The position numbers and the translations under genes were made by a program. From assembly GCA_030679975.1 (NCBI GenBank), contig JAUXSL010000022.1, positions 1 to 54,070 of the forward strand: DNA of 54,070 bases, given 5' to 3'. Under the pieces are notes generated by a model that did not search any database, had not been told where the DNA came from, and saw nothing but the letters and a program-made list of their open reading frames with translations. The first letter of the stretch is position 1. Every line of letters begins with the position of its first letter. Below, piece by piece: positions 1 through 54,070 of this stretch. Origin of the DNA: Actinomycetota bacterium. Lineage in GTDB: Bacteria > Actinomycetota > Aquicultoria > CAJVYJ01 > JAUVQD01.

Positions 1-414
1 ATTGATCGGTTGCTCGATGTCTATCTCGATGGTGCTTTAGAGGAAGCGGAATTTAAGCGCAAGAAGAACACGTTAATGGAAGCTAAAGCGCAAATCGAGC
101 AACGGATTAATGATTTCGAGCGCCAAGGCGACAATCGGCTCGAACTCACCCGGAATTGGGTCATTGAGGCTTCTAGCTTGGAAGATACTGTGCGCCAAAG
201 AAATCTCGCAGCTCTGCGAGATTTCCTTAAAATCAACGGCTCGAACCGCCGCTTGACCGAGGGAGTTCTGGGAGTAAACTTGAAAAGCCCCTGGTCTTAT
301 ATGGCGCGCGCTAATATCCGAGCCCGGGCCGAAGGCCCGGGCGAGTCACTTAATCGCTTATGGTGGGCCGGGAGGGACTTGAACCCTCACGCTCTTACGA
401 GCAACGGATTTTAA
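1..414 (+). CDS. Large serine recombinase, C-terminal fragment (N-terminal part lies upstream of the window)
   Basis: Frame 1 is open from nt 1. The sequence IDRLLDVYLDG..EAEFKRKKNTLMEAKAQIEQRINDFE is a coiled-coil tail typical of large serine recombinase C-termini. There is no in-frame stop until 412-414, so the frame reads into the tRNA-Leu gene. Confidence 0.5.
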   Translation: MDRLLDVYLDGALEEAEFKRKKNTLMEAKAQIEQRINDFERQGDNRLELTRNWVIEASSLEDTVRQRNLAALRDFLKINGSNRRLTEGVLGVNLKSPWSYMARANIRARAEGPGESLNRLWWAGRDLNPHALTSNGF

Positions 415-447
415 GTCCGTTGTGTCTGCCGATTCCACCACCGGCCC
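361..447 (-). tRNA. tRNA-Leu (anticodon UAA), class II with long variable arm, CCA encoded
   Basis: The reverse complement reads GGGCCGG..ACGGA-CTTAAAA-TCCGT..variable arm..GAGGG-TTCAAGT-CCCTC-CCGGCCC-A-CCA. It has a 7-bp acceptor stem, a TAA anticodon and a T-loop. Confidence 0.9.
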
Positions 448-531
448 GCGCCGCCAGGCGCCCCTTCTTACTTTTTACGGTTTACTCAAGGGCTTGTCCG
501 TCAGCCTTGACAGCATAGCAAAGTGGGGGGC

Positions 532-1443
532 TCAGCTCAACGCCACCCCGTCTAAGATATCGCGCTCGCTGACGAGGACATAGTCAAATTTGAAGAAAGT
601 CATTATCTCCAGAAGTATCGCTGCGCCGGAAATAATTACGTCGGCTCGATCCGGCTCGAGCCCGACTATCTCTTTTCGCCCCGCCAGCGGCAGGGAGGCG
701 AGCATTTCCAACTGCCGGGCGACGGTGTCGCGGCTGAGTTTATATCTATGCACTTTGTCGCGGTCGTAAACGGCCAATTTCAACTCGATCGCCGCCAGAC
801 TTGTCGGCGTGCCGGCAACAGCGATCGGGACGGCGCCTGCCCCGACAGCGTGGCTGAAGTTGTCGTCAAGGCTTCGGCGAACGTTCAGCCTTAAAGCCGT
901 TATCTCGCCGGGCGGCGGCGGGTCGGCGGTAAAAAAAGCCTCCGTCAGGCGGACGCAGCCGAGCGGCAGGCTTCTTAAACGTTTTGGACCTTGATCGTCG
1001 CCCAAGATGATCTCGGTCGAGCCGCCGCCGATATCGATGACGAGAAACTTCGGACCAAGGGCGCGAGTGTCTTCATCGGCCAAAACGCCCTTATACGTCA
1101 GGGCGGCTTCGTCCTCCCCGGCTATTATCTCCGGCATGACGTTTAGTATCTCGACTGCGGGGACCAGGAGATCGGCGGCGTTGCCGGCGTCGCGCATGGC
1201 GCTGGTGGCGACCGCTCTGATAGCGTCAGCCTGCCTGGCGCCGGCGATCTTCGCATAATCACGCAATACTTCAAGGGTTCGCTCGACGGCCGGCGCGCTT
1301 AGTCGGCCGGCGCCGTTGACGCCCCGGCCCAGGCGCGTAATTACCGATTGCCGGTAAAGCTCTTTGGTGATGACCCCGTCGTTTACCGCAGCTACCAGCA
1401 ACCGGGTCGAGTTCGTGCCGATATCGATGGCCGCGACTATCAC
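532..1443 (-). CDS. ppx: Ppx/GppA family exopolyphosphatase
   Basis: 303-aa ORF with the actin-like ATPase motifs AIDIGTNSTRLLV and IDIGGGSTE. Confidence 0.85.
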   Translation of the reverse strand: MIVAAIDIGTNSTRLLVAAVNDGVITKELYRQSVITRLGRGVNGAGRLSAPAVERTLEVLRDYAKIAGARQADAIRAVATSAMRDAGNAADLLVPAVEILNVMPEIIAGEDEAALTYKGVLADEDTRALGPKFLVIDIGGGSTEIILGDDQGPKRLRSLPLGCVRLTEAFFTADPPPPGEITALRLNVRRSLDDNFSHAVGAGAVPIAVAGTPTSLAAIELKLAVYDRDKVHRYKLSRDTVARQLEMLASLPLAGRKEIVGLEPDRADVIISGAAILLEIMTFFKFDYVLVSERDILDGVALS

Positions 1444-1904
1444 TGGCCCGCACAGATACGGCAGTCAGAGGGCATAGGCGCCGACTCCAGCACTTTTTTG
1501 CCGATGGGATTAAGGCCGGCGGCCAGATAGTCGGCGGCATGGGCGTGGAGACATTTAAGGCGGAGGGGGTCGCTATTGCCGGCGATGCCCACATCCCCAA
1601 GCGCGGCCCCGCCGGCGCGTGCATGTCGATAGGCGAGATCGCTGGCGAGCAAGGCCGCCCGCGTCTTTGGCGATTGCAAAAGCCGCTCGAAAGCAGCCAC
1701 AGCGCCGGCGGCCTCGAGGCGCGAGATATCAGCGCAAAGCGCTGGACAAGTGAGCCAATAAAGGGTCGGGAAGGGCGAACCATCCCTGGTAACAGGTGCG
1801 TTCCTGACGACCACCGGGAATCCGCCGGGGCACCTCGAGGCAGGCGCCATGTTACAGGTCAATTCCCGACCCAGTTGCCGGGTGACTACCTCTACATCAT
1901 CCAT
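1440..1904 (-). CDS. DUF501 domain protein
   Basis: 154-aa ORF with a 4-nt overlap with the ppx start. The FPTLYWLTCP-type sequence and the position upstream of ppx match the actinobacterial arrangement. Confidence 0.7.
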   Translation of the reverse strand: MDDVEVVTRQLGRELTCNMAPASRCPGGFPVVVRNAPVTRDGSPFPTLYWLTCPALCADISRLEAAGAVAAFERLLQSPKTRAALLASDLAYRHARAGGAALGDVGIAGNSDPLRLKCLHAHAADYLAAGLNPIGKKVLESAPMPSDCRICAGQ

Positions 1905-1914
1905 AGTTGTAGTG

Positions 1915-1942
1915 TAACAAAAAACCCGCCTATTCAGACGGG
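1915..1942 (-). terminator. Rho-independent terminator downstream of the S1-domain gene
   Basis: The minus strand reads CCCGTC-TGAATA-GGCGGG followed by TTTTTTGTT. Confidence 0.5.
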
Positions 1943-1960
1943 TGATTACCTATTTTCTCT

Positions 1961-2005
1961 GGATTCCCGCTTCCGCGGGAATGACATGCTTCGCGGGAAT
2001 GACAC
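1961..2005 (-). repeat. Palindromic hairpin repeat unit (GTCATTCCCGCGGAAGCGGGAATC) plus an adjacent half copy
   Basis: 1961-1986 is the reverse complement of the unit also seen at 7142-7165 and 42141-42165. 1987-2005 repeats the half-unit gcttcgcgggaatgaca. Confidence 0.8.
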
Positions 2006-2041
2006 ATCTTGATTGGGCCGCGTGGCGCCGTGACGGCTGTG

Positions 2042-2440
2042 CTACGCCCGCTTCGACATGCGGTTTCTTTTGATATCCGCCAACCTTTGTTCGCTGGATT
2101 TCAGGTAGCCCTTCAACATTTTCTCGAAACCCGGGTCGCGGTGGCTCCTGACGCTTTTTCTCTCCGCCTGCTGCGGCTCGGTGGTCTGCTTTATAGAGAG
2201 TGTCAGCTTACCATCGTCTTTGACCCCGACGACCTTAACTTCAACTACCTGGTCTTCGGTGATAAAGTCGCGAACATCTTTGACAAATGAATGGTCGATC
2301 TCGGAAATATGGAGCAGACCGGAGTTACCGTCCGGTAAATCCAAAAAAGCTCCGAAGTTCGTAATTTTTACGACTTTTCCTTCGACTACTGCGCCTAACT
2401 CTATGCTGTCGGGTTTTTCATTGCGTACCAAGATTGGCAA
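2042..2440 (-). CDS. S1 RNA-binding domain protein (YabR/general stress protein 13-like)
   Basis: 132 aa with the S1 OB-fold signature GKVVKITNFGAFLDL..GLLHISE. Confidence 0.8.
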   Translation of the reverse strand: MPILVRNEKPDSIELGAVVEGKVVKITNFGAFLDLPDGNSGLLHISEIDHSFVKDVRDFITEDQVVEVKVVGVKDDGKLTLSIKQTTEPQQAERKSVRSHRDPGFEKMLKGYLKSSEQRLADIKRNRMSKRA

Positions 2441-2470
2441 ATTATCGCAGCCTGCGGATGTACTGTCAAG

Positions 2471-4513
2471 CTACTTAAGGAAAATTGGCGCAAAAACTAG
2501 TGAAACGACAGTCATTACTTTAATCAATATGTTCATGGACGGGCCCGCCGTGTCTTTAAAGGGGTCGCCCACGGTATCGCCGACGATAGCCGCCGCGTGT
2601 TCCGGCGAACCTTTGCCGCCGACGTTTCCTTCTTCAATATATTTCTTGGCGTTATCCCAGGCGCCGCCGGAATTGGCCATCATGATGGCGAGCAAAAAGC
2701 CGGAGACCAGGGCGCCGGCCAGAAAACCGCCGAGAGCGGTCTTATCCCACAGGCCGATAGCGATAGGGCTAAAGACAGTCAGGGCGCCGGGAACGAGCAT
2801 TTCTCTGAGCGCCGCCGCCGTGCTGATATCGACGCATTTCGCGTAGTCGGCGTTGGCTCCTTCCTTGCCCTCTCTGAGGCCGGCTATCTCGCGGAATTGG
2901 CGCCTCACTTCTTCGATCATCTTGAAAGCGGCGCGGCCCACGGCCTTAATGGCCATTGAGGCGAAGAGGAACGGGAACATCCCGCCCAGGAAGAGGCCGA
3001 CAACTACCTGATACTGAGTCAAGTCGATCGATGTAATATGGGCGACCTCGGTGTATGCCTTAAACAAAGCCAGAGCGGTAACGGCGGCCGAGGCTACCGC
3101 GAACCCTTTGGCGATGGCGGCGGTCGTGTTGCCGACGGAGTCGAGGTTGTCCGTTATCTTTCTGACTTCCGGCGGTTCTCCGGACATCTCGGCGATGCCG
3201 CCGGCGTTATCGGCGATAGGGCCGTAGGCGTCGACGGCGACGACGATGCCGGTGGTGCTGAGCATGCCGATGGCCGATAAGGCAATGGCGTAAATGCCGC
3301 CGCCGAGCATGGCCCATTCGCCGGCTTTAAACGCCGCCGCGATCGCCGCCACCAAGATGATTATCGACCAGGCGGTGCTGCGCATGCCGCTGGCCAGGCC
3401 GCCAAGGATTACGGTGGCCGCGCCGGTGCGGGCGCTCTCGGCGATTTCTTTGACCGCCTTAAAGCTGGATGAAGTATATATTTCGGAAATCTGGCCGATG
3501 GCCATGCCGGCTGCCAGGCCGGCGACGATAGCGACAAAAAAACCGACCGGATTGACGACTTCCGACACCCCGCCAAGCATGGTCGTGACCAGGAAGTAGG
3601 AGGCTACGACAGTTATGCCCGCGGCGCCGTAAGTGCCGGCGCTCAGCGCCCGCCCGGCGTTGCCGCCCTCTTTGGAGCGGACAAAAAAGCAGGCGACAGC
3701 CGAAGCGATCATCCCGACGGCGGCTATCATTAACGGCAAAAGCATACCGGTAGCCGGGTTTGATTTTAAGAGGATGGCGCCAAGCGCTATCGGGGCCACG
3801 ATGGAGCCGACATAAGATTCGTAAAGGTCGGCGCCCATACCGGCCACGTCGCCGACATTATCCCCGACATTATCGGCGATGACCGCGGGGTTACGCGGGT
3901 CGTCTTCCGGGATGCCGGCTTCGACTTTGCCGACCAGGTCGGCGCCGACGTCGGCCGCTTTCGTGTAGATACCGCCGCCGACACGGGCGAAAAGCGCGAT
4001 GGAACTGGCGCCCAAGCCGAAGCCGGCGATAGTTTGAGCCGCCTGCTGGAACGGCATCTTGACCACATTTACAAAGATAATAAAAGAGAGGCTCATTCCG
4101 ATCAGACCAAGCCCGGCGACTGTCAGGCCCATGACGGCGCCGCCCCGAAACGCCACTTTGAGGGCTTTGCTAAGGCCGGATTTGGCCGCGTGGGTTGTGC
4201 GTGAGTTGGCCCGCGTCGCGATAGTCAGGCCGACAAAGCCGGCGGTCCCGGAGAAGATGGCTCCGACTAAATAAGCGCCGGCCGTGTACGGCTGGCGGAG
4301 CCAGAATAATATGAGTCCGGCGACGAATAGTAGGAAGATGGCAATGGCCTGGTATTCCCGGGTGAGAAAAGCCATTGCGCCCTCCTGGATGTGTTTGGAT
4401 ATCTCAACCATCTTTTCCGAACCCGGGTCCTGCTGCAAGACCCAGAAAGCAAAAAATGCGGCGACCCCTAAGCCGACCGCGCCCGCAAGCAGACCGTAAA
4501 CCGCCAGATCCAT
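2471..4513 (-). CDS. hppA: Membrane-bound proton/sodium-translocating pyrophosphatase
   Basis: 680-aa polytopic membrane protein with the motifs [27 protein letters not shown] and [14 protein letters not shown]. Confidence 0.95.
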
Positions 4514-4607
4514 ATGTGACCCCTCTCCAATACTAGATAAGCAATGCCTTATATGCCATTTGGTCTATACAATATAGCAATGCCGACTGTCAAGTTAGCG
4601 CATGGTC

Positions 4608-5705
4608 TTAAACCATCCAAGCCTTCGGCACAAATAAAGATAGATACGTCTTGATGGCGAAGCGATCCGTCATGCCGGCTACGTAATCGACCACATGGAT
4701 AGCTACGTCATCGCCGGGGCCGGGTCTAAACTCAGCCGGCATCTCATCCGGATGGTCGAAATAGTAGTCGAATAGCGACCGGACGATCAACTCGGCTTTG
4801 GCGTCCTCGGTTTTTGCGTCGGAATCCGTGTAGACTCTGGCGAATAAGAAATCGCGCAGTTCGTTCATGTGAAGCAGGCCGGCATCGCTCATAGCTATCG
4901 TATCCCGGCCGGCGCTGACGGCGATCATGTCATTAACCATAGCGTTGATACGCAGGCCATGATGGCGCCCGAAGAACTTGACCGGTTCCGGCGGCAACTC
5001 GGCCTCCGTGATGATCCCGCCTCGAACCGCATCGTCGATATCATGGTTTATGTACGCGATCCGGTCGGCTGTTCTGACGATTTGGCCCTCTAAAGTCGCC
5101 GGCAACGTATCGCCGGTGTGATTTAAGATACCGTCGCGCACTTCCCAGGTCAGATTTAGACCGGCGCCCTCGTATTCGATAACGTCGATCACCCTGAGGC
5201 TCTGCTCGTTGTGCTTAAAGGGTTTACCGAGCTTGCCGGTGGCGCGCAAAGCGTCTTCGCCGACGTGGCCGAAGGGAGTGTGTCCGAGATCGTGGCCTAA
5301 GGCGATGGCTTCCGTCAGGTCCTCGTTTAAGGCCAGGGCGCGGGCGATGGTGCGGGATATCTGGCTTACCTCCAGCGTATGGGTCAAACGAGTGCGGTAG
5401 TGGTCCCCTTCCGGGGCCAGAAATACCTGGGTCTTGTGGGTCAAGCGCCTAAAAGCCTTTGAATGAAGGATTCGGTCGCGATCGCGCTGGTAGCATGTGC
5501 GCACAGGGTCGTCGGGTATCTCTTTAGCCCGCCCCCGGCTGGCGGCGGCCCGTTGGGCGTATGGCGACAGTCGCTCCCGCTCAGCTTGCTCGCTTATTTC
5601 ACGCGGGTTTTGACCATCGGCATGCATGCGCAAAATTATATCACTTAAGAAACCACGAAGCGCCCATTGGCTTGTCATCGTTTTACCCGGGTTGCGAGAG
5701 GGCAT
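4608..5705 (-). CDS. dgt: dGTP triphosphohydrolase-like HD-domain protein
   Basis: 365 aa with the HD motif region RLTHTLEV...GHDLGHTPFGH and a dGTPase-like C-terminus. Confidence 0.85.
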   Translation of the reverse strand: MPSRNPGKTMTSQWALRGFLSDIILRMHADGQNPREISEQAERERLSPYAQRAAASRGRAKEIPDDPVRTCYQRDRDRILHSKAFRRLTHKTQVFLAPEGDHYRTRLTHTLEVSQISRTIARALALNEDLTEAIALGHDLGHTPFGHVGEDALRATGKLGKPFKHNEQSLRVIDVIEYEGAGLNLTWEVRDGILNHTGDTLPATLEGQIVRTADRIAYINHDIDDAVRGGIITEAELPPEPVKFFGRHHGLRINAMVNDMIAVSAGRDTIAMSDAGLLHMNELRDFLFARVYTDSDAKTEDAKAELIVRSLFDYYFDHPDEMPAEFRPGPGDDVAIHVVDYVAGMTDRFAIKTYLSLFVPKAWMV

Positions 5706-5714
5706 AAGTCTCTT

Positions 5715-7097
5715 GTGACTGATCGATACGATTTGCTAATAGTGGGCGGCGGCACAGGCGGTTACTCGGCCGCGTTTAGAGCGCGCGAGCTGGGCTTAAG
5801 CGCCGCCATCATCGAACGCGATAAGCTCGGCGGCACCTGCGTCCATCGTGGCTGCATTCCGACTAAATCCCTGCTTCACACGGCTGAACTGCTGGAACAA
5901 ACAAGGCAGGCCGGCCGGTTTGGCATTCATGCGGACGATGCGAGAGTGGACTTCGAGGAGGTCCTTAAAGCCAAGAACGAGGTCGTCGCCTCTATCTACC
6001 AGGGTTTGTGGGAGCTCGTAAAAGGCCGGCAGGTCGACTTAATAAAAGGCGAGGGCCGCCTCTTGGCGGGCGATGAGGTCGCGGTCGGTACGGAGCAGGG
6101 TGTCCGGCGCTTGGGTTTTAAGCACCTGGTATTAGCTACAGGTTCCAAGCCTAAGATACCGCCCGGCGTGACCGTTGACGGGGAAGTCGTTATCACCAGC
6201 GACCATGCCTTAAATTTAGAGAGCGTTCCCCGGTCGGTGATCGTGCTGGGCGGCGGCTACGTAGGCGTGGAATTCGCCTCCCTGTGGCGCAGCTTTGGCG
6301 CGGACGTGACGCTGGTGGAGATGGAGCCGGCGCTAATGGGCCGGGAAGATGCTGAGATAACGGCGGCGTTGACCCGGGCGCTCGAGGGCCGGGGCATAAA
6401 GCTGATGCTCGGGTCCCGCGTCGAGTCGGTCAGCCGCAACGGTCAGCTTCGCGTCGAGGTGGCGACAACAGCCGGGACGCAGGTTCTGCGGGCCGAAAAG
6501 ATGCTGGTCGCCGTGGGCAGGCAGCCGGTTGCCGACGGACTGCGGGAGGCAGGGGTCAAGATCGGCAAGCAGGGCGCGGTGGTCGACTCGAACCTGCAAA
6601 CATCCAGGCCTCGCGTTTACGCGGTCGGCGATCTTCTGCCGACACCGCAATTGGCCCACGCGGCCTTTGCCGAAGGCATTTTTGTCGCTGAAGTCATAAG
6701 CGGCTTAAACCCGGAGCCTGTCGACTACAACGCCGTGGCGCATTGCGTCTACAGTTTTCCCGAGATGGCCTCGGTTGGTTTGACGGAGGCGGCGGCCGGA
6801 GAAAAAAGCCAGCCGGTCAAGATAGTCAGGGTGCCTTTTAAAATCAACTCAAGAGCGCGCATCGCCAACGAAGATATCGGTGAAACTAAAATCGTCGCTG
6901 AAGAGGGCGGGCGGGTCCTTGGCATCCATATGGTCGGGGCCAAGGTAACCGAGATGATATCGGAAGCCATGCTTGTCATTGGCTGGGATGCGCAGGCCGA
7001 TGATGTGGCGCGCTTTCTTCATCCCCATCCCACATATTCCGAGGCGATAGGGGAAGCGAGCTTGAAGCTCGCGGGGAAGCCGTTGCATTTGTTGTAA
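5715..7097 (+). CDS. lpdA: Dihydrolipoyl dehydrogenase (E3)
   Basis: Has the FAD motif GGGTGGY, the redox-active disulfide GGTCVHRGCIPTK, an NAD fold and a dimerisation domain. I chose the GTG at 5715 to avoid the long overlap with dgt. The ORF track starts at 5667. Confidence 0.9.
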   Translation: MTDRYDLLIVGGGTGGYSAAFRARELGLSAAIIERDKLGGTCVHRGCIPTKSLLHTAELLEQTRQAGRFGIHADDARVDFEEVLKAKNEVVASIYQGLWELVKGRQVDLIKGEGRLLAGDEVAVGTEQGVRRLGFKHLVLATGSKPKIPPGVTVDGEVVITSDHALNLESVPRSVIVLGGGYVGVEFASLWRSFGADVTLVEMEPALMGREDAEITAALTRALEGRGIKLMLGSRVESVSRNGQLRVEVATTAGTQVLRAEKMLVAVGRQPVADGLREAGVKIGKQGAVVDSNLQTSRPRVYAVGDLLPTPQLAHAAFAEGIFVAEVISGLNPEPVDYNAVAHCVYSFPEMASVGLTEAAAGEKSQPVKIVRVPFKINSRARIANEDIGETKIVAEEGGRVLGIHMVGAKVTEMISEAMLVIGWDAQADDVARFLHPHPTYSEAIGEASLKLAGKPLHLL

Positions 7098-7141
7098 AGA
7101 AATCAGAGATCAGAGATCAGAAATCGGGAGTACGGGGGCTT

Positions 7142-7165
7142 GTCATTCCTGCGGAAGCAGGAATC
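7142..7165 (+). repeat. Palindromic hairpin repeat unit, compensatory variant (GTCATTCCTGCGGAAGCAGGAATC)
   Basis: Same unit as at 1961-1986 and 42141-42165, with a paired C>T / G>A change that keeps the 8-bp stem intact. Confidence 0.8.
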
Positions 7166-7192
7166 TATGGAGTCGGAAGGCGGGAGAGGAAA

Positions 7193-8152
7193 TTGGAACC
7201 AACTAAAGAGCAACTGATGGATATGTATTACTACATGCTCCTGGGCCGGGCCTTTGAAGAGCGTCTGGAGGCCCTCTACCGGCAAGGCCGTATCCCGGGG
7301 GCGATCTATCTGGGGCGGGGGCAGGAAGCCTCGTACATCGGCAGCGCATATGCGCTTAAGACCGGGGATGTGATAGCCCCGACTCATCGGGATATGATGG
7401 CGATGTTGCCGCGCGGCATGGATGTTAAGTCGATAATGGCCCAGCACTACGGAAAAGTAACGGGGCCGACCAGGGGGCGGGGCGAGGCGGATTATCTGGG
7501 CGATTTGAGTAAGGGCATCTTTACCACGGTCAGCATGCTGCCGGATTTTTATCCCGTGGCGGCCGGGGCGGCCCTGGCTTTTAAATATCGGGGTGAAGAT
7601 AGGGTGGCCTTGGCCTATTGCGGCGACGGAGCGACCAGCCGCGGCGACTGGCACGAGGCTCTGAATTTAGCGGCCGTCATGAATCTGCCGGTGGTCTTTT
7701 TCGTAATTAACAATAAATATGCCTATTCAACGCCGAATGAGAATGAAATGAAGATAGCCGACATAGCGGACCGCGCGGCGGGATACGGGATTCCCGGCCG
7801 GACGGTCGATGGCAACGACGTTTTAGCTGTGCATGAAGCCACGCTGGCGGCTGTGGACAATGCCCGGACAGAGCGGGGTCCGAGCTTGATCGAAGCTAAA
7901 ACTATGCGGATGCGCGGCCATGCCGGTCACGACCCTTATGACTATGTGCCTAAAGCCTCGCTCGAGGAGTGGGAAAAGAAAGATCCGATCAAGCGATATG
8001 AAGAGTATTTGACGGGGCTGGACTGGTTTAATGACGACGAGCGCGAGGTTTTAGCTACTCGGGTCGGCAACGAAATAAAGGACGCGGTTGATTTTGCGGA
8101 AGCGAGCCCCCTCCCCGATCCAAGCGAGGTGACGACCGGTGTCTATCACTGA
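7193..8152 (+). CDS. 2-oxoacid dehydrogenase E1 component, alpha subunit (TPP-dependent; substrate not assignable)
   Basis: 319 aa with a TPP-binding region (YCGDGATSRGDWHEALN...LPVVFFVINN). TTG start. Confidence 0.85.
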   Translation: MEPTKEQLMDMYYYMLLGRAFEERLEALYRQGRIPGAIYLGRGQEASYIGSAYALKTGDVIAPTHRDMMAMLPRGMDVKSIMAQHYGKVTGPTRGRGEADYLGDLSKGIFTTVSMLPDFYPVAAGAALAFKYRGEDRVALAYCGDGATSRGDWHEALNLAAVMNLPVVFFVINNKYAYSTPNENEMKIADIADRAAGYGIPGRTVDGNDVLAVHEATLAAVDNARTERGPSLIEAKTMRMRGHAGHDPYDYVPKASLEEWEKKDPIKRYEEYLTGLDWFNDDEREVLATRVGNEIKDAVDFAEASPLPDPSEVTTGVYH

Positions 8153-9158
8153 ACAGAAAGCGGCGGCGGGCATGGAGCTCCAAAGCCAAGAGTCAACCTA
8201 TCTCGACGCGATCAACCAAGCGCTTCGGGAAGCGATGGAAGAGGACAGCAGAGTCTTTATCATCGGCGAAGATGTCGGTGTTTATGGCGGCGCTTTTAAG
8301 GTGACCAAAGGCCTATTCGATAAGTTCGGGGCCAAGCGCGTAATCGATTCGCCTCTCTGTGAATCCGGGTTTATCGGGGCCGCCGTGGGCGCGGCGTTGA
8401 TGGGCCTGCGGCCGGTCGTGGAAGTCCAATATGCTGATTTCATCTCTTGCGGCTGGGACCAGATCGTCAACGTGGCCGCAAAAATCCATTATCGAACCGG
8501 AGACCCGGTGCCGCTTGTCATCAGAGCCCCGTCCGGCGCCGGTCTGCGCGCCGGCCCGTTTCATTCCCAGAGCCCGGAAGGGTGGTTCGCGCACACGCCC
8601 GGTCTAAAAGTTGTGGCCCCGGCGACGCCTTTTGACGCCAGAGGTATGCTCAAGAGCGCGATCCTGGAGGAAAATCCCGTGATTTTCTTTGAGCACAAAT
8701 ACCTCTACCGGCGTCTTAAAGAACGGCTGCCTAAGGAAGCCTATGAAGTGCCGCTCGGAAAGGCGCTTGTACGGCGGGAAGGGAACGACGTTACGGTTAT
8801 TTCTTATGGGGCGATGCTTCATAAAGCTATCGAGGCGGCTGAAGGTTTGGCGGAAAAATCTATCTCAGTCGAGGTGGTGGATGTCAGAACGCTAACGCCG
8901 CTCGATCGCGAGACGTTGGTCGGCAGCGTTAAGAAGACCGGCAAGGCTGTGGTTGTTTGTGAAGATAATTTTTCCTATGGTGTGGCGGCTGAATTGACGG
9001 CGACGATAAGCGAAGCGGCCTTTGAGTATCTGGACGGACCGATCGTCCGGATAGCCCCGCCGGACACCCCCATCCCTTTCAGCCCGCCGCTCGAAGACGC
9101 CTATTTGCCACAAGTCGTTGATATAACCGCCGCGATAGAGAAACTGGCGAGGTACTAG
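8139..9158 (+). CDS. 2-oxoacid dehydrogenase E1 component, beta subunit
   Basis: 339 aa, transketolase-like pyrimidine-binding and C-terminal domains. Overlaps the E1 alpha stop. Confidence 0.9.
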   Translation: MSITEQKAAAGMELQSQESTYLDAINQALREAMEEDSRVFIIGEDVGVYGGAFKVTKGLFDKFGAKRVIDSPLCESGFIGAAVGAALMGLRPVVEVQYADFISCGWDQIVNVAAKIHYRTGDPVPLVIRAPSGAGLRAGPFHSQSPEGWFAHTPGLKVVAPATPFDARGMLKSAILEENPVIFFEHKYLYRRLKERLPKEAYEVPLGKALVRREGNDVTVISYGAMLHKAIEAAEGLAEKSISVEVVDVRTLTPLDRETLVGSVKKTGKAVVVCEDNFSYGVAAELTATISEAAFEYLDGPIVRIAPPDTPIPFSPPLEDAYLPQVVDITAAIEKLARY

Positions 9159-9160
9159 AG

Positions 9161-10345
9161 ATGAGTATTTTAGTGATGCCGAGATTGGGAGAGACCGTAA
9201 CCGAGGGGACCGTCATCCGCTGGTTGAAGCGGGAAGGCGAACCGATTGAAAAAGATGAAATGATCGTGGAGATATCCACTGATAAAGTGGACACCGAGAT
9301 CCCCGCGCCGGATTCGGGCATTGTGAACAAGATTATGGTCCCCGAGGGCGGCAAGGTCGCGGTCGGGACGGAACTGGCGCTGATCGACGGCCAAGCGGTT
9401 GCGGCGGTTGCGGCGCCGTCGGCGAGCGCGGTTCCAGAGCCCGAACATCCACCCGACACGGGCAAGTTCATTTCCCCTATAGTGCGCCGACTGGCGAAAG
9501 AAAAGAACGTGGACATTACCCAAATATCAGGGACCGGAGAAGGCGGTCGGGTAACGAAAAAGGATGTCCTGGGCTACCAGGCTGAGCCGGCAGTGCAGCC
9601 GGCGCCGGTGGCCGCCGAGCAAAAGCCGGCCGGCCGGGAGGAGATAGTGCCGCTTGGCCATATTCGTCAAGCGATTGCCGAACATATGATGCGTAGCTTG
9701 CGGACATCGGCGCATGTCACGGTTATCGTCGAGGTGGACATGGAAAAGGTCGTCAACCTCCGGCGGGCGCACAAGGAAGAGTTCGAGCGGCAGAATGGCT
9801 ACCATCTGACGTATCTGCCGTTTGTTTGCCGGGCGCTCGTGGAGGCGCTGGAAGAGTGGCCGGCGTTCAATGCCGTCTTAGATGGGGATAACCTTATCTT
9901 AAAGCACTACGTTAATTTAGGGATTGCCGTGACCATTCCGGACGGCCTGATAGTGCCGGTCATAAAAGGCGCCGAGGGGCTCAACATCTCAGGCCTGGCC
10001 GCGGCTATTCACGATCTGGCCGAGCGGTCCAGAAGCGAGAAGTTGCGTCCCGATGAAGTCCACGAAGGTACGTTCACTATAACCAACCCCGGATCTTTCG
10101 GCTCGATTATCCAGACGCCGATTATCAATCAACCGCAAGTGGCCATTCTGAGCTTGGAGGCGATCGTCGAGCGCCCCGTCGTGGTCGATTCAGCCATAGC
10201 TGTGCGCCACATGGTCAACCTCGGCCTTTCATACGATCATCGGGTCAACGACGGCGCGGGGGCAACACAATTCTTGACCGGCATCAAGCGCCGGCTTGAA
10301 TCGGGTGACTTCGGCGACGAGTTGTTGTCGCCGGTCGGCGGATGA
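9161..10345 (+). CDS. Dihydrolipoamide acyltransferase (E2)
   Basis: Has a lipoyl domain (EISTDKVDTEIPAP), a peripheral subunit-binding domain (SPIVRRLAKEKNVD) and a catalytic domain with DHRVNDG. Confidence 0.9.
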   Translation: MSILVMPRLGETVTEGTVIRWLKREGEPIEKDEMIVEISTDKVDTEIPAPDSGIVNKIMVPEGGKVAVGTELALIDGQAVAAVAAPSASAVPEPEHPPDTGKFISPIVRRLAKEKNVDITQISGTGEGGRVTKKDVLGYQAEPAVQPAPVAAEQKPAGREEIVPLGHIRQAIAEHMMRSLRTSAHVTVIVEVDMEKVVNLRRAHKEEFERQNGYHLTYLPFVCRALVEALEEWPAFNAVLDGDNLILKHYVNLGIAVTIPDGLIVPVIKGAEGLNISGLAAAIHDLAERSRSEKLRPDEVHEGTFTITNPGSFGSIIQTPIINQPQVAILSLEAIVERPVVVDSAIAVRHMVNLGLSYDHRVNDGAGATQFLTGIKRRLESGDFGDELLSPVGG

Positions 10346-11034
10346 AAGACCGGCCCGGCCGCTTTGCGTCCGGGCCTCTAGAGGTAAGACAGCTGGGCCT
10401 GCGGCGCTATGAAGAAACGCTCGAGTTGCAGCGCGCCCTGGTCGCGGCCCGGAAAGCCAATGAACTCCCCGACCAGCTCATATTGATGGAACACTATCCG
10501 GTCATCACCATAGGCAGCGGCGGCGGACCGGAACAATTAAACGTAGGGGAGGCAAGGCTCGCTCAGTTGGGGATAGAGTTTTTTAATGTCGATCGGGGCG
10601 GCGGCGCCGCTTATCACGGGCCGGGTCAGCTCGTGGCCTATCCTATCGTCGATCTGAGCGCCGGCAAGGACCTGCATGATTACTTGAGACGCTTGGAGGC
10701 CTCGGTTATCGCGACGCTGGCTGAGTTTGAGGTCATCGGGGCTCGCCGGCCGGGGCGGACAGGCGTCTGGTGCGGGGAGCGGAAAATCGCTTCCATCGGC
10801 ATCAGGGCCGAGCGGTGGGTGACCAGCCACGGACTGTCTATCAATATAAACAACGATTTGAGACCGTTTGACCTGATCAAGCAGTGCGGATTAGAAGGGG
10901 TTAAGGCGACCAGCGTCAAGCGAATAACCGGGCGGGAGCTTGACATGGCCTCGGTGGCCCGCGTCTTTGCCGGTCGGTTTGCGGCCGTGTTTTCAGATAA
11001 GGAGTCGATATGCCGGAGCGTCCCCGTTGGTTAA
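10342..11034 (+). CDS. lipB: Lipoyl(octanoyl) transferase
   Basis: 230 aa with DRGGGAAYHGPGQLVAYP and the KIASIG motif. 4-nt overlap with E2. Confidence 0.9.
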   Translation: MKDRPGRFASGPLEVRQLGLRRYEETLELQRALVAARKANELPDQLILMEHYPVITIGSGGGPEQLNVGEARLAQLGIEFFNVDRGGGAAYHGPGQLVAYPIVDLSAGKDLHDYLRRLEASVIATLAEFEVIGARRPGRTGVWCGERKIASIGIRAERWVTSHGLSININNDLRPFDLIKQCGLEGVKATSVKRITGRELDMASVARVFAGRFAAVFSDKESICRSVPVG

Positions 11035-11867
11035 AAGTAAAGGCAAGGACAAGTCCTGAATTCGAGCGGATATCCCAAGCCGTCAAGGCCGGGAATTTGT
11101 TGACGGTCTGCCAGGAATCCGGTTGCCCGAATATTTGGGAATGCTTCGCCCGCGGCGAAACGACCATAATGATATTGGGCCCGGTTTGTACGAGATCCTG
11201 CGGATATTGCCGGATCGGCCATGGCCGCCCCCCGGCCGCCGATCCAACGGAGCCCGTGCGCGTGGCCGAGGCGGTTGCCTCGCTTGAGCTAAGCAGCGTT
11301 GTCGTCACCTCGGTCACACGGGATGACCTCGATGACGGCGGCGCCCGATTCTTTGCCGCTACGGTGACCGCGATCAGGGAGATGGCTCCCGGCTGTCGCA
11401 TCGAAGTGTTGATTCCCGATCTCGGCGGCGACTGGCGAGCTTTAGAGGAAGTGGCGGCAGCGGGCCCGGACATCATCGGACACAATATTGAAACAGTGGC
11501 CCGCTTGTGGCCGAAATTGCGGCCAACGGCGGATTATCGTCTATCTTTAACTTTACTCAGGCGACTGGCGGCCGCCGGGCTGCCGGCTAAATCCGGGATG
11601 ATGGTCGGCTTGGGTGAAACCCGGGCGGAAATCAGGGAAACGCTGGACGAAATCGCCGCCGCCGGCGTCAAAACCATGACTCTAGGCCAGTACCTGGCGC
11701 CTTCCGAGCGCCATTGGCCGGTCGACCGTTATTACCGGCCGGCCGAATTTATGGGTTTGGCTAAATACGCGCAAAACGCGGGGCTGACACGTATTATCAG
11801 CGGCCCCCTCGTGCGCAGTTCCTACAGGGGCTTGACCCCTACTCCGATTTCGGCGGCAAAGTGTTGA
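11010..11867 (+). CDS. lipA: Lipoyl synthase (radical SAM)
   Basis: Has CQESGCPNIWEC and the radical-SAM cysteine cluster CTRSCGYC. Confidence 0.92.
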   Translation: MPERPRWLKVKARTSPEFERISQAVKAGNLLTVCQESGCPNIWECFARGETTIMILGPVCTRSCGYCRIGHGRPPAADPTEPVRVAEAVASLELSSVVVTSVTRDDLDDGGARFFAATVTAIREMAPGCRIEVLIPDLGGDWRALEEVAAAGPDIIGHNIETVARLWPKLRPTADYRLSLTLLRRLAAAGLPAKSGMMVGLGETRAEIRETLDEIAAAGVKTMTLGQYLAPSERHWPVDRYYRPAEFMGLAKYAQNAGLTRIISGPLVRSSYRGLTPTPISAAKC

Positions 11868-12282
11868 TCTCGATCCAATAGTGCGGGATATCTCTTAATT
11901 TCTTAAAGAGCTCGTCCGTTTTTATGGGCTTGGTGATATAGCTGTTTGAGCCCAGACCATAGCTTTGTTCGATATCCACATCGGCATCGGAGCTTGTCAA
12001 CATCACCACCGGGATGCGGCGATGGCGCTCGTCCCCTTTGATGCCGGCGAGTACCTCAAAACCATTTTTGTTCGGCAATTTTATATCAAGCAATATAAGG
12101 TCGGGAGTCGGGGCGCCCTCATGGGGCGTCTTTTTGTTAATAAAATCAATCGCTTGAACCCCATCCTTGACCACATGGACCGTCAGGTTCGCGGCGTCCG
12201 AAAATCTTTCCAGCGCCTTTTTGGTTAGAAAAATGTGATCGTCGTTATCCTCTACCAACAATACATCAACAGCCTGACTCAT
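11839..12282 (-). CDS. Single-domain response regulator (receiver only)
   Basis: 147 aa, CheY-like, with VLLVEDNDDH and LILLDIKLP containing the phospho-acceptor Asp. Confidence 0.85.
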   Translation of the reverse strand: MSQAVDVLLVEDNDDHIFLTKKALERFSDAANLTVHVVKDGVQAIDFINKKTPHEGAPTPDLILLDIKLPNKNGFEVLAGIKGDERHRRIPVVMLTSSDADVDIEQSYGLGSNSYITKPIKTDELFKKLRDIPHYWIEINTLPPKSE

Positions 12283-13829
12283 ACTTGTACCTCCACATTT
12301 GCTTTACCGCTGACATTAAGTTTGCTTGAGATCTCAAAATAAAACGTCGAACCTTTGCCCAATTTTGACTCAACTCCCGCCTCACCGCCATGGCTTTCCG
12401 CTATTTTCTTGACAATCGCGAGCCCGATTCCGGTCCCGTTGGCATTCTTCTCATGCGAATCGGTCAAGCGCTCAAACATCTCAAAGACCTTGGCTTGGAA
12501 AGACGGATCGATGCCGATACCATTATCTTTAACGTGCCAGCGCCAGGCCCCGTCGACTTCCTTCACGAATATTTCAATCTTGATCGGAACCCCGGGGTTG
12601 CTATAGTGCAAGGCATTGTCAACCAAGTTGGTTAGCGCTTGCCTAATACGAATAGGTTCGCCGGCCACCGTCGGCCAATCTCCCAGAACTAGAATTTCCG
12701 CGTTTTTTGCCTCTATCTGCAGGTGGAGATCGTCAATCACTTGCTGGACGATCTGCCGGGTGGAGACAGATGTAAACTGCTTGACCGTTTGTCCGGCCCG
12801 TGACAGCTCCAGCAGTTGCCGGATGAGTGTCTGCATGTGCTCGCTGTTTGCCTTGACCCGGCCCAGATAGAAACCGGCTTTAGTAGACAATGTCGAGCTG
12901 AATTCATCGGCAAACATCGTCAGGAACCCTTGAATGGCGATGAGCGGAGCTTTCAAATCGTGGGAGACGGAATAGATAAAGCTCTCCATCTCCTTGTTTT
13001 TCTTTTCGAGGTCGTAACTGTAGCTTTCAAGCAAGGACTTGGTCTTTAGAAGCTGCCCGATCTGGCCCATAATTTGAATGTCTTTTCGATGCAGTTCGGA
13101 ACTCATCTCATTAAAAGCGGCGGCCAGGGCGCCGATCTCATCGGTCCGGTCCAGGTCGATGTGGTGACCGAGTTGGCCCTGGGCGATCCTTTGGGTCGCG
13201 GTCAAGAGATCGGCCAGAGGTTTTCTTAAGGTTTTGCTTAAGTATATGGCCATGACAGCCGCCAGGCCTAAGACCAGCCCCGCGAATAAAAGGTTGCCAA
13301 AGAGCGTCAGATTGGTTTCTCGCAGAGCATTTCTCTCAACCACGCCGGTCGCCAAGCTGTTTGCTTCAGTATAACCGTCGATCAACGATTCAAGACGCGA
13401 AATATCTTGCGGGGCGTGATTATCTGTCGCCTTCACGGAGCTATTGGCTCTCACAACAAACCAGTTTTGCCTGACTTTACTGTTTGCCCGGCCGATGCTA
13501 GCCAGCACTGGGTATGATGACTTGTTTTCTTGCGTTCGGCGAAGAGTGTCGAGGACTTGAGAAAATTGCTTGTCGGCGCGGTCCCAGGCACGAGCATAGT
13601 TTTGACTTCTTATGTTTAGATAAAACGTCTCGGCCTTGCGTCGTTGTTCCACTGCTTCGTGCAGGTCAAGCGCAAGTTTGACCTGCCTCTTGTTATCTAG
13701 AGATTTTTCCTGCATTTGCTGGAGGGAACCGCGTATCCGATATATGCCGCCGACCCCCAAGATGCCGGCCAGCAGCGCTAAGAGCAAATACGCCAGTATC
13801 ATCCGGGTTGTGTAGTTCGGCACCTTCAT
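12279..13829 (-). CDS. Sensor histidine kinase (TM-sensor-TM, HAMP, HisKA, HATPase_c)
   Basis: Has the H-box SHDLKAPL, the N-box LVDNALHY, and G-boxes DNGIGI and GTGIGLAIV. Two TM segments. Confidence 0.9.
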   Translation of the reverse strand: MKVPNYTTRMILAYLLLALLAGILGVGGIYRIRGSLQQMQEKSLDNKRQVKLALDLHEAVEQRRKAETFYLNIRSQNYARAWDRADKQFSQVLDTLRRTQENKSSYPVLASIGRANSKVRQNWFVVRANSSVKATDNHAPQDISRLESLIDGYTEANSLATGVVERNALRETNLTLFGNLLFAGLVLGLAAVMAIYLSKTLRKPLADLLTATQRIAQGQLGHHIDLDRTDEIGALAAAFNEMSSELHRKDIQIMGQIGQLLKTKSLLESYSYDLEKKNKEMESFIYSVSHDLKAPLIAIQGFLTMFADEFSSTLSTKAGFYLGRVKANSEHMQTLIRQLLELSRAGQTVKQFTSVSTRQIVQQVIDDLHLQIEAKNAEILVLGDWPTVAGEPIRIRQALTNLVDNALHYSNPGVPIKIEIFVKEVDGAWRWHVKDNGIGIDPSFQAKVFEMFERLTDSHEKNANGTGIGLAIVKKIAESHGGEAGVESKLGKGSTFYFEISSKLNVSGKANVEVQV

Positions 13830-15415
13830 GCGGGCTCAGTTAATTTAACGACAAAATACGCCACGTCATCACGCAGTTTACCGGCGCTGAACTGAATCAC
13901 ATGGCTGAAGATGCCGTCCGCTATCTCTTCAACATTTTTGTCGGCCAGGCCACCAAAAAGTTTTTCAAGATTAGCCTGGCCGAACAGCTCGCCGGTGCGA
14001 AGACCGGTCTTGCGGCAATCGGTCAAACCGTCGGTATAGACAAGCAAGGTATCGCCCGGCTCAAAAGTAATTGAGCTGGTCGCATAGGTAACCTTGTCAT
14101 GCCAGGCGCCGACCGGCATGTGGACCTCGGTTAGGTCTTTGATCCGCTTGTCGCGGGCGGAGAACCAGAGCGCCGGGGGATGTCCGGCGGAACAATAGGA
14201 TATGGTTCGCGTGGCTGAGTCGATCAAGCCGTAAAAGATCGTAACGAAATGGTCCGTGTGCATGTAAGCGCAGAACGCATTGTGAGTGCGGGAGAGGACG
14301 GCGGCCGGATCGGGATCGTCAAGAGCGTAGCTTCTTAACGTGTGCTTGACCATCGCTGTTTGCGCCGCCGCACTGATGCCTTTTCCGGAAACGTCGGCCA
14401 CGACTATGGCGCGCCGGTTGCCGGAGACGGGGAACATATCGTAAAAATCGCCGCCGAGCAGGGATTCCTCCATGCTCGCTTTGTAGCGGTGGGCGACCTC
14501 CCAGTCCTCAAAACGACTGGCGATATCGGGAAAATGGCTGCGTTGGAGTGTTTCGGCGATATGGTGCTCCTTATAATAAAGCTTTAGGTTCTGCAGAGCG
14601 ATAGTGGACAGCTTGACGAGGTGTGAGGTGAGCTTTTCGTTGCCGTTGTTGAAATGGCTCACGTTGTGGCTGTACAAGTTCAGGACGCCCTTGGTGGTCT
14701 CATCGACGATAAAAGGTACCGACATCGCTGAACGGATGCCTTCATTGTCCGCTAAGTCTTTAAAAAGATAGCTTGGCTCGTCGGCGACATTGTGCATGAA
14801 GACGGCACGGGATTCGGCGGCGGCCCGGCCTTCGAGACTTTCTCCGAGTCGGGGTTGGACTTGATTTAAATAGTTGTGGCTTAAGCCCCGGTGGGCTTTG
14901 GTCTCAAGATGGCCTTTGTCCTCGTTATACAGCATGAGAGAGGAAGCATGAACGTCCATCAGATCGGCGCTGGCCGAAAGTATCTGCTCATAGACTTTTT
15001 CGGCGCTGAAGGCGGGTCTACCCAGTTTACCGTCGTGCCGTTTGGTTCGCTGAACTCGAAGCGCCACTTTCGGCAGAAGGGAAAAATAGTTGTGGTTCTT
15101 AATGATATAGTCGGCGGCGCCTTCCCTAAAGGTGGCAACCGCCAACTCTTCTGACCCTTGGCCTGTAGTGATGACAATCGGTATCGAAGGTAAGAGGTTG
15201 TGGATATTCTTCATCAGACTGAGGCCGTCTGTATCGGGGAGGTGGTGATCGACGAAGACGATATCAAAGTTTTCCGCAAGCACATACGCTAAGGCCTCGG
15301 CGCCGGTTTTGGCAACGACCAAAGAGAACTGGTCTCCTTGGCTCTCAAAAGCGCGTTGGCTAAGGAAACTATGGTCAGTATTATCTTCGACAAGCAAGAT
15401 TTTAATTTGCCTCAT
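13826..15415 (-). CDS. Response regulator with receiver, GAF and PP2C (SpoIIE/RsbU-type) phosphatase domains
   Basis: Has an N-terminal REC domain (ILLVEDNTDH, FVDHHLPD), a central GAF-like region, and a C-terminal PP2C domain (GGDFYD...VADVSGKG...YTDGL). Confidence 0.85.
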   Translation of the reverse strand: MRQIKILLVEDNTDHSFLSQRAFESQGDQFSLVVAKTGAEALAYVLAENFDIVFVDHHLPDTDGLSLMKNIHNLLPSIPIVITTGQGSEELAVATFREGAADYIIKNHNYFSLLPKVALRVQRTKRHDGKLGRPAFSAEKVYEQILSASADLMDVHASSLMLYNEDKGHLETKAHRGLSHNYLNQVQPRLGESLEGRAAAESRAVFMHNVADEPSYLFKDLADNEGIRSAMSVPFIVDETTKGVLNLYSHNVSHFNNGNEKLTSHLVKLSTIALQNLKLYYKEHHIAETLQRSHFPDIASRFEDWEVAHRYKASMEESLLGGDFYDMFPVSGNRRAIVVADVSGKGISAAAQTAMVKHTLRSYALDDPDPAAVLSRTHNAFCAYMHTDHFVTIFYGLIDSATRTISYCSAGHPPALWFSARDKRIKDLTEVHMPVGAWHDKVTYATSSITFEPGDTLLVYTDGLTDCRKTGLRTGELFGQANLEKLFGGLADKNVEEIADGIFSHVIQFSAGKLRDDVAYFVVKLTEPA

Positions 15416-15490
15416 AATATTGAAAGTACATTCGGAGGCAGCCTCAACATCTCCCGCAAAAAGAATTTTATTATAACAGAAGGCCCTTAC

Positions 15491-18625
<3,135 letters not shown>

Positions 18626-19384
18626 ATGTCTGAACCGGAAGGAGCTTTAGGCCCGCGCGATAGCGAGAACCTAAATAGCGGGGGAGTTGACGGCGATGTC
18701 CCCTGGAGTGTCGGCGATGCCTTGACGGGCGTGGTATTGCTTTGGCCGGTGTCGTTGCTTGTCGGTCTATTGATTTTTCTGCTCGGGCTTATCGTCTGCA
18801 GATTAGCGGGCGCCGCCGTCCCGGCGGTGTTGAAGATCGTGGCGCTGGGCGGCGCAACTTTTATAGCGGGGATCACCTTGGCTTGGTGGCTGGGGATAAA
18901 AAGACGGGGCGGTTCGTTTGCCGACTTAGGTCTCACTAACATGCATCCATGGTTCGATATCCCCATCGCCTTGCTCGGCGAGATCGTCATCTTCATCGGG
19001 CTGGCGACCTATGGGTTCGTTCTGTTCAGGCTGGCCGGTCAAAAGGTGCCGGAGCAGCCGGTCATCGAGCTATTTGGCCGCACTAAGTCCGGTTTTGCCT
19101 TGGCGGTTATCTTTGTCGCCGTCCTGGCGCCGATAGGTGAGGAAGTTTTCTTTCGCGGCTTCGTTTACTCCGCGTTCAAGCGGCAGTGGGGGGCCGGGAC
19201 CGCGATAATCGCCAGCTCGTTAGTTTTTGCCCTCTTCCACATAGAGCCATTATTATATGTGCCGATGTTCCTAATAGGGGCGATCTTGGCGACGCTTTTT
19301 GAGTACCGCGGCTCGCTGGCGCCGAACATCGCTTTGCACGCGCTCAATAATTTGTTGGCGCTGCTGGTCTTATATCACAGATAG
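18626..19384 (+). CDS. CPBP family intramembrane glutamic endopeptidase (CAAX protease-like)
   Basis: Has the motifs EEVFFRGF, FALFH and HALNN in a polytopic membrane protein. Confidence 0.85.
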   Translation: MSEPEGALGPRDSENLNSGGVDGDVPWSVGDALTGVVLLWPVSLLVGLLIFLLGLIVCRLAGAAVPAVLKIVALGGATFIAGITLAWWLGIKRRGGSFADLGLTNMHPWFDIPIALLGEIVIFIGLATYGFVLFRLAGQKVPEQPVIELFGRTKSGFALAVIFVAVLAPIGEEVFFRGFVYSAFKRQWGAGTAIIASSLVFALFHIEPLLYVPMFLIGAILATLFEYRGSLAPNIALHALNNLLALLVLYHR

Positions 19385-20065
19385 TCACGGATGTTCTTCC
19401 ACCCAAAAATCGCCTTCCGGGGTGATCTCTTTCTTCCAAATAGGCGTAATCTGTTTTAGCTCGTCAATGCACCAACGGCAGGCGGCGAAAGCCTCTTGGC
19501 GGTGCTCGGCGCCGACGACGACGAGCACAATGTTCTCGCCGATATCGATTGCGCCGAACCTATGAATGACGGCCGCTTCCAGGATGTCGAATTTATCGAG
19601 CGCCCGGGCGCGGATCAGCTCGAGCTGTTTCTCGGCCATGTCCGGATAATGTTCAAAGTCGAGGCGGGCGACGGTCCGGCCGCGGGAGAGATCGCGCGCC
19701 GTGCCCAGGAAGACCGCTATGCCGCCCGTGCGGCTCGAAGATGACTTTACTCTGGCGATCTCGGCGTCAACGGAAAAATCCTCACGCTGGATGCGCACGA
19801 GTCCGGAACCTCCCGACATGGGCGGGATAAACGCCACCTCATCGCCATCTTTAAGCGGGGTATCGATGTCCGAGAAATCATGGTTTACGGCGATCATGGC
19901 TTTGGAATCCTGTATGGTTTTCGATATTTCCGGAAATCGGTCTCCAAGGCAGTCGATGAGTTCGCGAACGGTGGTCGCCGAAGCCGCGTCGACGGTTACC
20001 TCGTTAGTCCCGATTGTCTGTCTTAACATGGCAAAGAATTTAACTGTGATCATATGTCGTAGCAT
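19385..20065 (-). CDS. Fused molybdopterin synthase MoaD-MoaE
   Basis: The N-terminal ~85 aa are a MoaD-like beta-grasp ending PPMSGG. They are followed directly by a MoaE domain. An alternative start lies at 20053. Confidence 0.85.
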   Translation of the reverse strand: MLRHMITVKFFAMLRQTIGTNEVTVDAASATTVRELIDCLGDRFPEISKTIQDSKAMIAVNHDFSDIDTPLKDGDEVAFIPPMSGGSGLVRIQREDFSVDAEIARVKSSSSRTGGIAVFLGTARDLSRGRTVARLDFEHYPDMAEKQLELIRARALDKFDILEAAVIHRFGAIDIGENIVLVVVGAEHRQEAFAACRWCIDELKQITPIWKKEITPEGDFWVEEHP

Positions 20066-20125
20066 AAAAGACGAGGCGACTGCTGTAAAGCGAGTGGGCG
20101 GCTGCCGGGGGCAAAACTAGATCAT

Positions 20126-20148
20126 CCGCTTGACATTGGGCGTTCATC
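20126..20148 (+). other. Possible attC right-half remnant (L'-R') at the left edge of the array
   Basis: ccgcttgacattgggcgttcatc resembles the 3' halves of the other sites, for example ccgctgaacgtgggcgttatgc at 24679-24700. No matching left half is present. Confidence 0.35.
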
Positions 20149-20391
20149 AATCGAAGAATAATTCTGCGTCATTATTATGGTTCTTCCGCATAATAATAAT
20201 TATTGAACATTATCAGCACTCAAAGAGCTCAACTCGAGTTGGCCCCATTTACATTGCCCATTTGGCGTCTAATTGCCTAAAATGCGATAAAATATAGAAG
20301 AAAGATAAAAGACACTGTTATGCTAAAAGAAAAGGCAACATAAAGCGCCGTCAAGGTAAAGGTTGACTCAAATAAAAGGAGGCACGATCTG

Positions 20392-20577
20392 ATGGAGCAG
20401 TTGCGCGTAAGTATTTCGCTGGATAGAGCAATGCTTGGCAAGGTTGGCGGATATTACTTGTATCGCAGTCAAGAAGAGCAGAGCGGCAGACCGATAATCG
20501 ATGGCGTGTATGTCCAGCGCGAGACAATTGGCGATGTCCCTCCTGCGACCATGACTCTTTTGCTGGAGTGGGAGTAA
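20392..20577 (+). CDS. Small hypothetical protein (61 aa)
   Basis: Strong RBS AAAGGAGG at 20375-20382, 9 nt upstream of the ATG. I recognise no family. Confidence 0.45.
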   Translation: MEQLRVSISLDRAMLGKVGGYYLYRSQEEQSGRPIIDGVYVQRETIGDVPPATMTLLLEWE

Positions 20578-20673
20578 AATAAACTCCTGCAAAGCGTTCT
20601 GCTCGTATACCGGGTTGCTGGCAAAAGCTCATGAGCCACGTCAACTGTGCATATTCATTGGGAAGGGATCGCT

Positions 20674-21306
20674 ATGGGAATATTTTCCAAACTATTCGGG
20701 TCATCATCAGCTATTGAGCAAGAATTAAGAGTAACTTACATACCGATAATTCAGAGGATGATGGCGGGCGAGGTGTCAGCATCAGAAGCGGAAAGCATGT
20801 TCAATGATTTGCTTAGGGACATCAAGAATGAGTCTCTGAGCGAAGGCACCTCCAACTTACCGGCTAATTACGGCGATGTCCTATTGCAAAAAGAAGTCAA
20901 TGATGAGGAAACTCGCTTGATATTATCAAAGAAGCGAACTGAAGGCGTAAGAGATGAAGATATTAGATCCTGGTGGAACATGCATGATCTTGAAAGACGA
21001 ATGGCTATCAAGGTTGATGATTTCTATAGGATGTGTTTCGGGATCGAGGAGTTTAAGCAATCGACCGGAGATTTGGACGAAATAGCCGCGCGCATTAGAA
21101 AAATCTTCCCGATTTACGGAGACCCCGATGATACGTCCAACACCACGGGGGCCGACACACCACTGCCTTATGAATTGAAGGATAGAATAAACAAATACAT
21201 CGAAAAAACTATGCAAACGAACGCTGAAAAAAGTAAGAAAGAGATCAAGGCGTCATCAACTTATAATGCTTTTGTCAGAAAAGAGATCGCAAAGGGCAAC
21301 ATTTAG
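20674..21306 (+). CDS. Hypothetical cassette protein (210 aa), no recognisable domain
   Basis: Long ORF in an AT-rich context with RBS GGAAGGG 6 nt upstream of the ATG at 20674. It is followed by attC site 1. Confidence 0.6.
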   Translation: MGIFSKLFGSSSAIEQELRVTYIPIIQRMMAGEVSASEAESMFNDLLRDIKNESLSEGTSNLPANYGDVLLQKEVNDEETRLILSKKRTEGVRDEDIRSWWNMHDLERRMAIKVDDFYRMCFGIEEFKQSTGDLDEIAARIRKIFPIYGDPDDTSNTTGADTPLPYELKDRINKYIEKTMQTNAEKSKKEIKASSTYNAFVRKEIAKGNI

Positions 21307-21388
21307 GGCCATTCTGGCAAAATCGCCACTTCTTTGCCTGCCAAGGAAAGGCGTATTTAGATCTGGCTCTTAGAAATGGAAGGGCCTA

Positions 21389-21451
21389 GCATAACAATAA
21401 AATCCAGCGGATGCTTAAACGCGGCAAAAGCAGCCGCATTTAACCACCGCT
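21389..21451 (+). other. attC site 1, left part (R'' GCATAAC, L'' CCAGCGG, central stem), interrupted by an IS
   Basis: gcataacaataaaatccagcggatgcttaaacgcggcaaaagcagccgcatttaaccaccgct. The continuation gctgatttaaagcgttatct lies at 22657-22676. Confidence 0.8.
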
Positions 21452-22656
<1,205 letters not shown>

Positions 22657-22659
<3 letters not shown>

Positions 22660-22676
22660 GATTTAAAGCGTTATCT
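22657..22676 (+). other. attC site 1, right part (L' GCTGA, R' GTTATCT)
   Basis: gctgatttaaagcgttatct completes the site split at 21451. Compare the intact ccgctgatttaagacgttaggc at 23551-23572. Confidence 0.75.
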
Positions 22677-22878
22677 CAATAAATTTACAGTCGGACGAAA
22701 AGGGCAAGCGCCCGCTCAGTCATGGACGCGGTCGCTAAAATTTAAAGGCATAAGGGCTCGGTGGCCAATTAATAAAGGCTCGTTTCCAATCTAGTTACTC
22801 GGCATCACCTGCTAGTCCGCGCCAGACAGACATGCAATCGTTGCCCTTTTAACCAAGCGTTGTAAAATGAAGGGCGAG

Positions 22879-22958
22879 AGATAACAAGTCACTCCAGCGG
22901 ATTTCTGAAACGGCCAAAAGCATGCCGCCTCAGAAACCGCTGAACTCAAGCGTTATCT
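22879..22958 (+). other. attC site 2
   Basis: R'' AGATAAC is perfectly complementary to R' GTTATCT. L'' TCCAGCGG pairs with L' CCGCTGAA with one extra base. The central stem is imperfect. Confidence 0.85.
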
Positions 22959-22975
22959 CAATAAATAAGGGCAAA

Positions 22976-23020
22976 TTACAACTGGTCGACAGAGCGGCCG
23001 CTGAACAGAAGGCGTTAAGT
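22976..23020 (+). other. Possible degenerate, minimal attC remnant
   Basis: ttacaac..agcgg|ccgctgaacagaaggcgttaagt. The L'-R' half is clear, but the left half is short and weak. Confidence 0.3.
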
Positions 23021-23027
23021 GTATAAT
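23020..23027 (+). promoter_or_regulatory. Candidate -10 element (TGTATAAT) for the hicBA cassette
   Basis: TATAAT at 23022-23027, 24 nt upstream of the hicB ATG. The -35 is weak. Confidence 0.35.
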
Positions 23028-23050
23028 ATAAGTACAAAAAAGGAGGCAGC

Positions 23051-23272
23051 ATGGTACATAGGCTTACAGCAATCATAGAAAAAGAAGACGAAGGCTACGT
23101 GTCCCTCTGTCCTGAGCTAGATATTGCCAGCCAAGGCGATAATGTTGAGCAGGCACGCGATAATTTAAAAGAGGCTTTGCAGTTGTTTTTCGAAACAGCC
23201 TCTCCGCAAGAAATAAAAGAGCGGCTCCACGGGGATGTTTTTGTAACGCAGGTTGAGGTGGCTATTGGGTAA
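23051..23272 (+). CDS. hicB: HicB family antitoxin (UPF0150)
   Basis: 73 aa with the motif YVSLCPELDIASQGDNVEQARDNLKEAL. RBS AGGAGG. Confidence 0.85.
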   Translation: MVHRLTAIIEKEDEGYVSLCPELDIASQGDNVEQARDNLKEALQLFFETASPQEIKERLHGDVFVTQVEVAIG

Positions 23273-23486
23273 TCTGCGGGTTCTTTCAGGAAAAGTAGTA
23301 TGTGTGATCCTGGAAGCACACGGTTTTCTTGAGGTACGAAGGCAAGGAAGTCACATAATCATGCAGAAAAAACTGCCCGATAGCACAATTACTGTGCCCG
23401 TTCCCAATCACCGCGAGATTCGAGTCGGTACATTACAATCGATCATTCGACAGTCCAGCGTCGCCCGAACCGAATTTGAAAAATAA
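23253..23486 (+). CDS. hicA: HicA family mRNA interferase toxin
   Basis: Has ..LEAHGFLEVRRQGSHIIMQK.. and the HicA/YcfA signature. TTG start, overlapping the hicB end. Confidence 0.8.
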   Translation: MRWLLGNLRVLSGKVVCVILEAHGFLEVRRQGSHIIMQKKLPDSTITVPVPNHREIRVGTLQSIIRQSSVARTEFEK

Positions 23487-23492
23487 GTGCAC

Positions 23493-23572
23493 ACATAACA
23501 AGAAAATCCAGCGGATTTTTACCTGCGCCAAAAACATGCCGCCTCAGAAACCGCTGATTTAAGACGTTAGGC
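23493..23572 (+). other. attC site 3
   Basis: R'' ACATAAC, L'' TCCAGCGG, L' CCGCTGA, R' GTTAGGC. The central arms look like a hybrid of the arms of sites 6 and 2. Confidence 0.8.
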
Positions 23573-23594
23573 GTGTAAGGAGCATCAAGAAGTC

Positions 23595-24167
23595 ATGACT
23601 GAAAAAGTCGGGATAGCTGAAATCGCAAAAAGGTTAAAGGTTGATGGTACAACCGTTCGTCGTCTTATTGCGCGGGAGAGCGAGGTGCTTCAATTAGAAT
23701 TACATCGTGGTAAAGGGGATAAGCTGCTTCTTTCTCAGGAAGACGCAGACAAATTAGTCGCTAGCTATGAAGCTCGACGTGGCCCAATTTCAACCGCCGA
23801 AGACGCGATTAAGTTTGATCGTTACGGATATTTCTACATAATTCAACTTGTGCCGGAGGTTCTTCCAAATCGGATCAAGATCGGTTTTGCCGACAATGTG
23901 GAAAAAAGACTTAATGAACATCAAACGTCTGCGCCAACTGCAAGACTTCTGAAGGCATGGCCATGCAAACGATCTTGGGATTATGTGGCGATGGATAGCG
24001 TCACAAGAGATGGGTGCAAGCTGGTCTTAAATGAGGTTTATGAAGGCGATATCGAAGGATTTCTTTCTCGCGGCGATGAATTTTTCTCATTGATGCCAAA
24101 CCCTGATTCCGAGAAACAACTCTCAGAACATTCGCCCCTTTATGAGCCTGGAGGCAATAACGACTAG
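23595..24167 (+). CDS. HTH (MerR/excisionase-like) plus T5orf172/MUG113 (GIY-YIG superfamily) domain protein
   Basis: Has an N-terminal HTH (IAEIAKRLKVDGTTVRRLI) and the core YGYFYIIQL...RIKIGFADNVEKRLNEHQT, typical of T5orf172 domains. Confidence 0.7.
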   Translation: MTEKVGIAEIAKRLKVDGTTVRRLIARESEVLQLELHRGKGDKLLLSQEDADKLVASYEARRGPISTAEDAIKFDRYGYFYIIQLVPEVLPNRIKIGFADNVEKRLNEHQTSAPTARLLKAWPCKRSWDYVAMDSVTRDGCKLVLNEVYEGDIEGFLSRGDEFFSLMPNPDSEKQLSEHSPLYEPGGNND

Positions 24168-24190
24168 CCCGAGTAGGCTATAATATCTAT

Positions 24191-24417
24191 ATGGAAAAAT
24201 ATAAATTTACGCCATACTTTGAAAAAGACCATATCTTAAGAAAGAGCTATGTATTGACGTAGTGGAAAACCCCATAAGGGTTGAATCTCAAGAAAACAAT
24301 CGATTTCGGTTTTGGGGCCAAATAGAAGAGCTTGAAGGCCGGATGCTTCGCGTAGTAACACTTGATGACAAAATTACAATTCACAACGCTTTTTTGGATA
24401 GGAGGTTTAAGCCATGA
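24191..24417 (+). pseudogene. DUF4258-like gene disrupted by a frameshift
   Basis: The N-terminal frame (MEKYKFTPYFEKDH...) stops at 24260-24262. The C-terminal frame is open over 24223-24417 and encodes YLKKELCIDVVENPIRVE..FRFWG..RMLRVVTLDDKITIHNAFLDRRFKP. An A5 run lies at 24222-24226. Confidence 0.6.
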
Positions 24418-24632
24418 AACTAAATTATTACCCCGATACGGATTCTTTGTATATTGACTTGTCTTCTAAAACCAGTGTTGACAGCAAAGAGATTTCGCCT
24501 GGCATTGTCTTGGATTATGACAGCAACGGCGATCTGTCAGGGATTGACATAGACAATGCCAGCAGAAAACTTGACCTCAAAGATATAGTTATCAATCATG
24601 TTCCTGCCGAAGTGCATATCAAGAGCGCCTAA
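24414..24632 (+). CDS. DUF2283 domain protein
   Basis: 72 aa with MKLNYYPDTDSLYIDLS...GIDIDNAS. ATGA overlap with the upstream DUF4258-like frame. Confidence 0.8.
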   Translation: MKLNYYPDTDSLYIDLSSKTSVDSKEISPGIVLDYDSNGDLSGIDIDNASRKLDLKDIVINHVPAEVHIKSA

Positions 24633-24700
24633 CAAGGCGCTCCAGCGGATCGCTACCTCGGCCATTCGCTGGTAGCGACCGCTGAACGTGGGCGTTATGC
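24627..24700 (+). other. attC site 4 (74 bp)
   Basis: R'' GCCTAAC contains the DUF2283 stop codon. It also has L'' TCCAGCGG, a 12-13-bp central stem, L' CCGCTGAA and R' GTTATGC. Nearly identical in architecture to site 7. Confidence 0.88.
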
Positions 24701-24716
24701 GAATTGAACAATTTCA

Positions 24717-24745
24717 TTGACAAGTGTCACGTGACTGCTTACTAT
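24717..24745 (+). promoter_or_regulatory. Cassette-internal promoter with palindromic operator for higBA-1
   Basis: TTGACA (24717-24722), a 17-nt spacer, then TACTAT (24740-24745). The spacer holds the perfect palindrome GTCACGTGAC (24726-24735). The ATG at 24752 lies at the expected transcription start, which implies a leaderless mRNA. Confidence 0.55.
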
Positions 24746-24751
24746 TGACAC

Positions 24752-25051
24752 ATGATCAAGACGTTTGCCGACAGGCATACGCAAGAGTTTTACCAAAACG
24801 GGAAATCAAAGCAGTTTCCACCGGATATCGGTAAGCGAGCAATGCGCAAACTGGAATACATTGATTTGGCCACAGGTTTGAATGACTTGAAGGTTCCTCC
24901 GAGCAATCGACTCCACGAACTTGAACGTGAGAGGAAAGGGCAGTATTCAATTTCGGTCAATGATCAATGGCGCATATGTTTCCGGTTCGTAGACGGTGAC
25001 GCTTACGATGTTCAGCGACGGATTATCACTAAAGAGAGAGGTGCTAGATGA
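24752..25051 (+). CDS. higB: HigB-like toxin (plasmid maintenance system killer family), C-terminus altered by a frameshift
   Basis: MIKTFADRHTQEFY...QWRICFRF.DGDAYDV matches the HigB family. The canonical ...TDYH* ending is present in the +1 frame at 25021-25032. Confidence 0.75.
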   Translation: MIKTFADRHTQEFYQNGKSKQFPPDIGKRAMRKLEYIDLATGLNDLKVPPSNRLHELERERKGQYSISVNDQWRICFRFVDGDAYDVQRRIITKERGAR

Positions 25052-25362
25052 GTATTCAGAATGCTGGAGAGAGGAAGATTCGCCCAACACACCCAGGCGA
25101 GATGCTGCGCGAGGATTTTTTGCCTGATTATGGTCTCACTGTGTCGAGCTTTGCCAAAGCGCTTGGCGTGTCGCGCCAAACGGTCAACGAGTTAGTCCGA
25201 GAGCGTCGAGCAGTCAGCCCCGAGATGGCGCTTCGACTCTCTCGCTTGTTTGGCAATACGCCAGAGTTTTGGCTTAACGCTCAGCGTGCCGTCGATCTTT
25301 GGGAGGCAGCGCGGACGAGCAAGAAGAAGATTGAGCGCATCAATCCATTGAGCGCTGCATAG
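25048..25362 (+). CDS. higA: HigA family antitoxin (HTH_3/VapI)
   Basis: Has HPGEMLREDFL...LAKALGVSRQTVNELV..RRAVSPEMALRLSRLFGNTPEFWLNAQ. Confidence 0.88.
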   Translation: MSIQNAGERKIRPTHPGEMLREDFLPDYGLTVSSFAKALGVSRQTVNELVRERRAVSPEMALRLSRLFGNTPEFWLNAQRAVDLWEAARTSKKKIERINPLSAA

Positions 25363-25393
25363 CGCCGGCGCTTGAAAAATAAGTGCAAAAACC

Positions 25394-25415
25394 GCATAAC
25401 AAGGTGTTCCAGCGG
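25394..25415 (+). other. attC site 5, left half only (truncated)
   Basis: R'' GCATAAC and L'' TTCCAGCGG are present. No L' or R' partner follows. The sequence runs into a toxin gene remnant. Confidence 0.6.
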
Positions 25416-25420
25416 ACATT

Positions 25421-25540
25421 TTGCGCCGGCATCGATCTTCCAGGTTGGGTGACCAATATCGGTTAATTTATAAAGTGGTTTCTCAAGAAGTCATTGTCCT
25501 AGTTGTTGATATAACAGCTCATGACTATCGAAGGAGGTAA
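25421..25540 (+). pseudogene. RelE/ParE-family toxin remnant (C-terminal ~35 codons only)
   Basis: The in-frame sequence ..RLGDQYRLIYKVVSQEVIVLVVDITAHDYRRR* matches the conserved RelE/ParE C-terminus. There is no start codon or N-terminal part. Confidence 0.55.
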
Positions 25541-25541
25541 C

Positions 25542-25808
25542 ATGAATCTCAAGGAATATCGTAAAGCGACGAGGACCGTTGATGTCTCAGTTGGTGAATC
25601 GGTGCGCATTATTCGAGAACTTCAAGGTCTAAGCCAGAATGAACTTTCAAACTTAATCAAGATTCCCCAGTCGACGATTTCCGCAATAGAGAATAATCGA
25701 GTAAATCTTGGGGTTGAGCGCGCGAAAGCCATTGCTCGTGCTCTCAAGTGCCATCCTGCAGTGTTATTGTTTCCGGGTTGGGATATCAATAAAGAATCTG
25801 CAGCTTAA
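25542..25808 (+). CDS. XRE-family HTH protein (probable orphaned antitoxin)
   Basis: Has IRELQGLSQNELSNLIKIPQSTISAIENNR. RBS GGAGG. The start lies 1 nt after the remnant toxin stop. Confidence 0.8.
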   Translation: MNLKEYRKATRTVDVSVGESVRIIRELQGLSQNELSNLIKIPQSTISAIENNRVNLGVERAKAIARALKCHPAVLLFPGWDINKESAA

Positions 25809-25865
25809 TTCAACGTGTTGAGTCGTGTTTGAAGTTCTTAGAAGCAAACAATAATGTGATAAATC

Positions 25866-25944
25866 GCTCAACAAGTCGTTCCAGCGGTGGTTACCTGCGC
25901 CAAAAGCAGGCGCAGGTAACCACCGCTGAACTTTAGCGTTAGGC
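25866..25944 (+). other. attC site 6
   Basis: R'' GCTCAAC, L'' TTCCAGCGG, a 15-bp near-perfect central stem (tggttacctgcgcc/ggcgcaggtaacca), L' CCGCTGAA and R' GTTAGGC. Confidence 0.88.
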
Positions 25945-25955
25945 CAAATTAACAG

Positions 25956-25984
25956 TTGCACGGTATCAGTGAAGATGCTAATCT
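25956..25984 (+). promoter_or_regulatory. Candidate cassette-internal promoter for higBA-2
   Basis: TTGCAC, a 17-nt spacer, then TAATCT. RBS GAGGAA lies upstream of the TTG start at 26003. Confidence 0.4.
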
Positions 25985-26002
25985 TTTCAAGAGGAAACCG
26001 AA

Positions 26003-26293
26003 TTGATAACTTCTTTTGGCGACAAGGCGACTGAAAATTTATATCATGGCCTGACAAGCAAAGAAACCAGAAAATATCCAAACGACCTAATTAAGATAGC
26101 GGTTCGCAAACTTGATATGCTCAATGGTACGCAGGACTTAAAGGATATTCGGTCGCCGCCAGGTAATCAATTAGAAGCATTAAAAGGTAATCTAAAGGGA
26201 TTTTTCAGCATTAGAGTCAATAGCCAATGGCGAATAATTTTCAAATGGGAATCCAAGCAAGCCAAAGAAGTTAAACTGACGGATTATCATTAG
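26003..26293 (+). CDS. higB: HigB-like toxin (plasmid maintenance system killer family)
   Basis: MITSFGDKATENLY...QWRIIFKW....EVKLTDYH*, with an intact canonical C-terminus. Confidence 0.85.
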   Translation: MITSFGDKATENLYHGLTSKETRKYPNDLIKIAVRKLDMLNGTQDLKDIRSPPGNQLEALKGNLKGFFSIRVNSQWRIIFKWESKQAKEVKLTDYH

Positions 26294-26304
26294 CGTTAGG
26301 AGTT

Positions 26305-26595
26305 GTGATGTTGCCGAAAAACAGAGTGCCGACCCATCCAGGGGAGATTTTAAGCGAAGAGTTCTTGGTACCTATGGGCATTACACAAGTGGCTTTAGCA
26401 AAGCATCTGGGTGTTTCGCCACAAAGAATCAATGAGCTTGTTCGTGGGAAAAGGGGTATTACGCCGGAGACCGCATGGCTGCTTTCTCAGGCTTTTGATA
26501 CCACCCCCGAATTCTGGATCAATTTACAATCCGCCTATGATCTTGTGGTCAATCATCCTAAAACAGAAATCACCAAGCTCAAGAATGTTAGCTAG
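26305..26595 (+). CDS. higA: HigA family antitoxin (HTH_3/VapI)
   Basis: Has HPGEILSEEFL...LAKHLGVSPQRINELVRGKRGITPETAWLLSQAFDTTPEFWINLQ. Confidence 0.88.
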   Translation: MMLPKNRVPTHPGEILSEEFLVPMGITQVALAKHLGVSPQRINELVRGKRGITPETAWLLSQAFDTTPEFWINLQSAYDLVVNHPKTEITKLKNVS

Positions 26596-26604
26596 TGGCC
26601 ATGG

Positions 26605-26678
26605 GCCTAACATTGCGTTCCAGCGGATCGCTACCTCGGCTGTTCGCTGGTAGCGGCTGCTGAACTCAGGCGTTAAGG
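26605..26678 (+). other. attC site 7 (74 bp), terminal site of the array
   Basis: R'' GCCTAAC, L'' TTCCAGCGG, central stem, L' GCTGCTGAA and R' GTTAAGG. R' overlaps the stop codon of the convergent pfpI gene. Confidence 0.88.
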
Positions 26679-27209
26679 GTTTTCGCTTTTACTGAGGGCC
26701 GCGATAATGGCGTTGATGAACTGGGGTAGATCGCCCGGTTTTCTGGACGTGATCAGGTTCTTGTCGACGACCAGAGGTTCGTCGACGTAATGGCCGCCCG
26801 CGTTGACGATGTCGATGGTAATGGACGGCCAACAAGTGAGCGTGCGGCTCTTTACAAGGCCTGCGGAGATCAAGAGCTGGGGTCCGTGGCAGATGGCCGC
26901 CAGGGGCTTGCCGGTAGTGCCGAACGCCCGGGTGAATTCCACCGCGCGCTCGTTGAGGCGCAACCGATCGGGCGAATAGCCGCCCGGGATAACGAGAGCG
27001 TTGAAGTCGTCCGCTGAAACAGAATCGACTGAAAGATCGGTCGTTACCTTAAACTCCCTCTTCTTGCCGACTATCTCCGCGTCCGCCGCCGGGCCGACTA
27101 TCAGCACGTTAAAACCGGCGTCCCGCAGCCGTTCATACGGCTCGCTCAGTTCCGAGTCCTCAAAATCGTCAGTGGCGAGGATGGCGATCTTCTTAGTCAT
27201 CAGTATCAC
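26673..27209 (-). CDS. DJ-1/PfpI family protein (intracellular protease/deglycase-like)
   Basis: 178 aa with the nucleophile elbow AICHGPQLL. Class I glutamine amidotransferase-like fold. Confidence 0.88.
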   Translation of the reverse strand: MILMTKKIAILATDDFEDSELSEPYERLRDAGFNVLIVGPAADAEIVGKKREFKVTTDLSVDSVSADDFNALVIPGGYSPDRLRLNERAVEFTRAFGTTGKPLAAICHGPQLLISAGLVKSRTLTCWPSITIDIVNAGGHYVDEPLVVDKNLITSRKPGDLPQFINAIIAALSKSENP

Positions 27210-27210
27210 C

Positions 27211-27555
27211 TCACCCCGGCGGCCAGCTCATAAATCTACCGCCAAGCAGATGGAAGTGAATGTGGTCGACTGTCTGACCGGCTTCCTTCCCGGTGTTGGC
27301 GACGATGCGGTATCCGGGGCCGTCAAGCCCCCTCTGCTTAGCCAAGGACGCCGCCGTCAGCATGGCTTTGCCGAGCAGCTCGGCATCGGCCGGCTCAGCC
27401 GTGTTAAGGCTGGCTATATGACGTCGCGGAACTACCAGAAGGTGAGTGGGCGCCTCGGGATTTATGTCCGTAAACGCGATGACATCGTTGTCTTCGTAGA
27501 CAATGTCCGAGGCCAGCTTGCCCGTGGCTATGCGGCAGAAAATACAATCATCCAT
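27211..27555 (-). CDS. HIT family (histidine triad) nucleotide-binding protein
   Basis: 114 aa with the HIHFHLLGG triad. Confidence 0.9.
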   Translation of the reverse strand: MDDCIFCRIATGKLASDIVYEDNDVIAFTDINPEAPTHLLVVPRRHIASLNTAEPADAELLGKAMLTAASLAKQRGLDGPGYRIVANTGKEAGQTVDHIHFHLLGGRFMSWPPG

Positions 27556-28801
27556 TAGACTTCCTCACAATCAAGACATCTGTTTCCGTCTTTATTCCCA
27601 CCGCGTGGATGGGGTTATCCGATTTCTTCGGCGCCTGCTCGAATTTTACTCGAACATATTGACTCGTCAAACCGCTCCTTTGACCGCGGGATTGCCGTTC
27701 AACTAAGACCGAGACCGGCCGGCCGACAAATCCGGCGGCGAAATCAGCGGCAAGGACGGCGCCCAGTTCCTTAAGGGCGACGGCGCGCGCCTTTTTTACG
27801 GCGGGCGAAATTTGGCCGGGGAAAGTTGCCGCCGCCGTGCCTGGGCGGGCCGAATACTTAAAGACGTGGAGGCGGCTGAACGCAGCTTCTTTTATTGTGG
27901 CCGCCGTGGACAGGAAATCATCATCCGATTCGCCGGGAAAGCCGGCTATCACGTCGGTGGTCAAGCCGATATCCGGTAGGCGCCGCCTTAATTTATTCAC
28001 CAGGCTTAAAAATTCCCCGGCGGTGTAGTCACGATTCATCGACGACAAAATCTTGTCGCTGCCGCTTTGGAGCGGTATATGCAGATGGCGTGCGATTCCG
28101 GCTTCACCCGCCATGAGGTCGATCAGCCCATCAGTCACCTCCCGCGGCTCGATCGAGCTTAAGCGCAATCGCGCCAGGGTGGTCCGGCTTAGGATGGCTT
28201 TCATAAGGTCGACAAGCAGGTTTCTGCCGCCGGCAAGATCGACCCCGTATTTGCCGAGGTGGATCCCGGTTAGGACGATTTCAGGAACACCCACTTTGAC
28301 CAGGGCGGTTACTTCGGCAACGACGTCGCCGATCGGCCGGCTCGCCGGTTTGCCTCGAAAGAGCGGGATGGAACAGTAAGAACAAAATCGATCGCACCCG
28401 TCCTGGACTTTCAGAAATGCTCGAGTCCGGGAAGTTTTGAGCCTCGGATTAGCGTCGCCGCGCCCGCCCGAGCCGTTCACAAGCAGGCTTTTTACCAGGT
28501 CCGCTTTGGAAGCGTTGTCGAAAAACATATCGACCCCGAGCGACTTAAACCTTTTTGTTTGCTCCCCCGGCCAACAGCCGGTCAGGACGATCAGCGCGCC
28601 GGGCCCCGCGCGCCGGGCTCGGTTTATCAATTGCCGGGCTTTGGCTTCCGCTTCAGCCGTGACGCTGCAGGTGTTGACGATGTAGAGGTCGGCGGCTTGC
28701 CCGAAAGGCACGTTAGTCAGCCCGGCCAATTGCGCCTTTATTTGGTCGCCTTCATATTGGTTTACTTTGCAGCCCAGCGTGGCCAGGGCGTAGGTCTTCA
28801 T
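27548..28801 (-). CDS. mtaB: tRNA methylthiotransferase, MtaB-like (MiaB family radical SAM)
   Basis: Has the UPF0004 N-domain (TLGCKVNQYE), the radical-SAM cluster CDRFCSYC and a TRAM-like C-terminus. Located next to rsmE. Confidence 0.85.
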   Translation of the reverse strand: MKTYALATLGCKVNQYEGDQIKAQLAGLTNVPFGQAADLYIVNTCSVTAEAEAKARQLINRARRAGPGALIVLTGCWPGEQTKRFKSLGVDMFFDNASKADLVKSLLVNGSGGRGDANPRLKTSRTRAFLKVQDGCDRFCSYCSIPLFRGKPASRPIGDVVAEVTALVKVGVPEIVLTGIHLGKYGVDLAGGRNLLVDLMKAILSRTTLARLRLSSIEPREVTDGLIDLMAGEAGIARHLHIPLQSGSDKILSSMNRDYTAGEFLSLVNKLRRRLPDIGLTTDVIAGFPGESDDDFLSTAATIKEAAFSRLHVFKYSARPGTAAATFPGQISPAVKKARAVALKELGAVLAADFAAGFVGRPVSVLVERQSRGQRSGLTSQYVRVKFEQAPKKSDNPIHAVGIKTETDVLIVRKSNG

Positions 28802-28810
28802 GGCCTGACT

Positions 28811-29533
28811 TTATCTGCCCAGAACAAAATTGACAAGCGCCAGCGCCGCCACGGGCGCGGTTTCAGTTCTTAAGATTCGCGGGCCCAACCAAGCCGTCTT
28901 AGCGCCGGCGTCGACCAGCGCGGTGACTTCGGCGGCGGCCAGCCCGCCTTCCGGCCCGATGACAACAGCCAGATTTTGGCCGGCAAAACCGGACAGAGCC
29001 AGATCGACAGGGTCGGAAGCTCCTTCCCAAAAAACAATTACCAGGTCGAAATCGGCCAAGGTGTTTTTGAATTCGCTCCAAGAAAGGGGAGGATCAATTT
29101 GCGGCAAGGTCGGCCGCCGGCTTTGCTTGGCCGCGGCCTCGGCGATACGCCGCCACCGCTCGACGCGGCCGCCTGTCGCGGCATCAGGCCTGGCGACGGA
29201 GCGTTCCATGATAACGGGGGAAATACGGTCGGCGCCAAGCTCGGTGGCTTTCTCGATTATCCGATCGAATTTTGTTCCCTTAGGGAGACCTTGAAAAAGA
29301 GACAAGAACACACAGGGCGCACCCGGCCGCTTTACAGCGATTATCCTAGCCCTGACCTCGTGGTCCGACAGAGCCACAATCTCCACAGTGTATTCGGCGG
29401 CTGATTCATCTATGACTGTGATCGCATCACCCGGGCCCAGGCGCAGGACGTCCCGGATGTGGTGGACGTCCGAGCCGGTGATAAACGCAAAATCTTTTTC
29501 GATGGCTTGGCTGTTTAAGAAGAAGCGACGCAT
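28811..29533 (-). CDS. rsmE: 16S rRNA (uracil1498-N3)-methyltransferase
   Basis: MRRFFL start and a SPOUT C-terminal domain with VIGPEGGL. The shorter start at 29533 leaves room for the divergent cpaB promoter. Confidence 0.85.
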   Translation of the reverse strand: MRRFFLNSQAIEKDFAFITGSDVHHIRDVLRLGPGDAITVIDESAAEYTVEIVALSDHEVRARIIAVKRPGAPCVFLSLFQGLPKGTKFDRIIEKATELGADRISPVIMERSVARPDAATGGRVERWRRIAEAAAKQSRRPTLPQIDPPLSWSEFKNTLADFDLVIVFWEGASDPVDLALSGFAGQNLAVVIGPEGGLAAAEVTALVDAGAKTAWLGPRILRTETAPVAALALVNFVLGR

Positions 29534-29556
29534 TAAGATAGTTTCGCAAAAAATTC

Positions 29557-29585
29557 TTGACTTTGGCAAGCACCTGGACTATTGT
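29557..29585 (+). promoter_or_regulatory. Candidate promoter of the tad/flp locus
   Basis: TTGACT, a 17-nt spacer, then TATTGT, 36 nt upstream of the cpaB ATG. Confidence 0.45.
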
Positions 29586-29621
29586 CCAGGCATACTACAG
29601 GAGCAGTAGATAATCGATAAT

Positions 29622-30332
29622 ATGTTCTTAAATCGAACCAACAACTCTGTTCTCGCCATTTCCGCCGCTATCGGCGCCGGTCTTATGACCATCGCTTTTC
29701 TTGCCGCCACCAGGGCTTCCGACCGGAGGGCTCTGGAATATCAATTGGCGGCCGCCCGGAACCCGGTTTCGGTTGTGGTGGCGATTCGGAGTATTGCCCC
29801 CGGGACTCTTATAAGCGATGAGGATGTCGGCTACAAACGGGTCCCGAGAGCTTATCTGGCGGCGGGGTTTGTCGGGCATAAAGGCCGCGTTATCGGGAGG
29901 GAAGCGGTGTCGGAAATATTTGCCGGAGAGGCGATTCTGGCAACCAGGGTGACAGGCGCCGCAAGTCGCCGGGCGGCTAACTCGATCAGGGCGGGGTATG
30001 TGGCCCTGGCTGTCGGGACCGACGAGATCGCCGGCGTTGCCGGAGGCGTGCGCGCCGGGGACCGGGTCGACGTATTCGTAACCGATGAGGAGACTCATCG
30101 AACGAGCTTGTTTCTCGGAGACAATCGAGTGCTCGGAATCGGCGGGCTCTATCCTTTCGGCCCTCCACCGGCGGCCGGCCAAGGCGGCGATAATGCAAAC
30201 CAGGCGGTGGTAACCGGTACCACAGTGGTGTTGGAGCTGACGCCGACTCAAGCCGGCAAACTGACGCAAGCAACGGAGATCGGAAAAGTCAGATTGGCCT
30301 TAAGGGCGACTGATCGCGGGACGGACCGATGA
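29622..30332 (+). CDS. cpaB: Flp pilus assembly protein CpaB/RcpC (SAF domain)
   Basis: N-terminal TM segment, a SAF-like segment (VVVAIRSIAPGTLISDEDV) and an RcpC-like C-terminus. Confidence 0.8.
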   Translation: MFLNRTNNSVLAISAAIGAGLMTIAFLAATRASDRRALEYQLAAARNPVSVVVAIRSIAPGTLISDEDVGYKRVPRAYLAAGFVGHKGRVIGREAVSEIFAGEAILATRVTGAASRRAANSIRAGYVALAVGTDEIAGVAGGVRAGDRVDVFVTDEETHRTSLFLGDNRVLGIGGLYPFGPPPAAGQGGDNANQAVVTGTTVVLELTPTQAGKLTQATEIGKVRLALRATDRGTDR

Positions 30333-31519
30333 TGTCGGATTCAACCGAATACTCGATATTTGTCGCCGCCGGGCCACAGGTGCTGGAGTCGATTCTCAAG
30401 CTGGTCGACGGGTCGAAACGCCTTTCGATCGCCGACACCGCGCTCAATGGCGAAGAGTGCCTGGAGAAGTTGGCCGCGGCCGATGCCGGTATAGCTTTCA
30501 TCGATTTCGCGCTGCCGCAAATATCAGGCGTCAAGGTGATCGAATATCTTTCAACCAATCATCCGGAGGTGATATCGGTGCTCCTTTCCGATCGGGTCAA
30601 CCCGGAATATTTTCGCAGCGGGATGTTGGCGGGCGCGCGCGAGTTCATCACACTTCCCGTAACGACGGAGGAGTTGGAATTTGCCGTTGAGCGCGTCGCC
30701 CAGGTGGCGGGAGCGGGTAAAAAAAGCCGGTCTCTGACCCAGACATTTGAAACGCGGCCCCGGCCCGACGCTCGAGTGATAGTGGTCGGTAGCGGAAAAG
30801 GCGGCGTCGGGACTTCGTTTGTCGCGGCGAACCTGGCCAAGCTGATGGCCGATGCCGACCCGGATCTGGATGTGGCCTTAGTCGACCTTAATTGCCGGGC
30901 AAATGATTTAGCGGTAATAGTCAATGTCGAGCCCGGCAAAACTTTGAAGGATTTTGTCCCGGTAATAGCCGATCTCGATCCGGCGCTTATCAGGTCCGTG
31001 GCGCAAAACGTGGCGAAGAAGCTCGCCCTATTCGCTGCTCCGCCTGAAGCGGAGTTGGCGGGGCTTTTCACGGCGGAACAATTGCGTTTGCTGATCGATG
31101 GTTTAAGGAGCTGCTACGACTTCGTGGTCATCGATAGCGGCGCCTATGCTGATAGAGCCGGAGCGAGTCTCCACGAAGCCGCCGATCTGATCATGATCAT
31201 CTTGACCCCGGAAATATTGGCCGTGCGCGGCGGCAAGCGTTTTATTGATTGCCTGGAGCGATTCGGCATCAGCAAAAATAGCATGATGGCGGTTATCAAC
31301 CGCTGGGGGCCGTTGAGTTTGTCGCCGGAGAGGATCGCGGAATATATCGGTGCGCCGGTGATGGAAAAGTTGCCGGAAAGCGACTTAGTCCGCCTGCTTT
31401 TGGACGAAGGGCGACTGCTCCAAGCGGGTGATCGAAGCGAGGTAAAGCATGCCTTCGATCAGCTTATAGCGGCCGTGCGGCAAAAGCTCTCGCTCGGGGA
31501 TGGTATCAGTGTTCACTAG
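30329..31519 (+). CDS. TadZ/CpaE-like pilus assembly ATPase (receiver-like N-domain plus MinD/ParA-type P-loop)
   Basis: Deviant Walker A GSGKGGVGTS with a CheY-like N-terminal fold. Confidence 0.8.
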   Translation: MMSDSTEYSIFVAAGPQVLESILKLVDGSKRLSIADTALNGEECLEKLAAADAGIAFIDFALPQISGVKVIEYLSTNHPEVISVLLSDRVNPEYFRSGMLAGAREFITLPVTTEELEFAVERVAQVAGAGKKSRSLTQTFETRPRPDARVIVVGSGKGGVGTSFVAANLAKLMADADPDLDVALVDLNCRANDLAVIVNVEPGKTLKDFVPVIADLDPALIRSVAQNVAKKLALFAAPPEAELAGLFTAEQLRLLIDGLRSCYDFVVIDSGAYADRAGASLHEAADLIMIILTPEILAVRGGKRFIDCLERFGISKNSMMAVINRWGPLSLSPERIAEYIGAPVMEKLPESDLVRLLLDEGRLLQAGDRSEVKHAFDQLIAAVRQKLSLGDGISVH

Positions 31520-32696
31520 GATCGGCTCACCGGCAACGACTTCGGCCACTAATCTGCCGCCGGGCGCGGTCCGGCAAGTGCGGACACGACTTTACGCCGA
31601 TATGGCGCCGGCGGAGATATTGAGAAGACTAAAAGTCAACGCCGGTCAGGTAAGAAAAGAATTAAGACAAGCGGTTTTGCGGCTGATCGCGGTGGACGGC
31701 TTAGTTCTGAGTCAAACCCAGAAGGACCTTATTCTCAGACGCGTCCTCGATGACGTCCTCGGTTATGGACCGATAGAACCCTTGCTAAGCGACCCGTCTA
31801 TCAGCGAAATCATGATAAACGGACCATATATGGTTTATGCGGAGCGCGATGGTTGCATCGAGCGGACCGATTATGTTTTCGAGGATGCCGACCACCTGAT
31901 GAATGTGATCGATAAGATAATCGCGCCGATCGGACGGCGTGTGGACGAAAGCAGTCCCATGGTAGACGCGCGCTTACCTGATGGTTCGCGGGTCAACATA
32001 GTCGTTCCGCCGGTAGCGTTATCCGGCCCGACAGTGACGATCAGGCGGTTCCGGGCCAAGGTCTTCGACTACGAAGAATTGGTTGACAACGGCACAATCC
32101 CCGCTCAAGCCGCTGAATATCTGGCCGTCGCGGTTACCAACCGAGCGAACATAATCGTGACCGGAGGCACGGGCTCCGGTAAGACTACGCTGCTTAATGC
32201 TATATCAAGCCTTATCCCCGCAAATGAGCGGATAGTTACCATTGAAGATGCCGCCGAACTGAAATTTACCCAACCGCATGTTGTCCGGATGGAAAGCCGC
32301 CCCGCGAACGTCGAAGGCGTCGGCCGCATAGCCATTAGAGACTTGGTTATAAACGCCTTGCGTATGCGTCCGGATAGGATCGTTGTCGGCGAAGTCAGGG
32401 GCGGCGAGGCTCTCGATATGCTCCAGGCAATGAATACCGGGCATGACGGCTCGCTGACGACCGCGCACGCGAATTCGCCAAAGGAAGCTTTGTCCCGCCT
32501 CGAGACCATGACTCTAATGGCCGGGATAGAGCTGCCGATCGCCGCCGTGCGGCAACAGATAACGGGCGCATTTGATCTTATAGTCCACATGGAACGCGAG
32601 GCCTCCGGCCGGCGGCGGGTAACCGCCGTCGATGAATTGCGCGGAATCGTCGACGGGGAGATTGTCTTGGGTTCCATCTACAGGTCAGAGGAGTAA
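31500..32696 (+). CDS. cpaF: CpaF/TadA secretion ATPase (type II/IV secretion NTPase)
   Basis: Has Walker A GGTGSGKTT, the Asp box and Walker B (RIVVGEVRG), and the His box (TGHDGSLTTAHAN). Confidence 0.92.
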   Translation: MVSVFTRIGSPATTSATNLPPGAVRQVRTRLYADMAPAEILRRLKVNAGQVRKELRQAVLRLIAVDGLVLSQTQKDLILRRVLDDVLGYGPIEPLLSDPSISEIMINGPYMVYAERDGCIERTDYVFEDADHLMNVIDKIIAPIGRRVDESSPMVDARLPDGSRVNIVVPPVALSGPTVTIRRFRAKVFDYEELVDNGTIPAQAAEYLAVAVTNRANIIVTGGTGSGKTTLLNAISSLIPANERIVTIEDAAELKFTQPHVVRMESRPANVEGVGRIAIRDLVINALRMRPDRIVVGEVRGGEALDMLQAMNTGHDGSLTTAHANSPKEALSRLETMTLMAGIELPIAAVRQQITGAFDLIVHMEREASGRRRVTAVDELRGIVDGEIVLGSIYRSEE

Positions 32697-32699
32697 AGC

Positions 32700-33635
32700 T
32701 TGGTTTACCTGCTCGCGGTCGGTTCGGCCGCCGCCGTCGGATGTGCAGCCTATTTGACGTGCGGAGGCTTTACGAGCGCGGCCGGTCGAGCCGCCCGCCG
32801 ACTACGGTTTGAAGCCCGCTTGACCGGCGGCAGGCAGGGCAAGGTCCCGGCAGTGATCAAGCGCCTGGCTATAGAGACGGCAATCAAGACGCCCGGCGCC
32901 GCAACGTTGAAAAGGCGCCTCGCGGACGCGGGTATCAGCGCCCCGGAAGCAACCACTTTTTGGTTGACAGTAATGACGCTGCCGTTAACGATCGCTTTAG
33001 CATGGTCGCTTGGCTCAGTCATAAACGCCGCTGTCCTTATCGCGGGCGCCGCCGTGGGCGCTAACGCTTGGCTGAATAAGCGCGCCGGCGACCGCTTGGA
33101 AAAGTTCTCCGAACAACTCCCCGCGGTATTTAAGTCGGTCGCCGCCGCCATCAACGCCGGTTCGTCGATTCAACAAGCGCTGCTTCACGCGTCAGACCAG
33201 ATAGGACCCCCGGCAAAAGAAGAATTGGCCGCGGTCAATGAGCAGATCGCTTTGGGCATGCCGATCGACGAAGCCCTGGACTTGCTCCACCTGCGCATGC
33301 CGGCGATTGAGCTGGACTTCATCCTTCTGGGACTATCCATTCAAAGACGCGTAGGCGGGAATCTAATCAGCTTATTGCGGCAAACCGCTGACGCGATCGA
33401 AGCCAGGGGGCGTTTGCGCGGCAATCTTAAAATTGAGACGGCGCAGGCGCGGCTCTCCGCCACGGTCATCGGCTTCTTACCGCTGTTGGTTATGGGCTTG
33501 ATAGCGATCATAGACCCGGCGTTTATCGCTCCGATGTTTACCACACCGACCGGCCTGGCGATGCTGGCCATAGCTATCGTCGCCGAAACCGCCGGATTCT
33601 TGATTCTGGGGCGGATTTTGGATGTCAAAATATGA
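32700..33635 (+). CDS. tadB: TadB-like type II secretion system F-family membrane protein
   Basis: 311 aa with a T2SSF domain and flanking TM segments, directly after cpaF. Confidence 0.8.
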   Translation: MVYLLAVGSAAAVGCAAYLTCGGFTSAAGRAARRLRFEARLTGGRQGKVPAVIKRLAIETAIKTPGAATLKRRLADAGISAPEATTFWLTVMTLPLTIALAWSLGSVINAAVLIAGAAVGANAWLNKRAGDRLEKFSEQLPAVFKSVAAAINAGSSIQQALLHASDQIGPPAKEELAAVNEQIALGMPIDEALDLLHLRMPAIELDFILLGLSIQRRVGGNLISLLRQTADAIEARGRLRGNLKIETAQARLSATVIGFLPLLVMGLIAIIDPAFIAPMFTTPTGLAMLAIAIVAETAGFLILGRILDVKI

Positions 33636-34507
33636 TGATCGAGCTGATAATCGCGATCATCATCGGCTGCCTGGCAGGCATGGCCGTCTACGAAATAGTC
33701 TTTGTCTTGGCGGCTCGGGAACGCCCGGACCGCAGGCTCCTATTAGACCGGCCGCCCGGCAAAAAAATAAATCAGCCCTTGTATGACATCGGAGCCGGGT
33801 TTATGAGCGGCCTGCCGGCAGGCTGGTCCGGTCTTATGATGCGTTGGTTCGGGACCGGATCGACGGCCAAACTGGCGGCTGCCGGGATGGGCGAGATCGA
33901 CCCGGCGGCGCTTGTCGGGGCGAGGACCATATTGGGGATAGGCGGCTTTTTGGCGGGCTGGGCCGCGTTTGGCGGCGGCCCTACCGGCGTACTTTTCAGC
34001 GGCCTAACGGCTTACGGAAGCCAAAGATGGCCGTTGCGGCAAATAGCCGGGCGGGCGGAAAAAAGGCGACTGGACTTTGCCCGTTTGTTGCCGGATTTTA
34101 TCGATATGTTGGCGATCGGCGTGGAGGCCGGCTTAAGCCTCGATCGCGGCATACATCTCTATTGCGACAGGTTCGACAATCTGTTGACGGAGGTGTTTAC
34201 GGTGGGGTTGACGGAAATCGAATTGGGCAGGCCAAGGCGCTTGGCCTTTCAGGAGTTGGCCGATAGAAATCAGAACGACGATCTGACATGGTTTATAACC
34301 TCAGTCACGCAAGCGGAGAAATTGGGCGCGCCGCTGGCGCGGACCTTAAAAGAACAAGCGAAATCCAGTCGCCGCCGCCAGAGCGAACTTGTAAAAGAAT
34401 TATCCGCGACCGCCCCGATCAAGATGTTGTTTCCAATCGCCGGCTTGATTTTGCCGGCATTGTTCATTGTCATTATGGGACCGGCGTTTTTGCGGTTCAT
34501 GCATTGA
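33632..34507 (+). CDS. tadC: TadC-like type II secretion system F-family membrane protein
   Basis: 291 aa with a T2SSF domain. 4-nt overlap with tadB. Confidence 0.8.
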   Translation: MMIELIIAIIIGCLAGMAVYEIVFVLAARERPDRRLLLDRPPGKKINQPLYDIGAGFMSGLPAGWSGLMMRWFGTGSTAKLAAAGMGEIDPAALVGARTILGIGGFLAGWAAFGGGPTGVLFSGLTAYGSQRWPLRQIAGRAEKRRLDFARLLPDFIDMLAIGVEAGLSLDRGIHLYCDRFDNLLTEVFTVGLTEIELGRPRRLAFQELADRNQNDDLTWFITSVTQAEKLGAPLARTLKEQAKSSRRRQSELVKELSATAPIKMLFPIAGLILPALFIVIMGPAFLRFMH

Positions 34508-34521
34508 AAAGGAGGAAACTG

Positions 34522-34692
34522 GTGAAGCGCATGATGAACGACGAGAGCGGATCGATTTTAACCGAATATGGTTTGTTGCTGGTGATCGTTGCTTTAAGCT
34601 TGATCGCTGTTCTGGGGCTCTTTAGGAATGACCTGATTAAAAAGTTTAACGAGATACGCTTTGAAGTAAACGGCGTCAGCGTCACAAAGTGA
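34522..34692 (+). CDS. flp: Flp family type IVb pilin
   Basis: 56 aa: MKRMMNDESGSILTEYGLLLVIVALSLIAVLG... It has the Flp G/xxxxEY motif followed by a hydrophobic helix. RBS AAAGGAGG lies 7 nt upstream of the GTG. Confidence 0.8.
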   Translation: MKRMMNDESGSILTEYGLLLVIVALSLIAVLGLFRNDLIKKFNEIRFEVNGVSVTK

Positions 34693-35201
34693 TTAATTGG
34701 TCGCGCTGGAAAAGGGTTGCGGTTGTCGGCGCGAGTGTGGTAGCGGGGCTTGGAGCGGTGGTATATCTGGTCGCCCCCGGGCCGGCGCCTGAAGCGCAAC
34801 CGATTGACACTAAAGTCGGACAGGTTAAGTGGGAAAGAACATTGGCTTCAAATACCGACCAACGTTCAAGCGGAAATGAGGGTTTTATCAAGACTCCACC
34901 CCGGACACGGGTTATCAACAGCGTTTCCAAGATCAAGGGGCCGATGAGAGAATCAGTGCTAAAGCTTGAATCTATGCTCTCACCGACTGAGCTACAGGTA
35001 TATTATACGGATTTATTAGTCAAAGACTGGATGATCTCACGGGACGATTTGACGGAAGGCGTCGGGTGGAGCGGCGTTTTTATGCAGATCGAACCGACCG
35101 ATAGGACCATCGGGGTCTTCGCGGTGGTAAAGAGGATCGGTCCCCCCAGCGGCCGGGCAAACCCGACCTCGATATCCATCCTTAAGACAGAGGAACGCTA
35201 G
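34689..35201 (+). CDS. Membrane-anchored hypothetical protein within the tad locus
   Basis: 170 aa with one N-terminal TM segment and no recognisable domain. Translationally coupled on both sides. Confidence 0.55.
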   Translation: MINWSRWKRVAVVGASVVAGLGAVVYLVAPGPAPEAQPIDTKVGQVKWERTLASNTDQRSSGNEGFIKTPPRTRVINSVSKIKGPMRESVLKLESMLSPTELQVYYTDLLVKDWMISRDDLTEGVGWSGVFMQIEPTDRTIGVFAVVKRIGPPSGRANPTSISILKTEER

Positions 35202-35401
35202 TGCCTGCTGATGAATCCGGTTCGACCATCGTCGAGTACGCGATTATCACGGCGGCGATGGTTCTGGTGCTGGTGGCCATTGTCGCTTTGGCTCAGCCGG
35301 ATCTTATCGGCGGCTGGGTGGAAAAGACAAAGCGGTCTTTCTTTGTTTCCGGGCGATTGGACAACTTAGGATCGATCCAGCGGGAGACGCAAGAAAGATG
35401 A
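35201..35401 (+). CDS. Second Flp-like pilin
   Basis: 66 aa: MPADESGSTIVEYAIITAAMVLVLVAIVAL..., with the Flp motif. Confidence 0.7.
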   Translation: MPADESGSTIVEYAIITAAMVLVLVAIVALAQPDLIGGWVEKTKRSFFVSGRLDNLGSIQRETQER

Positions 35402-35808
35402 ATGGTCGCGCCAGAGGGGCGGCCGCTGTCGAACTTGCCATGGCTTTGCCGCTGCTGCTGTTTATGCTCTTTGGGCTGGTCCAAATAATTATTTTGATCG
35501 ATACCAAAACCATATTCGAGCACGCCGCGTTTGAAGCGGCCAGGACAGGCGCTGTTTCGGCTGACCCGCAGACGGCCAAGGGGCGGGCCTTGCGCGTAAT
35601 ACAGGCGGTTCCACGCGGGGCCGGCTTCCGGGGCGATGCCGCTAAGATAACATTAACGGAGGCGGGCGGTTCGATCATCGCCGAAGTAAGCTCGAAGATA
35701 GCGCTACTGCCGTTTTTTCGACAGGCCTCTTTGGCTGCCGGAGGGGACGGGGCCTTGACATTGAGAGCCAGAGCCAAACTAAAGAAAGAGCCTTTCCTTG
35801 GCTATTAA
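35398..35808 (+). CDS. tadE: TadE-like pseudopilin
   Basis: The N-terminus RGAAAVELAMALPLLLFMLFG is the TadE/G-like signature. Confidence 0.75.
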   Translation: MNGRARGAAAVELAMALPLLLFMLFGLVQIIILIDTKTIFEHAAFEAARTGAVSADPQTAKGRALRVIQAVPRGAGFRGDAAKITLTEAGGSIIAEVSSKIALLPFFRQASLAAGGDGALTLRARAKLKKEPFLGY

Positions 35809-37060
35809 AGGCATGGGCCGTGATGAAGCTGGTTCGACCATGCCCTTAGTTGTCGGGTTTGTCTTATTAGTCGTTTTCTTGACCTGTGCTGTCCTGGCGA
35901 CGGCTGAGATGGCGGGCGAGAGGGCTCGGCAACAAAGCAATGCCGATCTCGGAGCCTTGGCCGGCGCCAACGCTCTGTCTAAAGCGACCGACACGATCCG
36001 GTTGATTGACGGCGCTATCTATACGCGTAACGTCAGCCTGGATGTGATGTATCTGGCGGCCACGGCGGTCTCGATCGCCAGCGCCGGAACGGGCGCTGAA
36101 GCTTTCGAGGTACCGGCCCGGTGGCAAAAAGCGACCGAGGAGCCGGTGGCGGCGCTGGAAAAGACGAAGACCGTTATCGGCGAGACCGCGGTGGTTTACA
36201 CCATTGCCAACGGGGCGAGCATAATTAAGGCCAATGGGAACGATTCCGGTCTGGCGCTTCCCGTGCCGTTGATCGCCGGGTTCCAGGGACCAAGTCAAGC
36301 GCGGAAGGACCTAAAAAAAGAGGTTGATGTCTACAATGCGCGGATAAAGATCTCGACCGGGCAGATGTTTGAGGTTATGCAAGCTTACAGGGAGAAAATG
36401 GGCGAGTTAAAAGCCAAGGGATTAAGCGATGAGGAGATAAAGAACCACGACGAGATCAAAAAGCGATTAAACCAAGTCAGGGAGTCAACCGGCCGGGTCG
36501 GGGGGCTGACGAGCCAACGAAATCGACATCAAAAAGAGCTGGCGGCGCTGGACAAAAAGAGCGGGGTTTTTGCCGGCGGTCAAACCGGGGTGGTAGCGGT
36601 CGTCTATCATCGGAGCAGCCCTATTCCGTTTACAAAGCCGTTCGGCGGACTGGAAACCGGAGATAATCTGGCGGTGGCGGCAGCCAGGGTCGAGGACGGG
36701 CCGGGCGAGGCGACTATAGGCGAGGAAGCCCTGGCAAATCTCTTGACCGGGGCGCATCTGCCCGCCTCTGTCGCGAGCGGCGCGAACTGGATGATGGAGT
36801 CGCTTAATCTAGTCGGCGGAAGAATCCGGAACTTGAGGAACGACTACGGACCGATCGGCGGCTATTTAGAAGAAGCGCTGGACGCGCTTGGTTTGACGCC
36901 GCCGCCGTTGACGGAGACGCGTCCGACCTTGGCCAGTGTCGATTCAGTCCTCACTGACGGCAGTAAGCTTTACGCCACAATGAAACAAGCGGCAGCCCTG
37001 GCCAAGACTTTGGAGGCAAAACTTGGGATCGATATCCTGCCGCCGGGCTGGGCTCTTTAG
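35798..37060 (+). CDS. TadG-like (Tad_N) pilus assembly protein with central coiled coil
   Basis: The N-terminus DEAGSTMPLVVGFVLLVVFL..ADLGALAGA resembles the pilus-assembly TadG N-terminal domain. 420 aa. Confidence 0.6.
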   Translation: MAIKGMGRDEAGSTMPLVVGFVLLVVFLTCAVLATAEMAGERARQQSNADLGALAGANALSKATDTIRLIDGAIYTRNVSLDVMYLAATAVSIASAGTGAEAFEVPARWQKATEEPVAALEKTKTVIGETAVVYTIANGASIIKANGNDSGLALPVPLIAGFQGPSQARKDLKKEVDVYNARIKISTGQMFEVMQAYREKMGELKAKGLSDEEIKNHDEIKKRLNQVRESTGRVGGLTSQRNRHQKELAALDKKSGVFAGGQTGVVAVVYHRSSPIPFTKPFGGLETGDNLAVAAARVEDGPGEATIGEEALANLLTGAHLPASVASGANWMMESLNLVGGRIRNLRNDYGPIGGYLEEALDALGLTPPPLTETRPTLASVDSVLTDGSKLYATMKQAAALAKTLEAKLGIDILPPGWAL

Positions 37061-37529
37061 AAGTCCGGCCAAAAATCCCTCAGGCCGGTCACAATTGGAC
37101 CGCGCTTCTAGAGCCGACGAGCGAGGTATCGCCTTGACCGAACTGGTGATAACCGCGCCGCTGATACTGTTTATCTTGGTAGCGGTCTTTTCACTGGCCG
37201 AAGCCGGTCGGAAGAAGGCCTTAGTGGTTCGGGCCGCGGGCGCGGCGGCTCGGGTAGCTGTGGTGCGGCCCGACTTGGCGCCGGCAGAGGCACTCGATGT
37301 CTTAAAGGCTTCCGATTCCCGCATTAAGACCGCGGATGTAAAGACTACTATCGCCGCCGCGAATATCTCTCGATTGCCTTTTTCCAATCCAACGCGGGTG
37401 ACGGTCACCCTTAAGTATCATCCGATAACCGGCTTTGGCTGGCGCCCCGTCTTTAACTTAAAGTCTGAATTTGTCTTAGACCGCTGGGTCAACGGCGTCT
37501 GGTTCGATATTCCAGAGGCTCCTAAATAA
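37023..37529 (+). CDS. TadE-like protein (start uncertain)
   Basis: DERGIALTELVITAPLILFILVAVF is a TadE-like N-terminus. GGAGG lies 6 nt upstream of the TTG at 37023. An alternative in-frame TTG lies at 37095. Confidence 0.6.
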   Translation: MGSISCRRAGLFRSPAKNPSGRSQLDRASRADERGIALTELVITAPLILFILVAVFSLAEAGRKKALVVRAAGAAARVAVVRPDLAPAEALDVLKASDSRIKTADVKTTIAAANISRLPFSNPTRVTVTLKYHPITGFGWRPVFNLKSEFVLDRWVNGVWFDIPEAPK

Positions 37530-37665
37530 GTTGGATAGGAACTTAACTGTTGGGGGAATATAGGTCGTACCGATAAGACAAAGGCGCTGGTTTTAAGATA
37601 AAAGCTTGGCGCTTGCTTGACAAGAACAAGCGCCGCCTTGTAAATTAGTAAGAAATTGGCATCCA

Positions 37666-38979
37666 TTGATGAGATTTAACAGCAAACGGATCATCTTTGT
37701 CGTTGCCCTTGTCGCAGTCCTCTTTATTTGTAGTTGGGGTGTTGTCTTTGCTTCAGCAGAGCATATGCTGGAGCTTTATCCAGCGCCCGGCATCATTGTC
37801 GCAAACGACCAACCAACCATCTCAGCCAACTGGTTAAATATCCCCGGGGTCCATATCCAATCGGTTGAGGTCAATATTGACGGGCAAATCCAAAAAGTAG
37901 ATACGCCTCAAGACGGGACCGGCTTTAATATGCGACCGGCAGCCCGGCTCGGCCAGGGCAAGCATACCGTAAGAGCACGATTGACTTATGGGCTCGGCAT
38001 TCCGCGGCAAGTCGAGGCGCAGTGGAGTTTTACCGTCGATACCGAGCCGCCTCCCCTTAACTTGGCCGATGGCGCGTCTTTCTATGTCAGCCCAACCGCG
38101 ATTGCCGAGGTGCCGGTAAAAAGTGAAGCGGACGCCAGGGTGGAGGTAGTTCTAAACGATAAGCCGGCCGGTCAAGTGACGGCGGATCATAGCGGCGCGC
38201 TAAAGGTCAGCCTGACGGGCTTGGCGAACCGGAATAAGCTGCGCCTTATGGCCAGCGACAGCGCCGGCAATGTTCGCTCGGTGGTCTTGCCGGTGATCAA
38301 AGATGAAACGGCGCCCGTCGTCCAATCGATGAAACCTCTGGAAGGAGAGGTAGTGCGGGCGGTGGCTCCGATCATCGAGGTGGCGTTTGCCGAAGAGGAT
38401 TCCGGCTTAAAATCTATTAAGTTATTAATCGACGATAAAGAAGCGGTAGTCAAAGGGGATGACGGCAGCAAAAAGGTAGCATATGTCGGTGACTTGCTTG
38501 GTGACGGCAGCCACAAAGCTAAGGTCGAGGCGGTTGATTACGCGGGAAGGGCTTTGACGAAAGAGTGGAGCTTTACCATCGATTCACGGCGCATTATTGT
38601 CAATCGCGGCGAAAGAAAGCTGTATTTCTACCGGAACGGAAACCTGCAGCGGGTCTACAGTGTGGCTGTCGGGCAACCGGCCTGGCCGACGCCGAGCGGG
38701 CATTTTCGCGTAGTGAATAAGCAAACGAATCCATTCTGGTACAACCCGGGCAGTTCCTGGGCGGTCTCCATGCCGAAAGTGATCCCGCCCGGCCCGGGCA
38801 ACCCGCTTGGCCTGCGCGCGCTGGCGCTCAGCGCCACTGCCGTGCTCATCCACGGGACGTCTGACTATGGCAGCATCGGCAGGGCGGCGTCGCACGGCTG
38901 CATCCGGATGCGCAACAGCGAGATAGTCGGCTTCTTTCCTTTGATAGACGTCGGCGTGCCGGTAGATATAATAAATTAA
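37666..38979 (+). CDS. L,D-transpeptidase (YkuD domain) with N-terminal signal/TM segment and Ig-like repeats
   Basis: The C-terminus RKLYFYRNG...[15 protein letters not shown]...IHGT...SHGCIRM contains the catalytic His/Cys motif. Confidence 0.88.
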
Positions 38980-39118
38980 ATCGATAATCCTCTGGGCTCA
39001 TGAGCCGGCCAACCTCTTTGAACTGGCGCCGTATATAACAGATAATGGTTGTCGATTTGGCAGAAGGCGCTGGAAAGCGGATAATAGTGGATGTGCTCGG
39101 AGAGTAAGAGGAGGAAAA

Positions 39119-39676
39119 ATGACAGGCATAATCATCTTTGGAATCGTCGTATTGGTGCTCTTGGCGCTGGCCGGCATCTATAACCGGCTGGTAACATTGA
39201 GAAACCGCATAGATAACGCTTGGTCCCAGATAGACGTCCAACTGAAAAGACGGTACGACTTAATCCCCAATCTGATCGAGACGGTGAAGGGATATGCGGC
39301 GCACGAACGTGAGCTCCTTGAAAATGTGACTAAGGCGCGGGCCGAGGCGATAAGCGCCGGGTCTGTAGGCGACCAGGCGAAAGCGGAAAACGCCCTGACC
39401 GGCACGTTGAGATCTCTATTCGCGGTGGCCGAGAACTATCCGGATTTAAAAGCCAACCAAAACTTCATGCTGCTGCAGGAAGAATTGTCCGGTACCGAGA
39501 GCAAGATAGCTTTTGCCCGTCAGTTTTATAACGATACCGTTATGTCCTTCAACACCTCTCTCCAGACTTTTCCCAGTAACATCGTGGCTTCGACTTTCGG
39601 TTTTACGCATCGGGAATATTTCGAGATTGAAGAAGGCGCGCGCCAACCGGTCCAGGTCGATTTCGGTCAAAAATAG
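39119..39676 (+). CDS. lemA: LemA family protein
   Basis: N-terminal TM segment, then [31 protein letters not shown]. Confidence 0.9.
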
Positions 39677-39691
39677 ATTGTAGAAAAATCC

Positions 39692-40591
39692 ATGTACGAA
39701 GAGATCACCAGCAATAAGAGGCGCTCCTGGCTCCTGATATTCGTATTTGTTAGCCTGGTCGGCGCGATCGGTTGGATATTCGGGCAGCTGACGCAGTTCG
39801 GCTATGGCGGCCTGGTAGTGGCGGTGGCGGTTGCCATTGTCATGGCGGTCGGGAGCTACTACAACAGCGATAAGGTCGTGTTGGCCATGAGTCATGCCCA
39901 TCCGGCCGACCCGAAGCAGTACCAGTTTTTGCACAATACCGTGGAGGGATTGGCGATAGCGGCGGGCATACCAAAGCCAAAGATTTATGTGATTGACGAT
40001 GCCGCCCCGAATGCTTTCGCGACCGGTCGCGACCCGGACCACTCGGTCATCGCCGTCACCACCGGCTTGCTCGCGAAGATGGACCGGCTAGAGCTTGAAG
40101 GGGTCGTTGCTCATGAGATGAGCCACATTAGAAATTACGATATTAAGTTTATGACCTTGACAGTGGTCTTGGTCGGCGTGGTCATCTTGTTAAGCCACTG
40201 GCTTCTGCGAAGTTTTTGGTGGGGCGGCCGGGACCGGGAGGAGGGCGGCGGCGGCGGTTTCATTATCTTGATGGTCGTCGGGCTGGTCTTGGCGATACTC
40301 GCGCCTATTCTTGCCCAACTCATCAAGCTGGCGGTCTCCCGGAAACGCGAATACCTGGCCGATGCCAACGGCGCCTTACTGACGCGTTATCCGGCCGGGT
40401 TGGCCGGCGCGTTGCGGAAGATAGCCGCCGACCCCGCGCCATTAGCGGGCGCCAATGAGGCGACGGCGCCGCTGTATATCAGTCCGCCGAAGCAGCGCGG
40501 TTTGACCGGCAAAGTTAAAGAGTTGTGGTCGACGCATCCGCCGACCGAAGAGCGCATAAAGCGGTTGGAAGCGATGGGGAACATCGCCTGA
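39692..40591 (+). CDS. htpX: HtpX-like M48 family zinc metalloprotease
   Basis: HEMSHI (HExxH) motif, four TM segments, and C-terminal THPPTEERI. Confidence 0.9.
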   Translation: MYEEITSNKRRSWLLIFVFVSLVGAIGWIFGQLTQFGYGGLVVAVAVAIVMAVGSYYNSDKVVLAMSHAHPADPKQYQFLHNTVEGLAIAAGIPKPKIYVIDDAAPNAFATGRDPDHSVIAVTTGLLAKMDRLELEGVVAHEMSHIRNYDIKFMTLTVVLVGVVILLSHWLLRSFWWGGRDREEGGGGGFIILMVVGLVLAILAPILAQLIKLAVSRKREYLADANGALLTRYPAGLAGALRKIAADPAPLAGANEATAPLYISPPKQRGLTGKVKELWSTHPPTEERIKRLEAMGNIA

Positions 40592-40623
40592 TAAATTAAG
40601 CTAAAGGCTAAGAGCTCACCCGG

Positions 40624-40652
40624 TTGACAATGGCTTCCGCTGCGTGTTATCT
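40624..40652 (+). promoter_or_regulatory. Candidate promoter upstream of the SAM riboswitch
   Basis: TTGACA, a 17-nt spacer, then TTATCT. Confidence 0.45.
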
Positions 40653-40672
40653 TGACGGAAATTTAATAGCTT

Positions 40673-40838
40673 TTCTCATCAAGAGCGGCAGAGGGACTGG
40701 CCCTGTGAAGCCCGACAACCGGTTTTTGAAAAAAGACTTGGTGTCAATTCCAGCCCGCGAGGGAATCGTGGGAGAGATGAGTGCAAAGTCGCATAATTAG
40801 ACTTCGGCCTCTTTCTCTCATGGGAAGAGGCGTTTTTT
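40673..40838 (+). promoter_or_regulatory. SAM-I (S-box) riboswitch with intrinsic terminator expression platform
   Basis: ttCTCATCaAGAGcGGCaGAGGGAcTGGCCCtgtGAAGCCcGaCAACC....GGTGtCAATTCCagc...aGAGATGAG matches S-box conserved blocks. The terminator GCCTCTT...AAGAGGC plus T6 lies at 40807-40838. Confidence 0.85.
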
Positions 40839-40855
40839 AGTTGCAAAGGAAGTAA

Positions 40856-42082
40856 ATGGCATATATCAAAGGTTTAAGATGCCGGGAATGCGGCCGTGAG
40901 TATCCGATCGAACCAGTGCATGTCTGCGAGTTTTGTTTTGGACCGCTTGAGGTGGTTTATGACTACGAGGCGATCGCGGCGGTTGTCAGCCGCGAGAAGA
41001 TCACTAGTGGGCCGCCTACGATTTGGAGATACGCTGAGTTATTGCCGTGCAGCCCCGGCGCCGAGCGAGTCGACCTCGGGTCGGGGTTCACCCCTTTAGT
41101 CAAGGCTGACAACCTGGGTAAGGCCCTGGGCCTGAAAAGGCTATATCTAAAAAACGATACGCTCAACCCGACTTATTCATTTAAAGATAGAGTAGTCTCC
41201 GTGGCGCTGACTCGCGCTAAGGAATTTGGTTTTAATATAGTGGCCTGCGCATCCACGGGAAATCTGGCAAATTCAGTAGCGGCCCATGCCGCTAAAGCGG
41301 GTATGGCGGCCTATGTCTTTATCCCCGCCGACCTGGAAAAAGGGAAAGTCTTGACGACCGCGGTCTATGGGCCGAACCTGGTGGCCGTGGACGGCAATTA
41401 CGATGAGGTCAACCGCTTATGCGCGGAGATCGCCGGCGAATATCCTTGGGCGTTTGTCAATGTCAATATTCGCCCGTACTATGCCGAGGGCTCCAAAACC
41501 ATCGCGTTCGAAACCGCCGAGCAGCTTGATTGGCGGGCGCCCGACCACGTAGTTGTGCCTATCGCCTCCGGCTCGCTTTTGACTAAAATCAAGAAAGGTT
41601 TCAATGAGATGATAAAAGTCGGGTTGATCGAAGCCCGGTCGACAAAAATATCGGGGGCTCAGGCTTTGGGTTGCGCGCCGGTAGCGACTGCCTTTGAGGC
41701 GGGCGTCGACATAATCAAACCGGTCAAGCCGAAGACCATTGCAAAATCCCTGGCCATCGGTAACCCCGCCGACGGTTACTACGCCTTGAAGGCCGTGAAT
41801 GAGACCGGCGGCGCGATAACAACGGCTGACGACGACGAGATAGTCGAAGCAATTAAGTTGTTAGCGGAAAACGAGGGGATATTTACCGAAACAGCGGGCG
41901 GGGTAACAGTGGCGGTGCTGAAAAAGCTGGTTGAATCGGGTAAGATAAAGCCTGATGAATTGACGGTCGCCTACATCACGGGGCTTGGCCTAAAGACGCT
42001 GGAGGCGCTGGAGGGCAAAGTCGGGCCGAAGGCGACGATCAGTGCGAACTTAGACGATTTTCAGCAAGCGTTTGGGCTGTAG
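40856..42082 (+). CDS. Threonine synthase family PLP enzyme with N-terminal Cys4 zinc ribbon (ThrC paralog, candidate sulfur-transfer enzyme)
   Basis: CRECG..17 aa..CEFCFG ribbon, PLP-lysine motif YSFKDR, and a glycine-rich loop. Preceded by the SAM riboswitch. Confidence 0.8.
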   Translation: MAYIKGLRCRECGREYPIEPVHVCEFCFGPLEVVYDYEAIAAVVSREKITSGPPTIWRYAELLPCSPGAERVDLGSGFTPLVKADNLGKALGLKRLYLKNDTLNPTYSFKDRVVSVALTRAKEFGFNIVACASTGNLANSVAAHAAKAGMAAYVFIPADLEKGKVLTTAVYGPNLVAVDGNYDEVNRLCAEIAGEYPWAFVNVNIRPYYAEGSKTIAFETAEQLDWRAPDHVVVPIASGSLLTKIKKGFNEMIKVGLIEARSTKISGAQALGCAPVATAFEAGVDIIKPVKPKTIAKSLAIGNPADGYYALKAVNETGGAITTADDDEIVEAIKLLAENEGIFTETAGGVTVAVLKKLVESGKIKPDELTVAYITGLGLKTLEALEGKVGPKATISANLDDFQQAFGL

Positions 42083-42105
42083 AATATCATGCCCGCGCCG
42101 GAGGG

Positions 42106-42166
42106 CTCAAAGTGTCATTCCCGAGCCGGGGGTTTAAAGTGTCATTCCCGCGGAAGCGGGAATCTA
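42106..42166 (+). repeat. Palindromic hairpin repeat: half unit plus full unit (GTGTCATTCCCGCGGAAGCGGGAATCT)
   Basis: aaagtgtcattcccg occurs twice (42109-42123 and 42136-42150). The second copy continues into the full 8-bp stem with a GGAA loop. Confidence 0.8.
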
Positions 42167-42182
42167 CTAAAAAGGAGCGAGA

Positions 42183-42461
42183 GTGTCAGTAAGAGTCAGA
42201 ATACCGTCACCGTTGAGGAGCTTGACCGAAGGTGAAGGTGAAGTTGAGGCTGAAGGTGCGAGTGTGCGAGAGATGATAACCGATCTGGAAGCTAAATATC
42301 CGGGGATACAAGAGCGTCTATGCGACGCGAACGGCGACGTTCGCCGTTTTGTCAACATATTTGTCGGCCAGGAAGACATCCGTTTCCTCGGCGGCCTGGA
42401 TACCCTCATAGAAGAAGGCGCCGAAGTTTCGATAATCCCGGCCATCGCCGGTGGCGCATAG
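42183..42461 (+). CDS. ThiS/MoaD family ubiquitin-like sulfur carrier protein, C-terminus ...AGGA
   Basis: 92 aa, beta-grasp type sequence (VNIFVGQEDIRFL..L..GAEVSIIPAIAGGA). The Gly-Gly is followed by one extra Ala. Confidence 0.8.
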   Translation: MSVRVRIPSPLRSLTEGEGEVEAEGASVREMITDLEAKYPGIQERLCDANGDVRRFVNIFVGQEDIRFLGGLDTLIEEGAEVSIIPAIAGGA

Positions 42462-42541
42462 CGGTTGCCAAAGACTGGGCGCTGTGCTCGACATGAAACC
42501 GTTCGGGGTGGATTTAAACTAAATCCAGAAAAAGCTGGACA

Positions 42542-42550
42542 TGCTATAAT
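42542..42550 (+). promoter_or_regulatory. Extended -10 promoter (TGCTATAAT) for lepA
   Basis: A perfect TGnTATAAT ends 8 nt upstream of the GTG start at 42559, implying a near-leaderless transcript. Confidence 0.4.
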
Positions 42551-42558
42551 TCCTACCT

Positions 42559-44352
42559 GTGAATCTGGAAAATATCCGCAACTTCTCTATCATCGCTCAC
42601 ATAGACCACGGGAAATCCACCCTGGCCGATAGGCTGCTCGAAATCACCGACACCTTGCCGCAACGCGATATGAAAGAGCAAGTCCTGGATCGGATGGACT
42701 TGGAGCGCGAGCGCGGCATTACCATCAAGGCCCAGGCGGTCAAGTTGAATTATCGGGCGGCTGATGGTAAAGATTACGTTTTGAATCTAATCGACACTCC
42801 GGGCCACGTCGATTTTACCTATGAGGTCTCGCGCAGTTTAGCGGCTTGTGAGGGGGCGCTGCTGGTAGTCGATGCCGCCCAGGGAGTCGAGGCCCAAACA
42901 GTGGCCAATGCCCATCTCGCCATCGAAAACAATCTGGAGATAATCCCCGTCATAAATAAGATAGATCTGCCCAGCGCCGATGTGGCGCGGGTCAAGCACG
43001 AGATAGAGGAGAGCCTCGGGATAGATGCCGAGGAAGCGATTTTAGTCAGCGCTAAGACCGGTGAAGGCGCTAAGGAAGTGCTGGAGGCCGTGATACGTCG
43101 TATCCCGCCGCCGGAAGGTCAGGCTGAATCGAGTCTGAAGGCCCTGGTCTTTGATTCTAAATATGACGCTTACCGCGGGGTCGTGGTTTTCGTCCGGGTG
43201 ATGGACGGCTCTATCGGCAAAGGCGACAAGATCAAGATGATGGCGACCGGCCGCGGGGCGGAGGTCGAGGAGGTCGGTGTTTTTTCACCGGATATGAAGG
43301 TCACCGGGCGTCTGGGGGCCGGGGAGGTCGGCTATGTCATCGCCGGCATAAAGGATGTTAAAGAGGTCAAAGTCGGCGACACCATCACCGAGTTAAAGAG
43401 GCAGGCCGTGCAGGCGTTGCCAGGTTACAAAGAAGCCAAGCCGATGGTCTTTTGCGGAATTTATCCCGTCGATGGCGGCGAATACGCAAATCTGCGTGAC
43501 GCCTTGGCAAAACTGCAACTAAACGATACGTCCTTAACCTATGAACCGGAAACGTCAACGGCCCTCGGATTTGGTTTCCGCTGCGGCTTTTTAGGATTAC
43601 TCCATTTAGAGATAGTCAAGGAAAGGCTTGAACGCGAATACGAACTGACGCTCCTGGCGACCGCGCCCAGCGTGGCGTTTCGGGTCAACAAGCTCAGCGG
43701 CGACTCATTGATCATCCGCAACCCGTCTGATTTCCCTAAAGACGTGGCCGGCATCGAGGAACCGTATATAGCGGCCACCATCTTGGCCCCCTCGGAGTTC
43801 ATTGGGGCCATAATGGACCTTTGCCAGACCAGGCGGGGCCAGTTAATAAACGTCGCCTACTTGAGCGAGGGACGGGCGCAGATAAATTACGACCTGCCCC
43901 TGGCCGAGATAGTGTTGGACTTCTACGACCAGCTAAAGTCAAAAACCCACGGCTACGCTTCATTCGATTACGAACACGTCGGCTATCGCCACGCCGACTT
44001 GGTTAAGCTGGATATCTTGTTGGCCGCTGAGCCGGTCGACGCTTTCTCGGCATTGGTGCCAAAAGAAAAAGCTTATGAGCGCGGTAAGGCTCTGGTTGAA
44101 AAGTTGCGCCAGATCATCCCGCGTCAAATGTTTGAGGTGGCCATTCAAGCGGCCATCGGCGGGCGGATCATCGCCCGGGAAAGCGTCAAGGCCAAGCGGA
44201 AAGATGTGACCGCCAAATGCTACGGCGGGGACATCTCCAGGAAACGGAAGCTGTTGGAGAAACAGAAGGAAGGTAAGAAGCGGATGAAGCAGGTCGGCCG
44301 GGTGACGATCCCGCAAGAAGCGTTCCTGGCGATTTTGAAGGTGGAGGAGTGA
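42559..44352 (+). CDS. lepA: Elongation factor 4
   Basis: GTPase motifs [14 protein letters not shown] and NKID, plus the LepA-specific C-terminal domain. Confidence 0.95.
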
Positions 44353-45491
44353 TGACGGCCCCGGCGCCCGGGTTCGGGCTATATATTCACACACCGTTTT
44401 GCCGGCAAAAGTGCTCTTATTGCGACTTCAATTCTCATCCCGGGCTGGAATCTCTGGTTGTCGAATATACGAGGGCCGTCAGCGCCCAGATAAAGCAGGT
44501 GGGCGCCGACCGGACTTGGCCGGAAGTGAAGACGATCTTCTTCGGCGGCGGCAATCCGGCCTTGCTGGGGGTCGACGGGATATCGACCCTGCTCGAAGCT
44601 TGTCGACGGGTGTTTAAGATAGTCGGCAGCGCGGAGATATCGATGGAGATGAATCCGGAAGACGCCCGGAGCGGTTTTCTGGGCGACGTTAGGGATATGG
44701 GGTTTAACCGGTTGAGCCTGGGCTGGCAATCGCTCGACGATAGCCGTCTGGCGCTCCTGGGCCGCCGTCATGATAAAGCGGGGGCGACGGCATCGATCGG
44801 TCTCGCCCGAGCCGCGGGGTTTACAAATATCAATGTCGATATGATCTGCGGACTCCCCGGCCAATCGGAAGAGGCCTGGCAGGCGGAACTAAATGAAGCG
44901 GCCGGCTACGAGCCGGATCACATCTCGGCCTATATGCTGACGGTGGCGCCCGGTACCCGGCTGGCCCGGCAAGTCGAAACGGGTCGCGTCAGTCTGCCGG
45001 ACGAAAGATCTGTGGTTCGCATGTACGAACAGACGCGCAAACAGCTGACTCAGGAGAGTTACGAGCAATATGAGATTTCGAATTACACCCGGGTTGGGCA
45101 TGACTGCAGGCACAACTTGAACTACTGGGCGGGCGGCGATTACTTAGGGTTCGGGGCGGGAGCGCACTCGCATTGGCGGGGCAGGCGCTGGTGGGCGGTG
45201 AACGGCCCCAAGGCGTTTATCGCCGGGATTAAGTCGGGGGATGAGATTTCCGGGCATGAAGACCTAAACAGCCGGCAGCGAGCGAGCGAGCGCATCTTTC
45301 TGGGCTTGCGGCTCAATAAAGGCGTGAATATCGAAGAGATCAAAGCCGAGTTTGGCTTTAATGTTGCGGAGGTCTATGCCGATGCTTTGGCGGAACTTAA
45401 GGCGCAAGGGCTGATAAACACCGGGCGCATGATAGCTTTAACGGAAAAGGGCCGGCTGTTCGCCAACGAAGCGATGTCTCTGTTTGTATAG
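44349..45491 (+). CDS. hemW: Radical SAM heme chaperone HemW (HemN-like, oxygen-independent coproporphyrinogen oxidase family)
   Basis: Has the [10 protein letters not shown] cluster and a HemN_C domain. Lies after lepA, as in many monoderms. Confidence 0.88.
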
Positions 45492-45506
45492 AAACGCGGC
45501 CGATCA

Positions 45507-45533
45507 TTAGCACTCCAATTGCCAAAGTGCTAA
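45507..45533 (+). promoter_or_regulatory. CIRCE operator (HrcA binding site)
   Basis: TTAGCACTC-N9-AAGTGCTAA, one mismatch from the consensus TTAGCACTC-N9-GAGTGCTAA. Located directly upstream of hrcA. Confidence 0.85.
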
Positions 45534-45544
45534 AGTTATCAGCT

Positions 45545-46582
45545 ATGTTAGATGAACGAAAACGGCATATTCTGTCGGCTTTAATAAAAGATTTTGTGAC
45601 GACCGCTGAGCCGGTCGGGTCGAAGCGACTGGTCGAGCGGTATGCTCTGCAAATCAGCCCGGCTACTGTAAGAAATGAATTGGCAACGCTCGAAGAGCTG
45701 GGCTACATTTCGCAGCCGCACACTTCCGCCGGTCGGGTGCCGACCGACCTCGGGTATCGATTTTACGTCGATCAACTCAGTAAAGTCTCGACTCCGATGG
45801 AAAATGATTTCGCGGAAGTCAAAGAGTTCTATTCGCGGCTTAATCATGAGATCGGGCTGCTGATGAGGGAGACTTCGCATCTTCTGTCGGAGTTGACCCA
45901 TTGCGCCGCGCTTGTCTACGCTCCCGACATCCGAAAAGAACGGATAAAGCATATCGACCTTGTCGGTCTCGAAGGGCGCGGGGCTCTGATCGTAGTCATC
46001 ACCAGCAATGGTTCGGTCTCTAAGCAGGTTTTTGATTGCCCCGGGGTTATTGAGGCCGAAACTCTAAAGAAATTAGAGGCAATATTGAATCGATCGCTGG
46101 CCGACCAGCCGGTAGATGACATTTCTTCGGCAAACCTCATCGCCGCGGGCCTGACCGGGGCGGAATCCGGGCTGCTAAAGCAGGTTAAGGCGCACATTGT
46201 CGAGAGCCTGGCGAAGAAGCTCACGGAACGGGTATATTACGACGGCGCCGCCTTTCTGTTGGCTCGTCCAGAAGTGAGCGCGGTTCGACGGGCGCACGAA
46301 GTGATCGGGTTGCTGGAGCAAAACTACCGGCTGCTCGACTGGCTTCAGGCGGCTTCCGACGAATGCGAGGTGATCGTCAGCATCGGGGCTGAAAACCAGC
46401 TCGACCTGAACGGTTTCAGCTTGGTCGCGAGCGGTTATGAGGTCCACGGGCAATCCGTCGGGGTCTTGGGCATACTGGGGCCGACACGGATGGATTACCC
46501 TAAAGCCATATCGGCCGTTCGGCATATAGCAAAAAACCTTGGCGAAGTTCTGGAGGCCCGTCCGAAAACGGGTCTAAGTTAA
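45545..46582 (+). CDS. hrcA: Heat-inducible transcription repressor HrcA
   Basis: MLDERKRHIL..LI..F..T.EPVGSK winged-helix N-terminus. I chose the ATG at 45545 because the upstream GTG lies inside CIRCE. Confidence 0.92.
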   Translation: MLDERKRHILSALIKDFVTTAEPVGSKRLVERYALQISPATVRNELATLEELGYISQPHTSAGRVPTDLGYRFYVDQLSKVSTPMENDFAEVKEFYSRLNHEIGLLMRETSHLLSELTHCAALVYAPDIRKERIKHIDLVGLEGRGALIVVITSNGSVSKQVFDCPGVIEAETLKKLEAILNRSLADQPVDDISSANLIAAGLTGAESGLLKQVKAHIVESLAKKLTERVYYDGAAFLLARPEVSAVRRAHEVIGLLEQNYRLLDWLQAASDECEVIVSIGAENQLDLNGFSLVASGYEVHGQSVGVLGILGPTRMDYPKAISAVRHIAKNLGEVLEARPKTGLS

Positions 46583-46585
46583 GAG

Positions 46586-47707
46586 GTGCATTTGAGAGAT
46601 TATTATGAAGTACTAGGTGTGGCCAAGTCGGCTACGGAAGCTGAGATAAAGAAAGCCTACCGGAAGCTGGCCAGAAAATATCATCCTGACGTGAACAGTC
46701 ATGATGAAGAGGCCGAGAACAAATTTAAAGAAGCTACGCAAGCTTACGAGGTCCTCTGCGACCCGCAAAAGCGAGAAACATACGACCGCTTCGGCCATAC
46801 GGGTCGAAACGCGGGCGCGGGCGGAGCCGGCGGGTTCGGGCAGGGCTTCGGTTTTGAGGACATATTCGATGTGTTCTTTGACGGCTTCGGGGGCGGGCGC
46901 CAAAAGCACCGGTCGGCGGCGCAGGCCGGGGACGACCTGGCCGCCAACCTGACTGTGACATTCAAGGAAGCGGCTTTTGGCGTCGACAGAGACATTGAGA
47001 TACTCAAACCGTCCGTCTGCGGAGACTGCGCCGGTTCCGGCCTGGCAAAAGGGGCTAGTCCGCAAGCGTGCGGTGTTTGCGACGGCCAAGGGGTCGTAAC
47101 TCAAGCTCAGCAGACCATCTTTGGGAGCTTCGCCCGCACCGGATACTGCGCTAACTGCGAAGGAACGGGACAAATCATAACTAAACCGTGTAAGACTTGC
47201 CACGGTGAAGGCCGCCTTTCCGAGCGGTCGAACGTGACGATTAAAGTTCCGGGCGGCGTGGTTGACGGCATGCGTCTTAAACTTGGCGGCCACGGCACGG
47301 CCGGACGCCGCGGCGGTCCGGCTGGAGACCTGTATGTGGACATTATCGTCAAGCCCGATAAGGTCTTTTCCAGAAACGGCAACGATGTCGTTATCAGCGC
47401 GCCCATATCATTTAGTCATGCGGCGCTCGGCGGCGAAGTAAGAGTGCCGACGCTCGACGGGGAAGAGGAGATAAACGTTCCAGCCGGCACTCAATCCGGA
47501 AGCCTCTTCAGGTTAAAGGGCAAAGGCATCCCGTTTTTGAACCGGCGTGGCCGCGGTGATCAAATAACTGAAATAACAGTGCGGACGCCGAGCCATTTGG
47601 GCGAAGAGGAGCGGGAGCTTTTCGCCAAGCTCTCCGAATTGGAGGAGGAGCACGGACCGGAGAGCGCCGGCATTTTCGGCAAAATCAAAGAAGTGTTTGG
47701 GAAGTGA
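46586..47707 (+). CDS. dnaJ: Molecular chaperone DnaJ
   Basis: J domain with KYHPD, a G/F-rich linker, and four CxxCxG(x)G zinc-finger repeats. Confidence 0.95.
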
Positions 47708-47790
47708 GCCCGGGGTCCCCGCAAAGCGGACTTGGCTTTGTGGGGTGGAGCGTAGCAGATGGGGTTTTCGGCCGCGCTTCCGGCAGGGTA

Positions 47791-47799
47791 TGGTATAAT
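47791..47799 (+). promoter_or_regulatory. Extended -10 promoter (TGGTATAAT) for phoH
   Basis: A perfect TGnTATAAT lies 27 nt upstream of the GTG at 47826. Confidence 0.4.
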
Positions 47800-47825
47800 T
47801 TTCACTCGCACAGCTCGGGTGAATA

Positions 47826-48821
47826 GTGGCTTCAAAGGGGTCAAATCGACGATTGCAGAAAGTTAAAACCAAAGAGATCAAGCTGGTCGTTCCCGGCAAT
47901 CAGGCGATGATAGATCTGCTCGGTCATCGGGACGAGCTGCTCAAGGTTATTGAAGAAGAATTTGCCACCGAGATACTGGTCCGCGGCAATGAGATCACTA
48001 TTAGCGGTTCCGCCAAAGAAACGGAAGCGGTTGCCACTATATTTCGTGAATTGCTTGAGGTGCTGGCGACAGGTGAGACCATCACTTCCGAACACGTCGG
48101 CCAAACAATACAGTTGATCCGCGGAGAAGAAACGATTTCACCAAAAACCCTGGTAAGCGACACCATCTTGGTTCATCGGGCCAAGCCTATCCGCCCTAAG
48201 ACCCCTGGACAGAAGAGGTATGTCGACGCCATCCGGAACACTACCGCGACCTTCGGCATCGGGCCGGCCGGAACAGGAAAGACCTATTTGGCCATGGCGA
48301 TGGCCGTGCAAGCGTTGAAGCAGAAATATATCAGCCGGATTATCCTGACCAGACCCGTCGTTGAGGCGGGGGAGAAGCTTGGCTTTTTACCGGGAACGCT
48401 CTTTGAGAAAGTGGATCCTTTTCTCAAGCCGCTTTATGACGCTCTTTTCGACATGATGGACCCCGACCAATTCCAGCAACTAATGGACAGAGGGACCATC
48501 GAGGTAGCGCCGCTGGCGTATATGCGCGGGCGGACGCTGAATGACTCTTTTATAATATTGGATGAAGCGCAAAACACTTCGCCTGAACAAATGAAGATGT
48601 TCCTTACCCGGTTGGGGTTTGGGTCAAAAGTGGTTGTCACGGGTGACGTAACGCAGATTGACCTGCCGTCCGGTAATAAATCGGGGTTGCTGGTCATTGA
48701 GGAGATCTTGTCGGACATCGAAGATTTGGCTTTCATCCATCTCACTGCCAAGGATGTCGTTCGCCATAAGCTGGTTCAAAAAATAGTCGAAGCGTACAAG
48801 CGCTTCGAGGAGGATCACTAA
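47826..48821 (+). CDS. phoH: PhoH family ATPase (YbeZ-like)
   Basis: Has Walker A GPAGTGKT and Walker B IILDEAQN. Confidence 0.92.
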   Translation: MASKGSNRRLQKVKTKEIKLVVPGNQAMIDLLGHRDELLKVIEEEFATEILVRGNEITISGSAKETEAVATIFRELLEVLATGETITSEHVGQTIQLIRGEETISPKTLVSDTILVHRAKPIRPKTPGQKRYVDAIRNTTATFGIGPAGTGKTYLAMAMAVQALKQKYISRIILTRPVVEAGEKLGFLPGTLFEKVDPFLKPLYDALFDMMDPDQFQQLMDRGTIEVAPLAYMRGRTLNDSFIILDEAQNTSPEQMKMFLTRLGFGSKVVVTGDVTQIDLPSGNKSGLLVIEEILSDIEDLAFIHLTAKDVVRHKLVQKIVEAYKRFEEDH

Positions 48822-48830
48822 GATGCGGCG

Positions 48831-50990
48831 ATGAAGGTATGGGGCGAAGAGAATCGATTTGCCGGCGTAATTGCCGCCGTCAAAAGCATCGATAGCCGTT
48901 TGCCGCGGCGGATAGGCATGGCCGTCGGCATGTTCCTCGTCATTTTCGCGCTCATAGCGGTTGATTTCTCCCCTCAAAAAATCAGCGGGCTGGAAGTAAG
49001 CAAACCCAGTCCCGCCACGGTACGAGCGCCGCGTAATATCACCTTGCTGAACATGGATAGGACCCAGGCATTGCGCCGGCGGGCCGCTGAGAACGCGCCG
49101 CGCATCCATCGGTTCGACGTCGGTGCCCCGGCTAAAGCGCGGGCCGGCATCGCCGGTGTCTACCAGAGAGTGGCGCAGGTCGCCGCTTTACCCGGGAGCG
49201 AAGGCGCGAAAGGCGCGCCGGAAATCAAAAAACTATTGCCGTTTGTGACGCGGGCCGACGCGGATTGGCTGATCGGCTTAAGCGAAGAGGAGATCGGCGG
49301 TCTGCGAGATAAGACCATCGAGCTGGCGGCGACAATTATGACCGAGAAAATAAGCGCCGACGGGCTGGCCTCCGCGCGCGAAAAGGTCAAGAGACAGGCT
49401 TTGGCTATTGAAGACCAGCGGGCGGCGAAGATCGTCGGGCAGGTAGCGGCGGACAATATTCGTGTAAACACTTACATAGATAAGGTCAAGACCAATAGCG
49501 CAATAGCGGCCGCTGTCGACAAGGTCAAGCCGGTCATAGCCGCCAAGCAGAAAGGTGAAACGATTGTCACTGAGGGCGAGATCGTCACGACTTTGCAAGA
49601 GAGATTTCTGCGGGAACTCGGTTGGGCCGATAGCTTTAACGGCAAGACCGGGGGACAGGTATTCGGAGAAGCGATCATTGCGCTGGCGCTGATGGTCTTG
49701 GCATCGATATATTTACGCGAATTCCAGCCGAAGGTTTATCGGGACGATCGGATGCTGGTATTAGTCTTTGTGATATTGACGATAGTCTCGTTGCTGGCCA
49801 AGGGGCTGGCGCCGCTCTTCCCGCCATACTTGATACCGGTGGCCGGCGCCGCCATGCTCACGACTATCTTGGTCCGACCCAGGGCCGGCATCATGATGGC
49901 CATAACCGCGGGCATCATCACCGGTATTTTCGTCAATAGCCCGCAGTATTGGATATATGCCTTCATGACCGGGCTGGCGGCGGTCTATTTAACCGCTCAC
50001 ATCACGCACCGGAGTGACCTAACCCGGGCGGGCTTATGGTTGATGCTGGCATCCGGGGTGATAGCTTTTGCGGCGGGGTTGATGAAGGGCGATGTTGGAA
50101 TGGAGCTGTTTGTCAATGCCGGCTGGGGGGTTGTCGGCGGCTTTTCGGCCATTATCTTGACTATCGGCACTCTACAATTCCTGGAGCTGGCTTTCAATAT
50201 AACAACTGAGATGAAGTTGTTGGAATTGTCTAATCCGACCCAGCCTCTCCTGCGGGAGCTTATGGTAAACGCGCCGGGCACTTATAACCACAGCATTATC
50301 ACCGGGAACCTGGTGGAGAGTGTCGCTCAGCAAGTCGGGGCCAACCCCCTTTTAGCCAGGACCGGGGCGTATTATCACGATATCGGCAAGATACGCCGAC
50401 CGTTCTTCTTTGTGGAAAACCAGTACGGCGATAATCCGCACGACAAGACGCAGCCGAACCTAAGCTATCTGATAATCACAGCCCATGTAAAAGAAGGGGT
50501 TGAAATAGCCCGGAAGCATCGGCTGCCGCAGGAACTTATCGACATCATCTCACAGCATCACGGGACCAGCTTGATGAGTTACTTTTATACCCGTGCCAAG
50601 GAACAGGACGGCAATACAACCGTGGCCGAGCATCATTATCGCTATGCGGGAGATAAACCCAAGAGTAAGGAAGCGGCCTTGATAATGCTGGCGGACGGCG
50701 CGGAAGCGGCGGCCCGGGCTCTACGGAAACCAACGCATAATCGACTGGAGCAGATGGTTAAGAAAATTGTCAAAGAACGCCTGCGTGACGGCCAATTGGA
50801 TGAAAGCGCCCTGACTTTGGCGGACCTGGAGACAGTGACCAGAGGATATACGCAAACTTTGACGACTATGTATCACTCGCGCATCGAATATCCGGAGATC
50901 GAGGTACCGGCGAAGCCTGAACGGAGGGTTGTCGTTGGACGTCTTAATCGAAAATCAATCGGGCATTCCGGTCGAGTTATCAGCTCTTAA
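48831..50990 (+). CDS. 7TM-HD (HDIG) membrane phosphohydrolase, PgpH/YqfF-like
   Basis: Extracellular N-domain, seven TM segments and a C-terminal HD domain (HSIITGNL...YHDIGK). Confidence 0.88.
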   Translation: MKVWGEENRFAGVIAAVKSIDSRLPRRIGMAVGMFLVIFALIAVDFSPQKISGLEVSKPSPATVRAPRNITLLNMDRTQALRRRAAENAPRIHRFDVGAPAKARAGIAGVYQRVAQVAALPGSEGAKGAPEIKKLLPFVTRADADWLIGLSEEEIGGLRDKTIELAATIMTEKISADGLASAREKVKRQALAIEDQRAAKIVGQVAADNIRVNTYIDKVKTNSAIAAAVDKVKPVIAAKQKGETIVTEGEIVTTLQERFLRELGWADSFNGKTGGQVFGEAIIALALMVLASIYLREFQPKVYRDDRMLVLVFVILTIVSLLAKGLAPLFPPYLIPVAGAAMLTTILVRPRAGIMMAITAGIITGIFVNSPQYWIYAFMTGLAAVYLTAHITHRSDLTRAGLWLMLASGVIAFAAGLMKGDVGMELFVNAGWGVVGGFSAIILTIGTLQFLELAFNITTEMKLLELSNPTQPLLRELMVNAPGTYNHSIITGNLVESVAQQVGANPLLARTGAYYHDIGKIRRPFFFVENQYGDNPHDKTQPNLSYLIITAHVKEGVEIARKHRLPQELIDIISQHHGTSLMSYFYTRAKEQDGNTTVAEHHYRYAGDKPKSKEAALIMLADGAEAAARALRKPTHNRLEQMVKKIVKERLRDGQLDESALTLADLETVTRGYTQTLTTMYHSRIEYPEIEVPAKPERRVVVGRLNRKSIGHSGRVISS

Positions 50991-51363
50991 ACTGCTGGCG
51001 AAGTTTGTGTTAGGCGAAGAAGAAGCCGGAAGAGACAGCGAGGTAAGTATAGCTCTGGTGGATAAAGACGCTATGAAAGCGTTGAACTTAAAATTCAGAG
51101 CCTTTGATAAGCCGACGGACGTGCTGGCGTTCGACTTAGGAGACGATGGCGAGCTTTCTGGCGAAGTCGTTATATCGCCGCAAGTCGCCGCCGAGCAAGC
51201 CGCTGAGACCGGGACAGGCGAGTTTGAGGAAGTTCAGCGGTTGCTTATCCATGGACTATTACATCTTTTAGGTTATAGTCATGAACGAGATGAAGACGCC
51301 GATAAAATGTTTGATAAACAAGAGATGCTGAGGCAGGCGTTCATTGACGGAGGGTCGGTTTAA
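50935..51363 (+). CDS. ybeY: rRNA maturation endoribonuclease YbeY
   Basis: Zinc motif HGLLHLLGYSH. TTG at 50935 has GGAGGG 6 nt upstream. The ORF track starts at 50929. Confidence 0.9.
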   Translation: MDVLIENQSGIPVELSALKLLAKFVLGEEEAGRDSEVSIALVDKDAMKALNLKFRAFDKPTDVLAFDLGDDGELSGEVVISPQVAAEQAAETGTGEFEEVQRLLIHGLLHLLGYSHERDEDADKMFDKQEMLRQAFIDGGSV

Positions 51364-52075
51364 GCTGGTGAAAGGCCGGCCTCTATTTCAAAGCTTCAAC
51401 TTCGCCATCGACGGGCTTATTTATGTGCTGCGCACCCAGAGGAATATGCGGATTCACTTCCTGGTGGCGGCCCTGGTCTTAATGCTAAGCTTGGTCGTCG
51501 GCGTGAGCGGCACGCAATTCATCTTGCTGGTCTTCGCGATTTCGATAGTCATAGCCACGGAATTAATGAATACGGCCATCGAATCCGTCATCGATGTGAC
51601 GACGACGAGCTTTGACCCGATGGCGAAGATCGCCAAGGACGTGGCCGCTGCCGCGGTGCTCGTTTCGACGCTGAGTGCGATTATTATCGGGTATTTAATC
51701 TTCTATCCCAAACTTAACAGTGTTACATGGCGGACTCTTGATAAGGTCAGGCAATCGCCTATTCATGTAACGACGATCGCTTTATTGCTCGTCATCATCG
51801 CGGTGCTTACCGCTAAAGCCTGGACTCGTACCGGAACCTGGTTGCGGGGCGGGTGGCCGAGCGGTCACGCCGCTATCGCCGGTTCATTATTAACGGCCAT
51901 CGCCCTGTTGAGCGGCAGCCCCTTGCTGACGACATTAGCGCTTATATTGGCTCTGTTAGTCGTGGAAGCGCGGATGGAAGCCAAGTTCCATACGTGGATG
52001 CAAGTGATGGCCGGGAGTCTCATCGGTGTCTTGACCACAGTCCTGATATTCCAATTATTTTTGGAAAAGCTTTGA
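51344..52075 (+). CDS. dgkA: Diacylglycerol/undecaprenol kinase (DgkA) fused to a PAP2-like C-terminal module
   Basis: The N-terminal ~120 aa are DgkA (ELMNTAIE...AKDVAAAAV). The C-terminal half carries PSGH and ..R....FH.. PAP2-type motifs. Confidence 0.8.
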   Translation: MTEGRFKLVKGRPLFQSFNFAIDGLIYVLRTQRNMRIHFLVAALVLMLSLVVGVSGTQFILLVFAISIVIATELMNTAIESVIDVTTTSFDPMAKIAKDVAAAAVLVSTLSAIIIGYLIFYPKLNSVTWRTLDKVRQSPIHVTTIALLLVIIAVLTAKAWTRTGTWLRGGWPSGHAAIAGSLLTAIALLSGSPLLTTLALILALLVVEARMEAKFHTWMQVMAGSLIGVLTTVLIFQLFLEKL

Positions 52076-52088
52076 GGAGGCATAACTG

Positions 52089-53357
52089 TTGATCTTAAGC
52101 ATTAGTTTGTTGGGAGCCCTTTTCATTTTTAGGGTTTTTCTGGGGGCGGCGGAACTATCGCTGAGTTCGTCTAATCGCATCCGGTTGTTGCAAAGGGCCG
52201 ATGAAGGAGTCAAAAACGCGCAGCTTGTCCTCGACTTGACGCAAAAATCCGGCGAATTCCTGCCGGTGATCTTGCTGATGACTTTGTTGGCCGATACCGG
52301 TATGGCGTCGATAGCGGCGGTTTTGGCGGCCAAGGTTATCACGTTTGGCCCGGCTGTCGCCACCGGCGTCGTTACCCTGGCGATTTTCATCTACGCGGAG
52401 ATGATTCCCAAGACGCTTGCCGTCAACAATCCCGAGCGCGTGGCCCTATTGGTAGTGAAGCCCGTCATGTGGATGACGAGAATCGTCTACCCGCTGGCTT
52501 ATATCTTCATTCGCATCGCCAACTTTTTCGTCAAGATTCTTGGCGGGAAGATAGCCAGGCGGCCGTTTGTTACTGAGGAAGAGATAAAGATGATGGTCAG
52601 CGTGGGCGCGGAAGAAGCAGCGATCGAAGAAGAAGAAAAAGAGATGATTCACAGCATCTTTGAATTCGGTGACACGATCGTCCGGGAGGTAATGGTGCCG
52701 CGTCCGGACATGGTGGCGGTTGAAAGCAAGGCGACGGTTGAAGAAGTCCTGGACCTGATTATCAAGGTCGGCCATTCAAGAATACCCATCTATGAAGAGA
52801 CCATCGATAACGTGGCGGGCCTGGTCTACGCTAAGGACCTGCTTATCTATTTAAATCGGGCCAAACCTGGGCAGGCCGCGGCGGTGCTGAAGAAATTAAT
52901 GCGGCCGGCCTATTTTGTTCCGGAGACAAAAAGGGTTAGTGAACTACTGAAAGAGATGCAACAGAAGAAGAGTCATATGGCCATTGTCCTGGATGAATAC
53001 GGCGGCACGGCGGGTCTGGTGACGATCGAGGACTTACTGGAAGAGATAGTCGGCGAGATATTCGACGAATACGACCTGGAAGAAGCGATGATAGAAGTGC
53101 TCTCTACCGATGTTTACCGGATCGACGGGCGGGCGGCGATGGACGAGGTGAGCGAGCTGCTCGGTGTCGATTTGCCGGACTACGGCGGGGAGACTATCGG
53201 CGGCTTTGTCTACGATCTGGTCGGCCATATTCCGGTCCCCGGCGAAGTCGTTGAATATAACAATTTAAGATTTGAGGTCGACAAAGTCATCGGACGGCGG
53301 ATATCCAAGATCGTCGTGGTAAAGAGTGAGGCCGAGGTCGAAGCCGGCGATGATTGA
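52089..53357 (+). CDS. CNNM/DUF21-CBS-CorC_HlyC family membrane protein (hemolysin C-like transporter-associated)
   Basis: Has four N-terminal TM segments (DUF21), a CBS pair and a CorC/HlyC C-terminal domain. Confidence 0.88.
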   Translation: MILSISLLGALFIFRVFLGAAELSLSSSNRIRLLQRADEGVKNAQLVLDLTQKSGEFLPVILLMTLLADTGMASIAAVLAAKVITFGPAVATGVVTLAIFIYAEMIPKTLAVNNPERVALLVVKPVMWMTRIVYPLAYIFIRIANFFVKILGGKIARRPFVTEEEIKMMVSVGAEEAAIEEEEKEMIHSIFEFGDTIVREVMVPRPDMVAVESKATVEEVLDLIIKVGHSRIPIYEETIDNVAGLVYAKDLLIYLNRAKPGQAAAVLKKLMRPAYFVPETKRVSELLKEMQQKKSHMAIVLDEYGGTAGLVTIEDLLEEIVGEIFDEYDLEEAMIEVLSTDVYRIDGRAAMDEVSELLGVDLPDYGGETIGGFVYDLVGHIPVPGEVVEYNNLRFEVDKVIGRRISKIVVVKSEAEVEAGDD

Positions 53358-53751
53358 CGACATCACGGTGAAGGCGCTGGTCGCCAAGGCTCAAGAAGCG
53401 CTTGAAGCGGCTTATTCACCTTATTCGGGATACGCGGTCGGGGCGGCTGTCTTGGCTGCGAATGAAAGCACCTATTCGGGTGCTAATATCGAGAATGCCG
53501 CCTATGGCGAGAGCTTATGTGCGGAGCGGGTGGCTGTCGCCAAAGCGGTTTCAGAAGGGGCAAGAGATATCGTCGCCGTCGCCATAGTCGCCGGGGACGG
53601 GAAGCCGGCGGCGCCTTGCGGCGCCTGTCGACAAGTGATTCACGAATTCAACCCGGATTGCCTGGTAATAATGGCCGGGGATGAGGAGACTATCGTCAAG
53701 ACGGTCGGCGAGTTGCTGCCGATGGCGTTTAGGTTAAAAAAGCGTGGTTAG
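53350..53751 (+). CDS. cdd: Cytidine deaminase
   Basis: Zinc-binding motifs CAER and PCGACRQ. I prefer the ATG at 53350. The ORF track starts at 53326. Confidence 0.9.
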   Translation: MIDDITVKALVAKAQEALEAAYSPYSGYAVGAAVLAANESTYSGANIENAAYGESLCAERVAVAKAVSEGARDIVAVAIVAGDGKPAAPCGACRQVIHEFNPDCLVIMAGDEETIVKTVGELLPMAFRLKKRG

Positions 53752-53903
53752 TGTATGACTCTCAAAAGACGCGGTCGTTTTCCCCAGCGAGGAAAACGCC
53801 GCTCCGCATCTCGGCCTCGCTCCTCACTGCTTAGCCTAAGCTAAGCAGTGAGACCTTGCTCGCTCGGCCTCCGAACGGCTTTTGAGAGTCATACACTAAC
53901 CAC
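53744..53903. repeat. 160-bp nested palindromic element (25-bp perfect terminal inverted repeats enclosing two internal hairpins)
   Basis: gtggttagtgtatgactctcaaaag (53744-53768) pairs with cttttgagagtcatacactaaccac (53879-53903). Internal hairpins span 53771-53802 and 53824-53851. Confidence 0.8.
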
Positions 53904-53912
53904 TGTTAAATT

Positions 53913-54070
53913 ATGTCAAATATAACTATCAAAATTTTAGAACATCCCGATCCGGAAATCATCGCTCAAGTCGCCGCTTTGGAAGAAGAAGCGTTTGGCC
54001 GGGGCGGGCTTAACGAATGGCACCTACCGGTCATCGCGCGGCGCGGGCGGCTTGTTGTTATAATCGAAGA
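53913..54070 (+). CDS. GNAT-family N-acetyltransferase (RimI-like), N-terminal fragment running off the window
   Basis: ATG at 53913. The sequence MSNITIKILEHPDPEIIAQVAALEEEAFGRGGLNEW... is open to the window end. The assignment rests on weak N-terminal similarity only. Confidence 0.4.
   Translation, partial: MSNITIKILEHPDPEIIAQVAALEEEAFGRGGLNEWHLPVIARRGRLVVIIE

Follow-up and report, generated by a model that had tools for sequence, protein, structure and literature searches.

A riboswitch-led gene pair in an uncultured actinomycete probably encodes a MetM/MetO-type route to homocysteine

We describe a two-gene module, preceded by a SAM-I riboswitch, in a 54,070-nt contig of an uncultured actinomycete (the whole stretch that was analysed, hereafter the 54-kb window). 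The sequence makes it quite probable that this module is of the MetM/MetO kind, that is, that it serves thiocarboxylate-dependent homocysteine synthesis and is repressed by SAM through transcription termination. The MetM/MetO route is already published and already in GapMind, and the pair would belong to this known kind. An initial annotation of the same DNA had proposed a direct-sulfuration operon; the proposal is supported by the SAM-I leader, by a clade signature in the enzyme, by the linkage of enzyme and carrier genes, by full operons in related genomes and by literature precedent.

Results

The leader is a predicted SAM-I off-switch

All coordinates refer to the window, and all features lie on the + strand. 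A promoter-like site (40624..40653) combines a −35 TTGACA, an 18-nt spacer and an extended −10 TG-TATCTT, and agrees with the consensus at 10 of 12 positions in our scan. In relatives whose enzymes are 75-93% identical, the leaders keep the TTGACA and TG-n-TAT motifs. Downstream lies a SAM-I (S-box) riboswitch aptamer with helices P1-P4 (40673..40783). Rfam RF00162, the covariance model suggested in the initial annotation, matches 40673-40783 over its full length (1-108 of 108); the score of 85.4 bits exceeds the gathering score, 44.4, and E is 7.4e-19. The aptamer core is without variation in five related leaders.

The aptamer is followed by an intrinsic terminator (40807..40838), in which a terminator scan finds a 10-bp stem with a 5-nt loop (40807-40831) and then GTTTTTT. 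Among five relatives, 95.9% of the stem cells are paired, with compensatory changes at 2 pairs. The 3′ strands of P4 and P1 could instead pair with the 5′ arm and loop of the terminator, forming a predicted antiterminator (40766..40823). The predicted folding energy is −27.0 kcal/mol for 40765-40845 (antiterminator), compared with −17.0 for the terminator segment alone. An S-box leader with its terminator, claimed earlier for 40673-40838, is thus present at those positions, and the expression platform that couples P1 to gene expression comprises both a predicted terminator and a competing antiterminator fold. By its sequence the leader is a bona fide SAM-I element, predicted to bind SAM and to act as an off-switch.

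The enzyme has the ThrC fold and a clade-specific active site

The first gene (40856..42082) encodes a MetM-like PLP enzyme of the ThrC family (408 aa; Pfam PALP, 2e-72). The N-terminal Cys4 ribbon and YSFKDR lysine motif that had been read from the sequence were found as described: the ribbon is of the NinF zinc-ribbon type (residues 8-32, nt 40880-40936; C9, C12, C24 and C27), and the Schiff-base Lys110 (nt 41183-41185) lies within NPTYSFKDR. ThrC is the best match of the enzyme by both sequence and fold search, with 38-41% identity to solved bacterial ThrCs. Both NCBIfam thrC equivalog cutoffs are exceeded (TIGR00260, 306.4 vs 167.1; NF006050, 307.6 vs 303), but these models probably cover MetM-type proteins too. 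An AlphaFold model (12 sequences; pLDDT 74.5, falling below 50 in the clade-specific loop 203-213) confirmed the ThrC fold; it informs on the fold, not on carrier docking.

The window enzyme and its clade lack the canonical ThrC signature (KDR-GM, STGN-T, N-S-x-N-P-x-R-x-EGQ), which all five of five solved ThrCs retain at these positions. In its place the window enzyme has the clade signature V113, V114, L137, N204, R206, Y209, S213, S238, D306 and G307. With reference to Thermus ThrC, T88 is replaced by L, N157 by R and R160 by Y in the window enzyme and in 78/78 clade members. In 99-100% of the 78-member clade, the GM that follows Lys-Asp-Arg is VV and S155 is N; S replaces Q164 in 97%, and a change of SW to DG completes the replacements fixed between ThrC and the clade. 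We take T88, S155 and R160 of Thermus ThrC to be the substrate phosphate site. Where ThrC has GM, T, S, N and R, the MetM-like clade has VV, L, N, R and Y, a sequence signature that separates the two. In one related locus (L077), a paralog with the canonical signature sits immediately beside the MetM-like gene.

The Cys4 ribbon was considered as a discriminator of MetM and was rejected: the L077 paralog, although its signature is canonical, carries a ribbon too, and loss of the ribbon is seen in the homologs from Microcystis and Amycolatopsis.

The carrier ends in Gly-Gly-Ala

The second gene (42183..42461) encodes a 92-aa sulfur carrier of the ThiS/MoaD type (Pfam ThiS, PF02597, 2.4e-14) that resembles MetO and CysO. 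Its reading frame opens with GTG, preceded by AAGGAG, exactly 100 nt past the stop codon of the enzyme. The small beta-grasp protein that had been noted about 100 nt downstream, ending in IPAIAGGA, is therefore there, and it is CysO-like: it is 52% identical to Mycobacterium tuberculosis CysO (3DWG chain C; 2.8e-22), and equally 52% identical to a Microcystis metO-like protein.

Gly-Gly is not terminal in this carrier, which ends in Gly90-Gly91-Ala92 (Gly-Gly, nt 42450-42455; Ala, 42456-42458). The GGA tail is kept in relatives with 93, 92 and 79% enzyme identity. Among 64 complete related carriers, 14 have C-terminal extensions, and such carriers are over-represented where the locus includes a JAMM gene (4/14 vs 2/50; Fisher p = 0.018). 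Since an Ala follows Gly-Gly and the tail is conserved in relatives, carrier processing would be needed, and the conservation of Gly-Gly-Ala carriers in this lineage points to such a step.

The intercistronic spacer (42083..42182), which holds the AAGGAG ribosome-binding site, also contains a REP-like palindrome, ATTCCCGC-GGAA-GCGGGAAT (42144-42163), and a direct repeat of 21 nt, with copies at 42103-42123 and 42130-42150. The spacer is variable among close relatives, and the related locus L082 has one copy of the palindrome; the repeat and palindrome therefore look inserted, and less like a regulator under conservation.

Riboswitch, enzyme and carrier recur together

A CysO-like carrier is encoded just downstream of the enzyme, on the same strand, in 65 of 80 related loci (65 of the 76 with enough downstream sequence), and this adjacency spans at least eight phyla. 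SAM-I lies directly upstream of the enzyme in 38 of the 80 loci, including 31 of 34 loci of Actinomycetota (Acidimicrobiia among them). These 38 comprise 17 Rfam matches and 21 matches to the core motif only; the regular expression for the core was specific, yet missed 11 riboswitches that Rfam found, and the final counts merge both. For covariance scoring we used Rfam, since the variable stems aligned too badly in our own MAFFT alignment of the riboswitches. No SAM element was found elsewhere in the related loci (~900 kb), and the SAM-I-negative loci held no other SAM riboswitch class and no T-box at gathering score. Unbiased clustering of the neighbourhoods of these loci returned no other broadly conserved neighbour. 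Riboswitch, enzyme and carrier thus stand together in many unrelated genomes, far beyond chance.

E1 and JAMM genes adjoin the enzyme-carrier pair in 6-9 of the related loci. Loci from Nitrospirota, Caldimicrobium and Chloroflexota also encode a ThiF/MoeB E1 (once as a rhodanese fusion), along with a cysK-like protein and a Prok-JAB peptidase, and in some relatives the full operon reads cysK-like, E1, enzyme, carrier, E1, JAMM. In some relatives a single carrier therefore neighbours a cysK-like gene as well as a MetM-like one. Two layouts emerge: a SAM-regulated two-gene module, with E1 and JAMM elsewhere, and a self-contained cysK-E1-metM-metO-E1-JAMM operon without the riboswitch. Every named homolog among the matches listed is labelled "threonine synthase".

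Genomic context of the pair

Pfam annotation of the 54-kb window found no ThiF-type E1, JAMM protease, second thrC or other methionine gene, which bears out the earlier remark that the activating E1-like enzyme and the protease are absent from the window. The neighbours of the pair are htpX and lepA, and no biosynthetic cluster surrounds it. LepA of the window is ~70% identical to proteins of Ca. Aquicultor/Aquicultorales, and the sequencing runs that contain this sequence are DNA metagenomes only. The host belongs to a small-genome anaerobic actinomycete lineage.

Elsewhere in the window lies a gene for a MoaD-MoaE fusion dedicated to molybdopterin, which probably also needs cleavage after Gly-Gly.

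Relation to Streptomyces MetM

The initial annotation mentioned a Streptomyces pair, a ThrC homolog and a sulfur carrier, that converts O-phosphohomoserine to homocysteine. This precedent is correct: it is the S. albulus pair MetM/MetO, which uses a thiocarboxylated carrier for the conversion (Hasebe et al., 2024; Appl Environ Microbiol 90:e01247-24, as covered in bioRxiv 10.1101/2024.10.14.618325 and PMC12172450). A profile search built from actinomycete orthologs gave no Streptomyces protein among the best 120 matches listed. Orthology to S. albulus MetM is proposed by triangulation through Microcystis: the window enzyme is 60% identical to a Microcystis ortholog, and the M. aeruginosa counterpart of that ortholog is reported to be 51.6% identical to MetM (PMC12172450).

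Discussion

We propose that low SAM would allow the antiterminator to form and both genes to be transcribed. The carrier would be made as a Gly-Gly-Ala precursor, from which a JAMM/Mec-type peptidase encoded elsewhere would remove the Ala; the terminal Ala would mimic the amino-acid adduct that a JAMM peptidase normally cuts. A MoeZ/ThiF-type E1, also encoded elsewhere, would adenylate the exposed Gly-Gly and convert it to a thiocarboxylate. The enzyme would bind O-phosphohomoserine on PLP, eliminate phosphate and take the carrier thiocarboxylate at C-gamma, whereas ThrC adds water at C-beta. An S-to-N acyl shift would follow, and homocysteine, freed by the JAMM peptidase that trims the precursor, would be methylated to methionine. 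Neither the E1 nor the JAMM peptidase lies in the window, and the scheme assumes that the genome carries both.

We consider it unlikely that the enzyme is instead a real, possibly bifunctional threonine synthase, with the SAM riboswitch tuning how much O-phosphohomoserine goes to threonine and how much to methionine. Although the enzyme exceeds the thrC equivalog cutoffs and resembles ThrC in its fold, in the Lys and in many residues of the PLP site, its whole clade has other residues in place of the canonical signature, and the conserved linkage to a sulfur carrier would serve nothing in threonine synthesis. Plant ThrC is activated by SAM (cf. the title of PDB 2C2B), and by this analogy a SAM-off switch would suit a methionine gene and seem perverse for a threonine synthase: it would cut threonine synthesis when methionine is plentiful, the opposite of the plant logic. 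The window has no other thrC. Clade members are accompanied by ThrCs of canonical signature in L077 and in Microcystis, which has a separate ThrC2 (PMC12172450). The Microcystis "ThrC", the one clade member outside Streptomyces with published biochemistry, is reported to show threonine synthase kinetics, as well as threonine deaminase activity, in vitro and to have raised no methionine in vivo (PMC12172450). According to the GapMind authors, MetM is "often misannotated" as threonine synthase (bioRxiv 10.1101/2024.10.14.618325). A related and likewise unlikely idea is that the MetM-like protein is the only ThrC-family enzyme of this lineage and partitions O-phosphohomoserine itself, giving homocysteine with the charged carrier and threonine when the carrier is uncharged or Ala-capped. 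The balance would then be set by the riboswitch together with one JAMM peptidase, which would mature the MoaD-MoaE fusion as well.

Other products or functions seem still less probable than these. A pair that makes cysteine in the manner of CysO/CysM from O-phosphoserine, or that delivers sulfur into a secondary metabolite, would fit the nearest solved relatives of the carrier, M. tuberculosis CysO and the carrier chain of 4N6E (presumably the Amycolatopsis orientalis thiosugar BexX/CysO complex), but the partner enzyme here is of the ThrC family, not CysM/CysK, the ligand of the regulator is the methionine end-product SAM, and the neighbours htpX and lepA form no biosynthetic cluster. The cysK-like gene of several related operons might be cited in favour of cysteine; where present, however, it is separate and lies alongside the ThrC homolog, which suggests two different reactions sharing one carrier. 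We regard synthesis of cysteine or another thiol as very improbable. Incidental adjacency, with the small protein just sharing a transcript while it works in molybdopterin synthesis, tRNA thiolation or ubiquitin-like protein tagging, is at least as improbable: an association kept in 65 of 80 loci and at least eight phyla argues against it, even if the carrier falls just under the cutoffs of the NCBIfam SAMP1 and archaeal MoaD models. ThiS/MoaD carrier systems can be multifunctional, MoeZR serving CysO as well as MoaD (PMC3227635), but this window already has a dedicated MoaD-MoaE fusion for molybdopterin.

Homocysteine synthesis by a SAM-repressed MetM/MetO-type pair is thus the reading that we favour. 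Because its homologs are labelled "threonine synthase", pathway reconstructions would miss the homocysteine route of these uncultured groundwater actinomycetes, and methionine auxotrophy might be wrongly predicted. The functional call changes routine annotation; it does not overturn current understanding.

Compared with canonical ThrC (PDB 2ZSJ, 1UIM, 6CGQ and 2D1F; 38-41% identity), the window enzyme has the fold and the Schiff-base lysine motif SFKD in common, and probably the substrate, but it differs by the fixed active-site replacements, and the window system adds the Cys4 ribbon, the sulfur-carrier linkage and SAM regulation. The carrier is close to CysO of the M. tuberculosis CysO/CysM/Mec/MoeZ pathway, and the substrates of both systems would be O-phospho amino acids. 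The chemistry of that pathway, in which a thiocarboxylate attacks a PLP-bound aminoacrylate-type intermediate and an acyl shift and JAMM hydrolysis follow, would be expected here too. Its partner enzyme, however, is CysM, which converts O-phosphoserine to cysteine, and unlike the window system it has no SAM riboswitch.

The HcyS carrier of Wolinella succinogenes is reportedly translated with an extra C-terminal Ala, which the JAMM-type protease HcyD removes. The Wolinella HcyS/HcyD/HcyF/MetY system (Krishnamoorthy and Begley, 2011; cited in PMC5764234 and PMC6225789) uses a protein-thiocarboxylate donor for homocysteine, as the window pair is predicted to do. There the C-S bond is made by the O-acetylhomoserine sulfhydrylase MetY, a fold type I enzyme acting on O-acetylhomoserine, whereas the window enzyme is ThrC-family, of fold type II, with O-phosphohomoserine as its presumed substrate; domain models do not assign it to the Cys/Met-metabolism enzymes of fold type I.

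S. albulus MetM/MetO matches the window module in having a ThrC-homologous PLP enzyme, a ThiS/MoaD-type carrier and a SAM riboswitch before the enzyme gene, the last as reported in PMC12172450. The S. albulus pair requires the JAMM hydrolase Mec and the E1 MoeZ (bioRxiv 10.1101/2024.10.14.618325; PMC12172450), and the window pair would likewise depend on such proteins, possibly encoded elsewhere. The two differ in host, that of the window being a deep-branching uncultured groundwater actinomycete, and in the carrier, which in the window has one extra Ala after Gly-Gly.

A SAM-I leader, a ThrC-family enzyme and a small carrier

The leader of the MetM-like gene is predicted to have the architecture of a standard SAM-off transcription-termination switch. 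A promoter-like site on the forward strand (TTGACA, 18 nt, TG-TATCTT; 40624–40653) is followed by a SAM-I riboswitch on the same strand (40673–40783) and by a terminator with a 10-bp stem (40807–40831) and a T-run. The S-box leader of the initial annotation was borne out by Rfam RF00162, which matches at 85.4 bits (gathering score 44.4, E = 7.4e-19) over all 108 model positions. In the predicted fold, an alternative helix (40766–40823; −27 kcal/mol vs. −17 kcal/mol for the terminator segment) pairs the 3′ strands of P4 and P1 with the 5′ arm of the terminator. The SAM-I core, promoter hexamers and terminator are kept in all metagenomic relatives with 75–93% identical enzymes, where the terminator shows two compensatory pairs.

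The enzyme (ORF 40856–42082, forward strand; 408 aa, PALP domain 2e-72) contains the features first read from the sequence, an N-terminal Cys4 zinc-ribbon match (C9, C12, C24 and C27) and the lysine motif NPTYSFKDR. The predicted structure reaches moderate confidence (pLDDT 74.5). The beta-grasp protein noted 100 nt downstream (ORF 42183–42461, forward strand; 92 aa, GTG start, C-terminus IPAIAGGA) is indeed of the ThiS family, and is 52% identical to both M. tuberculosis CysO and the metO-like protein of Microcystis.

The spacer between the two genes holds a REP-like palindrome, GTGTCATTCCCGC-GGAA-GCGGGAAT, plus an extra 21-nt half-copy (42103–42163). The palindrome recurs in intergenic DNA at 1963–2008 and 7145–7164 (one inverted, one with compensatory stem changes), in the spacer of the related locus L082 and in three copies in a Dehalococcoidia genome (L037). 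Because other close relatives have a different spacer, the element looks like a small mobile insertion.

A residue signature of the clade

Aligning 78 clade members (the window protein and 77 from related loci) with the five solved ThrCs gave a sharp residue signature that separates the two groups. After Lys-Asp-Arg, the canonical Gly-Met becomes Val113-Val114 (window numbering); Thr, Ser, Asn, Arg and Gln, corresponding to T88, S155, N157, R160 and Q164 of Thermus ThrC, become Leu137, Asn204, Arg206, Tyr209 and Ser213; and the canonical Ser-Trp pair becomes Asp306-Gly307. In ThrC, the retained phosphate directs water to C-beta, and we take T88, S155 and R160 to line the substrate phosphate site. 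If these roles are true, what the clade has remodelled is the part of the site responsible for threonine synthesis in ThrC.

The Cys ribbon was rejected as a discriminator between MetM and ThrC. In an Acidobacteriota locus (L077, about 8230–9587), a canonical-signature ThrC paralog (SFKDLGM, STGDT, NSLRLEGQ) lies directly downstream of the MetM-like gene, at the usual carrier site, and has its own Cys4 ribbon, while the homologs of Amycolatopsis (L081, 7001–8197) and Microcystis (L042, 4354–5574) have lost three of the four cysteines. In Verrucomicrobiota homologs the fourth is replaced by Asp.

Related loci and genomic surroundings

Scanning a single genome per species, we found 80 loci with homologs 56–67% identical; they span Actinomycetota, Cyanobacteria, Chloroflexota, Verrucomicrobiota, Nitrospirota, Acidobacteriota and other phyla. 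In 65 of these (65/76 with enough downstream sequence), the homolog is followed on the same strand by a CysO-like carrier, and clustering of all flanking ORFs in the 80 loci revealed no further broadly conserved neighbour. The Amycolatopsis homolog adjoins no carrier, and in eight Chloroflexota/Dehalococcoidia loci (L003, L016, L029–L031 and L036–L038) the enzyme-carrier spacer is 350–580 nt vs. 15–170 nt elsewhere. In 38/80 loci the homolog is immediately preceded by SAM-I (17 identified by Rfam, 21 by core motif only); the other 42 are Rfam-negative, and none of the 80 loci has a SAM element anywhere else. The leader is frequent in Actinomycetota including Acidimicrobiia (31/34) and Verrucomicrobiota (4/5), and was found in 0/14 Cyanobacteria and 0/4 Nitrospirota. 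An Anaerolineae locus (L006, 5418–5517) matches Rfam PYLIS_3, a pyrrolysine insertion sequence, at 42.6 bits, barely over the gathering score of 38 and probably by chance.

A second layout, found in Nitrospirota, Caldimicrobium and some Chloroflexota, is riboswitch-free and runs cysK-like, E1, MetM-like, carrier, E1, JAMM; one of its E1s has a rhodanese domain, like MoeZ. In four Nitrospirota loci (L002, L005, L010 and L014, about 5200–10200 each), two ThiF-type E1 paralogs flank the MetM-like gene and carrier, with a cysK-like gene in all, a JAMM gene in three and a riboswitch in none.

The best named matches to the window's LepA, about 70–72% identical, are Actinomycetota MAGs including Ca. 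Aquicultor and Aquicultorales, and the sequencing runs that contain the window sequence are groundwater and sediment metagenomes. In the metagenomic relatives the pair keeps its place upstream of lepA-hemW-hrcA-dnaJ, in some with one extra small ORF between carrier and lepA, and the upstream flank varies. In the window, 20647–26600 may be a mobile island: it holds an IS110-family transposase (21556–22602) and then small ORFs that match no family except a weak T5orf172 (23595–24167), and is absent from relative L087, where MoaD-MoaE adjoins DJ-1/PfpI. Elsewhere in the window, 29622–37529 holds a Tad/Flp pilus cluster (RcpC/CpaB, TadZ-like ATPase, T2SSE ATPase, two T2SSF proteins, TadE/G-like proteins) with an Ig-domain L,D-transpeptidase after it; L083, a relative, retains part of the cluster.

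The Gly-Gly-Ala tail and its probable processing

Residues beyond Gly-Gly occur in 14 of 64 complete carriers from the related loci, and a JAMM gene is present at 4/14 of these loci vs. 2/50 of the others (p = 0.018). The Gly-Gly-Ala tail is kept in relatives with 93, 92 and 79% identical enzymes, whereas at 75% the carrier ends in plain Gly-Gly. The terminal Ala is thus a trait maintained in one sub-lineage rather than an assembly quirk. In L047, another related locus, a fusion protein (3326–3856) combines the ThiS-type carrier with a NIL domain; elsewhere, such domains are tied to methionine transport and the DUF39 homocysteine route.

As first noted, neither an E1 nor a JAMM gene lies within the 54-kb window. 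The reverse strand does encode a MoaD-MoaE fusion (ThiS and MoaE domains; 19385–20065) with an internal Gly-Gly junction (...PPMSGG/SGLV), conserved in relatives L087 and L088, which would require cutting after Gly-Gly to function. A Deinococcus MoaD-MoaE fusion is cut by the JAMM protease DRJAMM (PMC8832034). Given this junction and this precedent, a Gly-Gly-specific peptidase is probably required twice in this genome.

Proposed pathway and alternatives

The best reading of the pair is the MetM/MetO route, and the window system most likely functions like, and is, MetM/MetO. The Streptomyces precedent mentioned in the initial annotation can be identified as S. albulus MetM/MetO, described in two sources: the pathway comprises MetO, Mec, MoeZ and MetM (GapMind 2026, bioRxiv 10.1101/2024.10.14.618325), and a SAM riboswitch lies upstream of metM (PMC12172450). 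Microcystis has a homolog 51.6% identical to MetM, next to a protein 47% identical to MetO (PMC12172450). Computation provides the parts list and its conservation, and the chemistry is taken from the S. albulus work and the CysO/CysM precedent. When SAM is low, transcription would read through into both genes; a JAMM peptidase would trim the carrier, which a MoeZ/ThiF E1 would adenylate and then turn into a thiocarboxylate. On the enzyme, PLP-bound O-phosphohomoserine would lose its phosphate and the thiocarboxylate would be captured at C-gamma; once the acyl group has shifted, the JAMM peptidase would free homocysteine.

The main rival reading makes the enzyme a true threonine synthase, or a bifunctional one. 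It exceeds the NCBI cutoffs for that name (TIGR00260, 306 vs. 167; NF006050, 307.6 vs. 303), although MetM "is often misannotated" as threonine synthase (GapMind 2026, bioRxiv 10.1101/2024.10.14.618325), and the solved proteins closest to it are threonine synthases, yet at only 38–41% identity. In vitro, the Microcystis enzyme is reported to act as both a threonine synthase and a threonine deaminase (PMC12172450), but the protein assayed has lost ribbon cysteines and Microcystis has a separate ThrC2 (PMC12172450). Against this rival, the signature residues are replaced throughout the clade, canonical ThrC co-occurs (adjacent in L077), the carrier linkage is conserved, and SAM-off control is illogical for making threonine. 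Cysteine synthesis or secondary-metabolite sulfur transfer is unlikely, since the partner enzyme is ThrC-type, the cysK-like gene, where present, is separate, and the pair has housekeeping genes as neighbours in the window. With the carrier kept at 65 of the 80 loci, incidental adjacency is excluded.

Comparison with known systems

The window pair shares its carrier type and inferred chemistry with mycobacterial CysO/CysM, but enzyme and product differ. Like the HcyS system of Wolinella it has a capped carrier, but it does not share the MetY enzyme. Since the literature already covers the MetM/MetO pathway with its riboswitch and broad distribution, and GapMind includes it, the window pair is a further example of a known system. 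Our additions are modest: a residue signature for the clade, two distinct genomic layouts, a Gly-Gly-Ala tail that is conserved within a deep actinomycete lineage, and a MoaD-MoaE fusion encoded in the same window.
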